Shown here: piece after piece, positions 1 to 64,000 of the stretch
Position numbering within the stretch: position 1 is the stretch's first letter
Layout: every line of letters begins with the position of its first letter
From: a virus
Lineage: Duplodnaviria; Heunggongvirae; Uroviricota; Caudoviricetes
Virus record (IMG/VR): IMGVR_UViG_3300031853_000008
Location: 1-64,000 of that record
Direction: 5' to 3' (one strand)
Length of the DNA stretch: 64,000 bases
Notes under the pieces: generated by a model
Database searches by the model: none
Told to the model about the DNA's origin: nothing
Seen by the model: the letters and a program-made list of their open reading frames with translations, nothing else
Position numbers and translations under genes: made by a program

Positions 1-448
1 CCGTGCCGCCTGCATCGTAATAGTTTCGGTACGGTTTGTAATACGCCGTGCCGCCACGATGATAGATTTTCTTCCGGTCAAATCCTACGCAGTGTTCCAT
101 CTTTCGCACTTCGTTTTCAGACAACGCATTGACCGCTCTGGCGTGTAAATCATGATTCAGGTCGCTCATCTTCCCGCCTTTCCGCAAAACTGCAATATCC
201 GTTTTCGCTTGTCTTGCATCCATTGCCCCAGAAGTCGCACACCTCATGCCCGAGAACGGAACGCCTTGTATTACATACGGCATATCGTAGTGAAAGTGTC
301 CGCAATCTTTGCACCGTGTGATTTCTGGCTGTGCGGGTGGCAACTGCTTAAAGTGTTCAATAATCCGCTCTTTCGTCACGTTGTCATGCCATTCGTAGAT
401 TTCTTTAATCTCATCAATCGCCGTCTGTCTGCTGATTAGATCATCCAT
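1..448 (-). CDS. hypothetical protein, 5' partial in window; N-terminal module MDDLISRQTAIDEI..LPPAQPE shared with downstream DUF551 paralogs, followed by a Cys/His-rich segment
   Basis: ATG at 446-448 with GGAGGAAACAGG RBS. Open frame runs to window edge. N-terminal 40 aa paralogous to the gene at 851..1264. Confidence 0.5.
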   Translation of the reverse strand, partial: MDDLISRQTAIDEIKEIYEWHDNVTKERIIEHFKQLPPAQPEITRCKDCGHFHYDMPYVIQGVPFSGMRCATSGAMDARQAKTDIAVLRKGGKMSDLNHDLHARAVNALSENEVRKMEHCVGFDRKKIYHRGGTAYYKPYRNYYDAGGT

Positions 449-854
449 CCTGTTTCCTCCTCTCTTCAAACTTATCGCAATAATCGCCCCTGTGAACAAG
501 GCAGTTTTTGTTGAGATTGCACTTGCCATAATACAAGCTATTATCTTTCGGAGTCCATTCCACACAGTCTCGACAGTAATGACCAAAGCCGAACGAATCA
601 AATACCTCAGAAGTCATCTGACGAAGATACTTTTCGATGCGGTCTTTCCGTCCAAGTTCTGTAAACCATTTCGCCTTGAACTTATCTCTTGTCTCGCGCC
701 ATGATCCCACGCCCGTATCGCCCGAAAGATACCATTCACGATCATGGAAGAGTTCTACAAGGTCTTTAACAAGATCATCAAGTTCCTTGTCTCCGAAATC
801 TCCAATATGCTCCTCAAGACTGCTGTAAAAATAATTCAGCCTTCCACCACTCAT
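441..854 (-). CDS. hypothetical protein (137 aa)
   Basis: Six-frame ORF in a same-strand packed array. TGA stop overlaps the next gene's start. Confidence 0.5.
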   Translation of the reverse strand: MSGGRLNYFYSSLEEHIGDFGDKELDDLVKDLVELFHDREWYLSGDTGVGSWRETRDKFKAKWFTELGRKDRIEKYLRQMTSEVFDSFGFGHYCRDCVEWTPKDNSLYYGKCNLNKNCLVHRGDYCDKFEERRKQDG

Positions 855-1264
855 TCCTGTTCCTCCTTATACGGTTCTGGTAGTGGAATCCATGCGATGC
901 ACTCAATTGCTTCGTCAAATTCTTCGGAATCATACCGACCATATTCTGCAAGCATATCTTCCGTTGTGCTTGAGTACCAATACCACTTGCCGTTTTTGTA
1001 GCATGCTGTTCCAGTAAAATGTTTTCCGACAATGTACTGATAATAAGATGCAGGGTCAGTATTCTTCCATGTAACAATCACAGGTCTTATATTCTCTGGC
1101 AACCTCTCACTGCACGGAATCCACTGCTGTTCTGGCTGTGCGGATGGCAACGCTTTCAAATATTCAACTGGCACAACGTCATCGGAATATATCTCTACTC
1201 CATTGGCACGTTGTATTGATATTTTTCCATCAATCGCCGCCTGTCTGCTGATTGTATCGCTCAT
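851..1264 (-). CDS. DUF551-family phage protein (WIPxxERLPE ... AWIPLPEPYKE motifs)
   Basis: Internal ATG at 1262-1264 forms an ATGA overlap with the upstream stop. C-terminal AWIPLPEPY motif is typical of DUF551. Confidence 0.55.
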   Translation of the reverse strand: MSDTISRQAAIDGKISIQRANGVEIYSDDVVPVEYLKALPSAQPEQQWIPCSERLPENIRPVIVTWKNTDPASYYQYIVGKHFTGTACYKNGKWYWYSSTTEDMLAEYGRYDSEEFDEAIECIAWIPLPEPYKEEQE

Positions 1265-1662
1265 TCTTCTGTCCTTTCTTCCCTGTATGGCTTTGGAAAC
1301 GGCATCCATGCGATAATCTTGTAATCTGGGAATGCATACTTCATCTTCCAGTCCCATTCCCCGTCGTATGTACAAACAGTTACCGTCATCCTTTCGCCTT
1401 TCACTTCTACTGTGGCAAGAACATATTCTGACCGTTTGCTCGTCCCAAGTTTCTTTAGGATTCCTGCGTCTTTTTCCTCCGGAATCCTTTCCGCCACTGG
1501 AATCCATTCGGTGACGGTCGGCTTGCTGAGTGCCTCGATTGCCATCATGAGTGCTTCACCCTTTTGGTCACGGAGAGCATCGTCATACGCATCTGTTGCT
1601 GATCGCAAGATGCAATGTGAGTGCATCTCGTTCAGCAGTGCAATTGCTTTAGCCTTCGTCAT
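1261..1662 (-). CDS. DUF551-family phage protein
   Basis: Start MTKAK at 1662 with AAGGAGG RBS 6 nt upstream. Carries WIPVAERIPE and AWMPFPKPY motifs. Confidence 0.55.
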   Translation of the reverse strand: MTKAKAIALLNEMHSHCILRSATDAYDDALRDQKGEALMMAIEALSKPTVTEWIPVAERIPEEKDAGILKKLGTSKRSEYVLATVEVKGERMTVTVCTYDGEWDWKMKYAFPDYKIIAWMPFPKPYREERTEE

Positions 1663-1987
1663 GGCCATCCTCCTTATAGGCTTCGGGTAACGGCATCCAG
1701 GCGACAACCTTACTGTGCGACATATCGAAGAATCCATTCACCCAAATGTTGTCTGACTTGCGATACCTTGCAGAAAAAACCGTTCCATGCTCGAGACACA
1801 CAATCACTCTATGGGAATTCTCCGGTAACCTCTCCTTCACTGGGATCCATCCGCTGACGGTCGGTTCATACTGCATGACCTCGTCCATTGCGTCATTCCA
1901 TCCGACCTGATATGCCCTTGCCGGGTCATCGTCTGTTAATGTTGGGTATTTCCTCTCAGCTAGTGCGTCCGCATCTATCAATCTCAT
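1649..1987 (-). CDS. DUF551-family phage protein with MRLIDAD N-terminal module
   Basis: Carries WIPVKERLPE and AWMPLPEAYKE motifs. N-terminal MRLIDAD module shared with plus-strand paralogs at 50415 and 50783. Confidence 0.55.
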   Translation of the reverse strand: MRLIDADALAERKYPTLTDDDPARAYQVGWNDAMDEVMQYEPTVSGWIPVKERLPENSHRVIVCLEHGTVFSARYRKSDNIWVNGFFDMSHSKVVAWMPLPEAYKEDGHDEG

Positions 1988-2350
1988 TCCTGTTTCCTCT
2001 CTCCATCCGCACAGAACCAGTCATCCCGTGGGTAAAAGCCTTTTACCATCTTAGTGTTTTTACACATCCCCGATCTTCCACGCCATCGGCACTTACTACA
2101 TCTAACAATGGCTTCGGGCATATCCTGGGCAAAAAGAATCGCATGATCAAGAGTCGGGCAATCCTATAAATTGCTGGTCAGCTTATCTATGTACTCAAAC
2201 TCATCAATGTATCTCATTCACCGTTCCCCCGGCTAACTTTCTATTGATAACCTTGCTCTTTCATCTCGTCTGAATTGATATCACATTCTGTGATTTCACC
2301 AATCATCTCTGTTTCCCCATCATCTTTTACAATGTATAACGTATCCATTA

Positions 2351-2938
2351 TCAGTCACCCTCCCAAACACCATCTGGACACAGAATTGCCAACTCAATTA
2401 ACCCATCAATGGATTTAATTGCATTTGCCGCTGTAACTTCCCAATAATTATCAGTATCTCCTTCACTTACTGTGTATTTTTCTTCTTTCCTGACTCTTTC
2501 TTCAACTGGGAGATGCAACCAGTACCAGATATCATCTATCTCATTCCCTTTAGAATCAAAGTAATGAATCTTTGTTCTTTCTCCATCCTTCCACTTGCCA
2601 TTTACATAATATTTATCTTTAATTCTCTTTCTTAAATCACACAGCATAAGAAGAGAATCTCTTGCCGTTTTTCCATACAGACCACGGATTCCGTATATTG
2701 GGGTCGGGTCTTCCACATCTCCTCTTTCATCCGCGTAATGATAAACTCTATTGGGTTCTCTGAATCTTTCATCACCATCCGCAGCTTCACTAAAATACCC
2801 GGAATAATTGTATGTGATATTCAGCCAACACTCTCTGGTGCCGCCGAGAGCATATGTTCCGCCTTTAATGCCATGCGGTTCATCCAGATATAGGGTTTCT
2901 TTTGTGTCTTTATCTACAAGACTAATGTCGTAACTCAT
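2351..2938 (-). CDS. hypothetical protein (195 aa)
   Basis: Long ORF abutting the downstream gene. No recognisable motifs. Confidence 0.5.
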   Translation of the reverse strand: MSYDISLVDKDTKETLYLDEPHGIKGGTYALGGTRECWLNITYNYSGYFSEAADGDERFREPNRVYHYADERGDVEDPTPIYGIRGLYGKTARDSLLMLCDLRKRIKDKYYVNGKWKDGERTKIHYFDSKGNEIDDIWYWLHLPVEERVRKEEKYTVSEGDTDNYWEVTAANAIKSIDGLIELAILCPDGVWEGD

Positions 2939-3691
2939 TTATTCGATCCTTTCTATATTGTGATAAAAACCGTAGAACTTGCCAAGTAATGGCACAGTGT
3001 CGTTATGATAATGCCCAAAATACCATCTCGTAAAAGTCAGATTATAATCACTAATAAGACGCTCAAAGTAACTCGTCTCCTCATCTGACTCATATCCTCT
3101 TGACAATCTTTTAACAACTGAGCTGGGGGCGCAATGGGTTATCACATAGTCTACATTGAAATTCACTTTCTTTAGATTTTCTATCCCCCTGGCGTACTCT
3201 TCCTCATTAGGCATTTCCTCCGGCCACCAAGAGATATCCTTTACCCGGAACTGGCACCCCGCTTTGTTCCAATGATAATATTTGTTTTCAAAGTCCGGGT
3301 CCGCAGGATCAAGGATTCCGTCCTTTATGTCATGAGATCTCGCCCCGCCAAAAGTGAAAAACTTCTTGCCGTCAATATCGAAAACATATCCACGTTCTAG
3401 ATGAAGCACATTCTCACGGATCTTATGAACTTTCCCGCCGTGCCAGTCAACCTCTTTGAATTCCCTGTACAGGCGATTGTAGTTCTCGTGATTCCCATCC
3501 ACAAACAACAAAGTAAACGGCTTTTCCCCTAACCAGTTGAGCCACCATCGTTCCGTATTGGTGTTATGCCAGATGCCAAAGTCCCCGCAGACGATTACAT
3601 AATCATCTCTATTCATTAGTTTTCCGTCTGAGAAATTACCACTTGAAAATCGGCTCCAGTCACCATGTGTATCGCCTGTAATATAAATCAT
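2939..3691 (-). CDS. calcineurin-like metallophosphoesterase
   Basis: Motifs GDTHGD, GDFG and GNHE. ATG at 3691 with AAGGGG RBS. Confidence 0.65.
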   Translation of the reverse strand: MIYITGDTHGDWSRFSSGNFSDGKLMNRDDYVIVCGDFGIWHNTNTERWWLNWLGEKPFTLLFVDGNHENYNRLYREFKEVDWHGGKVHKIRENVLHLERGYVFDIDGKKFFTFGGARSHDIKDGILDPADPDFENKYYHWNKAGCQFRVKDISWWPEEMPNEEEYARGIENLKKVNFNVDYVITHCAPSSVVKRLSRGYESDEETSYFERLISDYNLTFTRWYFGHYHNDTVPLLGKFYGFYHNIERIE

Positions 3692-3692
3692 G

Positions 3693-4229
3693 TCACAACC
3701 CCTTATATTTCTGAAACTCTTTGTCCCACTGGTTCCAGTCGTTTTTCCATACCCATCTAACCGATTCATCCGCTGAATAGCCCACGTTGATCATTTCTTT
3801 AATCAGCGCATCCCGACACATATTCGCAAAATGTGTGTGGATTCCATCAATCGTAGCATTCTCTCCGCTCTCCTTGACCCGCTTGAAGATTTCTTCGCTA
3901 TTGGTAAATACTGGATCAGGGTTAACGAATTCGATTTTCTTACGTTTCGCCGCCCTGTAAGCCTTCTTCATTCTGTCTAGCATCCACGTAAGATGATCCC
4001 GCTCCTCTTCGTCAACAAAAGAGTCGGATGAAAGGATTACGATACCATGATTGTCTCTCCAGCCAGACATTGATATCAGATACGGATAGTACGGAACTAA
4101 ATCCTTTAATGAATTTACCCGTAGTGGAATGATTGCATTCTTACCGACGTAGTAATCATATTTCAAATATCTGTCATTATTGATTTCAATATGGTCTGCA
4201 AGATCACATTTCCCGCTATATATGCTCAT
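3693..4229 (-). CDS. hypothetical protein
   Basis: ATG at 4227-4229 preceded by AGGAGGGG. Ends next to the downstream gene. Confidence 0.5.
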   Translation of the reverse strand: MSIYSGKCDLADHIEINNDRYLKYDYYVGKNAIIPLRVNSLKDLVPYYPYLISMSGWRDNHGIVILSSDSFVDEEERDHLTWMLDRMKKAYRAAKRKKIEFVNPDPVFTNSEEIFKRVKESGENATIDGIHTHFANMCRDALIKEMINVGYSADESVRWVWKNDWNQWDKEFQKYKGL

Positions 4230-4247
4230 CAGCCCCTCCTTTGTTAT

Positions 4248-4338
4248 TAGGGATGCCCGGACTCGAACCGGGATCACACCTATCTTCAGACGACTAGTAG
4301 TGTTTCACGTCCATCTCTACCTGTTGAGCTACATCCCC
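4248..4338 (-). tRNA. tRNA-like gene, 91 nt; canonical acceptor stem (GGGGATG/CATCCCT), D arm and T arm (CCCGG-TTCGAGT-CCGGG), but the anticodon stem GGACG/CGTCT encloses a 15-nt loop; isotype undetermined
   Basis: Folded by hand from the reverse complement. Length is in the type II range. The loop contains CTACTAG. Confidence 0.4.
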
Positions 4339-4410
4339 TTTATGCATCTTCGTCCGCACTGATGCTTCGGCTCTTTCTGCCACCAGGTTTTATGTCCAAC
4401 GGCAGGACAA

Positions 4411-4611
4411 TCAACTCTCATCCAATATTTTTGCCCCAAACAAAGACATGATAAACGCTGAAATCCCCGCCAATATTAGATAGACCATCCCACCGTATCT
4501 TCCGACAAAGAACCACAAAATCATTGCAACTAGAAATGCCACTGTTTGTGACATATAGTATGTGAAATTGATTATTCGGTGACCGTATTTATCTAAATTC
4601 TCAAAGTTCAT
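4411..4611 (-). CDS. small hydrophobic membrane protein
   Basis: ORF with two predicted TM stretches. Lies between two tRNA genes. Confidence 0.45.
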   Translation of the reverse strand: MNFENLDKYGHRIINFTYYMSQTVAFLVAMILWFFVGRYGGMVYLILAGISAFIMSLFGAKILDES

Positions 4612-4626
4612 TTGTTCTCCTCTCCA

Positions 4627-4926
4627 TTAACGAATGTATTTAGCAGAATATTCCATGTATTTTTCCAGCGGAAAATTCTCCCATTGCATAAAATCGGAAA
4701 ACGCATATAGTGCTGATCCAGAAACACAGACTATAAGCGTAATCACTAATGCCATTAAAAGAATACTTACATCAGCATCGCCCACATTCTTCATTTCCCT
4801 ATAAGAAATGATTGTGAAAATAAGTATGACCGCAATAATTACCGTGCATCCAACCACGATAACGAAATCATTCCTCATATGCATTTTTGCCGTCCCAATA
4901 GCAATTTTAGATAATTCGTCACTCAT
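4627..4926 (-). CDS. membrane protein (99 aa)
   Basis: ATG at 4924-4926. Hydrophobic core. Confidence 0.5.
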   Translation of the reverse strand: MSDELSKIAIGTAKMHMRNDFVIVVGCTVIIAVILIFTIISYREMKNVGDADVSILLMALVITLIVCVSGSALYAFSDFMQWENFPLEKYMEYSAKYIR

Positions 4927-4944
4927 ATCCTTTCCCTCTTTTAA

Positions 4945-5018
4945 TGCGTCTAGCGGGACTCGAACCCACGACCGATCAGTTAAAAGCCGACTACTCTAGC
5001 CATCTGAGTTACAGACGC
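4945..5018 (-). tRNA. tRNA-Lys(UUU)
   Basis: 74-nt cloverleaf: acceptor GCGTCTG/TAGACGC, D arm ACTC..GAGT, anticodon stem GTCGG/CTGAT with loop CTTTTAA (anticodon TTT, A37), T arm GTGGG-TTCGAGT-CCCGC. CCA not encoded. Confidence 0.75.
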
Positions 5019-5090
5019 ATCTAGAAAATAGGGCAGCAACACGGGTGCCGCCGCCCCGAAAAGACTTAGTCTTTTGTTCATGAAGGCTGA

Positions 5091-5993
5091 TTAGCCTTCA
5101 GTTTCCTCAATTGATATAATGGGTGTCGCTCCCCCAGAAACTGTAGGGAGTTTGCCGTCCCACTTCTGGTACTTCTCATGCTCGATAAGTTCTGGGGTAA
5201 GGGACTTTGCAATCTCTTTGTTCGCCGCCGCCTGTGCATCAGCTTCGATCTTGATCGCATCCGCCTTACCCTGTGCCTCCGCCTTTGCCTTTTCAGCATT
5301 GATAGATGCAACAGATTTGTCTTTTTCAGCATTAACTTCAGCGGTCTTCTTCTCAACCTGGGCGGTTTCATAATCCTGCTGTGCAGAGATCTTCTTCTGA
5401 ATCGCTTCCTGTGTGGATTCATCAGCCGTGATATCAATGACGCTCGCAGATTCTATGATGATTCCATATGTTTCAAATTTCTTCTTAAGATAGTCAGTAA
5501 GCTCAGTATTAATATCCGCCCTCTTGTCTGCAAGAAGCTCAGTCACGTAATACTTCGCCGTGATTTCTTTTGTCCAGGAGACGATGTTGGGCTTAATAAA
5601 TGTTGTAAGGATTTCCTTGCCACTTCTGCCCCTGAATCGTGTAAAGGTACTGGGCACCTTGTCCGCATCGTATCTATAGGTAAAGGTGAGATCCACCTTC
5701 AGCCCCTTGCCGTCCTTACTGGGGACTTCAAAACTGTCATCATTCGGGGAATCCCCGGTATCCTTTGCCGTCAGATAAGACTGCTCGATTCCGATTGAGT
5801 ACAGGGTCACCTTCTTTGTTGGTGCAATCATGTGCCAACCCTGCCCAAGCGTCTCATCCTCGATGCCACCATTCATGTCATAAACGACCCCGACATATCC
5901 CGCCGGGACCCGCTCCGCACACAGAAAACCAAACACAACCAGTACCGCAATTACTATTCCAGCAATAATTCCACCAATTTTTCCACTACTCAT
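5091..5993 (-). CDS. SPFH/band-7 (flotillin/HflK-like) membrane protein
   Basis: N-terminal TM helix, SPFH-like core, C-terminal Ala/Glu/Lys-rich coiled coil. Confidence 0.65.
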   Translation of the reverse strand: MSSGKIGGIIAGIVIAVLVVFGFLCAERVPAGYVGVVYDMNGGIEDETLGQGWHMIAPTKKVTLYSIGIEQSYLTAKDTGDSPNDDSFEVPSKDGKGLKVDLTFTYRYDADKVPSTFTRFRGRSGKEILTTFIKPNIVSWTKEITAKYYVTELLADKRADINTELTDYLKKKFETYGIIIESASVIDITADESTQEAIQKKISAQQDYETAQVEKKTAEVNAEKDKSVASINAEKAKAEAQGKADAIKIEADAQAAANKEIAKSLTPELIEHEKYQKWDGKLPTVSGGATPIISIEETEG

Positions 5994-6181
5994 CCTTCTT
6001 TTCTCCTACCAGTTTCATATGTCTCATCTTCTTCGAAACTCTTGTCATCTGTGTCTATGTTCTTTTTTGTCTCTTTCATCGAGATTCGAAACAGCGCCCC
6101 GATTTTAGGAAAGAACTCACTCAGCAGAAACCAGAAGCCTACCGCAATCACAAGTACTAAAAAAACAAAAGTTGGACTCAC
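5990..6181 (-). CDS. small membrane protein
   Basis: Short ORF with a TM helix. Abuts the SPFH gene. Confidence 0.4.
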   Translation of the reverse strand: MSPTFVFLVLVIAVGFWFLLSEFFPKIGALFRISMKETKKNIDTDDKSFEEDETYETGRRKEG

Positions 6182-6447
6182 TCGAACGCTCCCCCTACTA
6201 AAGCATTAATCAGCATGATTCTGTCTTCCGGCTCTTTTGCCTGGATATTAATCTCCTTTACGAGGTCGTCTCCCTCATTGAACACTTTGGCAAGAGCGAA
6301 ATACTGTGCCAGTTTGCTCTTCAGATTAAGGCTCATATCTGGGGACAACAGATATACATCGCCTTTGCACTTGTCAATAAGTTCGAATAATTTATCAATG
6401 TTTTTTACGTTGTAAAGTGTCATAACGTACCTCCTTATGCCTTTCAC
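6178..6447 (-). CDS. hypothetical protein (89 aa)
   Basis: ORF in the packed array. Confidence 0.45.
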   Translation of the reverse strand: MKGIRRYVMTLYNVKNIDKLFELIDKCKGDVYLLSPDMSLNLKSKLAQYFALAKVFNEGDDLVKEINIQAKEPEDRIMLINALVGGAFE

Positions 6448-6860
6448 TTGTTGTATGGAAGATCAAGCTCTCCCATTGTGTAAATTTTTAATTCGTCAAG
6501 GGCAGCCACGGATGGATGCTCGTCTTTGTCAAAGCCCACATTAAGTTCTATCATTGACTCTGAGGAATCCACGATACACAGGGAATAACCGCTCCTTTTA
6601 TCTATAGTAATCTTTATTTGGGCATCATTGGTTGATATCCCAGCCATGTCGTATTTTGGGAAAAAGTAGGTGTTGATAAGTTGTGAGATCCATATCCTAT
6701 CATTTTCTAGAAGTAAGCTCTTTTTATAATCTTTATTTTCTTCCGCCGCCTTGATGATTCTGAGTAGCCATGTCTGAATATTACTGTATGTCTTTATCCC
6801 CGTATCGGTAGCAACTAACTGCATAACCTTGCGAAACATGACTTCGTTTTCTCTATTCAT
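6444..6860 (-). CDS. hypothetical protein
   Basis: ORF 6444..6986 trimmed to the internal ATG (MNRENEV) downstream of the upstream stop at 6883. Confidence 0.4.
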   Translation of the reverse strand: MNRENEVMFRKVMQLVATDTGIKTYSNIQTWLLRIIKAAEENKDYKKSLLLENDRIWISQLINTYFFPKYDMAGISTNDAQIKITIDKRSGYSLCIVDSSESMIELNVGFDKDEHPSVAALDELKIYTMGELDLPYNK

Positions 6861-6882
6861 TTTAATTTTCCCCTGTTCCTCG

Positions 6883-7281
6883 TCACTCCACAAAAATTCC
6901 CAACTCGTCAAGAGTATAGTTTCTGTTCCAATCAAGATTTCCAAGAGACGGATATAAAAGAATCGCCTTTGGAACAATAACTTCACAATCTTTGAATGTA
7001 ATTCTCAAGTTCCCAGTAGAGAAAGCTTGAATCCATTCAGCTGTACTAAGTTGTTTCTTACTGAAACTTTCGCTTAGAAACTTCTTTAATTTCTCTTTGT
7101 CTTCCTCAGACATCAATTCTTCTGAATGCTCATCCATGTATTGAGATGCTCTCTGGAACACCATCTTGACCGATTCACAGAAATGATTAATTTCATCAAC
7201 CGACTTTTCTGTATATGCCAACATCGTTCTTTTCACACAATTTTCTACATCGTCATATATTGTCTGAAGTTCAATTCTCAT
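6883..7281 (-). CDS. hypothetical protein (132 aa)
   Basis: ORF. Confidence 0.45.
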   Translation of the reverse strand: MRIELQTIYDDVENCVKRTMLAYTEKSVDEINHFCESVKMVFQRASQYMDEHSEELMSEEDKEKLKKFLSESFSKKQLSTAEWIQAFSTGNLRITFKDCEVIVPKAILLYPSLGNLDWNRNYTLDELGIFVE

Positions 7282-7461
7282 TTACAGGTTCCTCCACAAG
7301 TTCTGTAATTTCTGTTTCTGTTTGTGCAGTATTCGGTGTTTTATATTCACGGGCCAGAAATGCAATCAGAATCGCAAGACAAAACGCAATAAATATAGTG
7401 TATGCTCTTGCCATCTTCTCTAAATCCTCTCTCATGTTTGCCCCTCATTCTCGTCATAATT

Positions 7462-7659
7462 TCAATAACCATCATCCCAAGCGTCTATGTTGTATTCGCC
7501 GGATATACAATAACCACAGTCCTCGCATTCATACCAATACTCAGAGACGTTTGCTCCCCCAAAATTCCATTCTGGGAGTTCCGTGTGTACCTCTTCGTGA
7601 AATAGCATCGCCCCACCACATTTAGGGCACGTTCTTGTTTGCCCCATTACTTCCACCAT
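7462..7659 (-). CDS. small zinc-ribbon protein (CPKCGG ... CEDCGYC)
   Basis: Two CxxC pairs. Confidence 0.4.
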   Translation of the reverse strand: MVEVMGQTRTCPKCGGAMLFHEEVHTELPEWNFGGANVSEYWYECEDCGYCISGEYNIDAWDDGY

Positions 7660-7759
7660 CCGTCCGGGTTATGCCGTATATCGTAGATGAGGCTGTAGAC
7701 CGCCGCAGCTACCAGTGCCAGTAAAATTAATATCAGTGTCATGATTTCTCTCCTTATTA

Positions 7760-7984
7760 TCAGACTGTCTCCGATTTCTGTGACCCATTTCCCTCTTTGT
7801 TATAGGATTTAAGAAAATCCTTGGCTGCCATAGGCTTCCCAGTGAGATCATATACTTGCACCGTCGAGGTGTATTTATACCCTGTCGTATAAAAAACAAC
7901 GTTTAAGTTTTGGTCTACTGTGTAATATCCATAATCAGACGTATAGTATCTATCAACTAAATCGTTCATGCTTACCTCTAACAT
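7760..7984 (-). CDS. hypothetical protein (74 aa)
   Basis: ORF. Confidence 0.35.
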   Translation of the reverse strand: MLEVSMNDLVDRYYTSDYGYYTVDQNLNVVFYTTGYKYTSTVQVYDLTGKPMAAKDFLKSYNKEGNGSQKSETV

Positions 7985-8191
7985 TTATGTAGCAGCGGTG
8001 CCAGGTTATGCTCCCGGTCTGTGGACTTCAAAGGCCCCTTTGCTACTATTACAACACACCGCCGCATTAATTTGGCGTGACCTACGAAGGCTCTGAGCGC
8101 CCCGGCAGGACTGTTTAACTGGCTGTTATGACGCTGGCTCAGAACTACATCAAATTGGGAACTCTCATACTCCCCGCACCAGTACCAAATA

Positions 8192-8461
8192 TTATGCACA
8201 CTCTGCGTATTTCTTGAGCCTGTACCGAATATGTTTGTCCGCCGCCATCGCCTGTTTCGACGTGAGCGGGCTGAAGTTAATGTGTTTGTATCTTCCGCCC
8301 CACTTATCCAGAACGTGAATCGTAAAACAATCGCAGTTGTCTTTATGCCGGAAGGGGCAAGTTACACAGTTGTTTTTGTTCTCGCAAAAAGCAGCAACGC
8401 TTTCCATGTCTGTCATATCCTGTGGTGTAACTTTCAGATCAAACACTTCGTAAATGTTCAT
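8192..8461 (-). CDS. hypothetical Cys-rich protein (89 aa)
   Basis: ORF. Confidence 0.4.
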   Translation of the reverse strand: MNIYEVFDLKVTPQDMTDMESVAAFCENKNNCVTCPFRHKDNCDCFTIHVLDKWGGRYKHINFSPLTSKQAMAADKHIRYRLKKYAECA

Positions 8462-8470
8462 ATGGTCTCC

Positions 8471-8722
8471 TTATTCGACTGAAAATGTTATTGCATCTCT
8501 GCTATCAACCGAAACTAGTTCAAAACCGAGATAATCATCTGTGTAATCTTCTTTATAGACATCCGCTTCAACGACCCCAAGATCCTGCATCAGATCCTCA
8601 AGCATATTCTTTTTTGCATTGGCAATCTGTAAGTCATCGATATTTCCTTTTAATTTGTTAATGTCTGAAAGAATATCTGAATAATAACTACCGATAATCT
8701 GAAGTTCTTCTGTTTTCATCAC
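8471..8722 (-). CDS. hypothetical acidic protein (83 aa)
   Basis: ORF. Confidence 0.4.
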   Translation of the reverse strand: MMKTEELQIIGSYYSDILSDINKLKGNIDDLQIANAKKNMLEDLMQDLGVVEADVYKEDYTDDYLGFELVSVDSRDAITFSVE

Positions 8723-9474
8723 GCCACTCCTGTACTGCCGAACCCGCCCCTGGATTCGTTGTTAAGTGAGTCAACTGTCTCAAACTTGATCGTTGGCTGT
8801 CTTCTGACAATCTCAAACTGGCAAATCCTGTCGTTCTTGTGAATGACCGCATCTTTGAAGCAGTAAACGTGGGCGAACCACTGGTCATCGTCCCCACAGT
8901 AAGCACCATCAATCTGCCCGACTGAATTCACCAGAATGCAGTGATAATTCTTAAACATCGAAGACCTCGGATAAACGGCGGCCTTGTAACCTTCCGGCAG
9001 CTTCATTCCGACCCCAAGAGGAATCATATAGTCGTTCCCCGCAACCATATCGACTGTCTCTGCGGAACGGAGATCAATGAGGTCGCCCTTCGGATTAACA
9101 GTAAGCGGATCAATGTCGGCGAAGTACTTGACCTTGATTACTTCACTTCCCGGGGGGGTTGTATCATCAGCCACCCGGATGAACACCTTACCGACATATC
9201 GGTTCATCTCACGATTGTAGTTGCGGTACAGGTCTTCGATCACCTTGCTTGTCTCAGCCATTGAAGGATTGTAAAACCCCCAGTACAGAGATTCGGTGAA
9301 AGAATCATAAACATCCGAACGGATCATGTCGTCGTCCACGAACACCTTGCATCCGATGTTATGCCCAAGGTCGAACTTGTGCATATACCCTCTAGATGTT
9401 TTCTGAAACCCAAACCTTGAAAGAATCGTTGGCGTTACATTGTCCATCACCTTGTAGGTATTCAGCTTAACCAT
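8719..9474 (-). CDS. dut: dUTP diphosphatase with N-terminal extension
   Basis: C-terminal half carries dUTPase motifs (PRSS, GQIDGAYCGD, RGGFGSTG). Start trimmed to an internal Met after the upstream stop. Confidence 0.7.
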   Translation of the reverse strand: MVKLNTYKVMDNVTPTILSRFGFQKTSRGYMHKFDLGHNIGCKVFVDDDMIRSDVYDSFTESLYWGFYNPSMAETSKVIEDLYRNYNREMNRYVGKVFIRVADDTTPPGSEVIKVKYFADIDPLTVNPKGDLIDLRSAETVDMVAGNDYMIPLGVGMKLPEGYKAAVYPRSSMFKNYHCILVNSVGQIDGAYCGDDDQWFAHVYCFKDAVIHKNDRICQFEIVRRQPTIKFETVDSLNNESRGGFGSTGVA

Positions 9475-9925
9475 TTGAACCCTCCTTGCCGTCCCCACAG
9501 TATTTTCTATAATTCATACAATAATGTTTTGATTTATTAATTTCCTTCTGTGTCTTACCAAAGAGATCGCTAGATAAAGATGAGATATATGTCCCAATCT
9601 TCATCCAAAGACGACTAGACTGAAGATATTTTTTTGCCATTGCTTTATTATAAGCAATCTTCATACCAGTATCTTCATAATATGTATCTTCCGGCTGAAC
9701 TTGAGCAATTCCAATTACAGTTTTAGGGAAAGAATCATTCCCATACCTCTTCTGAAGTTCATGCATAATACTTCGCGCGACAAGTCTGTCGCACATCTTC
9801 ATTCCTAAATGGAACTTCGCTACGTCGAGATTCCATCCACTCGATGTCACAAAAACCGTTTTTCCTGTATCAGGAAAAATATGATAAGTTCCACCGTCTC
9901 TTTTAATAATCTTCACTTGATTCAT
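9467..9925 (-). CDS. hypothetical protein (152 aa)
   Basis: ORF. Confidence 0.45.
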   Translation of the reverse strand: MNQVKIIKRDGGTYHIFPDTGKTVFVTSSGWNLDVAKFHLGMKMCDRLVARSIMHELQKRYGNDSFPKTVIGIAQVQPEDTYYEDTGMKIAYNKAMAKKYLQSSRLWMKIGTYISSLSSDLFGKTQKEINKSKHYCMNYRKYCGDGKEGSNG

Positions 9926-10015
9926 TTGACTCCTGCCTTTCTGTGCTTGTCTTTCTTAACTGTCAAAAGAATAACACATTAATTTCCGCTTGTCAACCCC
10001 TCTTATGGAATCTTT

Positions 10016-11062
10016 TCAGAATTCCATAATAAATAAATCATCTGCATATTTGCTGAATTTGACCTTGCTTCTCTTATATCTCTTAAAATCGTCAAGAGTA
10101 ACAAATGCCTTGTCCGGCACCCCCATCCTACGACGCATCCACTTCCCTAGCAGGGCATTTGATTCTGCCGTCTGAATGCCTTTATTGTTTTGTTGGGCAA
10201 CTCTCATATACATCATCCCCATATCCGGGGTGAAAGCTTTAAATAGTTTACAGTTCTTATCTGATTCATGCATTCTTCCAGGGAAGAATCCATCTTTTCT
10301 ATCTTTACTATTATATGGAATATAAGCTTCATCACGATTTCTATTATATTTTTGCGACCTAAACCCCCAGTTGGGGCCAGATACTTCTCCTACCTTGCCG
10401 CTACTTTCAAGCCACGATACTTCGATGACATCTATTGGCGTTCTCTTCTTTAATTCTTCATAAGTAATATTCTCTAGTTTCCCCAACTCAAGTTCTTCGG
10501 CTGAGATGACCTTATTTGAGAATTTAATTTTGCTCAGTAAGTCTTTATCGAAACAATCAATTGTGTCTTCTAATAATGAGTCGTAATATTCTGATACGTC
10601 TTTAGCCGGGCAGTCTGTCATCACTTCTCGCCTATTTTGAAATGCATAGATGCTGTAATTTGCCGATCCAACAAACGCCTTTACAGGCTCATTCCCACGT
10701 AGCCACACATATGTTTTTGAATGGACATTTGCATTCCTATAGACATATCGTAAATTAATGTGGAGATTATTCGGTTTGATACTGTTCAGCTGATTAAGTG
10801 TCTTAATGATATTTGTGTGTTTATTTGCGTTAAGTCCGCTCCCTTTATACATACCTAATATGACATCGACATAGATATGACGATTGTATTTACCCTTGCG
10901 CCCCTGTTCCCCTTGTAGCTGAAGAATATGGGTGTTAATCATATCACAATCCGTGAAGCCTGTAACGATTTCAAGATGATCACAGTTATCTCCATCAATG
11001 ATTGCCGGGTCATACAATATCTGCTGCTCAAAGTCATGTGTCAAAAACATAAAAGCCCTCAC
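10016..11062 (-). CDS. PLD-family (HKD-like) nuclease, putative restriction endonuclease partner of the adjacent C5-MTase
   Basis: Two HxK...GSxN-like segments (RHIYVDV..GSGLNAN and VHSKTYVW..GSANYS). 4-nt overlap with the MTase gene. Confidence 0.35.
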   Translation of the reverse strand: MRAFMFLTHDFEQQILYDPAIIDGDNCDHLEIVTGFTDCDMINTHILQLQGEQGRKGKYNRHIYVDVILGMYKGSGLNANKHTNIIKTLNQLNSIKPNNLHINLRYVYRNANVHSKTYVWLRGNEPVKAFVGSANYSIYAFQNRREVMTDCPAKDVSEYYDSLLEDTIDCFDKDLLSKIKFSNKVISAEELELGKLENITYEELKKRTPIDVIEVSWLESSGKVGEVSGPNWGFRSQKYNRNRDEAYIPYNSKDRKDGFFPGRMHESDKNCKLFKAFTPDMGMMYMRVAQQNNKGIQTAESNALLGKWMRRRMGVPDKAFVTLDDFKRYKRSKVKFSKYADDLFIMEF

Positions 11063-12108
11063 TCTGATAAGTTAGGTTCTACAAAGGGATAATAGATTCC
11101 CGCAAAGCTATTTAATACCGCCGTTGTAACTATATTGCTTAATCTACAGGGGACCGCCATTCCTATCTGTCTGCGGACACTTGAATATTTTCCAACAAAC
11201 TCATAGTCATCTGGGAAGGTTTGGATTCTTGCCCTTTCCCTGTTGGTTAGTTCTCTGTCCGTCCAGTGGTAGCCGAACGTCCCGCCCCCACCTGAAGCAG
11301 TTATTGTATAGCTCGGTTTGTTGGGATCTAGCTTCCTGTATATCTGAGAAATTTTTGTTCTTGTTTTGATTCTAAGTTCTTCGGGCATCCGTTTCTCGGC
11401 TTGCCACACATTCTCACTAGGTTCTATGTAAGACAACCGCCTAACCACCTTATCACTCAATACTTTTATCTCATTATTTGGGGCATCCGCGGGAATACTA
11501 GATAATGCTGTTCTAGCAGAGATATCTCTCTTGTATTGGATAGGGGATGGCACCTTGAAATCCACATTTATATCATCTCTTACGCCTACTATTATAACTC
11601 TGTGGCGGGTCTGCGGGACCCCATACTCTTCTGCTTTGTATAGGTTTGTTGTGAGTTTGTATCCCGACTCACGAAGATCATTCAAGATGATTTGAAAATC
11701 ATTTCCTCCCGCCGACCTTATGCCGGATACATTTTCAGCTATGAACCAATCTGGCTGATAGATTCTGAGGGCTTCTACTCCATACCAGTAAAGCTGCCCG
11801 AATTTTTCGTTTGCGAGTCCTTTATGCTCCCCCACATTCGAAAAGCTATTGCATGGAAACCCATACGCAAAAGCATCTATTTTGCCAAGCGAAGATATGT
11901 CTAGGTTTCTGACATCTCCACAGATAACACTCTCTCTGTTATCAGGGCAAATGTTGTTCCTATAGGTTTCGCAAGTATCTGAGTCGTAATCATTTGCCCA
12001 AGCATGAGAGATTCGAAGGCTTCCGTCATCGCTCTGAGCATGTAACGCACCGTATGCAAGCCCACCCGGGCCGCAGTATAGTTCCCCTAGTTTATATACT
12101 TTTCCCAT
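11059..12108 (-). CDS. DNA (cytosine-5)-methyltransferase
   Basis: Motif I YCGPGG, motif IV GFPCNSFS, motif VI ENV. Confidence 0.75.
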   Translation of the reverse strand: MGKVYKLGELYCGPGGLAYGALHAQSDDGSLRISHAWANDYDSDTCETYRNNICPDNRESVICGDVRNLDISSLGKIDAFAYGFPCNSFSNVGEHKGLANEKFGQLYWYGVEALRIYQPDWFIAENVSGIRSAGGNDFQIILNDLRESGYKLTTNLYKAEEYGVPQTRHRVIIVGVRDDINVDFKVPSPIQYKRDISARTALSSIPADAPNNEIKVLSDKVVRRLSYIEPSENVWQAEKRMPEELRIKTRTKISQIYRKLDPNKPSYTITASGGGGTFGYHWTDRELTNRERARIQTFPDDYEFVGKYSSVRRQIGMAVPCRLSNIVTTAVLNSFAGIYYPFVEPNLSE

Positions 12109-12224
12109 TTATTCTCCTGGTTTTACGTCACCAACGAAACAGCGGATAATGCCGCAGCATTGTTACAGATACAATATATCATTCTCGAAAAAATGGGGCA
12201 AGACCTAAGTCCTACCCCATAATG

Positions 12225-12743
12225 TTAAATTGCTTCATCATAAGCGGATTCTTTTGAGACAAGATTTCCTTTATCGTCATGTTCATAAATGTGTTGGTTT
12301 CTGCTCCCCCGGAAAGCGATTAAAAGATCTCGCTTATCATACTCAAACCGCCCATCAACGATAGTATCCGCAAGATTCAGAACATCCTTGCGGGTTTGAT
12401 TATCCCCGCTAAGAATATCAGCGACATTGAACCCTGTATACACCCAGACTTTTTTATCGGGGTAAACATTTTTAATAGTTTTAATTAAATCTTTGACATC
12501 TTGAACATTCTGGTCTGCTAATGGCTCTCCCCCAAGAATAGAAACTCTTTTAATATAATCCTTCCCAGCGAGAGATAAAAATCTTTCTATTGTTTCTTTT
12601 GTCCAAGGTTTTCCACCGTTAAAATCCCACGTCTCACTATTAAAACACCCCTTGCAATGGAAGGGGCAACCCTGTACAAACAGGGAAACCCCAACATTAT
12701 TACCGTTTGAGATGTCGCACTTATACCAATTTGCATATCTCAT
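12225..12743 (-). CDS. nrdG: anaerobic ribonucleotide reductase activating protein (radical SAM)
   Basis: CPFHCKGC cluster. Starts MRYANWYKCD with AATGGAGG RBS. Confidence 0.7.
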   Translation of the reverse strand: MRYANWYKCDISNGNNVGVSLFVQGCPFHCKGCFNSETWDFNGGKPWTKETIERFLSLAGKDYIKRVSILGGEPLADQNVQDVKDLIKTIKNVYPDKKVWVYTGFNVADILSGDNQTRKDVLNLADTIVDGRFEYDKRDLLIAFRGSRNQHIYEHDDKGNLVSKESAYDEAI

Positions 12744-12754
12744 AACGGCCTCCA

Positions 12755-13717
12755 TTACTCACAGTGCTTAACTCTTTGTTCCGTTTCTTGTTGTTTCCCG
12801 GCATTAAATGCGGTTTTATAATCCCCCGTTAAGTAGCCTGTCACTCTACGAAGTCTCCGAATATTCGTACTTCCACAAACAGGACATGCGTCACCGATTT
12901 CATCTGTGTATCCACAATTCATGCACATATCATTTGGAAGATTAATTGCAAAATATGGAATATCATGATCCATAGCATAATTTACAATTTCCTCCATTGC
13001 ATCAATGTTATGTTTGGCTGTAGATTTCAGTTCTACATATGTAATGCATCCAGCATTTGAATATCCAGTAAGTTGTGATTCAATGTCTATCTTCTCGAAA
13101 GGATTCATATCTTCCCAAACACTGCAATGAATCGAATTCGTGAAATATTCACGGTCAGATACATCTTTAATCACGCCATACTTATCTCTGAATTTTTCAA
13201 GAGCAGTGTGGCACAGATTCTCTGCGGGCGTGTAATAAACTCCAAAATTCAATTTATATTGCTGCTTGAATTCTTTGCATCTCTTACTGAACAACTCTTC
13301 GATCCTCTTGGCAAGATCCATCCCAGTAGGAGTTGTTTGGTCACACCCAATCAAGATTCTAAGAGTTTCTGCAAGTCCAAGTTGCCCAAGAGCAAGAGTC
13401 CCATGTTTCAATGCAGATTGAATTCCCTCTTCGGGATGATATCCATACATCGTTCCGTTCTCATACATAAACTTTGCGGAGTCAGGTGACTGGGAACAAA
13501 TCCAGTTGTATCTTTCAATCAGCATATCTTTTCCTTCATGAATTTTCTTATCTAGAATTTCCATGAAATTCTCTACAATATCCCCATCCTTCTCTTTCGC
13601 TTCCATAGCGAGTGTTGGAAGAATGATTGTTACAGGGCAGATGTTGCCTCGCCCATCTTTCAACTGAGGGTTGACCCCAGGTTCAGCATTAATGTCATAT
13701 CCATTGTACGTCCTACA
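12755..13717 (-). CDS. nrdD: anaerobic ribonucleoside-triphosphate reductase NrdD, exon 2
   Basis: Carries the C-terminal glycyl radical motif RRVTGYL and a CxxC zinc site. Joins exon 1 as STMG|CRTYNG. Confidence 0.7.
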   Translation of the reverse strand, partial: CRTYNGYDINAEPGVNPQLKDGRGNICPVTIILPTLAMEAKEKDGDIVENFMEILDKKIHEGKDMLIERYNWICSQSPDSAKFMYENGTMYGYHPEEGIQSALKHGTLALGQLGLAETLRILIGCDQTTPTGMDLAKRIEELFSKRCKEFKQQYKLNFGVYYTPAENLCHTALEKFRDKYGVIKDVSDREYFTNSIHCSVWEDMNPFEKIDIESQLTGYSNAGCITYVELKSTAKHNIDAMEEIVNYAMDHDIPYFAINLPNDMCMNCGYTDEIGDACPVCGSTNIRRLRRVTGYLTGDYKTAFNAGKQQETEQRVKHCE

Positions 13718-14465
13718 CATTTTATCTTGTGTCGCCACAGGCACTGACTATATCTTCTACCTTCCAGTAGCCTTCCGCTTCGGGGCGGTGTCCATCTCCG
13801 CCCCTACTCCCTTACATTCATCAGGGATAGTCGATACACTTTACATATACTCAAAGTTGTAATTATAGTGATTAGTCTTTTTGTCACCCTTTAATATAGA
13901 AGTAATTGTTTTCCTGTTTAATCCAAGTTGATTCGCGCATTCTCTGATGCTAGAGAATTCTTTTATTTCATTTGTATCTTTTGAAGTTGCCCTAATTGGG
14001 CATTTTCTATGCTATGGGTACAATCCCATGTCGTAAGCTTCTTGCGTATTGTATGCGTTAGTACACCATTCCAAATTTTCAATTGAATTATTTAATTTAT
14101 TCCCATCTTTATGATTTATCATTGGCAGAACATCAGGATTCGGAATAAATGTTTCTGCTATTAATCGATGCAATCGTATGTATTTTTTCTTTTTATTTAT
14201 CCGAAAACTTGTCATGTAATAGCCTAGGGAATCAATCCACCTACTTAACTTATGGAAACTTCCGTTCTTTAGCTTTTTATATGCATACTAGCTATCAACA
14301 TAAATATTAGGATATTTAGTTTCTTTCATTGTGGTCTCCTTTTCCACAACATCTGAGTATATGTCTTAGCACGGTCTCATCTTATTTCAAAGACCTAACC
14401 GTTAGCCCTTTCGGACACCCTTGGACAAGGTTCAAAAGGTTTTAGATGAGCTGTAGTTTACGCTT
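13718..14465 (-). other. group I intron in nrdD carrying an HNH homing endonuclease ORF
   Basis: Exon 1 ends in U and the intron ends in G. 3' core has R-like CGACTAT, a GGGGCGG..CCGCCCC hairpin (P8-like) and S-like GAAGATATAGTC. Splicing restores the conserved NrdD sequence. Confidence 0.6.
13841..14215 (-). CDS. HNH homing endonuclease (intron-encoded) with one in-frame TAG at 14012..14014
   Basis: HRLIAETFIPNP..NHKDGNKLNN HNH motif. After the TAG the same frame continues into the conserved NUMOD-like C-terminus (IKEFSSIRECANQLGLNRKTI) and ends at TAA. Confidence 0.6.
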
Positions 14466-15695
14466 ACCCATCGTTGATACATAAGTTCTGGGGTCATTCC
14501 TGTCATACCCCGCATTAACACTCCAATCTACATTACAATAGTTTGGATATAACCGCTTTGCCGTTGATTTAAGTGCAAGCCTATAAAGATCATAGTTCGG
14601 ATCTCCCGGCTTGCGATTTACCCCTTTCATACACTGAAAAATCCCGCATGGAAAAATAGGAGTCCGATGAAGAGCGCCGATTCCTTCAATAGAAACATCA
14701 AGAAGGGCTTTCGTTACCATTCTCCCTTCTGGCAAGGTGCATGTTCCGTAATTTACAGATGTAAATGGTAATTGGTTTCCAGATCTACTTTGAAGGGTAT
14801 TTAAATTATGGTACATCCCTTCAACCGCCTGATATGTTTCCTTTCGCGTCATATCCATAGCGTATTTATACGCTTTGTCATGGCTTCGATAAAAAGCATC
14901 ATCTATTCTTTTATCAATATCAAAGAATGCGTCTTCTAATCGAACTCTTTGTTCAATATATTGTATTCCATCTTTGAAATGCTTCCAGAACGATTTACGA
15001 ACATATGGCACCATAGTCCAATCAATATGCGATGCCGAGCAACCCCCGAATTCTTGCAAACTTTGGAGCTGGAATAGAACTGCAACAAGCTGAAAAGCAG
15101 TGTTAATGCTTTGAGCTGGCCTTACATCAGTTTGTCTAGTGTTAAATCCTTTTGCGAGGAGATCATCAAAAGGAATAGTCAAACAATTGTGCATTCCCAC
15201 CGCGTAAGCATCAAGATCGTGTATATAAATCTCATTATTCAGATGATTATTACGAGACATCTCACTCATACAATAATCAAGAGCATACTGTTTCATTAAC
15301 GTAGAACTTGCCTCGCCTCTTCTCCCCCCAAAACTCTTTTCATCAACATTCGCATTTTGATTCTGCACATTGCTTGCATCAATCTTTTCTGCGATTGTTC
15401 TCATCATTCGACTGTTTTTTTCTCTGGCAAGCCTTCTGTTTTCTCTATAAATAACAAATGCTTTTGCTACATCTTTACGGTTGCTTGACATCAACTTATT
15501 TTCAATAATGTCTTGAATATCTTCAACAGACATATCTTTTCCGCTATCGGAAATTAGCTTGGATATTTCAGTGGCCTTATCCCTCGTATACTTCGTCGTT
15601 TCCCCATCAACTTCTGTAAAAGCCTTGATAATCGCGTCCTTCACTTTTTGTCGATCAAACTCAACTACTCTTCCGTCACGTTTCTTTACTTTCAT
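14466..15695 (-). CDS. nrdD: anaerobic ribonucleoside-triphosphate reductase NrdD, exon 1
   Basis: Starts MKVKKRDGRVVEFD (ATP-cone). RBS AGGAAG. Confidence 0.7.
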
Positions 15696-15753
15696 AACTT
15701 CCTCTCTTCCTTGTGTATTCCAACAGTTACTATAATGAACCGCAAAACGGTTA

Positions 15754-16605
15754 TTATGCCTTGTAAATAACGTCCATTCTGTGTATCTTCCCACCACCGT
15801 TTCTTCTTACGGTAGAAGCATCACGGTGCCAAATCGGCATGACAAAGTCATACATAGAAAAATACACGGGGAATCTCTGTTCTGTCGCCCAATGAACAAA
15901 ATCAAAAAAATCATCAAGATTATCCTTAGAAATGTCACAATAAACTATATCCCCAGGCTGATATTGATATTTGCGGTAGTCCATTGTTGTCATTTCAAGA
16001 TTGTTTCTTAAATCACCTATACCAGCTAAACTCTGTAGGGACTCGATTCTCTCAAGCCCCTCACATCTCATAGCAGACAAGTTTTTCAACTCTTTCTTAT
16101 GAACGGTTACGCAGTTATTAAACTCAGCCCGCCGCGACACCCAATCTTTTGCTTTTACATATTCGGCGATATCGGGGAGCGTTCCCTTGATAAAACTCTC
16201 ATATCGTCCATTGACAATATACTCGTGGATCGCCTTTTTCCAATCTTCTGTGTTGTAGCTGAAAGCATAATCCTCTCCGTTGCAACTAAAAGACCAATTC
16301 CATTTAATAAAGGCATCCTTGTCTCTTTTGTTGGCGAATTCTGTTCTTTCGATGAATGGCGGATCATAGATATCCGGCAGATATTTTCCATCCATTACGT
16401 CATTCAAATACGGAAGCCAAGTGCTATCCCTGTCGTTATATAAAACTTTCCCCCACTTTTTACTCAATAATGCACAGTGGGAGATTGCGAACCCCCCGCC
16501 ACAGATATCAACTAAGCGATTTCCATTTGGCAGAGCGTTCACAATATCTTCAGCTAATTTTGACTTGCTTCCTTTACAAGGAACTCCATACCTACTTGCC
16601 CTCAT
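15754..16605 (-). CDS. DNA N6-adenine methyltransferase (Dam-like)
   Basis: GGG motif (VDICGGGF) and DPPF catalytic motif. Confidence 0.55.
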   Translation of the reverse strand: MRASRYGVPCKGSKSKLAEDIVNALPNGNRLVDICGGGFAISHCALLSKKWGKVLYNDRDSTWLPYLNDVMDGKYLPDIYDPPFIERTEFANKRDKDAFIKWNWSFSCNGEDYAFSYNTEDWKKAIHEYIVNGRYESFIKGTLPDIAEYVKAKDWVSRRAEFNNCVTVHKKELKNLSAMRCEGLERIESLQSLAGIGDLRNNLEMTTMDYRKYQYQPGDIVYCDISKDNLDDFFDFVHWATEQRFPVYFSMYDFVMPIWHRDASTVRRNGGGKIHRMDVIYKA

Positions 16606-16850
16606 CCTGTTACCCCATGCGTCTTTAGTTTGTTCTTGAAATTATTGATAGCTTCGTTATCTGTGCTTATCGGGATTACATCAACTTCACTCCCTATAAA
16701 CATCATAAGCCCCAGGATTGAAGCCCCATCCACACAGTAGCGACCTTTACACACATCTACAGGGAACGGGGCCTTCCTGCAAATACTATTGATCTGCCCA
16801 ATATTGTCTTCAGTTAAAGTTATTTTCACGCTAGTCCTCCCACGCATCAA
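16602..16850 (-). CDS. HPr-like phosphocarrier-fold protein
   Basis: VDGASILGLMMFIGSEVDV resembles the HPr KSIMGVMSLG region. The canonical His15 context is absent. Confidence 0.35.
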   Translation of the reverse strand: MMRGRTSVKITLTEDNIGQINSICRKAPFPVDVCKGRYCVDGASILGLMMFIGSEVDVIPISTDNEAINNFKNKLKTHGVTG

Positions 16851-17000
16851 TCCAAGGGTTCATGTCTTGCTCGGAATCTTCCATATCCCCATCAACTCTG
16901 ATTCCGCAATAATCGCATTCCCAATGCCCGAATCTATAAGCCATTACAATTCCGCATTCCGGGCAATATACTTTGTTCTGCATAGACATCACCCCGCATT

Positions 17001-17366
17001 CTACTTACAGGATTTAGTCAGATAATCTTCTATATTGTCCCAAAGACCAGTACTACAATATCCTTTAATGCTTTGTGCATCTTCCAGTTCGATAACTGTC
17101 ATCAATGCGTAATTTGCCATGTCCATCAATGTATCCCGGATACTTTCATCCCCCGAATCAACCGAATCATTCTTTGCCAGATTTACAAGCCTGTTATATT
17201 TATCTGATATTCTTGTAACGGCGGACATAAGCCCCAATGATTTATAAGTCCTTGAAAAACTGTCACCGTATGCTTTGTTTTTTTGTATATATGTTTTGTG
17301 TAACTCGTCACACAATATTTTATGTTTCTCTGTTTTTGAAACCATTTCTATAATCCTCCGTTTCAT
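17001..17366 (-). CDS. hypothetical protein (121 aa)
   Basis: ORF. Confidence 0.4.
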   Translation of the reverse strand: MKRRIIEMVSKTEKHKILCDELHKTYIQKNKAYGDSFSRTYKSLGLMSAVTRISDKYNRLVNLAKNDSVDSGDESIRDTLMDMANYALMTVIELEDAQSIKGYCSTGLWDNIEDYLTKSCK

Positions 17367-17886
17367 TTTTATAGTTCTCAGATCCTATGAATCCGCAACA
17401 TCTCATTTCCGGGCAAAATCCTCTGTATTCACATTCCGGCACCATACAATCGGCAAGTTCAGGCTCGACCGTGCGGACAGCCTCTACAACCGCCCTCCAA
17501 GCCCCTCTCGTCTCGTTTGCGGCCTGACTGCATAACCTCTTCCTGCTTATATTAATAAGCGCCTGTGCGTTCGCTAGGAGTGTCAGACAGACGCTTGCGT
17601 TCTGTGGGAGGTTATTTCTATCTATTCCAGTTCTATCGGTTCTCTCTGTTGAGACGTATGGAGTCACCCCGATGTGGTGGCGCACTAGATGCATTGCCAC
17701 CCAGTAAGGAATATCATGGATTCTTATCGTCAACTCGATATACCTTATAGGAGAATGCTCTGCTCTAAGTATCTTACTCTTCCATGTAGAGGAAGGATAC
17801 TTTCCTGTTTCCTTCCCCACGGTATTCATGGCGGCGTTTTTCACTTCCTGCCAATGGTCTTGATAGTTCAAAATCTCTACGTTCAT
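17320..17886 (-). CDS. thyX: flavin-dependent thymidylate synthase ThyX-like (short)
   Basis: AEHSPIRYIELTIRI ... RHHIGVTPYVSTER resembles the ThyX signature. Confidence 0.5.
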   Translation of the reverse strand: MNVEILNYQDHWQEVKNAAMNTVGKETGKYPSSTWKSKILRAEHSPIRYIELTIRIHDIPYWVAMHLVRHHIGVTPYVSTERTDRTGIDRNNLPQNASVCLTLLANAQALINISRKRLCSQAANETRGAWRAVVEAVRTVEPELADCMVPECEYRGFCPEMRCCGFIGSENYKNETEDYRNGFKNRET

Positions 17887-19922
17887 GCCGTCTTATCCTT
17901 CCTTAAGTCCGACTTGTAAAGATACTGATAATCCAGTATCCAGAGTTCATTAGTGTGTGGAATCGGCACCCAATTACCATTTTCATTGGCTCTTCTCTTC
18001 GGTTTATTCATATAGTTCCCAAGTTTTATCACATCTCCTTCAACAAGAGAATGATTAATAAATTCCTTCTTTGGGACTTTGAATGAATAATACCCAGAGT
18101 TTTTCAGAGAATATGCACTTATGATAGGCGTTGATTTTTTATCATCAACATCTCCGATAACACAAACTCCTGCCGCTTCCGGGTCCGTAACTGTTACGCT
18201 GTGCAGGATCTGCTGCTGATACGATGCCTTGTGAATCGCATCGAAATCCGTCACTTTTATCTTTTCAAGACCAGTTAGCATCCCTAACATATCCATCATC
18301 ATGTATGTGGCGGGAGTTTCTTTACCACAATACTTCTTAATTATATTTTCCCCGACCAGAAGATTTTTTACGCTACTTTTCTTTATTTGTTTTTTGAAGC
18401 GCTTATTTGCGTTATCATAAAGTTGCTCAAATGCTTTCAGTATTCCTAAAAGCTTCCTCGATGTACCGAACTCTGAAAAATAATCAATCTTAACAAGCTG
18501 CTCGATTGTTTTAAGCCCGATCCCAGTATTACTCTTGATAAATAAAATTAACGATGTAAATGTATCCCCATCAAAATCCTTTATCTTATACAATTCATCA
18601 GCTACTGTTTTCCCAAGTCCTTTGATTGCTGACAGGCTGGGGTTGATACAATGTGATTCTTTATCAATCGTAAACTGCCTGTTATCAAGCCGGAACTTAT
18701 AAGCACCTTCGTTTATCCCAAATGCCTTTTTCATTTCTGTCTTAAAGGCTACTACTTTATCTTTATCCCCTTTATCGGTGTACATCTGAAGCATAGTACA
18801 ATAAAACTCATACGGATAATGAGCTTTTGTATAGGCCCCATACACAGAATCATACGCATATGATACAGAGTGTGAGGCGTTAAACGAATACCTTGCGGAG
18901 GCTTCTACAATCGCCCAGGTCTTTTCGAATCCTCTCATAGATCCGACTTGTTTCATCCAACCTTCTGCTAATTTGGACTTAAGCTCTTCAAGTGCCTCTA
19001 GGGTGAATTTCTTTTTCGAAATCTTTTTAATAATGGCATAGGTTTCAGTTTGTGGAATGCCAAGCCATCCAAGATAACCCATTATTGACTCTTGATAAAT
19101 CATAAATTTCATAGAATCTTGTAATAAGTTATCTAATTCTTTTACCCCAGTTGTGTAATATTTTCTCTGAAGAAAAGTACTTAGCTGAGTTTTAAAGCCA
19201 GGGCGGAGTGCAGCGACAAAGGCACTCATCTCTCGCATATTCTTTGGTTTATACTCCATACAGGAATTTCTGCCAAAATCCGACTCACATTGATTAACGC
19301 CGCATGTGTAGCCTTTAGCGTAGATGTCCCAAGTTGCTTGATCACTCTCAACTAGTTCGTTCATCTCGTTAATAGAAGGTGTTGGAATTCCAACTTTCTT
19401 GAATATTTCATTAATGGCTAGCCACACATCAACCTTAAGTAAATCGTTCTTAAGATACTTGTATTTTTCGGCAACCATTCCATCTACAACGGTTGTTAAT
19501 ACATAATTTCCGTCACTGGTGGAACATCTAATAAGACCAATTTCGCTTTTAATATCACCGCCATAAATAAGATATCCACACGGGGCCTGTGACTTCGCGT
19601 TGATAATCTTCTGGTATTTTTTAGATTCGTCCAACATCTTATGATATTGTGGAGAAACATAATCATAGACGCTGATTGAATCCTTATCATCCGCACTAGC
19701 ATGTTTTAATGCTTTTTCATACTTAGCAAGCTGTTTTGTTACATTATTCGATGTTTCAAAATCAAGCCCCTGAGACTTCGCATACAACTTAAAGGCTGAT
19801 GATGCCTGTAACGGTTTATATGAAATCATCGGGTATGAATGCCCAGGAGTTCCATAAGCTTCTGTTAAGATATCATCCTGCGCTTTCGCAAATGGCTCAA
19901 CTGTCCCAAGGTTCATATCAAT
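17883..19922 (-). CDS. dnaE: DNA polymerase III alpha (DnaE-like), exon 2 (palm, fingers and C-terminal region)
   Basis: FNASHSVSYAYDSVYGAYTKAHYP matches the DnaE fingers motif. Begins IDMN.., completing the PDxDxD catalytic motif with exon 1. Confidence 0.7.
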   Translation of the reverse strand: MDMNLGTVEPFAKAQDDILTEAYGTPGHSYPMISYKPLQASSAFKLYAKSQGLDFETSNNVTKQLAKYEKALKHASADDKDSISVYDYVSPQYHKMLDESKKYQKIINAKSQAPCGYLIYGGDIKSEIGLIRCSTSDGNYVLTTVVDGMVAEKYKYLKNDLLKVDVWLAINEIFKKVGIPTPSINEMNELVESDQATWDIYAKGYTCGVNQCESDFGRNSCMEYKPKNMREMSAFVAALRPGFKTQLSTFLQRKYYTTGVKELDNLLQDSMKFMIYQESIMGYLGWLGIPQTETYAIIKKISKKKFTLEALEELKSKLAEGWMKQVGSMRGFEKTWAIVEASARYSFNASHSVSYAYDSVYGAYTKAHYPYEFYCTMLQMYTDKGDKDKVVAFKTEMKKAFGINEGAYKFRLDNRQFTIDKESHCINPSLSAIKGLGKTVADELYKIKDFDGDTFTSLILFIKSNTGIGLKTIEQLVKIDYFSEFGTSRKLLGILKAFEQLYDNANKRFKKQIKKSSVKNLLVGENIIKKYCGKETPATYMMMDMLGMLTGLEKIKVTDFDAIHKASYQQQILHSVTVTDPEAAGVCVIGDVDDKKSTPIISAYSLKNSGYYSFKVPKKEFINHSLVEGDVIKLGNYMNKPKRRANENGNWVPIPHTNELWILDYQYLYKSDLRKDKTA

Positions 19923-20187
19923 CCTTGCTACCCTCGGTTTCCCGATATTTATTAGGGGAGTAGACTATACCATTATCTCAATGAGATACCCATTGGTAGT
20001 CGTTGCAAGCTTTCCATTTAAGGACTATCTCTCAGGATTATCAAATCCTCAATCTTGTTACCATACTGTGGTGATTAGCCACACCGCGCTTCAGTTTCCT
20101 TTGCGTTTGGTAATTGAGGCTCTAATGACTTCCCCTGATATTCTGGGTTATTCAATACGGATCGCTCCGTAAGGCGACTATAAGTTA
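19923..20187 (-). other. group I intron (265 nt, no ORF) in dnaE
   Basis: Begins with TAA directly after exon 1 ...SLPD (last nt U) and ends in G. Contains GACTAC / P8 hairpin / TATAGTCTAC (P7-like). Removal restores SLPD-IDMN. Confidence 0.5.
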
Positions 20188-21498
20188 ATCGGGCAATGAT
20201 CTTGTTTTTAATATACGAACTTCGCTAAGAAAACGATCTGGGTAGAGTTTTACAGGAGATGTAAAACGGTCAACACTAGAAAATCCTAACAAAGAATTAA
20301 TGTAATACGATACCGCACTTCCTCTTCCTGTCTTCGTAATAACCCCGCCGTATTCTTTGCCGCGCTTAACCAACTCATAATCCAATAAGAAATAATCTGA
20401 CATATGAGTATTTATTACAGCGTTTAACTCATACTGAATGCCATCCTCGTATTCCTTCCATCTTGATGGATCAACGTGCTGCTTTTCTTTATCCCATGCA
20501 TCATAAATAATCGACTTTAACTTATTATCTTTCCATTCCTGTGACTTCCCTGGATACAGAGTTGGCAGCTTGATATCTTTCCCAAATGTGATATCATCAA
20601 AAGTTAAGATGATATCCGATGCATCAAGCATTTCATCTATCTCAGCTTCATTAAAAACACCCTGTTCGATTAATCTCTGCTTCGCCGTCTCTCGGTCGGG
20701 GTAATCCATGTACCACCCGACTTCATCCTCGTCATAAGTAAATCCGCGCCCCTCAAGATAATTATCTCTCTCAACGCTATCGGATTCATATATGTAGTGG
20801 CTGTCTAATCCGACAATCCATTTAATTCCATACTTATAATGTAACTCTTTTATGTGTTTATTAATATCTTTCTGTCTGTCTGTATTATGGCACTGGGTTT
20901 CCAAATAGAAACTGTCCCCAAAGTGTTTCCACAGCTTCATCGTAATATCATCAATGTCTTCGTACTGCCAGTACTTCACACAGGCCGTGGTTACCATCAC
21001 ATCTTCCGGCTTCAGTTGCTCTAACAACTCAAGATCAACTCTTGCCTGTCCGTAATATCCAGTGATATTTGCTTCGGAGAGGATACTATTTATCTCTCGC
21101 CGCCCCTGTTCATTCCGGGCCAGTAAGATAATGTGGCAGTTCGCCCTGTCTTTGCGGTACTTGGTTTCCGTGTTCCCCTTCTTATCGGTAACAGTATAAG
21201 GATATTCCTTTTGTCTGTCTTTTACCCAATAAGCTTCTGCTCCAAATACAAATTTTTGTTTTTGTTTATTATATTGTTCTTCCGTAATGTCGCCAATATC
21301 TAATCGAGCCTTAAGCTTTTGATTGAAATCGACGACGCTGTCATAATAAACATAATAGTTTGATTGAAAACCATGCTCTACAGTGCTAACTACTTGGCTT
21401 CCGACCTCAACATTTCTCTGGATGTACTTTTCAGGGGCAGTAGCGCAATCAATTACACAGCAGTTAGAAAACCAACTGTGTTTATGATAATTCTGCAT
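20188..21498 (-). CDS. dnaE: DNA polymerase III alpha (DnaE-like), exon 1 (PHP domain and first palm segment)
   Basis: HKHSWFSNCCVID..VEHG PHP motifs and GRGSAVSYYINS palm segment. Start 21498 with GGAGG RBS. Confidence 0.65.
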
Positions 21499-22261
21499 CC
21501 TCGTCCTCCATCTCTTTGTATAGGCAATCATTTCTAAAAGAACACAACCTATTACACCATAGGAACGATTTCTTAGCGGCAAATTCCTGGTCATTCTCGA
21601 TAAGATTTATTGTTTCAAGCACCCAGTTTTTGGTTTCTTCGCATTCATCTTCTCTATAGGGGATCTCTGTAATTGCTCCCTTATCAAGAAAATGATTCCA
21701 CGCAAGAGATTGTGCAGAAATACCGAATTTCTGTTTGACCCCCATAGCGTAAATGTAAAGTTGCTTTTTGTAATCGTTAAACTGATCAAGTTTACTCTTC
21801 AGCGGGGTGCCGTCTTTCTTTAGAAAATGACCACTACTCTTATGATCCACTATAATAGTCTCACCATTATTTTTATCCTCGATAATTAAATCAACACGCC
21901 CAATTATTTCATTTCCGTTCAGTTCAAACTCAACTGGGATCTCCGTCCCTAAAACTTTAAAATTTGCAAAAAACTTATCGATATCAAGAGTATCCAGGTA
22001 ATCGATAAATTGATCCTGTTTCGCAAGTACTTTTTCGATATCCGTATCTTCCGGGACTTCGGCTAAGAGATTATCAAGAGTATTCTGTTTTGCTTGCTCT
22101 ATTGTTTCTTTCCCAGAAAAAAGCATCTATAATTCATTATGGCAAAAGCTCCCGACAGCAGCCTGAAAGTTCTTTTCCTCGTACTGTTGTTCAACCTTAT
22201 GTAAATAATAGGCATATGGGCATTGTCTGTATTGGCTTAAACTACTGAAAGAATACTGCAT
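21482..22261 (-). CDS. PD-(D/E)XK Cas4/RecB-like exonuclease with in-frame TAG at 22127..22129
   Basis: N-terminus MQYSFSSLSQYRQCPYAY (44 aa, strong AAGGAGG RBS), then TAG followed immediately by ATG, then the D..EDK nuclease core and C-terminal CxxCxxxxxC. The N- and C-terminal Cys form the expected 4-Cys cluster only if TAG is read through. Confidence 0.55.
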
Positions 22262-22283
22262 CTATACCACCTCCTTGTTTTGT

Positions 22284-22312
22284 ATTATACTATATTAATA
22301 TATTCCTGTCAA
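22284..22312 (-). promoter_or_regulatory. sigma70-type promoter TTGACA-N17-TATAAT
   Basis: Exact consensus hexamers on the minus strand, upstream of the Cas4-like gene. Confidence 0.45.
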
Positions 22313-22320
22313 TATAATAT

Positions 22321-22351
22321 AAAAAAAGAGTGAGGATAATTCCCCACTCTT
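22321..22351 (-). terminator. rho-independent terminator after primase-helicase
   Basis: AAGAGTGGGGAATTATCCTCACTCTT hairpin followed by T7. Confidence 0.5.
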
Positions 22352-22462
22352 ATCACCACTATCTTACTGTGTAATATTTCTTCTTTTTCTTAACTCCATA
22401 CTTTATGAACACCCACAAGATAGCAATCTGAAATAAGAAAATTATCCAATCTATTATCTTTC

Positions 22463-24412
22463 TCATGAGAACGGTGTACTCCCCCCTGTACCGGTACTAT
22501 GCTCCGGCATTTTTAATCTGTCTGAATACTGATTCGTATCCCAAGAATAGTTCTTATTGAACTCCGCTTCGTTTGAGTAGAACCTTCTTGATGCTTTGTC
22601 ATAATAAATTCCAAAGTCTAATCCGCTCTCCCCTGTCAAACGGTCTTTGGAAATCTCACAAACAACATTGTATTGTGCCCATTTTGTTTGTTTTTCTTTC
22701 TCGTCATCTGTGACTCTTCTCATCCCGATTACCCTGTGCGCCAAGTTAACGAGATCGCTACTGCCAGATATCCCATACATCCCGATATCAGCACTCATAT
22801 CACCCTGTAAAGGCTTTTTAGGGTGAGTCACCAGTACAATAGCCACGTCATATTTTTTAGCCATAGCCCGGAGAGAGTTCATGAATTTCTTTTGGTTGGA
22901 GTACTTCTCATCTTCTCCTCCACCAAGGTCAATCGTCATAAGAGAATCGAGAATAAGAAGTTTCACTCCAAACTTTCGAATACTCTCTTCCATACTCTCA
23001 AGAACGTCTTTGGCATCAACACTGGCATCATCCCTGTAAAGGTGAATCAAACCTTTGTATTTTGCTCTGATCTGTGACTTAATAAAAGAAGGTACAACAT
23101 AATATGAATTTCCGTCCGCATTCTGTCTTTTCGTAACATTTCGCGGCCCCGCAAAGATATAATTGATCCACCCACTCAAAAATCTCACAGGCAGCTCTTG
23201 CGACATACACCAAGTCTGGATTCCCTCTTCTGCGGCATTGCACAGGAGTTGCGTAAGCAAAGATGATTTACCAGATCCAGGATAGCCAGTAAGTAATGTT
23301 ACCGTCGAATAGAACACCTTTAGAATGACTTTATCTAGTGATGCAATCCCGCTCTTGATTCCATCCATCTTTGAAAGGTCAATGTCATCAATATCAGAAT
23401 AATCCTGTACACTCTTGACAGGAACATCCTTTGCTGTCGTGATAAGATTAAGTACTGCCGTTGGTCCCTGTACTTGGAGAATATCATTCAAATCCTTTGT
23501 CTTATAAGTCTTGCCGTCATTCCCCACGACGCTTGTAGGAACTTCCACATAACGTGTCCGCCATGAGCCAAGCCTATAAATCGTATTTTCCCTTGCTTCG
23601 ATTCCTGGTTTGTCAGAATCAAAACAGATAATGATTTCAGAGAATTCGTTCAAGAAGTCATAATTCTCTTCTATCCACTTCGTGTCCTTGCATCCCATAG
23701 GGATCGAGACGGCATTGTAATACCCCGCTTCGATAGCGGTCATTACCTCGCCTTCCCCCTCCTGTACAAGCAAAGGTTTTTCCGGGTTAACGCGATTCAT
23801 ATTGAAAAGAAGATGGCAAGTGTCCGCCCCCTTCTGGAACCAACACTTCGCTTCTCCCTTTTGTATCGGTCTGGCTGGGCGATACTTCACTACGGAAAGG
23901 ACATCATTCAAATCGTAATATTTCCAAACAGTGTTCCCTCTTCCATCAGACACAATATCGAGATATTCAAGAGTCTCGTCAGAAATCCCTCTGCGATTCC
24001 AGTATTTATGGATACCCTCTATAGAACCATTCTCGTCGTGTGGATACTTATACTGTGTCTTATCTTTAACCCCGCTATAGGAAAACTCGTAAGGAATACC
24101 AGCTTTCTCAAAAAGGAATTTGCATGCGTCTGTGAATGTATGACCCTGTTCAATATAAGCATCTATGATATCTGTATCTCTATCTCCCCCAAAATCTTTA
24201 AAACGATATCTCTTGCGGTCGTATACATATGACGGTGTATCTTCTGTTCTGTAAGGGGAAAGGGCTTTCAGAGATCTCTCATCAAACTTTTCCAAACTCT
24301 GTAACTCAGCAATAACGAATGCATTTTTATCCCCAAGAAGTTCCTTTGCTTCCTTAATCTTATCTGAAAGCTCTTTCCTATCTTCTCCCACTTTACGCTC
24401 CTCATATTGCAT
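22463..24412 (-). CDS. primase-helicase (TOPRIM primase domain + DnaB-like helicase)
   Basis: TOPRIM acidic motifs (EGEGEV..DSDKPG) and Walker A GYPGSGKSS. RBS GGAGG before MQYEERK. Confidence 0.75.
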   Translation of the reverse strand: MQYEERKVGEDRKELSDKIKEAKELLGDKNAFVIAELQSLEKFDERSLKALSPYRTEDTPSYVYDRKRYRFKDFGGDRDTDIIDAYIEQGHTFTDACKFLFEKAGIPYEFSYSGVKDKTQYKYPHDENGSIEGIHKYWNRRGISDETLEYLDIVSDGRGNTVWKYYDLNDVLSVVKYRPARPIQKGEAKCWFQKGADTCHLLFNMNRVNPEKPLLVQEGEGEVMTAIEAGYYNAVSIPMGCKDTKWIEENYDFLNEFSEIIICFDSDKPGIEARENTIYRLGSWRTRYVEVPTSVVGNDGKTYKTKDLNDILQVQGPTAVLNLITTAKDVPVKSVQDYSDIDDIDLSKMDGIKSGIASLDKVILKVFYSTVTLLTGYPGSGKSSLLTQLLCNAAEEGIQTWCMSQELPVRFLSGWINYIFAGPRNVTKRQNADGNSYYVVPSFIKSQIRAKYKGLIHLYRDDASVDAKDVLESMEESIRKFGVKLLILDSLMTIDLGGGEDEKYSNQKKFMNSLRAMAKKYDVAIVLVTHPKKPLQGDMSADIGMYGISGSSDLVNLAHRVIGMRRVTDDEKEKQTKWAQYNVVCEISKDRLTGESGLDFGIYYDKASRRFYSNEAEFNKNYSWDTNQYSDRLKMPEHSTGTGGSTPFS

Positions 24413-24485
24413 TATTTCCTCCACGAAGTACACACAAAATATACTTAGTGGAGGAAATAGATAAGTTACAAAAAACTGTTATTTA

Positions 24486-24923
24486 TTAAGAAAACGGAAG
24501 GTTCTCGTCTGATCCATCCAGCACAGTAAACTCGGATAGGTCAGGTTTGACCGCTTTCTGCTTAGTAGTGGGTCTTGTGGAAGAGTTATCTCCGCTACCC
24601 CCACCATTGCTGCTCTTGCTTTCCACGAATTCCTGTGAATCAACTACCACATCCGTAGTATAGACGGTCTTTCCTTCCTTGTTCTGGTAAGATCCAGTCT
24701 GGATTCTCCCTGTAATGGCAATCTTCATTCCCTTGTGAAGATACTTTTCGGCGAACTCTGCACCTTTACCAAAGACAATACAATTCGGGAAGTCTGCGGT
24801 CGGCTGACCATCCTTCTTGAACTGTCTATCACAGGCAAGCGTATATCTTGCCCAAGTTGCCTGTCCCGTCTGCGGAACTTCCGGATCTCTAGTTAAGCGG
24901 CCGATTAAGATTACTCGATTCAT
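24486..24923 (-). CDS. ssb: single-stranded DNA-binding protein
   Basis: MNRVILIGRLTRDPE OB-fold start and acidic tail ending DENLPFS. Confidence 0.8.
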   Translation of the reverse strand: MNRVILIGRLTRDPEVPQTGQATWARYTLACDRQFKKDGQPTADFPNCIVFGKGAEFAEKYLHKGMKIAITGRIQTGSYQNKEGKTVYTTDVVVDSQEFVESKSSNGGGSGDNSSTRPTTKQKAVKPDLSEFTVLDGSDENLPFS

Positions 24924-24926
24924 AAA

Positions 24927-25568
24927 TTATCCTTTCTTTGCGGGGATTTTTCTAAGCCCCATAAGTTTGGTCTTGACGGATTTAAGCTGGTCTTCATTAT
25001 CACATGACCTATAATTTCCGCCTGTCTCTGCACCAATAATTTCCTCGATGACTTTAAGAAGATCATCATCGGTAAATCCTGATTTTTTCTTTGCGATATA
25101 AATTTTGTCAATTTCCTGGATGTACTTCTGTACATTTGCTGTCGCTTCTGGAATATCTTCGCCTTCGTAAAGATAAAGCCCGATGCCACCACAGCATGCA
25201 CATGCTTTTGCAAGGCAACGCTTAAAAGATTTATTTGCATCGCTTGACGTAATAGCTTCCGCCGCAATCGGTTTGTTCTTATAATCAAGGATAGGCAACG
25301 ATTCTGTCTGTGATACATCATTAATCGTGACCTTAACCTTTACCCAACCAGTGCGGCCGTCATCAAACCAAGGTCTGCTCCGAATCGTATTTCCTTCTGT
25401 ATCGGTCTGAATTACTTGCTCAAGCAATTCATACTTCGCATTTGGAAATCTCTTTTTGACTTCAGCCCAGGAAGCAGCCCACGGGGCATAAGATAGTCCG
25501 TTCTTCTGCTTCACCTTGGCAGACATATCAACGCTGTATAAATCTTTGAAAAAATTTGTTTCTGCCAT
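24927..25568 (-). CDS. Rad52-like single-strand annealing protein (Sak/DUF1071-type)
   Basis: LSYAPWAASWAE ... KACACCGGIGLYLYEGEDIP resembles the Rad52/Sak family. Confidence 0.4.
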   Translation of the reverse strand: MAETNFFKDLYSVDMSAKVKQKNGLSYAPWAASWAEVKKRFPNAKYELLEQVIQTDTEGNTIRSRPWFDDGRTGWVKVKVTINDVSQTESLPILDYKNKPIAAEAITSSDANKSFKRCLAKACACCGGIGLYLYEGEDIPEATANVQKYIQEIDKIYIAKKKSGFTDDDLLKVIEEIIGAETGGNYRSCDNEDQLKSVKTKLMGLRKIPAKKG

Positions 25569-25587
25569 ATATTCACCTCCGAGTATT

Positions 25588-25616
25588 AATATATCTCTTT
25601 AATATACGTTTGTCAA
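25588..25616 (-). promoter_or_regulatory. sigma70-type promoter TTGACA-N17-TATATT
   Basis: Sequence match upstream of the SSAP gene. Confidence 0.4.
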
Positions 25617-25816
25617 TAGTCATCCTCAATAATTATTTCTATGTCACACAAGTTTGATAAATCTTTGTCTTTTCTGTGATCAATCACTTCATAATATGGA
25701 GATATATTTTCATCTTCCCACATAGAGTATAATCTATCGAATAGCTGTGGAATGGAATTAGTGGTAATATACTTGAATTTATTTCCGCTGCTTTCTTTTC
25801 GCACAAGAATCGTCAT
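25613..25816 (-). CDS. hypothetical protein (67 aa)
   Basis: ORF. Confidence 0.4.
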   Translation of the reverse strand: MTILVRKESSGNKFKYITTNSIPQLFDRLYSMWEDENISPYYEVIDHRKDKDLSNLCDIEIIIEDDY

Positions 25817-26043
25817 GTTTCATCATCCTTCATTGAATAGTCACTCCATTTTACGGAAGATGTATTTTCATTCCCCGCATCAGGAGTTGTTGTTTTCAAA
25901 ATACTGATAATCTCACCCTTCATATCTTCGCCACCGATAAAGTATGCCAGATTTAGAATTTCCCGCTCTCTTGCCGCCCTGTCGTTCTTCTGTGCGATTC
26001 CAGCAAGTTTAATAGCTATCTTCAGTTTCTTGAATTTTGTCAT
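25813..26043 (-). CDS. hypothetical protein (76 aa)
   Basis: ORF. Confidence 0.4.
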   Translation of the reverse strand: MTKFKKLKIAIKLAGIAQKNDRAAREREILNLAYFIGGEDMKGEIISILKTTTPDAGNENTSSVKWSDYSMKDDET

Positions 26044-26061
26044 GAGATTCTCCTTATATAG

Positions 26062-26133
26062 TCACCCGGTGGGGATTCGAACCCCAGTCTTGAGGGTTAG
26101 GGCCTCTCGTCTTGACCACTCGACTACCGGGCG
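26062..26133 (-). tRNA. amber suppressor tRNA, anticodon CUA (reads UAG); charged amino acid unknown
   Basis: 72-nt cloverleaf: acceptor CGCCCGG/CCGGGTG, U8A9, D arm GTCG..GAC, T arm TGGGG-TTCGAAT-CCCCA, discriminator A. Anticodon arm GAGG/CCTC with loop CCCTAAC puts CTA at positions 34-36. Position 33 is C rather than U. Confidence 0.6.
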
Positions 26134-26202
26134 CTCTGTCTTTCCAGAGTGTCAAGTTGATTTGTATTTCCAGTTACTGGTTACATATTTGCGTCACAAA
26201 AA

Positions 26203-26463
26203 TTAGAAACGAAGGAAGTCTGTCAGAAGGGCTGGAATAATGCTTAAACTGCTATATCCACCATAATCTGCTTCGTACTTTTCCTTCAGCTTCAAATACT
26301 CGCGTTCCGCATCTTGAACTCTGTCATATGCCTTACGGAGTTCTTCTGCTCGTTCCTTCTTCTTGCTCTTGATTGTGAGAGCATCGGCTTCAGCCACTTT
26401 CGCTTCGTCTTCTGTTCCGTAAAACTTCTGCGTTACATCGCTATAGTATCTCAATGGAATCAC
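26203..26463 (-). CDS. hypothetical protein (86 aa; non-ATG start)
   Basis: ORF with an AGGGG RBS and an ATT/alternative start. Lies between a conserved leader element and the suppressor tRNA. Confidence 0.35.
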   Translation of the reverse strand: MIPLRYYSDVTQKFYGTEDEAKVAEADALTIKSKKKERAEELRKAYDRVQDAEREYLKLKEKYEADYGGYSSLSIIPALLTDFLRF

Positions 26464-26480
26464 CCCTTTCTTTTAGATTT

Positions 26481-26545
26481 CAAGACCCGAAAATGGTTGC
26501 AGATTAACAGTCTGTTCATATTTGTGTTGCTGTTAGGGTCTTAAT
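26481..26545 (-). promoter_or_regulatory. conserved leader element copy L3 (AAGACCC-AACAGCAA..CAGACT..GCAACCATTT..GGGTCTTG)
   Basis: About 65 nt that aligns with L2 (28841..28908) and partly with L1 (58879..58974). Its ends are complementary (AAGACCC / GGGTCTT). Confidence 0.4.
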
Positions 26546-26639
26546 AATTTTTATTATTATTTACAAGGCGCTCATTACTAGATCGGTTACAAGTCGATTG
26601 TAAAGTTGTTTGCTGTATGCGCCTTAATTTCAAGACTCG

Positions 26640-26712
26640 GCTTTGACTTTGAGCTGGGGCCAGATTAGAACTGGCAATCTCTCCGGGGCCACCGAAGCGC
26701 TTTAACCTTTGA
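26640..26712 (-). ncRNA. tRNA-like fragment (D-arm-like GGCTCAAAGGTTAAAGC and T-arm-like CCAG-TTCTAAT-CTGG hairpins) just downstream of rsr
   Basis: GC-rich structured segment. No canonical acceptor pairing could be found. Confidence 0.25.
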
Positions 26713-26750
26713 GCCACCCGGCTAATCATTGCTGTACGGAGTCTTATAGC

Positions 26751-28274
26751 TTACACAATATCCTTTACGGCATCTTCTATTGGCTTATATCTATCTGTAT
26801 TCAACTCATTAAGAAGAGCTTCATACGGATCAATCTTTGCCGTCATAAACATCTTCAGCAGATTCACAGAGAACCCAGAACAGAGAACCATGCCGAGATC
26901 ATTCTCCTGCATCGGAATCGTCTTATCCATGTTAAGCGACAGATTCCAGAAAACAATCTTTGGCAGCTTATAGCCATGACTCTGATATTCGTCGCTGATT
27001 TCTTCGAATAGAGTCTTGTTATATCCAAAACTTGTCCAATGGCTTCTTCCATCCCACTGCATATCACTGCAAATCACAATCATCTTCGGCATATCGTCCT
27101 GCGTCATATGATTCTCGATTGCGGTGTTCAGAATCAGTTTCATTGTCTTATAGATGTCTGTATTGGAACATTCATCTTCTGCATAAGTCTTAGCAACTTT
27201 ATCTGCCAGGGTCTTACAATTGCGGAGATCGATAAACTTCGGATTGGCGGAAAATGTAATGAATCTCCCCCGCCAAGCCTTAGAGTTATGATCCGCCATG
27301 TAAATAGCGAGTGCTGTGGCAACATCAATAGGCCTGTAGCTTCCACAGTTAGATTCCATTGACCCGCTACCATCTCTGACGACAAGAGCATCGGAGAGCA
27401 TAATATTCTTCTGGCTCTTCCATAATTCTTCCAGTACTGGATCTTCTTTCACATTATCGCGCTCCCAGTAACAACGACCACCAATATACTGCTTGACAAT
27501 CTCATGCGGCTGAAGAGCCTTTGCGTTAATCTTTGTATCGCCTTTAACAAGAGAGTCAATATATTCCTGTCTTCTTGCTTGATCGTGACGTGCGAACGCA
27601 TCTTTGTAATTGAGATTTGCCTTGGACGGAACCTTTGCGTAATCAATATCGCTCCAGTTCCCGCAAGACATCTTCTGCTCCACTACATCAAGGTACGTTC
27701 TCAGCCCTGTAAGAAGTTTTCTGTACTGGCGGGGCTGAATCCCCCACTCATCCATCGTCTTTCTCGCAAGTCTTCTTGTGTTCTTTGACGAAGTGTTTTC
27801 TGATGGAAGCCATTTGCTCAAAAGGGATACAGACTTTCCTTCTTTTGCATTTCTCACATCTTCAAGAGCCTGGTTGAGCATGAGCCTTGCCGTATCTTTC
27901 CAGACTGGAGTATTCTCTAGTGTATAAAGGCTATCCCATCTGTTATATTCTGAGACGAACTTAATCAGCTTTTTCACAACGTCTGGCTTCTGATCCGCCA
28001 GCCACGCAAGACAAGCCCGGAAGACTTTACGCTCTCCCACCCCCTCACGGATATCTCCAACATAGAAGAGATACTTTACCGCAATAAGTGGGTTCTCGAA
28101 ATAAACCTTTGCAAATTCATCCTTGATATCACTCTCGTCCATACTCCTCATAGAAGAAAGCGCGAAGTTGAAATCAAGAAGGTTCTTTCCTGATGTTTTG
28201 TATGCAACGGCACCGTTCGTGGTAAGCGTTTTCTCGTTGTTAAGTTCTTTCTTCATTCCATCATAAAAATTCAT
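26751..28274 (-). CDS. rsr: Ro60/Rsr-like ribonucleoprotein (TROVE + von Willebrand A domains)
   Basis: N-terminal TTNGAVAYKTSGKNLLDFNF TROVE-like region. vWA MIDAS VVRDGSGSM. Start MNFYDG with AAAGGA RBS. Confidence 0.6.
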   Translation of the reverse strand: MNFYDGMKKELNNEKTLTTNGAVAYKTSGKNLLDFNFALSSMRSMDESDIKDEFAKVYFENPLIAVKYLFYVGDIREGVGERKVFRACLAWLADQKPDVVKKLIKFVSEYNRWDSLYTLENTPVWKDTARLMLNQALEDVRNAKEGKSVSLLSKWLPSENTSSKNTRRLARKTMDEWGIQPRQYRKLLTGLRTYLDVVEQKMSCGNWSDIDYAKVPSKANLNYKDAFARHDQARRQEYIDSLVKGDTKINAKALQPHEIVKQYIGGRCYWERDNVKEDPVLEELWKSQKNIMLSDALVVRDGSGSMESNCGSYRPIDVATALAIYMADHNSKAWRGRFITFSANPKFIDLRNCKTLADKVAKTYAEDECSNTDIYKTMKLILNTAIENHMTQDDMPKMIVICSDMQWDGRSHWTSFGYNKTLFEEISDEYQSHGYKLPKIVFWNLSLNMDKTIPMQENDLGMVLCSGFSVNLLKMFMTAKIDPYEALLNELNTDRYKPIEDAVKDIV

Positions 28275-28297
28275 AATCAGTATCCTTTCATTGTAAG

Positions 28298-28410
28298 GAG
28301 GGCAGTGTGGGTTCGAACCACAAACATCGCCTTTCAAGAGGAAAATGTTTTGCTGTTAGCACCTATACAAGATGCGTATTTTCGTGCTCTACCATTGAGC
28401 TACTGCCCTC
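28298..28410 (-). ncRNA. Y-RNA-like tRNA mimic
   Basis: Perfect acceptor stem with G-1 (gAGGGCAG/CTGCCCT), U8A9, D arm GCTC-AATGGTA-GAGC, T arm TGTGG-TTCGAAC-CCACA. In place of an anticodon arm there is about 63 nt of extra helices. Lies 23 nt upstream of rsr. Confidence 0.5.
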
Positions 28411-28505
28411 ATAGAAACAAGACCCTTAACCCATTGATTGCCGCTAGAAGGAGATCCATTTATCATTTTCATGTGATTTGCTGCGTGGGTCTTAATATGT
28501 TACTG

Positions 28506-28811
28506 TTATTTATTTAGTTTTTCTTCTTCTTTCTTTTTGATTTCCGCTTGCTCGTCCAACCAGTTCTGAAGCTTTCTGAATACGGAAATCTCTTTCTGTA
28601 AAGGAGTCTTACCGTTATCAATCCGTTTATCGGAATTTCTGGCAAGCTCATTTATTTTCTTGTACTGGTATCCCTTTCCATTCTCAATCCTAATTCTGAA
28701 ATGGGAGATTCTTTTTTTATCTCTCTCCTGCTTAATCGCCTTATTCTTTTCACGAGTTCCAGCCGCTTCGTACTTCTTGCACCAGTCTTTATTTCTTCCA
28801 ATCTTAGACAT
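28506..28811 (-). CDS. hypothetical basic protein (101 aa)
   Basis: Lys/Arg-rich ORF, first gene after leader L2. Confidence 0.45.
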   Translation of the reverse strand: MSKIGRNKDWCKKYEAAGTREKNKAIKQERDKKRISHFRIRIENGKGYQYKKINELARNSDKRIDNGKTPLQKEISVFRKLQNWLDEQAEIKKKEEEKLNK

Positions 28812-28840
28812 ACATAAGTCCTTTCTGTAATATCATAATC

Positions 28841-28908
28841 GCAAGACCCTAATTAAATGGTTGCGGATTTCAAGTCTGCTCATTATTGGTTTTGCTGTTC
28901 GGGTCTTT
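28841..28908 (-). promoter_or_regulatory. conserved leader element copy L2
   Basis: AAAGACCCGAACAGCAAAACCAATAATGAGCAGACTTGAAATCCGCAACCATTTAATTAGGGTCTTGC. A 16-mer (AGACCCGAACAGCAAA) is identical to L1. Confidence 0.4.
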
Positions 28909-28917
28909 CTATTGTTG

Positions 28918-28946
28918 ATATTACCACATTAATTTACGCATGTCAA
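28918..28946 (-). promoter_or_regulatory. sigma70-type promoter TTGACA-N17-TAATAT upstream of L2
   Basis: Sequence match. Confidence 0.35.
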
Positions 28947-31346
28947 CCCTCTTCGGATAAAATTCTTTTTATATTTTTCAAGGGTTCAATGAGAGTATTC
29001 AGTGCTATGCCGTTTCCCCACAACTTATATTCAGCTGAGTCGGAGTGTGGCACGTCGGCACACCAGTCATCTGGAAATCCCTGCAACCTAGCACATTCTG
29101 TCGGGGTCAATCTTCTCACAATATATTCATCTTCCATTACAAAATTCCTTCCATTATTTGTCATTACATAATGTTGTCCGTGACAATGGCTCGACCCCCC
29201 CCCACAAATACAGGGTGCCAACCCATCATCGCTACATATCTGCCTTGATTCGTGTTCCCACTGGTTCAATATCATTTCCGTTCCTCTTTACGAGAACATA
29301 ACATTCCGACCCACCCCATCTGCAATCGCCGCTATATAAAGCCCCACAGATTCCATCGGGCAAGAATATTGCCTTACTTTCTACGTCCCCTCTGTTTAGA
29401 TTTATTATCTTCAACATCGCTGTTCTCTACTCTATAGGCTACTGCGTGTACCTCTGTAATATTTAAGGTGTACATTACTTTGGATTCTTTATACCCTATG
29501 CCCTGATGGGATGGGCGGCAGCCATTTCCCTCAATTGCTACAGTCTCATCAGATATCATTTTCATATCATTTCCTTTGAAGCACCATCATCCCGCCTTGA
29601 TTACACGCAGGATTTCCACCGTTAAGATCAAGGGTCCTCGATGTTTCAATCTTCTGAATCCCGCTATAAGGGTTACTCGATTTCATGCAGTTGGAGCAAT
29701 ATGAAGATATATTATAAACAAGAAATTTTTGACTCTTGCTCTTTTCTAATACTATCGGAAGGTGTTGGTGCGTCTGCGCCCTCAATGTGCCTACTACATC
29801 TTCATATACTGTCATCTGACTCCCGCCTTGGTCATCTAACACAATCATTTTTCTTCCTCGTTATCAGTACCTGATCTTGAGAAACCCCAAGTGTGGCGGA
29901 AATATCTGTCTGAATCAAAAGCCCTTTCCCGGCAGTCCCCGTCTTTCCGTTCCACATGGTATATGTATTTGCCCCCCCTCTTATCTTAAGAGTATAGGCA
30001 TCTGCTCCCTAAATATATGGCATATCATTTTTCCTTCTTTAATAGTATAGCTGGCGGATCTTTATAATCATTCCAATGAAGAGTATACGCAACATTAATG
30101 TTCCGCCATCTGCACATCTGCCCACCCTGGTCGGTCATCCAGTACTTTTTATTACTGTCTTTTTTTATAAGCACGAGTGGAGTATTGTTCCCCCCAGTGC
30201 CATATCGAGCGGATACTGTGCATGCGATATCATATGGCCCAGTAACCCTAGAATCTCCTGGGTGGCTTTCGTAATATTGTGGCTTCATGATGATTCCTTT
30301 TTATTAACAATTACTATAGGAGTCCTATTCTCAGAATTATCAAATACATTTAATGTATCTGACACTTTTGTTTCTTCCCAAAGCTGTGGCTATCCTTTGT
30401 AATGGGAATGCGCTTTCTTATGAAAAGCGTAAACCACAGACATCTGATTGTCCCCGGGGTTACTCCTTAATGTTCCGCTCACTTTTTCATAGTAGTGGCC
30501 ACCACACCTTGACATAACCCCAGGTTCGAATGACATAGGTTCTGTTAATTTTTTTTTACATCATCCTCTGTTGATAATCCGGCTTGTTTCATTAATGCGT
30601 TCTTCAAGACTTCTGGAAGTTCCTTCCCACGACTTTCTGATCTCCTCAGTATTCCAAGACACGCTTTCGGGCTTAAATAATACTTCGGCTGCTCTTCTTC
30701 CATCAAGATCTGCGACAAGGTACACTCTCCGCCTTCTTTGGGCGGTACCGCCTCCGACGTGGCAAGCGTCCAAGGTACGCCAAGCGATTTGCCAGTCATC
30801 TCCGTCCAGAACTCCTGCGTAGTGCCATTTCCCTTCTGGAGGGAGAGGTACATTGGCACATCTCTCTTTAATTTGCGCCACTGTTTCGAGTACTGTTCTA
30901 AAGTCTGATCCTTTGTTGCTTGAGAATATCCCGGGGACATTTTCAAAACACCAGAATCTCGGATATCTTCCATTTGTTACCTCCCTCATTTCTTTTGCAA
31001 TTCGAACTGATTCATAAAATAGTCCACTCTGCTTTCCGGCCAGCCCTTCCCTATTTCCTGCAACGGAAATATTTGTGCATGGGCTTGAATTCGTAAACAC
31101 ATCAACTGGCGGGATTTTTGCCCCATCAATCTTTGTTACATCTCCAAGCTGAATACACTCAGGAAATCGTTTTGCTTCAAGTGCTACAGGGAACGGTTCA
31201 ATCTCTGATTCCCATAATGGCTTTATCCCGACCATCTTCCCAGCCAACTCCCATGTTCCAGCCCCTGAGAAAAGATTGCCTAATGTAATTTCCTTTTTGC
31301 TCATATTCTTACCTCCTGAACCATACATTATCATATTAATATCCAT
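28943..31346 (-). pseudogene. fragmented multi-TRD DNA (cytosine-5)-methyltransferase, split over at least 6 frames
   Basis: ORF 30561..31346 has motifs I (LFSGAGT), IV (SPCTNISVAG), VI (ENVPG) and VIII (QRRRRVYLVA). Downstream fragments carry repeated TRD-like T..R..G.GGN segments and a terminal IX/X (RLTPTECARLQGFPDDW, WGNGIA) in frames 0/1/2, with at least one TAG. Confidence 0.45.
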
Positions 31347-31353
31347 CTGTCAA
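31325..31353 (-). promoter_or_regulatory. sigma70-type promoter TTGACA-N17-TAATGT
   Basis: Sequence match upstream of the MTase remnant. Confidence 0.35.
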
Positions 31354-31370
31354 GAGGTTGGAATGATAAA

Positions 31371-31673
31371 TTACCACGGAAATCCTATTTCATGTTCGAT
31401 ATTGTCTTCACCGACCCAATCAAATGTATGCTCTACATCATCATAGATATCGCATTCGCTATTCTCATCTGGCAATGCAAATAAAACCAGATTGTTAAAC
31501 TGGTCAATAACTACAAGATTATCTTCTTCGATCCTATATTCCCTAACAACCAAATTATTGAAATACGAGTCGGCATCATCGTATGTCATTGCAGTTAACC
31601 CACATTGGGTTTTCTTAGCGTCAGCCAGAGCGTTATCAAGAGCAACAATGAACTCGGTTTTCCTCATAATCAT
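31371..31673 (-). CDS. hypothetical acidic protein (100 aa)
   Basis: ORF. Confidence 0.4.
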   Translation of the reverse strand: MIMRKTEFIVALDNALADAKKTQCGLTAMTYDDADSYFNNLVVREYRIEEDNLVVIDQFNNLVLFALPDENSECDIYDDVEHTFDWVGEDNIEHEIGFPW

Positions 31674-31816
31674 TTACCTCCCCGGAAAAAGCAAACATCT
31701 GTTCGATTTCTTATTCATACTGTACTACTTCTTAACCCCTTTTTCAAGTGTCATTTGATATTTTATTAATAATAATTTTGGCTTGTCTTTTGCAGAGGAT
31801 CGCTCCCCTTTAATTC

Positions 31817-32767
31817 TCAAAAAAATACTCCGTATTTTGTCAGATATCTTTTCACTAATCCTATAGGTGCATACTGATTGTCAACCTCCTTTATATGCTC
31901 AGACATAATAAATTCCCTTACATTAGTGATTCCATATTTTTGCATTAGATTTCTCATCATATCAATGCGCCCGGACTCCCATATGTCTTTCGCCAGGATT
32001 CCTTTATAAAGCCCCGCATTATGTGAAACCCTTTTCACCCTTTTTCGGATAGATACGTGCATATGCTGAATATCGCTGTTCTTCGAATTCACAAAAGGCT
32101 TAATTATTCGTTCAGGGTCACTGTTGATAAGTGTCGCTTCCCTTGCACCAGCCCCGCCTATGCCTGTATAGACAGTCTCTTCAGCAGCTTCAAACGCCAC
32201 TGTAACCAACTTTTTTGTAGCGGCTATGGTACGTCCTTCCAACTTAAAATAATAAGAATCTCCATCCTTATAGATATCACTTGTCCTTGCATTTATCAGA
32301 TCTTTCGTCTGCTCTCCCATAAAACCTTCATAGAGGGCTAATATGATAAACTTGTCACTTGGGTTCTTCTGTTCATCCACCAAAGCATATAGTTTATCTT
32401 TCGGGATAAATTTCGATTGGATGGCATTCGGATTTAGAAATCCAGACAGATCATCCATAGATATCTCGTTAAAATGATTCTGGTTATCTTTGACTAAAGT
32501 ATTTGACAGACACCAATCTGTATATATCTTTAGTGCAGAATTCATAACGACCAAGCTATCATAAGTTGGGGTATTACAATACAAATAAAAATCCTGTATA
32601 TTCGCAACACTCCAATCACATACGTCACGCTGTTCTTTTTCTTCTAGCGGACGAGTCTTCCTAAATAGGTTTTCCAAGAAATATCCGGGGAGAGTCACTA
32701 TATTTTTTCTGTATTGGATGAACTGGCTCTTTCTGTCTTCATTATAGTAATCTGACATTGTCTTCAC
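31817..32767 (-). CDS. hypothetical protein (316 aa)
   Basis: Long ORF. No recognised motifs. Confidence 0.45.
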   Translation of the reverse strand: MKTMSDYYNEDRKSQFIQYRKNIVTLPGYFLENLFRKTRPLEEKEQRDVCDWSVANIQDFYLYCNTPTYDSLVVMNSALKIYTDWCLSNTLVKDNQNHFNEISMDDLSGFLNPNAIQSKFIPKDKLYALVDEQKNPSDKFIILALYEGFMGEQTKDLINARTSDIYKDGDSYYFKLEGRTIAATKKLVTVAFEAAEETVYTGIGGAGAREATLINSDPERIIKPFVNSKNSDIQHMHVSIRKRVKRVSHNAGLYKGILAKDIWESGRIDMMRNLMQKYGITNVREFIMSEHIKEVDNQYAPIGLVKRYLTKYGVFF

Positions 32768-32773
32768 TTCCCC

Positions 32774-33997
32774 TCATATTAATGTATTCAACTGATTTAT
32801 TACCGCTCTTCTGGGCGGTCTTGAATTAACTATCTTCTCATCAAAATCTTTTAGAATATTTATTGCATTAAGAAAAATTGTATTGTTTTCCTTACTACTT
32901 TCCTGTTCTTCATTAGCAATGACAAACATCATCGCCAGTAAAGAAGAATAAGGAATCTTTGTCTGAATCAACTCTGGGTTCGCTTCGATGATTCCGTTAA
33001 TTCCATTCCGTAATTTCGGGACCAACCCCAATACTTTCGATTTCTCTTCATTCTTAGACATTCTGTTTCTAAAATAGAAGTAATGAATCAACCCACTAAG
33101 ATCAGCAAAATCGATGATGCCGTTATTCCGGCTGACCAATCCCTGGATATCACTCAAAGGATCCTCGTTCAACCTATTCACTATAATATTTGATGAATCA
33201 TATTGATTCATTGTATCGGAAGAAACCTTTGACATCTTAGTCTTCTGGTCTTCCTGCCAAATAAACTGCTGTGCTTTGTTTATTGGGTAGATAGCAAGCC
33301 GGAGTTCCATTACAAGATCTATGTTTGGATTTTCTCTATAAGCTTTTGACATTGCCACCCATCGGTGATATCCGTCATAGATATCAAAGCACCCGGAAGC
33401 CCCAAGATTTTTAATAGAGAACTCCCCATCTGAATAGCTGTATTCCGCATCGAGAGGTAGCCCAAGTGTGATAGTATCCGGGATATACGTTCCACTCAAC
33501 ATAGCGTTTGTGATATCCTTTACGCTCCGCTTATTAAGGGTGATCCGGTATTCTTCTCTGTTCCCTTTAATGACTCTGGTGAGCGTTCTCTGTGCATTCT
33601 TATTGTAATTGACTATCCCCGCATTTTTTAATAGCATCGCCTTTTCTACAGGGATTACTGTTAAGTACTGATCATCCGCCACCTTCGCCACATTGTCGAA
33701 TATGATAGGAAATTTCAGTTTCGGAACTTTATATTTCGTGGCACGGAATGTTTCAATTTCTATATCTGTAAAATATGTATGAACCTTATCAGAATCAATT
33801 ACATCAAGTACACAGAACAATTCGTAAGAAGTGAATTCTTCTAACGATTTTCTATTATTAATGATGTCATTTGAAAGTTTTACTGGGAAGTTATATTTTT
33901 CATTCAGTTTAGAGAATACTTCTTGAGAGTTCGTTAAGCTTACTTGAACACATTCTTTTTCTAATAGCTTAATTAACTCTTCTAACGATTTTTTCAT
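32774..33997 (-). CDS. hypothetical protein with ParB/DGQHR-like motif (YDGYHRW)
   Basis: Long ORF. The single motif resembles the DndB/ParB-like DGQHR family. Confidence 0.35.
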   Translation of the reverse strand: MKKSLEELIKLLEKECVQVSLTNSQEVFSKLNEKYNFPVKLSNDIINNRKSLEEFTSYELFCVLDVIDSDKVHTYFTDIEIETFRATKYKVPKLKFPIIFDNVAKVADDQYLTVIPVEKAMLLKNAGIVNYNKNAQRTLTRVIKGNREEYRITLNKRSVKDITNAMLSGTYIPDTITLGLPLDAEYSYSDGEFSIKNLGASGCFDIYDGYHRWVAMSKAYRENPNIDLVMELRLAIYPINKAQQFIWQEDQKTKMSKVSSDTMNQYDSSNIIVNRLNEDPLSDIQGLVSRNNGIIDFADLSGLIHYFYFRNRMSKNEEKSKVLGLVPKLRNGINGIIEANPELIQTKIPYSSLLAMMFVIANEEQESSKENNTIFLNAINILKDFDEKIVNSRPPRRAVINQLNTLI

Positions 33998-34034
33998 AGA
34001 AGAACTCCTTTCTTTAAGATATTATAGCACTAAA

Positions 34035-34586
34035 TTAATATAACATTCCATATAAATCTTTATATTCTTCTCTCGTTATTTCATTATAACTCCTTGCCAG
34101 TTCATTACTAACCTTGGGACCAACATATCCTTCTATATATATTTTAGTATACGATCCATCGCTACTGCATACTTTGTATGGATACCCAGTGCTGTCCTCA
34201 ATTTGTAAAATCGCCCCATTCTCCCAATCATTATATCCAGCACACTGCCGATATTCCCAATGATATTTCTTGTTCTTGCAATCCCATTTTTCATTTAATT
34301 CATCAAGTTTTCGCTGGAGATAATTTTCAACGATTTCTCCTGTTTTAGAATCGATATAAACAGGTAACCTTGTATTCGCACTTCCAGGATACATACACGG
34401 TTTAAGTACACGCACTTCATTTTGGGTTCTGATGTTTCTTGCGATTCCTCTTCCGTCGTAATAGATTCTTGACCCACTGTTGTATGCGTCTTCCTGTTTT
34501 TTAATATCATAAGCATTATCCATTATCTTTTCTTTAGCAAGGAATCCCATGCCGATAGCTGTACAGATTGCCGTAAAAAACCACAT
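34035..34586 (-). CDS. membrane-anchored/secreted hypothetical protein (183 aa)
   Basis: N-terminal hydrophobic anchor. Confidence 0.45.
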   Translation of the reverse strand: MWFFTAICTAIGMGFLAKEKIMDNAYDIKKQEDAYNSGSRIYYDGRGIARNIRTQNEVRVLKPCMYPGSANTRLPVYIDSKTGEIVENYLQRKLDELNEKWDCKNKKYHWEYRQCAGYNDWENGAILQIEDSTGYPYKVCSSDGSYTKIYIEGYVGPKVSNELARSYNEITREEYKDLYGMLY

Positions 34587-34602
34587 TTTATTTTTCCTCC
34601 TA

Positions 34603-35565
34603 TTAAAACAGATCGTTCATAATCTTTGCTGCATTTGTCCGCTTCGTTTTATCGACTTGAGCATATCTCTTAGTACTGGCAATATTGTTATGTCCAAGCA
34701 CTTGAGCCACAAGATAGATATCTCCTGTCTTCTGGTAAAGATTTGTTCCACATGTGCTTCTCATTTTATGTGGGGTAATTTTTTTCCCAATACACTTAGT
34801 TGATTCTTTAAGCATATTTGTAACAGTAAACGTAGTAATCCTCTTCTTTGTTACTGGCGTTAAAAACAATGCGTCTGTATCCTCTTTTTCCATCTTATCA
34901 CGAACTTCAAGCCATTTTCTTATATAATTTATGGTTTTCCTTCCAAGATATACAGTTCTTTCTTTATTTCCTTTTTCGACTACCGTAATTGACCCATGCT
35001 CAAGGTCAAGATCCGCAACATTTATCTCGACAATTGACTCAACTCTCAGCCCAGTAGTGCAGCCAAGACTGAAGATAGCCAAATTTCTAGCAACAAGATT
35101 CCGTCTTGAATTCTGTGCGATAACACTCTCAACTTGACGCACTTCATCTGGAGTCATGAAAACTACTTCCTTCTTATTATTTGGATGAGGAGTGTCGGCA
35201 TCATCACATGGGTTTTCCGTGATGCATCTCATTTTCTTCTTGAGAAATGTATAAAAACTTTTTACCGCATAGAACTTCTGATGGGCGGACCCATTTCCGC
35301 TTCCGTTATCTTTTAAGTAACTAATATAATCATCAATGTCACTCGGAAGAATATCTTTATATGTATCAATAGAATTGATATCATATCCGTTCTCTTCAAG
35401 ATATTCTAGATAATGCCATACAAAAAACAGATAGCGGTACTTAGTGCTTTTCGTTTTGCTATTGAAAGATGAATTAGCGTATCTGATTAGCACATCTGGC
35501 TTGCCATCGAGAAGATTGTTTATCATCTCATCAAATTTTGCATCATGTTCTTCTCTTCCTGTCAT
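34603..35565 (-). CDS. int: tyrosine recombinase/integrase
   Basis: R..HxxR..Y catalytic signature (TGLRVES, HKMRST, LGHNNIASTKRYAQV). Confidence 0.75.
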   Translation of the reverse strand: MTGREEHDAKFDEMINNLLDGKPDVLIRYANSSFNSKTKSTKYRYLFFVWHYLEYLEENGYDINSIDTYKDILPSDIDDYISYLKDNGSGNGSAHQKFYAVKSFYTFLKKKMRCITENPCDDADTPHPNNKKEVVFMTPDEVRQVESVIAQNSRRNLVARNLAIFSLGCTTGLRVESIVEINVADLDLEHGSITVVEKGNKERTVYLGRKTINYIRKWLEVRDKMEKEDTDALFLTPVTKKRITTFTVTNMLKESTKCIGKKITPHKMRSTCGTNLYQKTGDIYLVAQVLGHNNIASTKRYAQVDKTKRTNAAKIMNDLF

Positions 35566-35598
35566 AATAATGTCCTTTCTTTAAGCATATTTTCTTCT

Positions 35599-35925
35599 TC
35601 AGATATTGATTGCATTCCCTCTTTTGTCAAGCTTGCGACCCATTCTTAAATCATTATAAATTCTCTTTATCTTTCTTTTCCCAGCTATGATATATACCAC
35701 ATTCGGGTCCTCCCCTTCAGGATGATAGATTTCTCTAAACTGTCTGCCATTAAATCGATTGAATGCCCTCTTATTACTTTCATCTATCGTGTGGTTGCTT
35801 ACCCTGTACTTCTGACCATTGAGTTTGAAGTAATAGCTATTATGATTCTTGTCTGTAATAATATGATGTTTCTTACAGAAAACCTGGATATCATGCATTT
35901 CCTCATCATATAACATTATAATCAC
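35599..35925 (-). CDS. hypothetical protein (108 aa)
   Basis: ORF. Confidence 0.4.
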   Translation of the reverse strand: MIIMLYDEEMHDIQVFCKKHHIITDKNHNSYYFKLNGQKYRVSNHTIDESNKRAFNRFNGRQFREIYHPEGEDPNVVYIIAGKRKIKRIYNDLRMGRKLDKRGNAINI

Positions 35926-36335
35926 CCCTCTTCCTTTTCGTCATCGTCTTTATGGGTTCCATAAATCTTGCCGTCTTTACCAAAGACAAGTGGAGCTTCG
36001 TTATGAACCAGTGCCCAATAATTATCATCATCCAGTAACGGATGATATGTATCACTGTAACAAGCAAAGTTCTCTTCCGTTTCTTTTGTAGCGGGGTCAT
36101 ACCGATCAATCATCCAGTTATATCCACGGAAACTGTCCTCATAATTATTAAACTCATTAATAACACTTTCAATTCTCCCCTGTAAATCGCCGTAATCAGT
36201 TCCATAAATCCTCGCCTCGTTGTCTTCAAGAGCATTGTCTTCCGCCATCTCTCTATCAGAGGTCGGGATTCTAATATCTCTCTCTTCAAGGAAATCTTCA
36301 AACGCTTCAATAATCATATCAGAAAGATTCATCAT
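35922..36335 (-). CDS. hypothetical acidic protein
   Basis: ORF trimmed to MMNLSD, downstream of the promoter at 36352..36380. Confidence 0.4.
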   Translation of the reverse strand: MMNLSDMIIEAFEDFLEERDIRIPTSDREMAEDNALEDNEARIYGTDYGDLQGRIESVINEFNNYEDSFRGYNWMIDRYDPATKETEENFACYSDTYHPLLDDDNYWALVHNEAPLVFGKDGKIYGTHKDDDEKEEG

Positions 36336-36351
36336 GTCTTTTCTCCTTTTT

Positions 36352-36380
36352 AATATACACTTCTTAAATACGATTGTCAA
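36352..36380 (-). promoter_or_regulatory. sigma70-type promoter TTGACA-N17-TATATT
   Basis: Sequence match. Confidence 0.35.
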
Positions 36381-36384
36381 TTGT

Positions 36385-36639
36385 TTACTTGCGGTTCATA
36401 AAATCAATGAACTCTGCATTTACTTTGTCTGCTTCGCCGGATTTGAAGCTTCCAAACACTACCATCAAATCAGACATATTGGGGTTTACATAATGCTCAT
36501 AAAAAGCAGCCACTCCTCTGTCCGTTACAACTGTGAAGTTGTCCTGAAGCACCCCTTCTACATAAGCTCCTGTGAAGTCAGCATTGTTCTGGTGCATCCA
36601 CTTGAAAAAGTTCATCGGGTCAAGATAGAATTTTGTCAT
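36385..36639 (-). CDS. hypothetical protein (84 aa)
   Basis: ORF. Confidence 0.4.
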   Translation of the reverse strand: MTKFYLDPMNFFKWMHQNNADFTGAYVEGVLQDNFTVVTDRGVAAFYEHYVNPNMSDLMVVFGSFKSGEADKVNAEFIDFMNRK

Positions 36640-36653
36640 AATGTACTCCTTTC

Positions 36654-37052
36654 TTAGCGGGCCATTCGGCTGGGCATCATAATTCCAAGTTCATTCATAA
36701 TGCTACGCATCTCTTCCCATTTAGTCCTTACATTGTCATATGCATCTTCCTTTTCTTCACAATATGTATCGGCATAATCTTCTGTAAAGAATGCCGATAC
36801 ATTCATGTCGGCGAAAACCCCAAATGATCCGTTATCATCAAGTTCTGTGTACGGGTAATCAAGACAGTATTTCCAACCAACAACCTCATCAATCACTTCT
36901 TTCCAGATGTCTTCGTGAAGCCTGGGATCAAGTCCAAATACATCTTTAATCTCTTCGACATCAACACACCAGTTCCCATACGTTGTTTTATAGGCGGCCT
37001 CAGTGATACAATAATCTGCAATTGCTTTTACAAGAAGTCCTCTTTTATTCAT
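36654..37052 (-). CDS. hypothetical protein (132 aa)
   Basis: ORF. Confidence 0.4.
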   Translation of the reverse strand: MNKRGLLVKAIADYCITEAAYKTTYGNWCVDVEEIKDVFGLDPRLHEDIWKEVIDEVVGWKYCLDYPYTELDDNGSFGVFADMNVSAFFTEDYADTYCEEKEDAYDNVRTKWEEMRSIMNELGIMMPSRMAR

Positions 37053-37089
37053 CTTAATTTTCCCCTTTCTATCAATCGGAATGTACTGA

Positions 37090-37308
37090 TCACTTCCCTT
37101 GAAGCCCCCAGTGAATCAAGTTCTCAAGATCCCATACATCCAGACGACCAATTCCTTTGTTTTCAGGGATAGAAATTCTTCTTTTTTCAGGGGACATCTC
37201 TGCGTACTGAGAAAGAGCATCAAGAATCATGCACAGCTGTTCCCTTGAAATCTTGATGTTCTCATTTGTATCGGTTCTCGTAATAATGAATTCCATTTCC
37301 ATAATCAT
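37090..37308 (-). CDS. hypothetical protein (72 aa)
   Basis: ORF. Confidence 0.35.
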   Translation of the reverse strand: MIMEMEFIITRTDTNENIKISREQLCMILDALSQYAEMSPEKRRISIPENKGIGRLDVWDLENLIHWGLQGK

Positions 37309-37462
37309 CTGTTCCTTTCTTCAATCGATTCCTCGCCACGCATCATCCAATCGAGCATATCCCAATTGTCCGGGTTTTCCATCAACTCGTTGTATTCTGT
37401 GTAATCGTCTTCCTCTTCAGCCTTTCTGATTGCTTCAATTGCCGCACGTTCCATATAACTAC

Positions 37463-37729
37463 TCATTTTAATATCTCCTTTCTTTTCTTATTCAATTTTT
37501 CTGCGATTAACGTAATTTCATGGTCTGGAAGAGACTCATCGATGATAGTGATTTCCGATCCGCTATCATCAATACACTGCCAGCCGGAATACCACATATT
37601 CAAGTTCATCAAAGCCTGTTCAAGTGCATCGCTCTCGTTCATCGCCTTGTACTGGCCTTCAATTGTAAGATTATCATCCTCAGTTACTCCAACTACAGTA
37701 ATCTTATAATTATTCATTTTAACTTCCAT
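37463..37729 (-). CDS. hypothetical protein (88 aa)
   Basis: ORF. Confidence 0.35.
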   Translation of the reverse strand: MEVKMNNYKITVVGVTEDDNLTIEGQYKAMNESDALEQALMNLNMWYSGWQCIDDSGSEITIIDESLPDHEITLIAEKLNKKRKEILK

Positions 37730-37924
37730 TCAAAAATCCTCCGGCTTAATCTCTTCCAGGCAGACAATCCCAAGCCCATTCTCATCTTCTTCGATGACAG
37801 CTATCTGAACCCCCTCTTCTCCGTCCTCGATATACTTTTTTGCCATCCTGACTGCTTCGTTGTAATCGGGGGAACCATCGTCCCATTCCATGTAATCTGC
37901 CGTCTGTACTGCATACCACTTCAT
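37730..37924 (-). CDS. hypothetical protein (64 aa)
   Basis: ORF. Confidence 0.35.
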   Translation of the reverse strand: MKWYAVQTADYMEWDDGSPDYNEAVRMAKKYIEDGEEGVQIAVIEEDENGLGIVCLEEIKPEDF

Positions 37925-38157
37925 GCCCTTTTTCTCCTTTTCTCATTTCGGACTTCTTCTTCCATTTTATTGATTAAATAATCTGGATCAACATCCGTCA
38001 GCATTTCAAACCAATCGGAATAAAAGAATTCTTTCAATTCTTCCATCTCTTTTCGCCTAAGTTTCCCGCACCTCAAACAACTCATGTAGTCTTGGGCGGC
38101 CTGTCCGATGATTCCAATCTTTAGATTCTCTAATCCTTCCTGTGTCATAATTACCAC
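37921..38157 (-). CDS. hypothetical protein (78 aa)
   Basis: ORF. Confidence 0.35.
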   Translation of the reverse strand: MVIMTQEGLENLKIGIIGQAAQDYMSCLRCGKLRRKEMEELKEFFYSDWFEMLTDVDPDYLINKMEEEVRNEKRRKRA

Positions 38158-38298
38158 CTCTCTTAAATACTCGGTTCATGAACCACACCATTCCTATCAA
38201 TATATCCAAGTGGGTTCGGCCCATCGATATATTCAATACAATCATATGGTGCTTCCTCAAGTTCATCGTCTGGGTCAGCGATTCCATATAAAATTGTT

Positions 38299-38481
38299 TT
38301 ATCTCCTTCCCGACATTGTCACGAAATACAGACCACCGTTCTTTTTCTCAAGCTTCCCAGCTTCACGGACAGCATCCTCAAAGCTCGTATAAGCCCCTCT
38401 AACAGCTTCTCCGTACATATTGGATATCTTATACATATATCTTCTTTCAATCGAATTATGACTATAATTTGCGTTTCTCAT
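38299..38481 (-). CDS. hypothetical protein (60 aa)
   Basis: ORF. Confidence 0.3.
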   Translation of the reverse strand: MRNANYSHNSIERRYMYKISNMYGEAVRGAYTSFEDAVREAGKLEKKNGGLYFVTMSGRR

Positions 38482-38499
38482 GGGTATCTCCTTCCCCTT

Positions 38500-39150
38500 T
38501 CATATTGCTACCGACCACTGCTCTGCCATCGCTTTGGCAATTCCGTAGAATGTCTTTGATCTGTTCTTCTGCCGTTCCTTCCCTCCTTTGTTGAACCAAT
38601 TCCCTACGACTTTTGTACTCTGCCGATTCTCTTTCGGCACGATGTCGGTCGGGGTCAGTGTGGGCAGCCCTTTCAGCCAAAGGCACGTTCTTTTCTGTAC
38701 AGGATGTCCGAACTCCCACGGCTGGATGACTTCGCTACATTTCGGAAGACCATATACTTTCGAAGGTGTCGGGTTTTCTACTGCGATGTGATCGCAATCC
38801 GCATTCAACATTTTAAGGAAGAACTCCGCGCCTTTCTTCCCTTTCTCATATCTCTCTTCATTGAGAACTCCGTGAGGATAAAGGTGTCTTGCCCCTGCAT
38901 TGCTCAAATAAGTGCAGGGCGGATGAGCAACGATCAGATCCCACTTCCCATCAATCCTATGTTTCTTCCCGTCACAAGTTATGAACTCACACCTTCCATT
39001 AACGAGATGTGTAGCGTCTCCCTTGATGTGCCATTCGGGGTGACCGCCGGAACAATCCTGAAGGTCTGCGGAATATGCTTCCGCCCCAACCTTTCTAAAA
39101 GCTTCACATACACGCTGACTCTCTTCACAAGCAACTAATACTTTTACCAT
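38500..39150 (-). CDS. C5-methyltransferase-fold protein (paralog A) with catalytic PPC and ENP motifs but no glycine-rich SAM loop
   Basis: MVKVLVACEESQRVCEAF..., AHPPCTYLSNAG (motif IV-like), AVENPTP (motif VI-like). Paralogous to 40610..41344. Confidence 0.45.
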   Translation of the reverse strand: MVKVLVACEESQRVCEAFRKVGAEAYSADLQDCSGGHPEWHIKGDATHLVNGRCEFITCDGKKHRIDGKWDLIVAHPPCTYLSNAGARHLYPHGVLNEERYEKGKKGAEFFLKMLNADCDHIAVENPTPSKVYGLPKCSEVIQPWEFGHPVQKRTCLWLKGLPTLTPTDIVPKENRQSTKVVGNWFNKGGKERQKNRSKTFYGIAKAMAEQWSVAI

Positions 39151-39259
39151 AATTTACTCTCCTATCTTAAATACTGAATACGTTGCGTCCTTGCACCAAC
39201 CAAATCTGGTTTCAAGTACTTCCCATGCTGTTTCGTCGGCTTCAAACTCTGTTTTGTAC

Positions 39260-39520
39260 CTATGCCCTCTGTAAACAACATCTCCGTTCCAATCCATTTT
39301 CTGTGAGCGTACAATTATATGCTTCGAAGTACATCAGTTTCTTCTCAAATGATTCCCCATCACCGTTATCGATATCTGCCGACATATTGTAATATCTGTC
39401 ATGTGGTCGCATCTTGCTCGGACACAGTGTTACTGGAAGTCCTGCATCATACAGCATCTTCGCTTCGCTTTTTTGCACCCGGTACATACAATTCACTCTA
39501 ATTCTATTCATTTCTCCCAC
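39260..39520 (-). CDS. hypothetical protein
   Basis: ORF. Confidence 0.35.
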   Translation of the reverse strand: MGEMNRIRVNCMYRVQKSEAKMLYDAGLPVTLCPSKMRPHDRYYNMSADIDNGDGESFEKKLMYFEAYNCTLTENGLERRCCLQRA

Positions 39521-39846
39521 TCCTCATAATTATTTTTATCAATGTCAATATAACAACCGAAAAACCAACTGGATGCTTCTCTTGCCATTTTTTCTTTTGA
39601 CCAGTTTCCAGCAAGGCTGTCGAACTTTTTCTGGCTGAATCTTTTTCCTTTAGAGATACAAAATCTTTGTGTCTCATTTAAGAAAAATATCTGCGATTCG
39701 AATCCATCCTTCTTTCTTACTGGAATAATCGATACCAAATATTCTCCCTTGTAATACTTCAACGCCACCTCGATTCGGTTAAACTCTTCACCGTGAAGTT
39801 TATATGTTCTGTCCAGTATGAAGGTTCTTCCTAATTCTCTCATCAT
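39508..39846 (-). CDS. hypothetical protein
   Basis: ORF with ATGA overlap to the upstream gene. Confidence 0.4.
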   Translation of the reverse strand: MMRELGRTFILDRTYKLHGEEFNRIEVALKYYKGEYLVSIIPVRKKDGFESQIFFLNETQRFCISKGKRFSQKKFDSLAGNWSKEKMAREASSWFFGCYIDIDKNNYEEWEK

Positions 39847-40376
39847 GCCACTTCCTTTCTGTATACTGGAAGGGGAACAAGCCCCTTCTCTCTGCACAGC
39901 CTGTCTACCTCATCCCACGGAACTTCGCGGATAAGTTTCATCCATCCGCAAATGACCCACCACCCTCTCATATTAGACGATGTCTTGTATTTATAATATC
40001 CATCTGTCGGAACATGATCAAGTTGTGCCCTCTTGGGTGCCCACCGCCCATTCAGCCATCCGTTCTCTCTTGCTTCGTTCTGGTAGTTGATGTTGCTTGA
40101 GTACTCGACCTCTACCCATACACACCCATCTTTCATGTACTTGACCCCATTGTGCATCGAATAGATGTGTTCAACGTGCGGAGCATCATAGTTGAGGTGA
40201 AGTCCCGGACGATATGCAAGATCCCCAAGCTTTGACTTTACATGAACTCCATCTTCTGCCTTGTCCCCTTCCTTTGCAAATACCTTATCGCCGATTCTCC
40301 ATCTGTCATCGGTCCCCACATAGAGGGGTCCGTAGACCCCATTACTATACTTTCTCATCAGTTTCCATCCTATCAT
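39843..40376 (-). CDS. hypothetical protein (178 aa)
   Basis: ATG at 40376 with AAAGGAG RBS. Confidence 0.45.
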   Translation of the reverse strand: MIGWKLMRKYSNGVYGPLYVGTDDRWRIGDKVFAKEGDKAEDGVHVKSKLGDLAYRPGLHLNYDAPHVEHIYSMHNGVKYMKDGCVWVEVEYSSNINYQNEARENGWLNGRWAPKRAQLDHVPTDGYYKYKTSSNMRGWWVICGWMKLIREVPWDEVDRLCREKGLVPLPVYRKEVA

Positions 40377-40389
40377 AATATACGCTCCT

Positions 40390-40617
40390 TTACAAGATAT
40401 TTTCGATTGTGTCAATCATGTCCTCAATAGCATCTACCGCGTCATCCAATGTGTCGGCGGCTTCTTCCATTGCATAGGCTTTATCACTGTCCTGCAAGTT
40501 ATCCGGCAGATTGTCATATGAGTCTCTCTCATCTGTCCCGGTTTCCTCAAAGATGTCCTTCGCTTCCTCAAGCAGCTTCAGTCCTTTACGAATCTCTTTT
40601 CTTCTCTGATTATTCAT
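40390..40617 (-). CDS. hypothetical acidic protein (75 aa)
   Basis: ORF trimmed to MNNQRRK after the upstream stop. Confidence 0.4.
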   Translation of the reverse strand: MNNQRRKEIRKGLKLLEEAKDIFEETGTDERDSYDNLPDNLQDSDKAYAMEEAADTLDDAVDAIEDMIDTIENIL

Positions 40618-41344
40618 TGTTAGTTCTCCTTTCTGAGGAAACAAAGTCTCCCCACTGTTCTGCCATTGCTTCAGCGATACCGGGATAAGTCTTGCTCCTT
40701 GCCCTCGATACCCTCGGGTCCCTGTAGGAAAGAGCCTTGCCATTTTCATCGTAGACATTCCATGCGGGTCCCGAAAACGTGTAGTTCTTCTTCTTGCCTT
40801 TACAAGGAATGATATTCGGCTCGACTACGTTTGTCGGTTTGAGTTCCGGCAGACCTTTCAGCCACAGGCAAGTTGCTTTCCTTACTGGGTCACCGAACAT
40901 ATATGGCTGAATAATCTGGTCGGGTTTGCGATACCTCGTACTCATCACTCCTATCGGATTTTCAATTGCGATGTAGTCGCAGTTCGCAACTGTGAATCTT
41001 TTGAAGAACTTAATTGCGGCTTCTCTATCGGCAAGTCTCTTCACAGCTTTATCTCCGTACCTCTCTACGTTGTACAGCTTGTTTGCCGCCACTGTGAGGT
41101 AAGTGCAGGGCGGATGAGCCACAATAATGTCCCAATGTCCAATCATGTGTTTCTCTCCGTCCAATGTCATGAACTCACAGTTCCCATCAATCAGAGGAAG
41201 CACGTTCTGCTGAATCGCCCATTCTGGATGTCCGCCTGACGGCTCAAGAATGTCACAGCTATATGCTTCATGCCCCCTCTTTCTGAAAGCTTCACAAACC
41301 CTTTGACTCTCTTCGCACGCTACAAGTACCTTTAATTTCTTCAT
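40610..41344 (-). CDS. C5-methyltransferase-fold protein (paralog B), same atypical motif set
   Basis: MKKLKVLVACEESQRVCEAF, AHPPCTYLTVAAN, IAIENPIG. RBS AAAGGAAAGGATGG. Confidence 0.45.
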   Translation of the reverse strand: MKKLKVLVACEESQRVCEAFRKRGHEAYSCDILEPSGGHPEWAIQQNVLPLIDGNCEFMTLDGEKHMIGHWDIIVAHPPCTYLTVAANKLYNVERYGDKAVKRLADREAAIKFFKRFTVANCDYIAIENPIGVMSTRYRKPDQIIQPYMFGDPVRKATCLWLKGLPELKPTNVVEPNIIPCKGKKKNYTFSGPAWNVYDENGKALSYRDPRVSRARSKTYPGIAEAMAEQWGDFVSSERRTNNE

Positions 41345-41505
41345 GTCAATACCATCCTTTCCTTTACCAAACAATTCAGAGTGATCTTATCCATACCCAG
41401 CTTCGCAAGATCCCGTTCAATCTTTTTCTGAGCCTTTGCATCATGTTCTTTCAATGCCTTTTCATATGCCACAATGTAATCTTCCAACATTCCACACACT
41501 CTCCT

Positions 41506-41736
41506 TTAGAATGAAATCGCCTTGCCTGGTTCAATCTCAAAGTAATTGATTTCATCGGGGTTGAATGGGTCTGCATAATCCGCCCCACACCACCACAACT
41601 CATCATCTGCATTGCCTTTCCATATATTCTTACGAATTTTCTTCACTTCTTTAATTGCTAAGTTCTTTGCTTCCTCTTCGTCATGCCCCAACGCATAACC
41701 ATTCATTCCGTATGCATAGAATTCTGCCAGTACCAT
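41506..41736 (-). CDS. hypothetical protein (76 aa)
   Basis: ORF. Confidence 0.4.
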   Translation of the reverse strand: MVLAEFYAYGMNGYALGHDEEEAKNLAIKEVKKIRKNIWKGNADDELWWCGADYADPFNPDEINYFEIEPGKAISF

Positions 41737-41740
41737 ATCA

Positions 41741-42280
41741 TCACCCCATTATCTGAATATAATCATTGCCGTCCTGCACGAATTCCCCTTCAAGTTCCAT
41801 GTCTCTTCCGTACTTCTCATAATCGAAGTAATTTCGATACGATTCAGGAATCTGTTCAAGTATTCCGCACTCATCAATATACTGCTCTGCGACATCCCCC
41901 ATGTCATCGCAATCATGCCATATTATGTAATCTCTGTTTTCCACGATTGAGACCGCATTGTCGAAGTCATACCCTTCATCCATCGCCACGTTGAACACCC
42001 TCATCATGTCATCATCGAAGTCATCAATCTGTTCAGCCATTTCATTTACATCGTCAATGCTCTCATACTCTCCAAGATTCATCCCATCGGGCAACTCCCA
42101 ATCCGTGAAGAAGTACTCCTCATAGATGTTTCCATCTTCATCGGGTTCGTCTGAGATTCCGATACGCTCAAACACCTCTTCCAACTCATCCTCATCGATC
42201 GGGAATTCAATCCACTCGCCGACCAAGTCACCTTCGTTGTACTTGCCTAGATTTGTGATAAATCCTCTGATATCAGCCAT
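41741..42280 (-). CDS. ardA: antirestriction protein ArdA (DNA mimic)
   Basis: Highly acidic. MADIRGFITNLGKYNEGDLVGEWIEFP matches the ArdA N-terminus. Confidence 0.6.
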   Translation of the reverse strand: MADIRGFITNLGKYNEGDLVGEWIEFPIDEDELEEVFERIGISDEPDEDGNIYEEYFFTDWELPDGMNLGEYESIDDVNEMAEQIDDFDDDMMRVFNVAMDEGYDFDNAVSIVENRDYIIWHDCDDMGDVAEQYIDECGILEQIPESYRNYFDYEKYGRDMELEGEFVQDGNDYIQIMG

Positions 42281-42297
42281 GATCATTCTCCCTTCTT

Positions 42298-42540
42298 TTA
42301 CCAATTTGCCCTAGTCCACTTGCCTTCAGAACCGAACTTCTGCACATCATTGATATGCTCCACCGCATCTTCAAAATCTCTGTAGTAATGCCCCTGCCCC
42401 CAATGAATGTCATTCGGGTCATCGACTTCCGGTGCCCAAGCAGCCACGAACTCCCACGCTTTCTTTGTTTCGGGGTCAACCCTTGCAATAAGGGCATAGT
42501 CAATATCCTTGTAAACGGCCAGTACTACAACATTCTTCAT
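42298..42540 (-). CDS. hypothetical protein (80 aa)
   Basis: ORF. Confidence 0.4.
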   Translation of the reverse strand: MKNVVVLAVYKDIDYALIARVDPETKKAWEFVAAWAPEVDDPNDIHWGQGHYYRDFEDAVEHINDVQKFGSEGKWTRANW

Positions 42541-42543
42541 AAT

Positions 42544-42870
42544 TTACTCTCCCTTCACTTCGTACTCACGAGCCTTGTTCAAGTTGATTTTCATAAGTGG
42601 GTAGTGAGCATACCCACTATACCCAAACTTGCCAGTTCTGGAAGCAATTCCGTACTTCTCCAACAAATCCACGCCATACGGAGCGGAAATGTATGTCTCA
42701 TCAGGCAAGGATGAAGGTCTGTGATCGTTAAGGCAGACCGTCAAGTCTGAGAATGATTCACCGTCCTCATCAATAAGCCCCAAGTAAATCCGCCCATCTG
42801 ATTCGTAATTAGCAATTATCAGGCCAAGCTCGAAATCCTCTCCATAGAAGTTCAATTTCAGTTTCTTCAT
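42544..42870 (-). CDS. hypothetical protein (108 aa)
   Basis: ORF. Confidence 0.4.
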   Translation of the reverse strand: MKKLKLNFYGEDFELGLIIANYESDGRIYLGLIDEDGESFSDLTVCLNDHRPSSLPDETYISAPYGVDLLEKYGIASRTGKFGYSGYAHYPLMKINLNKAREYEVKGE

Positions 42871-42938
42871 GATTCTTCCCCTCTCCCCGAACTCGCTTGT
42901 AGGTCAGTTATAATTCCTTAATTTGCTCTTGTCAATCT

Positions 42939-43736
42939 TTATTTTACGATCTCACGGACAACCTTGACTCTGCTCACCTTGTGATAACAGCAGTTCTCGC
43001 AAGTCTGACAATGCCGACCCCCACAGTTGATGAAGTGGTCGATGTCCATGCAGTTTTCCTTAAGCCACGACTTCTCATAGCAAGCGAAGATCGCATCAAC
43101 GAATGGAAACTGTCTCTGTACTCTGCGGAGCGTTTCCTCATCCACAACCAGGTTCTTCTTCGCCACGCTGTAAATCATCCACATGTTGCTAGGCTTATCT
43201 CCGTATAGATGAAGTGCGTCACGGATAAACCACGGATTCTTCGACCACCACCCAAACGATGTAGCCGGATTCTTCTCAATCGTGTACAAAGTGTTCAAAC
43301 TCTGTACCTCACTTCTCTGATCCCCTAAAGGCTCAATTCTGCCTTCCTTGTCCCCCTTGAAGTCGGGCAGCCATTCCATAGGAAGAATGGCATAGTTCAG
43401 CACGAAGCTGTTCCACAAAGCCCACAACATGGCGAAGAAGTAGCGGGCAAGAGTATTATCCGCAAAGCACTCATGGCAGATGAGTGACTCGCACTTCATC
43501 CGCTTTTCACATAATTTGTTGCCCTTGCAGGATGTGGTCATTCCGCGGATTCCCTTCATCTTGCCTGTAAGGTCAGACAGATGTACAGGAGACCCTGTCA
43601 TCTCAAAGTTGTCAGCAATCATCAGCCAGAATGGGCGATACGTTCTTTTCTGCGTCTTCTCCCATTCCCTCTGCATCTCAGTAAGTTCCATTGCATAGTC
43701 CCGAAATGCCTTCGGGAGGATATCAAATTTCCTCAT
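42939..43736 (-). CDS. hypothetical Cys-rich protein (265 aa)
   Basis: ORF. Cys clusters CHEC and CGGRHCQTCENCC. Confidence 0.45.
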   Translation of the reverse strand: MRKFDILPKAFRDYAMELTEMQREWEKTQKRTYRPFWLMIADNFEMTGSPVHLSDLTGKMKGIRGMTTSCKGNKLCEKRMKCESLICHECFADNTLARYFFAMLWALWNSFVLNYAILPMEWLPDFKGDKEGRIEPLGDQRSEVQSLNTLYTIEKNPATSFGWWSKNPWFIRDALHLYGDKPSNMWMIYSVAKKNLVVDEETLRRVQRQFPFVDAIFACYEKSWLKENCMDIDHFINCGGRHCQTCENCCYHKVSRVKVVREIVK

Positions 43737-43823
43737 ATTAATTCTCCTTTCTTATAACCGCCAGGTTTTCACTCACTCAACAGGACGATGCCCATCCTCG
43801 ATTCTCTCCAATTGAACATATTC

Positions 43824-44105
43824 TCACCTCTCCATAAACTTTCGGGTGTAGTCATACACCGCCACCCATGACTTTGTGATCTCAGGAGCATACTCGCAGA
43901 ACGTCATGAACGTGTACGCATTCGACCACGCTTTATGAATCATTTCTTTGTCTTCTCCCGACAATTCCCCACTCAGACAGAATGCTGTACCGTTGAATTT
44001 ACGCCCCTCGGCGTTACGTCTCTGAACTGGGCAAGTCTGCACAATCGACAACCCTTTCAATGTTACAAAATCATAGACATCGCTTACACTTGCTTTACCC
44101 TTCAT
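43824..44105 (-). CDS. hypothetical protein (93 aa)
   Basis: ORF. Confidence 0.4.
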   Translation of the reverse strand: MKGKASVSDVYDFVTLKGLSIVQTCPVQRRNAEGRKFNGTAFCLSGELSGEDKEMIHKAWSNAYTFMTFCEYAPEITKSWVAVYDYTRKFMER

Positions 44106-44139
44106 AATCGTCCCCCCTCTCTATGTGCGATAACATAGC

Positions 44140-44355
44140 TCATGACAAAACCCCCTTCCCGAAATATTCCATGACATCCTCGACTACCCACTGAAACAGG
44201 AATGCCATAAGTCCGATACCAAGGGAATCAATGATCCCCAAACCAAAAGCACAACCTACAAAAGCAGCCACGCACACGGACACGCAGATGGCTTCAGCCA
44301 TCCACACCCAAAACTCACGGTCGTTATTACTCATAATCGTCCTCCTGTCGCCCAT
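44140..44355 (-). CDS. small membrane protein (71 aa)
   Basis: Hydrophobic ORF. Confidence 0.4.
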   Translation of the reverse strand: MGDRRTIMSNNDREFWVWMAEAICVSVCVAAFVGCAFGLGIIDSLGIGLMAFLFQWVVEDVMEYFGKGVLS

Positions 44356-44480
44356 GCGACATAAAAAAAGAACGTCATGTGACGTTCACACTGGGTTTTT
44401 CCCACACACGCTACATCCACTAGGGTTTTTCCCTTACGCGTAACGGTCATAGGGTTTTCGTGTGTTATATATGCGCGCAC

Positions 44481-44518
44481 GAAAAAAAAAATAAAAAGAG
44501 AAGAGCGGATCTCTCCGC
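44481..44518 (-). terminator. rho-independent terminator/attenuator after the first leftward gene
   Basis: GCGGAGAGATCCGC hairpin followed by a T-rich run (TCTTCTCTTTTTATTTTTTTTTT). Confidence 0.45.
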
Positions 44519-44537
44519 CCTTCCCTTTAGGAATCGG

Positions 44538-45059
44538 TCATCGGATGTCAAACATTCCGTTTCTCTTACGGCGATACTGTAACCAGTTATCGCCCGCTAG
44601 AGACATCAATGTTTGAAGAATCAATTTATAAAGTGTGTCCTTGCTTTTCGTGCTTACGAATTCATTTGAAAGATACTTCTTTCCATTCGTTTTGTTGATT
44701 CCTACTGATTTTGCTACGATGGATAATGTCTGATAGCCGATATTGTTAACACCGTACATCTTGAGAAACTTTCCTATGGAAGCTTTAAAATCTGAATACT
44801 TAATATCACTTTCCATATCATTAAAGGAGTCTGTATAAGATTCATAAACCGAAGTCGGGAAAGTTTCACACAAAAACTTGTGCATGTTCTTGTTCAACCT
44901 TTTCTGTCTGTCGGCAATAGTTACAAGCTGCTCTGTAGTTGCTTCTTTCTTCTGTATAGTAAGGTGAATCCCCGCTACTACCATTTTGTCGTATCTGTTC
45001 AGAATCTCAAAAAATGCTACATTTTCGTTATTCGGTGTAAAATCTGTTTTCTTATTCAT
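44538..45059 (-). CDS. hypothetical protein, first gene of the leftward operon (173 aa)
   Basis: ORF directly downstream of the divergent control region. RBS GGAAGGAAAAC. Confidence 0.45.
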   Translation of the reverse strand: MNKKTDFTPNNENVAFFEILNRYDKMVVAGIHLTIQKKEATTEQLVTIADRQKRLNKNMHKFLCETFPTSVYESYTDSFNDMESDIKYSDFKASIGKFLKMYGVNNIGYQTLSIVAKSVGINKTNGKKYLSNEFVSTKSKDTLYKLILQTLMSLAGDNWLQYRRKRNGMFDIR

Positions 45060-45943
45060 AGTTGTTTTCCTTCCTTTAAAATACCGTGTAGGTAAGTTTG
45101 CTACAGCAAGCCTTGCTTTTTATCTCTAGTAAAAGTATCCCTTGCTAGTACATCGACCACAATGATTAAGTCATTACAATCGACATTTTGAACTACTTCG
45201 GGGAGGTTTCTGAACTGTCGGGACGAGTTGCATTAACTCTTCTTCTTAGGGCTGTATTATTCAGTTCACTCAACTTGTTCATGGTACTTGTTCAAGTTGT
45301 AAGGATCAACTTTTGTTGACAATGCTATATTAATATACCTAAAAATTATATGCAAGTATACAAAGGTTTACATAGGGATAGTTCTAACTCCCATGATGAC
45401 TCAAGGGCAGTGATCCGGCTTAAGTGCTATTTCCACACACCACCCATGTAAATTCTATTCATTCCCCCTTCCCCCCTTCTCTCGCCTTCCCCTCAGTTGC
45501 TCCTTTACGAAGATAAGATAAGTTTTTTAGATCCTTGATATAACCTAAAACAGAGTATTTCAGTTTGTTATAGGTTTTGCCTGTACGAAAAAATCTTTTT
45601 AGTTATAGGTTCAGCCTATATCAGGAAAAATGTAGCTATTGAAAATGTAGCTGTTATATTAACTTACTGGAGTTCACTAGTTTGCTTTAGACATATATTA
45701 GACAAGATATTAATTTCTACCTATAACAAGAAAAGAAGTAAATGTGAACGACAGTAAGTTAATTCCCCATTCTGTTGCTCACCAATATATGAACTAAAAG
45801 CAGTGGGGGGCTAGATATGAAGTAAGAAATTAATTTCATCTACACAGAAAACAGAGATATGTGGATGCGAAGAAATATCTATAGAGATTTAGCCTGTACC
45901 AAAAAAATGATAGGAATGGAATTTTAGGTATTACATAAAATTA

Positions 45944-45993
45944 AGACCCCGGAGAGACCCCGGTGGTCTCGAAGGGGGTCGTCCATTTTTTTC
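45944..45993 (+). terminator. long GC hairpin followed by T7 inside the control region (terminator-like)
   Basis: AAGACCCCGGAGAGACCCCGGTGGTCTCGAAGGGGGTCGTCC followed by ATTTTTTT. Confidence 0.3.
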
Positions 45994-46204
45994 TGTACAG
46001 GCTATACCCGAAGGGTATTCTACTACGGGGACTAAATACAGATAATTCGGTAGATTTTTAGTTCAGCCACTATATTCAGGTATATATTGTGATCTCCTGC
46101 GTTGCTTCCCTTGTGCCTTCGCTGGGGGCTACGGCACGGTCAGCAACTTAGTATAATATATATATTTAGAGGGATCACTCCGTATCTTGGCTGTCACTTT
46201 TTTG

Positions 46205-46290
46205 TCACCAAAGTGGTGACAACTTTTAGAGCAAGCCTGGAGCGGGGTTTCAGAGAATTTTGTCACCGTTTTTCTCCATTTTGGTGACAA
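46205..46290. promoter_or_regulatory. GTCACC..GGTGAC inverted repeats (operator- or origin-like)
   Basis: Perfect palindrome GTCACCAAAGTGGTGAC at 46205-46222, and a second GTCACC-N15-GGTGAC at 46262-46290. Confidence 0.3.
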
Positions 46291-46502
46291 AATGGATTCA
46301 AGATTGGCTTAAATAGAGAGGTTTTCGCACCCATCTCTTATAATATATAGAAGAGAAAAGTCGGTAAGAAGAGCCTGAACGAATTGCTAGTTTTGGGGAC
46401 CTATCGGAGGTAAAACACCCCCCAATCCCCCACGCCGTTATTTTTTCGAAGTTTCGTGGATATTTTCGTAATTATTTTTGCTCACTTTTCAAAACATAGC
46501 TA

Positions 46503-46531
46503 TTGACAGGCATATATTAATGTGCTACTAT
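46503..46531 (+). promoter_or_regulatory. sigma70-type promoter TTGACA-N17-TACTAT for the rightward operon
   Basis: Shares the spacer motif GG.ATATATTAAT with the minus-strand promoter at 22284. Confidence 0.4.
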
Positions 46532-46578
46532 ACAGATAGTTACGAAAACTAACGAAACTGAAGGAAGGGGGCGAGTTC

Positions 46579-47793
46579 GTGGAAATCTGGGTGGCGGATC
46601 TTCCTATGGGGTCCGGCAAGACAACGGCAGCGATCAACTACATGAATGAACACGAAGAATGTAAGATCATTTACATTACTCCTTTTCTGGATGAAATAAA
46701 CAATAGAATCATACCTCAATGTCGAAAACGCAGTTTTCGCACTCCTGACCCGAAGGACGGGGGAAGTAAGTTAGCTTCTCTAAAGCGGTTGATTGCTAAC
46801 GGTGATAACGTAGCTTCGACCCATGCTCTCTTCGAGCGTTTTGATGACGAGGTCATGGGTTTGCTTCGCAAACATCATTATACTCTCATTATGGATGAAG
46901 TGAGTAATGTTGTCCAGGGCGTGACGCTTAACAGGGCAGATATCAACGTGATGATGGATAGTCTTGTAGGAGTTGACAGATCTACTCGTATGTGCAAGTG
47001 GAGGTCTGACAAGTCAGACTACCCGGATTCCGGGGGATACTTCAGCGAAGTAAAGCAGCTCATAGATAGTGGGCAGATAGCATATGTTGGGGACGGCACC
47101 CTTGTTAAGATTTTTCCTGTACAGGTCTTTCAGACGTTTGATAAGGTCGTTATATTAACATACTTATTCAAATATTCTGTACAAGCATACTATTTTAAGT
47201 ATTACAATTTGTCATATCGCAACTTATATGTAACGGATGATTACCATTTTGTTATTACTCCTTATCGGAGTAATAAGAAGTATGATTATTCCAAGTTAAT
47301 ACATATTTGTGACAAGCCTAAATTAAACAGTGTTGGGGCTGATATGTTTGATCTCAGTATGGGCGGGTATGAAAGGAAACACCCTGAGGACACATTAAGA
47401 AAAAACGTGATTACGTTTTTCAAGCATGAGTGTTTAAAGGTCCCCGATAAGAAGGTGTTGTGGACAACTTACATTCGGTACAGGGAAAAGATAGCCGATA
47501 AAGGATTTAAGGGGGCATTCCTAGAGTGTAATAGTCGCGCCACTAATGCTTACCGGGATCGGAACTGTTTAGCATATCTTGTGAACCGATACTTGAGTGC
47601 GCCAGTCCGGATCTTCTTTAACCAGAATGGAATTCAAATAGACGAGGATGGGTTTGCTCTTTCAGAGATGCTGCAGTGGGTGTGGCGGTCTGCTATACGA
47701 GACGGGAAGGAAATATGGTTATATATTCCTTCTTACAGGATGCGGGAGCTGCTGAAAGAATGGATACGGGGAGAAGGCACAAATGAAAATTAA
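46579..47793 (+). CDS. P-loop NTPase, helicase-like (Walker A PMGSGKT, Walker B LIMDEV)
   Basis: GTG start with GAAGGAAGGGGG RBS. Confidence 0.5.
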   Translation: MEIWVADLPMGSGKTTAAINYMNEHEECKIIYITPFLDEINNRIIPQCRKRSFRTPDPKDGGSKLASLKRLIANGDNVASTHALFERFDDEVMGLLRKHHYTLIMDEVSNVVQGVTLNRADINVMMDSLVGVDRSTRMCKWRSDKSDYPDSGGYFSEVKQLIDSGQIAYVGDGTLVKIFPVQVFQTFDKVVILTYLFKYSVQAYYFKYYNLSYRNLYVTDDYHFVITPYRSNKKYDYSKLIHICDKPKLNSVGADMFDLSMGGYERKHPEDTLRKNVITFFKHECLKVPDKKVLWTTYIRYREKIADKGFKGAFLECNSRATNAYRDRNCLAYLVNRYLSAPVRIFFNQNGIQIDEDGFALSEMLQWVWRSAIRDGKEIWLYIPSYRMRELLKEWIRGEGTNEN

Positions 47794-48169
47794 TATAGAT
47801 GAAGTTGTATATAAAACAAAAGAAGAAATTTCTAAGCTGCTCTCTCCTATCAGGCAGACAGAGAGAGATGTGGTCGATTCGTTCAGTGATGACTATCTGT
47901 TTTTGGCGAGAAACAGGGATGGTACACTGATGTTTTTCAAGCACTGGCCTAGGAAGGTGTATGGGTGGTGGGAGGATGATATCGGTTATGGGACGATTGT
48001 CTCTCATAATGAAGGAGATTTCAGAGATATAAAGTGGGCGGACGAAGATCCAACGATTGCAACTTGCTATCTTCCCCCTGTAAAGGCCGTGCAGGATGGA
48101 GTGCCTGTTCTTTTATATACGATACATAAGGATGGGATAAATTTATTTGCGTGTGTAGAGGGGAGATGA
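47783..48169 (+). CDS. hypothetical protein (128 aa)
   Basis: ORF. Confidence 0.45.
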   Translation: MKINIDEVVYKTKEEISKLLSPIRQTERDVVDSFSDDYLFLARNRDGTLMFFKHWPRKVYGWWEDDIGYGTIVSHNEGDFRDIKWADEDPTIATCYLPPVKAVQDGVPVLLYTIHKDGINLFACVEGR

Positions 48170-48181
48170 TGAAATTGACTT

Positions 48182-48631
48182 ATGACAAGGAGTCTATCAC
48201 AACTGTCCCGGCATCTGCGTCAAAGTCCGGCAAAAGGAAATGCACTGATGGAGAATGAAACGAACTGTCTGATGCTCTTCCCGCCGTTTTATACAGATGA
48301 TGTTGCAGAATGTTTTTTTAATTTACGCGGTAAGGGGTTAATGGAAAAATTATCAAATAAGCATAAAGAAGAGACAATACATTTCCATGTGTACGATTGG
48401 AAATTTATGAAAGGAAAAGCTATTCATGAAGGTGAATTGTCTCAATTAGCAAATATATGTCTGTGGCTATCGGTGTCAAAGTGTGTAGCGTTGTTTAATC
48501 CAATGCACTGGGACCCGTGGAAAGATCTATATGACGAAATCATTCATTTATGTGATGTGTATGGGATTGAAGTTGTGAATCCTCATGTTTATAGGTCACT
48601 ACGGTTTGGATGTAAGGGAGGTTTGTTATGA
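48182..48631 (+). CDS. hypothetical protein (149 aa)
   Basis: ORF. Confidence 0.4.
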   Translation: MTRSLSQLSRHLRQSPAKGNALMENETNCLMLFPPFYTDDVAECFFNLRGKGLMEKLSNKHKEETIHFHVYDWKFMKGKAIHEGELSQLANICLWLSVSKCVALFNPMHWDPWKDLYDEIIHLCDVYGIEVVNPHVYRSLRFGCKGGLL

Positions 48632-49302
48632 GTCATTACAGAGTAGCTGTTTTTCATAGGCCGGAGCAAAAGGTCGAGGATCTTCTCGCCCCGTATGATG
48701 AGAATATCGAGGTTGAAAAGTATCTGAAATATACCCGGCAGGAAGCCATTGACATGGCTCGGAAAAATTACGATGGGTATAGTGAAAAGTCTGACGATGA
48801 GTGTTGGGAATGCGTGGCGGATGGTTATGAACATGACGAGAAAGGTAATATCTATTCCACATATAATCTAAAATCAAAGTGGGACTGGTGGAGTTTTTCA
48901 GAGCCGTATATCCCTATTTATAATAAAAAGGGCGAATCTGTTAATGGCGGGGTTATGAAAGATCTTGATTTTCCGCTGGATAAAGATGAGTACAAAGCAG
49001 CACTCGATTTCTGGGATTCATATGTTGTCGGAAACGATAAGACATTAAGTTGGTACAAGCCGGAATATTACATTGATACATATGGGACAAGAGAAAAATA
49101 TGCGAAGATTCAAGCGGAATTTTCAACTTATGCGGTGATTACGCCGGATGGGGAATGGCATGCCCCTGGGAAGGTCGGATGGTTCGGGTGGTCGAGCGAG
49201 ACCCCTGATGAGAAGATCGATTGGTATGACCATTACAGGGAAAGGTTTATTGATGCCGCCGACCCGGAATGGGTTTTGGATATCGTTGATTGCCATATTT
49301 GA
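48628..49302 (+). CDS. hypothetical protein (224 aa)
   Basis: ORF. Confidence 0.45.
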   Translation: MSHYRVAVFHRPEQKVEDLLAPYDENIEVEKYLKYTRQEAIDMARKNYDGYSEKSDDECWECVADGYEHDEKGNIYSTYNLKSKWDWWSFSEPYIPIYNKKGESVNGGVMKDLDFPLDKDEYKAALDFWDSYVVGNDKTLSWYKPEYYIDTYGTREKYAKIQAEFSTYAVITPDGEWHAPGKVGWFGWSSETPDEKIDWYDHYRERFIDAADPEWVLDIVDCHI

Positions 49303-49511
49303 GGAGGGGCATATGGAACTTTAGGATTTAATGAAGCTGGATAATGAGTTTTTCGCCCTACAGGGAGATATTATGCGGGTATTGCGAGATGTTTAGTAGG
49401 ATGAAGCAATACGTGGCTATGCAAGAATGATTATATAGGAAATGGAGAAGACTTGCGCCATTGACATGACTGGGTGGATGAATCATGAAGAAATCTTGAA
49501 ATGGAAGGGAG

Positions 49512-49700
49512 ATGTTCCAGGTGAAACTGTTCTGCATGCACAAGGATCTACATAGAATAGCGGTGAATAAGATGGACTTTGGGGAAATCCTCTGCCACTG
49601 CCCCGATTGTGGGAGATACTACGTATATGATAAGCGGTTGGATGAGTTCTATCGGCTTCCGAAGAAAAAGCTGAATGTTTCAGAATGGGATTATGATTAA
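49512..49700 (+). CDS. small zinc-ribbon protein
   Basis: CHCPDCG motif. Confidence 0.35.
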   Translation: MFQVKLFCMHKDLHRIAVNKMDFGEILCHCPDCGRYYVYDKRLDEFYRLPKKKLNVSEWDYD

Positions 49701-49712
49701 GAGGTTCATATT

Positions 49713-49955
49713 ATGGAAGAATACACAAACGATGACATAAAAGCTTTACTTATTATGTTGGCAGAAACTGATCCCTCTAATGCAAAGGAAAGAGACACGA
49801 TAAGTAAAGCTATGGATGCGGTGCGGAGGCTTGTCCCGCCTACAGGACAGGAATACACAGGTCGCTGTCCTGTCTGTGGAACGCCAGTAACTATAGTGGC
49901 GAACTTCTGTTATAAGTGTGGGCAGAAACTCCCGGAGTGGAAACTTGGGTGGTGA
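49713..49955 (+). CDS. small zinc-ribbon protein (CPVCG ... CYKCG)
   Basis: ORF with two CxxC pairs. Confidence 0.4.
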   Translation: MEEYTNDDIKALLIMLAETDPSNAKERDTISKAMDAVRRLVPPTGQEYTGRCPVCGTPVTIVANFCYKCGQKLPEWKLGW

Positions 49956-49971
49956 TTCCCACAAATAACTG

Positions 49972-50412
49972 TTGGGTTTGGGGGAATATGGGGGATTTGA
50001 CATGTCAGTAGAGAGGATAACCATGACGATTGACGAAATCCGTGCAGAAATGTGCAACCATTTTTGTTGGAATGCGCCGTATGCGTCAGATGACAACTTG
50101 TTCTGCAAGACCTGCCAAATGGATGACCTGCCGCGATGGATTCCTGTAACGGTGAAAGTTCCAGAAGATCAAGGTGACCAAGTTTTATTTATTGAGATGG
50201 AATATTTTGATGGTGTTCCTAATCCTAAATACCATATTGGGCAACGATACAATGGTCATTGGTATGCAACTGACGACGAGGACAAAGTGAAAGATGTTGT
50301 CGCTTGGATGCCTCTCCCGCCCTATCAAAATGATACTATGGGTGAAATGATTAAGGAATCATGGGACGATTATCATGATTCGAGAAGTGCTTACAGATAT
50401 ACTGGAGATTAA
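49972..50412 (+). CDS. DUF551-family phage protein
   Basis: WIPVTVKVPED and VVAWMPLPPY motifs. Confidence 0.5.
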   Translation: MGLGEYGGFDMSVERITMTIDEIRAEMCNHFCWNAPYASDDNLFCKTCQMDDLPRWIPVTVKVPEDQGDQVLFIEMEYFDGVPNPKYHIGQRYNGHWYATDDEDKVKDVVAWMPLPPYQNDTMGEMIKESWDDYHDSRSAYRYTGD

Positions 50413-50414
50413 AA

Positions 50415-50786
50415 ATGAGACTGATAGATGCTGATTCGTTTAATCGGAAAATTGAAGACGAATATCATGGGGCTTTGTCGGATTCCATCATTCATCCTTA
50501 TGAAGTGTTACGAATGATTGATCAGATGCCGATTGTTAATCAGTGGATTTCGTTAGATGAAAGATTTCCAGATTGTGCCGATGACGTACTGATTTCTTAC
50601 TATATTGAGAAGAATGGAAAACGATGTAGGGGAAATTTCGTAGATATTGCAAGTTGGCACAGCGGAGATGTTTATGGCGAAGGATATTGGATTTTTTATT
50701 CTGACGAATATCTTATTCCCGGAATAAAGGTGCATCGGACTGCTTGGATGCCTCTGCCCACCCCTTATAAGGAGAATAAAAAATGA
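50415..50786 (+). CDS. DUF551-family phage protein with MRLIDAD N-terminal module
   Basis: WISLDERFPD and TAWMPLPTPYKE motifs. Confidence 0.5.
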   Translation: MRLIDADSFNRKIEDEYHGALSDSIIHPYEVLRMIDQMPIVNQWISLDERFPDCADDVLISYYIEKNGKRCRGNFVDIASWHSGDVYGEGYWIFYSDEYLIPGIKVHRTAWMPLPTPYKENKK

Positions 50787-51121
50787 GACTCATTGATGCG
50801 AACAAGATTCCACATGAAATAGCCTCTAATTCCGATTTTGTTGATGATATCTCTGATGCTGTCTTTATGGTGATTAGAAAAGCAATCGACAAGATTCCAA
50901 CAATTAATGCCGTACCTGTAAAATATGCGGCATGGGTTGGCAGTGATGATGGCGAAGAGCATATGGGGAGATACGAAACCTATGAATGCTCCAATTGCGG
51001 GTATCAAATTTCCTGGAGAGATTATGACAGAATCATGAATCAGGAGAAAGATGGGGCTGTTCCTGAGAATTCGTTTAAAGAATATTATTGTCCGCATTGT
51101 GGGGCGAGGATGGTTTTGTGA
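50783..51121 (+). CDS. MRLIDAN-module protein with C-terminal zinc ribbon
   Basis: CSNCGYQ..CPHCGARM. Confidence 0.45.
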   Translation: MRLIDANKIPHEIASNSDFVDDISDAVFMVIRKAIDKIPTINAVPVKYAAWVGSDDGEEHMGRYETYECSNCGYQISWRDYDRIMNQEKDGAVPENSFKEYYCPHCGARMVL

Positions 51122-51206
51122 GATTAATCGAAAAAGATAGTTATTGGAGGTATTACCATGACTGTGGGATCTAAAAACTATTATGATCGGGAAAAGAGGT
51201 GACAGT

Positions 51207-51404
51207 ATGAGAATCAGAATTTATCCACTACATCATTACAATGATGACCTTTATGATGAGTGGTCGGAGAAAGCCGATGGAATCACTGACTACACAATCA
51301 ACAAGAATAATTTTGTTGTGCGTAGAGGCGACCAGTGGATGGGGATTTACAACCTTGATGACATTTCAAAGATTATTGTATCGGATGAAAAGGTGAATGA
51401 ATGA
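51207..51404 (+). CDS. hypothetical protein (66 aa)
   Basis: ORF trimmed to MRIRIYPL. Confidence 0.35.
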   Translation: MRIRIYPLHHYNDDLYDEWSEKADGITDYTINKNNFVVRRGDQWMGIYNLDDISKIIVSDEKVNE

Positions 51405-51496
51405 GTGAATACGGACTAAAGATACGAAACTACTCTGCTGCTCCGCTGTATATGTACAATCAGGGGGTGCGGGATCATTGTGACTACAAATAGGCG

Positions 51497-53158
51497 ATGT
51501 TGTGTAATTCTTTATTTCTTACGTTTCTGAAGAACAATGGACTTAAAAATTATAAGGATATTTCTACCAGGGACGTGATATGTATTGATTTCGGGTTTGG
51601 GACGAGATCGTACGATGAAGAGTACTCTCATATCAAAAAAATGCTTCAAAGTGCCGAAGAATCTGGGAATGATGAAAAAATCACAAAAATGAAGGATTTA
51701 TTGGCAAAAACAATCAAAAATAAGTCGAAATTTAAGAAAATTTCGAAAGAAAACCTTAGAATTTTGATGTATGAAAACGGCATTGATGTGACCTATAAGG
51801 GGTTTGGGGATGACTCAGATGAAAAGATTCACTATAAGATGTTGGAGAGAAATGCTTCCCATGCCAAAGTTGGGACTGTAATCTTCATCAATTCTGAACT
51901 TTATGATAAAGCCTATAACTGGTTAAGTATGGGAATCAAGTTGCCGAAGAAAAAGGCTAAAATCGTTGAGATGTCGGCATATATGCCATTGACAACTTCG
52001 ACGATAGTCGGCACCGTTCACATTCCTGTACAGGATATTTTAATCTTAAAGGATTATGATTCGTTCTATAAAACAGTTGCGGATGTGATTAAACCTAAAA
52101 AAGGCGATAACGGCAAGATGATGTGCTACGTGTCAAGAGAGGATACGGAAGTAAAGAATACTCTGTGGGACGGGATGGCACTTATTGAGTCCTCGATTCT
52201 GCCCGGATACTGTAATGGAATGGCGTTGCTGAGAAACCATTTTTTCAAGGCTTGTGCGTTTAAGACTAATATCCAGCTGTTCTTCCATGATTACTGCGAC
52301 AAACACGGAATTGACTATGAAACTTATCAGATTACCGATATGTTTGGATACAGGCATTATTTAAAAGATATCAAAATGATAACGACAGATAATGCTATTA
52401 AGTGGAAGAAATTTATCTCTCTTATGGGGAACAGCCCTACTGAGGCGTATGGCTACTGGTGCGAAAAAGTTAGAGCGGATGGGGAAGAATGGGGAATCGT
52501 AAAGACAGACCACCCAAGCAAACTTAGTTATATAGGGAACTATAACAGAATGAGTTACCAGATGCTCAATACTCTCCCGACCACTTATGAAGATGTAGGC
52601 AAAATAGCTTCTACAAGCATTAAATATGTAGAAGATATGAAAAACAACAATGATATTTACGAGAAGTTTCTGCGAGAGAATGCCACGGCAGTCAATCATT
52701 ATGAGATGTTGGCTGACCTATACAAACAGAATAAAGAGTTCGCAAGAAGCGTTATGTGGAAACGAGACAAAGCGGATATCATCCGGCATTATGTCAACAA
52801 TCTTCGCAAAGGGAAGATATTCGTTAGAGGCGATAATCTGACGCTTTGTGGAAATCCATATGCTCTACTGCTTTACAGCATGGGGGAAGCTCCTGAGAAT
52901 GACAAAACGCTGTTACATGAGGATGGAACTATACAGTGTTACACGAAACAGTTTGAAGATGGTGAGTATTTGTGTGCTTTTAGATCCCCACAGAATTCAG
53001 CAAACAATATAGCATATTTTCATAACCACTACTCTCCCGAAATGGAGAAGTATTTTGATTTTAGTAAAAATATAATTGCTGTTAATTGTATTGGGACTGA
53101 TATTCAGCCTCGGATGAACGGCTCAACAATCGGGGCCAGTTGTGCGGAAACGCACTTC
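51497..53158 (+). CDS. large protein of unknown function, exon 1 (554 aa)
   Basis: ORF ends at TAA, the first codon of a group I intron (the same arrangement as in dnaE). Confidence 0.5.
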
Positions 53159-53436
53159 TAAAAATATTCGGTGAAAATTGGAAAGCTGACAATGCCAGCC
53201 AATCAATTACCAAGCCAGTGAATATCAGAAAGTAGCTGGAAGGTTTAGAGACTAGGGGTTGAGGAGATACCCAATAACACCCCCACGAGTGCCGAATACC
53301 TTAACACATAATGGTGAAGGTAATGAGATAGTCCGATACTCTTAGGAAACTGAGAGCTGCCGTGGATAAAGAGCCACGGACATAACAATATGGCGATTTT
53401 GACAGCGATTTTGTTTTTGCAACTAACCAACAAGAA
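53159..53436 (+). other. group I intron A (3' boundary approximate)
   Basis: R element GGTTTAGAGACTA at 53243-53255, S element GAGATAGTCCGA at 53325-53336, P9-like hairpin CCGTGG..CCACGG. Confidence 0.55.
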
Positions 53437-53700
53437 ATGGTAAAGGGTTCAAAGATTGCATATAGAGATTTCCCAACGGTAGTGAATGCTATCCCTGAAA
53501 GTGGGTTGACATATGACAATACTCCAGATTCGTATGCACTTATGGATAATCGCTTTGCCAAGAGCCAACGTGCGATAGGGGAATCATCGAATTTGGCGAT
53601 GTTGGCAGTAACATATTATTTAACAAACATTGCGAATAATATAAACAATGAACAAACCAAACAATTGTATGATATTTCAGTAATTCTAGCAGTATTGGCT
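53437..53700 (+). CDS. large protein of unknown function, exon 2 (about 88 aa; 5' boundary lies between 53386 and 53440)
   Basis: ORF bracketed by two group I introns. Ends at TAA, which begins intron B. Confidence 0.4.
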
Positions 53701-54061
53701 TAATTAACTGGGCCGGTCGCATAGAAATATGCCCCATAAAATATCCTGTGAATTTCTGGAAAGCTAAGAGTAAATGACTATGAATAAAGAACCTATGAAG
53801 ATGCCATTAGTAAACCGATATGAAAAATATAAATTGTAGTTATTTACTTATGCTAATCAGAAGCCAAGCCACTAAATCCTGTAGAAGTAAGTGGAAGGTT
53901 CAGAGACTAATCGGTGAGAAGGGGATCAATATCCGAACACGAGTGCAGGACACCTAAAAGATATTCTCAAGGTGATGATATAGTCCGATCTATAGGGAAA
54001 CCTATTGAAGCAACAGATAAATAGCTGTTGATGTAACGACAAGCAGTGCAGCATAGATAGT
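53701..54061 (+). other. group I intron B (3' boundary approximate)
   Basis: Q-like AATCCTGTAG, exact R element GGTTCAGAGACTAA at 53898-53910, S element GATATAGTCCGA at 53976-53988. Confidence 0.55.
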
Positions 54062-54730
54062 GTGAAAAGGGTCTATTCTGTAGATACTATGGACGAGATT
54101 GCAAGAATCAAGTCTCTTCCATGTATGGCTAGAACTACTGTAATTGATGGTAAGGAAGAACGCAGTGATTTTCCACTCTTCTTTCGATACACAAGAGATG
54201 TGCCTGTAACGAAGAATGGGAAAGAACTTCCATATGAAGACATCAAAACTGGTCGGCAAAAAGTTACGAATCGTATTAATGAAGACCTTGTTTGCCCGAT
54301 GAATTATCTTGAATCGTGGCTTGATAAAATTCAAGGCGCTTCCAAGACAAAAGATATACCAAATGAGAAGTTTCTGCGGAAAATTCCAGCCAATAGGAGA
54401 AATTCCGATTCTAAAAAGGTTGGTGAAATCCGAAAGATGATAGAGACATACGCATATTATCTTTATGATCACAGAGAACTTTTCAGTACATCTGAGGGAT
54501 TCGAAAAAGTTGTGGAGAAAACGGACGAACTTACAAATGCGATTAGAGGAATGAAGATTAATCTCGCAACCACACATAGACTTATACAGATTGCATTTGG
54601 AATCAATATAAATGATGATTCAAGGGATGTAACTGTAAAGTCTAATAAAATAGGGCGGAAAATCCTTATTATCCTTTATCATAGTAATCCAAAAGCTTTC
54701 TTAAGTTGCTTTGTAAAGGGTGAATGCTGA
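54062..54730 (+). CDS. large protein of unknown function, exon 3 (about 222 aa; 5' boundary lies between 54032 and 54090)
   Basis: Open frame continues from within the intron's 3' end. Confidence 0.4.
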   Translation: MKRVYSVDTMDEIARIKSLPCMARTTVIDGKEERSDFPLFFRYTRDVPVTKNGKELPYEDIKTGRQKVTNRINEDLVCPMNYLESWLDKIQGASKTKDIPNEKFLRKIPANRRNSDSKKVGEIRKMIETYAYYLYDHRELFSTSEGFEKVVEKTDELTNAIRGMKINLATTHRLIQIAFGININDDSRDVTVKSNKIGRKILIILYHSNPKAFLSCFVKGEC

Positions 54731-54867
54731 AAACGCCTCTGTTACAGGCAACTTTTCAGAAAGTCCGCTATAGGAGCGGAGTTTTGCGATTTTCAATAAT
54801 GTTTATCGTGGAGAGAACGAATCTCCGTGAGACAAAACCAAATTTTTATACAAAAGGAGAACAGAAA

Positions 54868-55143
54868 ATGACTAGAGTAGAAATTGTTGATGAAATTAAT
54901 GCAAAGACTGGAATTCACAAGAAGGATATCAGAGATATGCTTCAGAGCCTCGATGCTATCTTCGAGGATTGCATGGCAAGACATGACGAGGTTAAGCTTC
55001 TTAAGGGGCTGAGAGTCGATTGCCATGAGTCCGCCGCCCGGAATGGCGTGAATCCGCTCACTGGCGAGAAGGTCAAGTATCCGGCTACATTCAGACCGAA
55101 GGCTCATTTCACTCCACACATTAAAGAAGTTGTGAAGGGCTGA
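54868..55143 (+). CDS. HU/IHF-family DNA-binding protein
   Basis: MTRVEIVDEINAKTGI..GEKVKYPATFRPKAHF beta-arm motif. RBS AAAAGGAGAA. Confidence 0.7.
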   Translation: MTRVEIVDEINAKTGIHKKDIRDMLQSLDAIFEDCMARHDEVKLLKGLRVDCHESAARNGVNPLTGEKVKYPATFRPKAHFTPHIKEVVKG

Positions 55144-55212
55144 AACTAATTTGCTTGTGACAGGAAGTGTTGAAATATGCGCTTCCTGTTTCTTTTGAAG
55201 AGAGGTACTCAG

Positions 55213-55398
55213 ATGGTTCATATTACAAAAGATGAAGCATTTTATCTTAGAAAATGCGGTCGTGGAAAGGATATTCATATGTCTTCGAGAACCCACCAGA
55301 ATAGAAAAAGATATTGGGCAACCGAGTCGTATAAGACAATGAAATATCTTGACGGATACAGGGAAGAACAGCTTCGGGCAGGACAGACAAATGATTAA
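55213..55398 (+). CDS. hypothetical basic protein (62 aa)
   Basis: ORF. Confidence 0.3.
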   Translation: MVHITKDEAFYLRKCGRGKDIHMSSRTHQNRKRYWATESYKTMKYLDGYREEQLRAGQTND

Positions 55399-55522
55399 AT
55401 TCTATGACACGAATGCCATACTGAAGTTACAGGAAAAGATATTCGATGAAGAATTCTGGATTTCTACTGTAACACTTGAAGAGCTTTAGAATATAAAGAC
55501 CCAGAAAAATAAATCAGAGGAC

Positions 55523-56569
55523 GTGAAGTATGCCGCTAGAAAGATGGTAAGACTTCTTAATTTGAATTATGGAAAATACTGGAAAATCGTAAATAATGAT
55601 AGTCATTATGAGTTCGGTGCGGACGAGAGGATATGTAAAGATGCGGATCGTGTGAATAAAACGAACGGCCCCATCCAGTTTGTGACATATGATCTTTGTT
55701 GCCGAGTAATTGCGGATGGCAAATACGATTTGAATCCATATTATCCTGATAATAGTGGGGAGTCTATTTATAAAGGTTATAAAGAATTTGTCGGGTCTAC
55801 GAATGATATTAACACTGCTATCGAGAATATTAATCTTGATGATTGGTATATGAATGAATATCTGATTGCAGTGCCGACAGATGGTGGAAAGCCGTTTGAA
55901 CTCCGATATAATGGAGAGGAATTTGTTCCACTTCGCCTCCCATCATCGAAATTTATTAAAGGGAAAAATGCTCTTCAGAGATGTGCGTTGGATATGCTTG
56001 CAAACCCGAACATCACGATATGCGGTGTGCTTGGAAATTATGGTTCGGGTAAATCTTATCTTACGATGAGAATGGGGCTTTACTCTGTTAGAGAAAAAGG
56101 ATACCAGTCTAAAATCGTTGGAGTAAGAGAATACCGCGGAGAAGGCGAAGAAATTGGGTTTCTTCCTGGAGAAAAGGAAGCGAAGTTGAATGACTTCTTT
56201 CTGCCACTAGCACAGCAGCTTGATGGCGGGGAATTCGAACTCGAAAGCATGAAGCAACGCGGGGAGATTGAAATCAATACCCCATTTTTTATGAAAGGTA
56301 CTACATATGATAATTCTATCATACTTGTAGATGAAGCCGAAGATTTGAAAGAGAAACAGATAAAACTTATTGGAACGAGAGTTGGTCAGAATGGGCGGAT
56401 CTTCTTTAGCGGAGATTATAAACAGTCCTTGATCTGCGATAATGAGAATAATGCATTGGTGCGGACTTGCAACACCCTTAAGGGCAAGCCTGAATTCGCA
56501 TGCATTTATCTCGATGACGATGTTCGTTCCGATACAAGCAAGATTTTTGCGACATTATTTGAGGATTAA
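55523..56569 (+). CDS. phoH: PhoH-like ATPase with N-terminal extension
   Basis: Walker A GNYGSGKSY. Conserved GFLPGEKEAKL..FLPL PhoH segment. Confidence 0.7.
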   Translation: MKYAARKMVRLLNLNYGKYWKIVNNDSHYEFGADERICKDADRVNKTNGPIQFVTYDLCCRVIADGKYDLNPYYPDNSGESIYKGYKEFVGSTNDINTAIENINLDDWYMNEYLIAVPTDGGKPFELRYNGEEFVPLRLPSSKFIKGKNALQRCALDMLANPNITICGVLGNYGSGKSYLTMRMGLYSVREKGYQSKIVGVREYRGEGEEIGFLPGEKEAKLNDFFLPLAQQLDGGEFELESMKQRGEIEINTPFFMKGTTYDNSIILVDEAEDLKEKQIKLIGTRVGQNGRIFFSGDYKQSLICDNENNALVRTCNTLKGKPEFACIYLDDDVRSDTSKIFATLFED

Positions 56570-56573
56570 AACA

Positions 56574-56786
56574 ATGGAAGAAAAAACAAAAATTATTTTT
56601 AAGAGTTATATCGCAAGGAGACTTCTTAAGTCCGGGTGCAGAATAGTCGATATTAAGCCGGACAAAAATGATCCTGATAAGAAGCGTACTATTTTTGTGT
56701 TCGAGGATAATGAGAAGTTCCAGAAGGATCTGACGGATATCCTTGAGGATGAAAAGAAGGAACGTGCCAAGACAGATAAGCAGTAA
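56574..56786 (+). CDS. hypothetical protein (70 aa)
   Basis: ORF with GAGGA RBS. Confidence 0.4.
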   Translation: MEEKTKIIFKSYIARRLLKSGCRIVDIKPDKNDPDKKRTIFVFEDNEKFQKDLTDILEDEKKERAKTDKQ

Positions 56787-56817
56787 TTAAATACAAATAA
56801 AAAAGGGGGAATCAACC

Positions 56818-57471
56818 TTGGATATTGAAACTTTTACACTTCCTCTTATTGGAAATACAAAGTAGAGTGAAATTCCGTCTCCTGAGGAGTATACATATTG
56901 GAAACTTCGTAGCAACCGGGTATTCACAATTGATTATGAAATTGATCAAGATTACAGTCTTATTGAACTCAGTAAAGCTATCATGCAACTGAATTTTGAG
57001 GAAAGGGATATTCCGAAGGAAGAATTAAAACCGATTTATATTCTTATCCATACTTATGGGGGTGATATTGATCAGGCTTTCTATTTTGCGGATATGCTTA
57101 TTAGTTCTAGAATCCCTATCGTGACGGTAGGTCTTGGAGCTGTAATGTCGGCTGGGTTTATCATTTTTCTTGGTGGGCAGAGACGTTATGCCTTTAAGCA
57201 TTGTCAGATGCTTGTCCATAAAGGAAGTGCAGGATTTTCCGGCACCGCTCAGGAAATGGAAGACTTTCAAGCAAATTATAAGAAACAGCTGAATGACATG
57301 AGAACGTATATTCTTGAGAGAACAGATATCGATGAAAAGGTCTTTAACAGGAACAGGAACAAAGATTGGTATCTGCGGCCTAATCAACTGACTGAATATC
57401 ATATTGTTGATAAGATTATTGACAATTTTGATGACATCACTGATGACAAGGAGGGAAAAGAAGATGCTTAA
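56818..57471 (+). CDS. ClpP-family serine protease (likely prohead protease) with in-frame TAG at 56863..56865
   Basis: TTG start with AAAGGGGGA RBS. After the TAG the frame encodes the ClpP N-terminal strand region (RVFTIDYEIDQDYSLIELSKAI) before the conserved LIHTYGG..GLGAVMSAG..HKGSAG core. Confidence 0.55.
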
Positions 57472-57655
57472 GGTTAAAGACTCACAGCCGAAACCATCGA
57501 CCCCGACTAGAACGATTACGGTTAATACAGTGAACCTTAATAATGGGGTTCTTGAAGATGAAGACGGTCCCATTATTGACAGGATTATTGATTCTCTCCC
57601 TGAGAACGCCACGGATTTTACTGTAAAGGTAATGATTCCGCTTAATGAGACATAA
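57464..57655 (+). CDS. hypothetical protein (63 aa)
   Basis: ATG overlaps the end of the ClpP-like gene. Confidence 0.4.
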   Translation: MLKVKDSQPKPSTPTRTITVNTVNLNNGVLEDEDGPIIDRIIDSLPENATDFTVKVMIPLNET

Positions 57656-57758
57656 GGGGGATAAACCATTGGGCTATTCATATGATAAGAGAGACGATTA
57701 GAATGAACTCCAGTACATTTGGCGGCTCTGCCATTCAAAGGATGACGGATTAATTGAC

Positions 57759-58874
57759 ATGACGTGGGTCGAACTTGCGGATGTCATGAACCGTAATCTC
57801 CGGGAAGACGGTCAGTATTGGTCGGAGTCAGCTTATCGGAAGAAATATCAAGAAGCGAAAGCTTTTTATGATGAAGTATTTTCTAAGCAGACGAGTGATG
57901 ATGAGTCCTCTTCTCTCATAAACGAGAGACATGAACTTGAAAAGGAAACCGTGCGAGTTCGTGACGAGAGGAATGAGCTTCGCCGACTGCTTAGAGAACA
58001 AGCCCGGAATGAATCCTTTATAGATCAGCTGGTAAGGATGATTAAAGAGCATACCACTCCAGAAATGGATACAGGAGATATTCCTGTAATAAAAGATGAA
58101 GGGATTAATGCTATGCTCGTCCCTATCACAGATATCCATACTGGGATGAATTCCGATAATTACTGGAATTATTTTGATGACGATGTGCTTGAAGCGAGAT
58201 TGAGTGATTATCTTACAAAGGTTGTAGAAATAGGGAAAAGGCATAATGTGTCTTACGTTCATGTAGTAATTTCTGAAGTTATTTCTGGATATATCCACCC
58301 GACTCTTCGCATCGAATCGAATAAAGATGTTATAGAACAGTTTCTAACTATCATGGATTATCTTACTCAGTTTCTGATCAAACTGAATAAAGAATTCCCC
58401 CATATTTATGTATATTGCGTTCCGGGCAATCACAGTCGGATGACTCCAAACAAGAAGGAAAGCGTTGAACATGAGAATATTGATATTCTTGCTATTCCTA
58501 TGTTGTCTGCGAGATTACAGAATTATCATGGAATCGAGTTTGCAACGAAAGATAATGAGATCGATTCTTCAATAATCAAGTTCTGGGTCAACGACAGACT
58601 TGTATTGGCCGTGCATGGAGATAAAGATAATCCTGATAACATGGTAGAAAAGCTTACTATGATGGTAGGTATTCAGCCGGATATTATCCTTTGTGGGCAT
58701 AGACACACAAATGGGGTAAAAACGGTTTATGATACAAAGATTATTCAATCTGGGTCATTATCGGGTACAGACCAGTATTGTGTTGATCACAGATTGAAGA
58801 ATCGTCCAGAGCAATTCGTTGCCGTCGTTGGAAGCGATGGCGTGGATTGTCTTTATGATGTCAAGTTTGATTAA
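57759..58874 (+). CDS. SbcD/Mre11-like metallophosphoesterase with N-terminal coiled coil
   Basis: ITDIHTG, CVPGNHS and GHRH phosphoesterase motifs. Confidence 0.6.
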   Translation: MTWVELADVMNRNLREDGQYWSESAYRKKYQEAKAFYDEVFSKQTSDDESSSLINERHELEKETVRVRDERNELRRLLREQARNESFIDQLVRMIKEHTTPEMDTGDIPVIKDEGINAMLVPITDIHTGMNSDNYWNYFDDDVLEARLSDYLTKVVEIGKRHNVSYVHVVISEVISGYIHPTLRIESNKDVIEQFLTIMDYLTQFLIKLNKEFPHIYVYCVPGNHSRMTPNKKESVEHENIDILAIPMLSARLQNYHGIEFATKDNEIDSSIIKFWVNDRLVLAVHGDKDNPDNMVEKLTMMVGIQPDIILCGHRHTNGVKTVYDTKIIQSGSLSGTDQYCVDHRLKNRPEQFVAVVGSDGVDCLYDVKFD

Positions 58875-58878
58875 CATT

Positions 58879-58974
58879 AAGACCCGAACAGCAAATTTAC
58901 AGGATAAATTATGATGACATTGAACGGATATGAACTTGGTTCGTCCCCGTTCTTTCCCTTTTTTGGGTCTTGCG
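58879..58974 (+). promoter_or_regulatory. conserved leader element copy L1 upstream of the late operon
   Basis: TTAAGACCCGAACAGCAAA ... TTTTTTGGGTCTTGCG. The termini match L2 and L3 and are mutually complementary. Confidence 0.4.
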
Positions 58975-58997
58975 CCATGATTAAGGAGGGAAGCTAT

Positions 58998-60052
58998 ATG
59001 GCTTTTTTGAAAAAAGTCCTGCCATAGCAGGAAATGAAAAGGCTTACCCTCAAGCCCCTAAGAGAACAATATACTGCTTTGGGGTAGGCTTATAACAAAA
59101 TTATGAATTATGAACTTCCTTATTGTGTCAAATGTGGGACATTTGGAAGTGCTACTCTCTTCTATCAAGATAGCAGATTTGCGAATGGGTATTTCCCTAT
59201 TTGCAAAAAATGTATTATGAAAATGGTATAGAACAGATAGAAGGATGATGATGAACCACACGAAACGAAGGAATCCGTTGCTAAAGTATTGAAAATGATG
59301 GATCTTCCGTTCTTGGAAGACCTTTATGATTCTTGTGTAAAGGCTATTGAGGACGGAACTGAAAAGCGAGGGTCTAAATCTTCGTTTATTAATTATGTGT
59401 CCGCTATCCGTTCTCTCCCACAGTATCATCGTTTAACGTGGAAAGATTCTGATTATATTTCCCAAGAGAAGGAAATTGAGAACGACGCTGATAATGAGGA
59501 TATTCTTGAAAAAGCGAGAGAACATTTTGGAACAACTTATACTAATCAAGATTTGAAATTCCTTTAGACTCAATATGAAGACTGGACTGCCAGATATGCC
59601 TGTGAAAGTAAAGCACAGTAGATTTTGTTCCAGAGGGTATGCTTTATCCAATTAGCACTGGACAAGGCTCAAAAATCTGGGAAAGAAACGAAAGATCTTG
59701 ATAAACAGCTTCAGGATGTGTTGACATCGCTTCAGATTAAACCTAATCAGAGTAACTCTAATGCTCTTACGGAAGCAAAGACGTTTAGCCAGCTTATTGA
59801 GAAGTGGGAAGCTTAGAAACCTCTCCCTGAAATATAGGATGATTTTAAGGATGTTGATCATGTTGGGAGATATATTGATGTGTTCTTTAAAGGACATCTA
59901 TCCAAAATGATGGGGCTTAAGAATGCGTTTTCTTCTATGTATGATAAATTCATGAAAAAATATACTGTTAAGAAGCCGGAATATGATGAGGATACCGACT
60001 CTGAAGAATTGTTTGATAAAATATTTGGCAATCCTGTGGAGAATAGGTCATG
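58998..60052 (+). CDS. late protein with N-terminal zinc ribbon (candidate small terminase subunit); 8 in-frame TAG codons
   Basis: ATG with TTAAGGAGGG RBS. A single frame runs 58998 to 60052. Every interruption is TAG and the final stop is TGA. Confidence 0.45.
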
Positions 60053-60115
60053 AGTGACGCTAAGAAATCTGTTAAATAGATAGAGAAAACCAAATAGCGT
60101 AAAATAATGTAGACG

Positions 60116-61813
60116 GTGGCTTGGAGAGCAAGCTACTATCGTGAAAATCCTCATCGATTCGTTTCTGAAGTATTATTCCCAGATGGAACTTTTAAGTTGA
60201 AATTGTTTCAAAAGATTCTTCTTTGGGCAATGATGCACTACAACTTTATTATGTACTTGGCGGCGCGCGGCCAGGGGAAAACGATGATAACTGCGTTGTT
60301 TTGTGTCGTGAGATGTATCTTATATCCGGGGACAAAGATAATTGTAGTAAGCGGTACGTTGAAACAAGCGAATGAATTGCTGTTAAAGATACAAGATGAA
60401 TTTATGCCGAAATCACCATTCCTATGTAATGAAATATAGTCTTGTAAAATTGGGCAGAATGACGCATCAATTTATTTTCGAGGAAATTCATGGATTAAAA
60501 CTCGCACAAGCACTTAGAACTCTCGTTCCGCAAGAGCAAATATTCTTATAGCGGATGAGTTTCGCATGATAGATTAGAAGATATTGAACACAGTTCTTCG
60601 AAAGTTTCTGACAAGCCCTCGTGAACCTGGATATTTGAATAACCCAGAATATACTCATTTAAAGGAACGCAATAAGGAAATTTATATGAGTTCTGCGTGG
60701 TTTAAGTCATCTTGGGCATATGAAAAGGCTATTGGATATACTAAGAATTTTTTCGATGATACAAAGAAATATTTTATCTGCGGGCTTCCATATCAGTTAT
60801 CTATTATGGAGGGCTTGCTTATGAAAGAACAAGTGCAGGATGAGATGAGCTAGCCGGATTGGAATGATTTATTGCAGTCGATGTAGATGGAATGCACCTG
60901 GATAGGTGATGTTGGAGATAATTTATTTCATTTTGATGATTTCAATAATAGACGGGTATTGAAGAGTTCTTTTCTTCCATTGAAATATTATAATGATAAT
61001 AGAAAAGTGCCATAGCCTCATTCAAAAGGGAAAAGGGTATTATCTCTTGATGTAGCTTTAATGAAATCATCAAAGTCTAAAAAAAATGATGCCTCAGCAT
61101 TATTCATTAACGATCTTACACCATCTACTAATACGAGTTATCATTCAAATATCGTTTATGCTGATACATTCGAGGGGTTAACAACTGACTAGCTTGGCTT
61201 AATTGTGATGAGATATTTTTATAAATATAAATGTACTGATTTAGTTATAGATACCAACGGTATCGGTTTAGGTGTCTATGACTTTTTATGTCGTGATCAA
61301 TATGACCCATCGACTGGGGAAACCTATCAAGCTATGACTTGTGCTAATGATCCAGATATGGCTGAGAGATGTCGTGTATAGGGGGCTAACAAGGTTATTT
61401 GGAGTGTAAAAGCAACCGCTTCATTTAACAATGATATTACTATTTTGCTCCGTAATGCTATATTAAATGGACGGATTAGCTTTCTTATATCTTAGGATGA
61501 TGCGGATGAGCCACTCAAAGATAAGCTTAAAGGATATGCAAAGCTGACCCCAACGGAACAAGCATTGTTAAAGAAACCTTACGCTCAGACAACTATGACA
61601 GAGTATGAACTCATAAAACTCAACCACTAGGTAAAGAATGGCAATATTAAAGTTTATTAGAGTTCTGGAATGCGCAAGGATCGCTACAGTTCATTATCGT
61701 ATAATTATTGGTGTGCGACTCAGCTTGAACTTAAGCTACGACCTAAAGAGTCACACGACAAACTTATCAGTTACTTTCCGATAAGGAAAGCAAGAGTTTA
61801 TAAATCATTTTAA
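60116..61813 (+). CDS. terL: terminase large subunit; 11 in-frame TAG codons
   Basis: GTG start. Walker A AARGQGKT, Walker B ILIADEF, nuclease-domain motif VIDTNGIGLGVYD, C-terminal KDRYSSL. One frame throughout, with interrupting stops only TAG (60437, 60515, 60575, 60851, 60884, 61013, 61184, 61379, 61493, 61628, 61658). Terminates at TAA. Confidence 0.75.
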
Positions 61814-61825
61814 GGAGGTGCATGA

Positions 61826-63376
61826 ATGCCACAAAATAGTGATAAGGTGTCAACTGCACCTACTAAGAAACAGCCTACTTCTGCGGAACTTCGCAAATGG
61901 TATGCGAATTATTCAAAGAAACAATAGAATTTTGATTCTATGAAAAATGCTTTGAAACGGCTTACTGATATTACGAAAAGTAGAAAAGAAAGAACTATTA
62001 ATACATTCTCAAAAGAGGATCTCAGAACTTATCTGAGAAATATAAGTTCCAGTGAAAAGCAGTTAAGAAATCTTTCGAGATATCTGTACTACCGTTCTCA
62101 TAGTTATTATAGAATCATTAACTATTATGCCAATATGTTTGACCTAAAAGCAAGGTCGGTTATTCCTACATATGATTTCACAAAAAATAAACAGGATGCG
62201 AAGAAGGTCACAAAACAGTTCTATACGACTTTGACTTATCTAGATCAAATGAACCTTCAGTATGAGTTCCTTAAAATATATCTCACTTGTTATAGGTAGG
62301 ATGTATTCTATGGTTGCCTGTACTGGGATGATACCGACTTCTTTATTCTCCCGTTGGACCCGGATTTTTGTAAAATTTCTGGCGTTTATGGGACAGGAGA
62401 CTTTTCATTCGCTTTCGACTTCTCCTATTTCAGAAATAGACAGGACGTTCTCGAATACTGGGGTGAGCCATTCCAATCTATGTATAACACATATGAGAAT
62501 GATACCACCAACAATAGGTGGCAGGACTTCCCGGAAGAATACTCTGTTTGCTTGAAAGCAAGGGCATAGGATTGGCAGACCGTAGTGCCCCCGTTCTCAG
62601 GGCTTTTTAATGAGATTATCAATCTTGAGGATCTGAAAGATATTCAGGCGGTGGCAGATGAGTCGCAGATTTACAAGCTTCTCTGGTTCGAACTTAAAAC
62701 CATCACAGGGTCGAAAGATGTTAATGATTGGGCGGTTGATCCAGACCTTGCTTTGGATTATTACGATAAACTTCAGAATGAGATTCCTGAGTGGGCTGAT
62801 GTTGCGATGGTTCCTGGGGAACTCAAGTCTATCGAGTTCAATCAAGACCAGGCGGATGATACAAACAAGGTATAGAAAGCTACTGAAAGTGTATTCAATA
62901 CTTCCGGCGGAGCGCAGATTCTTAATGCTGCTTCTATCTCTGGGACAACAGCTTTTACTGCCGCGATTGCGTCTGATACTGAATTTGCCGTTTCTCTCCT
63001 GTTGCCACAGACTTAGGCTTGGGTGAATCGTATGCTTTCGTATAAGATGAATAACCCCGCAAAGGTGAAATTCTTTGAGATAAGCATCTATACGAGAGAT
63101 AAGTTAAGAGATGCTCTTCTCAAGTCGAGTCAGTTCGGGCTTCCAAATAAACTTGCCATTAATACCCTGTTTGGATATTCCGAGAAAGATACAATGGCGA
63201 TGAATTTCCTTGAAGAGAATTGCTTGCAAGTCAGCACTAAATTTACTCCACTCCAGTCTTCCTATACAAGGAGTGCGGATGTTGACACAGATTCTATTAC
63301 AGGGGGAAGACCATCTAGCACATAGATAACAGATGACGGTGAAGCAAGCAAAGATAAGAGGGATAATGCGAAATGA
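61826..63376 (+). CDS. portal/connector-like late protein; 6 in-frame TAG codons
   Basis: AAGGAGG RBS. Four listed ORFs (61940, 62354, 62585, 63023) plus flanks are all in frame 2, joined by TAG only. Terminates at TGA. Confidence 0.5.
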
Positions 63377-63549
63377 CGAAAAAGAATCTTTTTATCGTAA
63401 CAGATAATGCGGATACTGCTAATGAACTTCTCAATGAAGACCTTAAGCTTATTACATTTGAAGACGGTTATTGGTATTTTATTAACAATAATAAATTAAA
63501 TTTTGACGGGATGCAAGATGTCTCCTATACGGATATTTTGAGATTCTGA
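63373..63549 (+). CDS. small hypothetical protein (58 aa)
   Basis: ATGA overlap with the portal-like gene stop. Confidence 0.3.
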   Translation: MTKKNLFIVTDNADTANELLNEDLKLITFEDGYWYFINNNKLNFDGMQDVSYTDILRF

Positions 63550-63574
63550 TTCCGTCAGGAAGGAGAATGTCACC

Positions 63575-64000
63575 GTGAAGAGGATTCTTACTCTCTAGGA
63601 TTTAGTGGCTCTTTGTAGCTAGAATAAATTTTCTACATTTGATTCTGAAAAAGCTGGATTTCAGCTTTGTGTTCATGTCCCCGCGGTTTTCGAAAATACA
63701 GAATCTGACGAGCATACTCTGTATGGATATGTCAAACTTATGCATACGGGAAAAAACCGAAATGGTTCTAATCTAACAGAGGAGGCGGCAAAAAACTGCC
63801 TTTCTTCTATTGCATATAAGCCACTTCTTGCAGATTTTTGTGAAATTGATGGCGTAGAGGACTTTACTTCTCACGCTTTTCATGAAGATTAGGATGGAAA
63901 TATCGTATATGATGAGCGTCAAGTCGGAGCATTTACTGCTGACCCACCGGAATTAAAGGAAGATGGCGAGCATCCAGATCGCAAATATGTTTTTGCGAAA
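63575..64000 (+). CDS. late protein, 3' partial, at least 3 in-frame TAG codons
   Basis: GTG start with AGGAGA RBS. The frame continues to the window end through TAG codons only. Confidence 0.4.

Follow-up and report, generated by a model that had tools for sequence, protein, structure and literature searches.

Does the amber codon, TAG, act as a sense codon in part of this phage genome and, if so, in which genes is it read through and which amino acid does it specify? The window, by which we mean the whole stretch of 64,000 nucleotides analysed here, is identical in sequence to ENA contig ERZ27256883 k141_938339. In its terminal region (58998-64000) the longest open reading frame under the standard code is ~129 aa.

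Amber-interrupted genes at the end of the window

When only TAA and TGA are treated as stops, plus-strand frames are open across 58908-60053, 60020-61813 and 61826-63376, and from 63542 to the end of the window. Gene starts and ends were set by alignment against relatives, giving the following models:

58998..60053, plus strand: YonG-like gene; eight TAG (59025, 59085, 59229, 59238, 59565, 59619, 59814, 59835), stop TGA
60050..61813, plus strand: terL, large terminase, 587 aa; 14 TAG (60077, 60095, 60110, 60437, 60515, 60575, 60851, 60884, 61013, 61190, 61379, 61493, 61628, 61658), stop TAA
61826..63376, plus strand: portal protein, 516 aa; six TAG (61925, 62297, 62567, 62873, 63014, 63323), stop TGA
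63373..63549, plus strand: small conserved ORF of 58 aa between the portal and YonD-like genes; no TAG
63575..64000, plus strand: N-terminal part of a YonD-like gene; TAG at 63596, 63620 and 63890

Each of the four TAG-bearing genes occupies a single frame that is interrupted by TAG alone (8, 14, 6 and 3 times within the window) and holds no in-frame TAA or TGA, whereas the two off-frames of each gene hold 30-100 of these codons. Frameshifts are absent, and the recoded genes terminate with TGA or TAA. Across the 4384 codons of the late genes, TAG occurs 58 times in frame while TAA and TGA are absent, each of the 14 late genes tabulated terminates with TAA or TGA, and GAG codons are still used beside TAG. 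The original prediction held that the breaks are exclusively TAG, that each gene keeps to one frame and that TAA or TGA marks the true ends; this is borne out by the four open frames and by the TGA, TAA and TGA that close the first three genes. Its TAG counts for the first, portal and last (in-window) genes are reproduced, while that for terL rises from 11 to 14.

Retranslation with TAG as a sense codon yields full-length, conserved proteins. The read-through TerL matches Pfam Terminase_6N and PHROG terminases, and both Walker motifs of the continuous terminase that had been anticipated can be located, Walker A as GQGKT (aa 74-78) and Walker B as ILIADE (aa 165-170); its N-terminus, which carries TAGs at aa 10, 16 and 21, is conserved across 119 homologues. 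The portal matches phrog_2739 over residues 27-514 of 516 (E=1.7e-93). Over 100 homologues align along the full length of each of the two proteins, and the breaks are accompanied neither by stray TAA or TGA, nor by a change of frame, nor by a placement of TAGs at domain boundaries. The first gene lies directly upstream of terL, the end of the one overlapping the start of the other in the sequence ATGA. It had been put forward as a small terminase; its position agrees with this, but its sequence is that of the YonG family (phrog_3314, E=1.6e-56; precomputed Pfam YonG_N/C), to which no function is assigned. The YonD-like gene continues beyond the window, ends at window-equivalent position 65086 in L001 and has seven TAG in all. 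The same TerL is present on three contigs from two sources (ENA and Logan).

Extent of the recoding

The recoding had been placed from 58998 onward; its onset is in fact at ~51.4 kb, and it persists for at least 7.8 kb past the end of the window. Four further genes are involved:

51401..54730, plus strand: phrog_8308-like conserved gene, function not assigned; one TAG at 51491 (aa 31)
55391..56569, plus strand: PIN/PhoH-like gene (precomputed Pfam PhoH); one TAG at 55487 (aa 33)
56818..57471, plus strand: ClpP-like protease gene; probable single TAG at 56863, start codon uncertain
57645..58874, plus strand: YonJ-like gene (metallophosphatase/exonuclease-like); one TAG at 57699 (aa 19)

Each of those starting at 51401, 55391 and 57645, and probably the one at 56818 too, has a single, N-terminal TAG, and TAG codons in the recoded genes are biased toward N-termini. 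A tblastn search with the uninterrupted L002 protein resolved the first of these genes into three exons (about 51401-53122, 53395-53706 and 54044-54724), split by two group I introns (Rfam RF00028 matches); the N-terminus upstream of its TAG is conserved, and the TAG column holds E, D and D in relatives. In the PIN/PhoH-like gene, VTLEEL-TAG-NIK aligns to VTLQELENIK and KTLEELEKIK, the column being E in four relatives. Homology of the ClpP-like gene reaches upstream of its TAG, at which relatives have D, D and N, and the YonJ-like gene, which matches phrog_284 and Pfam YonJ_N, has its TAG at a column that is E in relatives.

The early region was predicted to be free of TAG. Its 76 genes (13,901 codons) contain 12 TAG, against ~184 expected at the late-gene rate, and all 12 lie within a few codons of either end of stop-to-stop frames; they reflect start ambiguity or genuine TAG terminators, and no early gene requires read-through. 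Both this claim and that of a recoding confined to a subset of genes hold, and a limitation of amber reassignment to middle and late genes is supported.

The amino acid at TAG

Twenty TAG columns were scored in alignments of ~120 homologues each, giving log-odds of +54.7 bits for Glu, -31.6 for Asp and -43.3 for Gln. The resulting difference between E and Q, +98 bits, compares with an average of +106 for resampled columns of the phage's own Glu codons and of -104 (maximum -52) for those of its own Gln codons. Among 119 TerL homologues, Glu is the consensus at 12 of the 14 TAG columns, with E in 119/119 at aa 268, 279 and 537, 117/119 at aa 176 and 116/119 at aa 527; the other two columns are Lys/Arg. 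In DEFRM[VI]DE, the peptide most conserved across the family, the final residue is encoded by TAG in this phage. Four portal columns have E in 115, 104, 59 and 56 of 120 full-length homologues, the remaining two being Q 99/E 20 and a mix of S, A and E, and in the YonG-like protein E is found in 70/82 at aa 208 and 58/82 at aa 190.

The same picture emerges from the conserved columns themselves. Where at least 80% of TerL homologues have Glu (23 columns), the phage has GAR at 12, TAG at 8, Asp at 3 and Gln at none, whereas its codons at the 18 columns conserved as Gln include CAR at 11 and TAG at none; its own CAA and CAG codons fall on Gln columns. Residues at the TAG columns of the other late genes number 394 E, 217 D and 69 Q, and pairwise alignments at TAG give 110 E, 30 D and 12 Q. 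The Gln share is ~5% at TAG columns and ~6% at the phage's ordinary Glu codons. Read as Glu, TAG would account for 17% of Glu positions in the late genes overall and for up to 36-38% in single genes. The alignments therefore point to Glu, a residue absent from the options suggested earlier (code 15, or Gln, Trp or Tyr).

As a control, the same column test was applied to relatives from the same SPbeta-like clade. In at least 12 of these (L002-L004, L077-L081, L086, L096, L098 and L100) TAG falls on Gln-conserved columns, many of them 100% Q. These Gln-type relatives share the gene order PhoH, ClpP, YonJ, YonG, TerL, portal, YonD, YonB and onward, likewise place TAG in TerL as well as in further late genes, and have TerL proteins 61-69% identical to that of the window. 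A second genome of the Glu type was not found among the related genomes examined. The database protein P0121 has Q at 14 of 14 TerL TAG sites, the product of a code 15 translation, and the public translation of this phage is, judging by the alignments, probably wrong at every TAG. If the Glu reading is true, automatic code-15 translation by gene callers and public databases errs at every TAG in such phages.

Decoding, rival explanations and other recoded systems

A candidate decoder is encoded within the TAG-free early region:

26061..26133, minus strand: suppressor tRNA, anticodon CUA, 73 nt, class I (ARAGORN; Rfam tRNA model, 56.9 bits)

This tRNA(CUA) has a canonical cloverleaf with a G18G19 D loop, a TTCGAAT T loop, a 4-nt variable loop, an anticodon loop CC-CUA-AC (C33), C1-G72, G2.U71 and A73, and lacks an encoded CCA. 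Its D arm, GUCG-AGUGGUCA-AGAC, is identical at 16 of 19 positions to the tRNA-Glu(UUC) of relatives, while whole-molecule similarity is ~50-70%, with Asp, Asn and Glu tRNAs ranking together and a tRNA-Asp best. Published core determinants of the E. coli glutamyl-tRNA synthetase (GluRS) comprise U11-A24, a tertiary element at 13-22(:46), the lack of nucleotide 47, U35 and A37 (PMC9976931), and tRNA(CUA) shows all of them, its tertiary element being a non-Watson-Crick G13.A22 with A46. The GluRS determinants U34, C36, G1-C72 and U2-A71 are absent from it, their places being taken by C34, A36, C1-G72 and G2.U71. C34 and A36 deviate from strong anticodon determinants of the E. coli enzyme; C34 is nevertheless natural in tRNA-Glu(CUC), an example of which is present in a relative, and A36 is needed for reading UAG. 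C33 replaces the usual U33, and C1-G72 the G1-C72 of tRNA-Glu. Gln identity features, a weak first pair of the U1-A72 type and G73, are absent from tRNA(CUA), U1-A72 being the bacterial determinant for the amidotransferase GatCAB (PMC9976931, PMC2811023). Suppressor tRNAs were also found in four of the Gln-type relatives (L004, L079, L080 and L081), and these are quite different: 89-92 nt, with a variable arm of ~20 nt, a CU-CUA-AA loop, G73 and a weak first pair, as opposed to the 73-nt class I form, CC-CUA-AC loop and A73 of the window. Identity typing of the tRNA from its sequence is not decisive.

Taken as a whole, the sequence evidence makes it very probable that this is an SPbeta-like phage of ~113 kb or larger, infecting a gut Bacillota host, which keeps the standard code in its early and replication genes and reads TAG as Glu in middle and late genes by means of its own tRNA(CUA). 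Its integrase gene makes a temperate lifestyle probable. TAG would thereby serve as a third Glu codon. The tRNA would descend from a tRNA-Glu-like scaffold, its anticodon lying one base from the Glu anticodon CUC in parallel with the codon change from GAG to TAG, and would be charged by the host GluRS. Since it has no U1-A72 pair, it may escape both conversion to Gln by GatCAB and recognition by GlnRS. By analogy with other recoded phages, the arrangement may act as a translational gate, late proteins being completed only after the early-region tRNA has built up; as the first TAG usually lies near the N-terminus, aborted products would be short. Genes for a synthetase or a release factor, or another suppressor tRNA, could lie in the remaining ~40 kb of the contig.

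Ordinary genetic code 15, with TAG read as Gln as in crAss-like and Lak phages, phAss-1 and the phage's own relatives, is one rival. Gln has been assigned in every documented TAG recoding of phages with standard-code hosts (Borges et al.; Peters et al.; Babkin et al.), the close relatives are of this type, P0121 already carries Q in TerL, and 99 of 120 homologues have Q at one TAG column of the portal. We nevertheless regard it as improbable: over the 20 columns Glu reaches +55 bits and Gln -43, TAG occupies 0/18 Gln-conserved but 8/23 Glu-conserved TerL columns, Gln would have to be placed at no fewer than five invariant-Glu positions of TerL, and the tRNA, with A73 and C1-G72, is unrelated to the relatives' suppressors with their G73 and weak first pair. 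A mixture of Glu and Gln, arising from partial amidation of a glutamylated tRNA or from two charging enzymes, might be expected where bacteria lacking GlnRS make Gln-tRNA from Glu-tRNA, one pathway giving both species (PMC2811023, PMC9976931), and a few TAG columns are indeed Gln or variable. This too has a low probability, as the Gln share at TAG columns equals that at ordinary Glu codons, C1-G72 replaces the GatCAB determinant, and much of the TerL produced would be wasted if invariant Glu sites received a mixture.

Other residues are very unlikely. The label 'Pyl' that ARAGORN gives to the tRNA is given to any CUA anticodon; tRNA-Pyl differs in architecture from canonical tRNAs with G18G19, a standard T loop and a 4-nt variable loop, features that the window tRNA possesses, the TAGs lie on Glu columns, and no pyl genes were found among the window ORFs scanned. 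Asp is the second commonest residue at TAG columns and a tRNA-Asp is the best whole-molecule match, but Asp scores far below Glu and the tRNA has A73, whereas G73 is a main determinant for AspRS (supported by PMC9976931). Least credible of all is an absence of translation through TAG, whether from prophage decay, a sequencing or assembly artefact or misread modified bases. The contig is a metagenome assembly, known only as sequence, yet the late frames lack TAA and TGA in which their off-frames are rich, frameshifts are missing, the TAGs sit on conserved acidic columns, a matching suppressor tRNA is encoded, nothing else is abnormal in the early genes or on either strand, GAG persists beside TAG, and the same protein recurs on three contigs from ENA and Logan.

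No report of TAG-to-Glu reassignment in a phage was found in the literature searched, the other TAG-recoded phages found described being of the Gln kind. Going by sequence comparison, we somewhat favour the view that UAG stands for Glu here for the first time in a phage code, with a tRNA-Glu-like amber suppressor, charged by the host GluRS and unseen by GatCAB and GlnRS, having arisen within a clade that otherwise chose Gln. If so, the meaning of a recoded stop can evolve between sister phages.

The same pairing of codon and amino acid is known from eukaryotic nuclear codes in which UAG (and UAA) specify Glu, those of peritrich ciliates (table 30) and Blastocrithidia (table 31). The one-step changes, CUC to CUA and GAG to UAG, are also shared; those codes, however, are cellular, genome-wide and include UAA, whereas here the recoding would be virus-encoded, restricted to a gene subset and to UAG, and superimposed on a host that presumably uses the standard code.

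Among phages whose code differs from that of the host, Borges et al. report only TAG-to-Gln and TGA-to-Trp. Code 15 gut phages (crAss-like, Lak megaphages, Garnet/Agate/Topaz; Borges et al. 2021/2022, Peters et al. 2022, Yutin et al. 2021) resemble the window phage in having in-frame TAG concentrated in late, structural and packaging genes, standard-compatible early genes, a phage tRNA(CUA), retained TAA and TGA stops and a proposed gate on late translation. They differ in lineage, the window phage being an SPbeta-like siphovirus of Bacillota, and in residue, Gln having been assigned there by alignment and mass spectrometry and Glu here by alignment alone. A human-gut siphovirus of ~136 kb, phAss-1 (proposed Phassvirus), carries TAG in 41 ORFs, TerL and portal among them, as well as tRNA-Sup-CTA genes (Babkin et al. 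2023, PMC10607447); its TAG-to-Gln assignment, from alignment and tRNAscan isotype (PMC10607447), again contrasts with Glu here, and it was not among the matches of the window portal in the GenBank phage set.

The closest parallels in gene content are SPbeta and large siphoviruses of Bacillota (the Bacillus vB_BanS_Sophrita group and Lactococcus 949-like phages), which share YonJ, YonG, YonD, YonB, YomW and YomU with the window phage; the precomputed Pfam domains YonJ_N, YonG_N/C, YonD_N, YonB, YomW and YomU_Tube follow one another in an identical order across L001-L006. These phages, like that of the window, have many introns and homing-endonuclease insertions, and their portals are 26-32% identical to the window portal. 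In the isolates examined, the virion-module genes have no in-frame TAG and the portals are annotated as single ORFs.

Amber codons in the late genes

The window spans 64 kb with a G+C content of 40.7%; judged from GC skew and ORFs, its genes are minus-strand as far as ~45 kb and plus-strand from ~46.5 kb onward. Retranslation with only TAA and TGA as stops yields four uninterrupted plus-strand frames (58908-60053, 60020-61813, 61826-63376 and 63542 to the window end), over which the standard code gives no ORF longer than ~129 aa. Gene models for these frames were set by alignment to relatives:

58998-60053 (+), YonG-like gene, 8 in-frame TAG, stop TGA
60050-61813 (+), TerL gene, 14 in-frame TAG, stop TAA
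61826-63376 (+), portal gene, 6 in-frame TAG, stop TGA
63575 onward (+), YonD-like gene, 3 TAG within the window, stop past the window end

In-frame TAA and TGA codons are absent from all four genes, whilst the off-frames hold 30-100. The read-through portal protein matches phrog_2739 (residues 27-514, E=1.7e-93) and the read-through TerL matches Terminase_6N and PHROG terminases. With frames that are intact apart from TAG, and with a matching tRNA, the original prediction of an amber reassignment in these genes proves right. It had counted 11 TAGs in terL, overlooking those at aa 10, 16 and 21 of an N-terminus that is conserved in 119 homologues, and the number is therefore 14. The first gene, which it had called a small-terminase candidate, stands before terL and overlaps its start (ATGA); its product is a YonG-family protein with no known function, and it is a small-terminase candidate by that placement alone.

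Recoding is confined to a subset of genes, as had been proposed, but begins further upstream than 58998. Four additional genes carry single TAGs near their N-termini; relatives conserve the sequence ahead of each TAG and have Glu or Asp at the TAG itself:

Start 51401 (+), three-exon gene, one TAG at 51491
Start 55391 (+), PhoH-like gene, one TAG at 55487
Start 56818 (+), ClpP-like gene, one probable TAG at 56863
Start 57645 (+), YonJ-like gene, one TAG at 57699

Downstream, an ENA contig (ERZ27256883 k141_938339, 112,828 nt) with 0 mismatches to the window over 13,951 nt adds 7.8 kb past the window end, containing a virion module of YonD, YonB (capsid), YomW and YomU (tail tube) with 0-9 in-frame TAGs each. 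The same contig is the source of a database TerL (P0121) whose sequence is that of the window TerL with Q in place of each of the 14 TAGs. The late genes total 58 TAGs in 4384 codons, or 17% of Glu positions if TAG is Glu, and the 76 early genes (13,901 codons) require no TAG read-through where ~184 TAGs would be expected at the late rate. Within genes the TAGs are skewed towards the N-terminus (mean relative position 0.40 vs 0.51 for GAA/GAG, p=0.007), and the first TAG per gene falls earlier than by chance (p=0.005).

Codon context and distribution show some further trends. A purine follows 45/58 in-frame TAGs vs 173/278 GAA/GAG codons (Fisher p=0.03; late genes from 57645 onward and the contig extension). 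The YonB capsid gene has only one TAG, and in TerL and one tail-module ORF TAG makes up 36-38% of Glu positions. Three early ORFs, 16989-17402 (-), 7972-8361 (-) and 39242-39520 (-), terminate at TAG, each with an in-frame TGA or TAA 1-5 codons further on, and such backup stops would keep C-terminal extensions short after the onset of suppressor tRNA expression. N- and C-terminal pieces of this type of TerL correspond to separate PHROGs families of 'unknown function' (phrog_15503, aa 6-221; phrog_26582, aa 235-567; phrog_24618, aa 356-564), which probably stem from TAG-recoded phages whose genes had been called with the standard code. The exons of the three-exon gene, a conserved phrog_8308-like phage gene with no known function (~51401-53122, 53395-53706 and 54044-54724), align in order with the uninterrupted 874-aa homologue of the recoded relative L002, and the gene is split at 53114-53356 and 53691-54007 (+) by a pair of group I introns (Rfam RF00028, 76 and 91 bits).

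The residue at TAG columns

Homologues were gathered with each TAG replaced by X. Among 119 TerL homologues (64-68% identity), the consensus is Glu at 12 of the 14 TAG columns, three of them invariant (119/119) and two more with E in 117/119 and 116/119, the remaining two columns being Lys/Arg. One of the TAGs encodes the last residue of DEFRM[VI]DE, the most conserved peptide of the family. At the six portal columns, drawn from 120 full-length homologues (52-65% identity), E accounts for 115/120, 104/120, 59 and 56 sequences at four, Q (99) outnumbers E (20) at the fifth, and the last is a mixture of S, A and E. As a control, the phage's own GAA/GAG codons fall on Glu columns and its CAA/CAG codons on Gln columns of these alignments: 23 Glu-conserved TerL columns are filled in the phage by GAA/GAG 12 times, TAG 8, Asp 3 and Gln 0, and 18 Gln-conserved columns include CAA/CAG 11 times and TAG 0. 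A profile search with TerL matched no solved structures.

Codetta-style log-odds over the 20 TAG columns amount to +54.7 bits for Glu, -31.6 for Asp and -43.3 for Gln. The resulting Glu-minus-Gln difference of +98 bits compares with a mean of +106 for resampled 20-column sets of Glu codons, and a mean of -104 (maximum -52) for those of Gln codons. Multiple alignments of the other late genes place E 394 times, D 217 times and Q 69 times at TAG columns; for pairwise alignments the counts are E 110, D 30 and Q 12. Counting TAG as Glu raises the Glu content of late genes from 6.3% to 7.7%, early genes having 7.3%. These alignments make it very probable that TAG specifies glutamate in this phage.

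The CUA tRNA and the rival readings

A 73-nt tRNA with a CUA anticodon is encoded among the replication genes at 26061-26133 (-) (ARAGORN and Rfam, 56.9 bits). It is a short class I molecule with the loop CC-CUA-AC, a C1-G72 pair and A73. Its D arm, GUCG-AGUGGUCA-AGAC, is identical at 16/19 positions to that of the relatives' tRNA-Glu(UUC), GUCA-AGUGGUUA-AGAC, and those tRNA-Glu genes likewise have A73 and 4-nt variable loops. The relatives' tRNA-Gln genes have GCC...GGC D stems and G73. Similarity over the whole molecule, compared with 147 tRNAs from related loci, ranks Asp, Asn and Glu together, the D arm alone favouring Glu; C34, A36, C1-G72 and C33 are atypical for tRNA-Glu.

Could TAG instead carry its usual phage meaning? 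Glutamine (code 15) is assumed by databases and used by the recoded relatives, but it trails Glu by about 98 bits in the column test, and the window tRNA is not of the Gln type, making this reading improbable. Mixed Glu/Gln decoding is equally improbable, as Gln is no commoner at TAG columns than at ordinary Glu-codon columns. Asp or pyrrolysine is disfavoured both by the column scores and by the tRNA features, and is very unlikely. That the genes are pseudogenes or artefacts whose TAGs go untranslated is hardly credible, given that only TAG interrupts otherwise intact frames, that the TAGs fall on conserved acidic columns, that a matching tRNA is encoded and that independent contigs carry the same protein.

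How a glutamate suppressor might have arisen can be proposed from the tRNA. A C36 to A change would turn the Glu anticodon CUC into CUA, paralleling the codon change GAG to TAG. Core elements reported as major for GluRS recognition are U11-A24, a non-Watson-Crick 13-22 pair with A46, the lack of nucleotide 47, U35 and A37 (PMC9976931). All of these are found in the window tRNA; the absence of nucleotide 47 is non-diagnostic among these phage tRNAs. Host GluRS would recognise the tRNA via its retained core determinants, and variation at position 36 is tolerated by GluRS enzymes that also charge tRNA-Gln. Bacterial GatCAB requires U1-A72 to convert Glu-tRNA to Gln-tRNA (PMC2811023); with C1-G72 in that place, the window tRNA would keep its Glu once glutamylated. 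The tRNA scaffold would then set the outcome, which would explain both meanings within one clade. Among the scanned window ORFs, a subset of the total, there is no release factor or aminoacyl-tRNA synthetase.

Such a tRNA could act as a translational gate of the kind described by Borges et al., with late products awaiting the suppressor. The location of the tRNA in the early region, the absence of TAG from early genes and the usually early position of the first TAG within a gene all fit this role. A tyrosine integrase at 34603-35565 (-) (phrog_1, E=1.7e-40) points to a temperate lifestyle, for which keeping the late genes silent would matter. Promoter and terminator scans gave counts not above those of shuffled sequence. 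The host can be placed only broadly from TerL matches: the best is a Faecalimonas MAG contig (67%), most others come from Clostridia or Bacillota bins, and Thomasclavelia and Coprobacillaceae isolates contain integrated copies.

The window suppressor has no blastn match, and window 40-64 kb no megablast match, among GenBank phages, and a pattern of its exact core has zero matches in IMG/VR. A looser pattern retrieved two tRNAs, unrelated to it, that combine the anticodon CUA with a Glu-like D arm:

L008 (IMGVR_UViG_3300049811_000196, 82.6 kb), 4539-4611, 73-nt CUA tRNA
L009 (IMGVR_UViG_3300015615_000196, 362.6 kb), 9976-10048, 73-nt CUA tRNA

The D arm is GUUU-AGUGGUYA-RAAC and the variable loop 4 nt long in both, the L008 copy having G1-C72 and A73 as well. 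Possibly these are additional suppressors of the Glu type; the fetched stretches, outside which the late genes lie, contain no recoded conserved genes. The DUF2828 gene adjoining the window suppressor has only one IMG/VR relative, where the tRNAs differ. A theta/HDV-like ribozyme after the suppressor is unlikely, as the RBS and ATG of the next ORF lie ~20 nt downstream and Rfam shows only tRNAs. At position 33 of the anticodon loop (26092-26098 (-)), where U is nearly universal, the suppressor has C. C33 recurs in four further tRNAs (Ser, Ala and two Thr) of the 153 called across the window and fetched loci, and may thus characterise the tRNAs of these phages.

Sister phages, significance and other features of the window

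The closest TerL relatives (L002, L003 and L004) are TAG-recoded too, and a metagenome scan adds L077-L081, L086, L096, L098 and L100. In these phages TAG occupies Gln-conserved columns, many of them Q 100%, so the column method returns Gln where Gln is expected. In every other relative, 67 loci of bacterial MAGs and genomes among them, TerL follows the standard code. Four of the Gln-type relatives have a CUA tRNA of 89-92 nt with a ~20-nt variable arm, the loop CU-CUA-AA, a weak first pair and G73:

L004, 6458-6549
L079, 6663-6751
L080, 5674-5762
L081, 3878-3969

The architecture of these four is class II-like, although their TAG aligns with Gln. No second Glu-type genome appeared among the TerL TAG columns typed in 100 loci, and Q at invariant-E columns was found in none of the top 120 TerL homologues, the top 120 portal homologues or 150 cluster representatives. 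Positions at which both the window phage and a Gln-type relative have TAG fall from 9 in pairwise to 5 in multiple alignments, all at variable columns, leaving a Gln-to-Glu switch in an already recoded ancestor unsupported. In the TerL of L003 (ENA ERZ27291663 k119_221847), 3/15 TAGs (aa 22, 157 and 261) lie on mostly-Glu columns (70-78% E), two of them coinciding in position with window-phage TAGs; this could reflect chance at variable columns or hint at mixed decoding.

To our knowledge, UAG encodes Glu only in eukaryotic nuclear codes (peritrichs, Blastocrithidia). Plain amber recoding of late phage genes is already established, and the apparent Glu meaning beside Gln-decoding sisters, with a suppressor tRNA of another kind, is what is new. 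In phages, TAG-to-Gln has been assigned by alignment (Borges et al.; Babkin et al., PMC10607447) and by proteomics (Peters et al.), with Borges et al. reporting only TAG-to-Gln and TGA-to-Trp where the phage code differs from that of the host. A theta-ribozyme preprint predicted suppressor isotypes of Gln, Trp, Ile and Tyr. The full texts searched, including these four, contain no mention of TAG-to-Glu in phages.

Gln for TAG and Trp for TGA are treated as fixed and are built into gene callers and databases, annotation tools assuming table 15, and the stored proteins of the window phage have Q at every TAG. If TAG is Glu, stored sequences of TerL, the portal and the capsid module from such phages carry the wrong amino acid at 1-2% of residues, invariant Glu columns among them, and phage proteomes called with code 15 could be screened for Q at invariant-E columns, which may reveal further cases. 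A true Glu-decoding lineage would mean that the identity of a recoded codon is set by the mutated tRNA scaffold rather than by a general property of host synthetases. The family would offer a natural Gln/Glu contrast for suppressor identity, e.g. recognition by GluRS vs GatCAB or GlnRS, and the 73-nt tRNA is a candidate for a naturally evolved Glu-inserting amber suppressor, of possible use in Bacillota genetics and synthetic biology.

Several other loci of the window are or may be interrupted. The anaerobic ribonucleotide reductase NrdD (12755-15797 (-)) is split into an N-terminal part (14442-15797) and a C-terminal part (12755-13747) by an insert of ~0.7 kb, whose ORF (13841-14347) resembles an HNH/NUMOD homing-endonuclease ORF of locus L006. 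The insert is probably an intron with a homing endonuclease; no Rfam intron model matched there. A DNA polymerase III alpha-like gene (17883-21594 (-)) consists of two ORFs ~220 nt apart, 20185-21594 (PHP and N-terminal part) and 17883-19964 (fingers, HhH), and could be a split gene or contain a small unrecognised intron. With introns allowed, ARAGORN calls two tRNA-like sequences with anticodon-arm inserts, Ser(ACU) at 4248-4338 (-) (6-nt insert; Rfam 37 bits) and Lys(UUU) at 28297-28409 (-) (33-nt insert; Rfam 42 bits). The window also harbours a restriction-modification pair at 10016-12108 (-), comprising an NgoFVII-type endonuclease (10016-11062) and a C5 cytosine methyltransferase (11059-12108), and a Sak-like single-strand annealing protein at 24927-25568.
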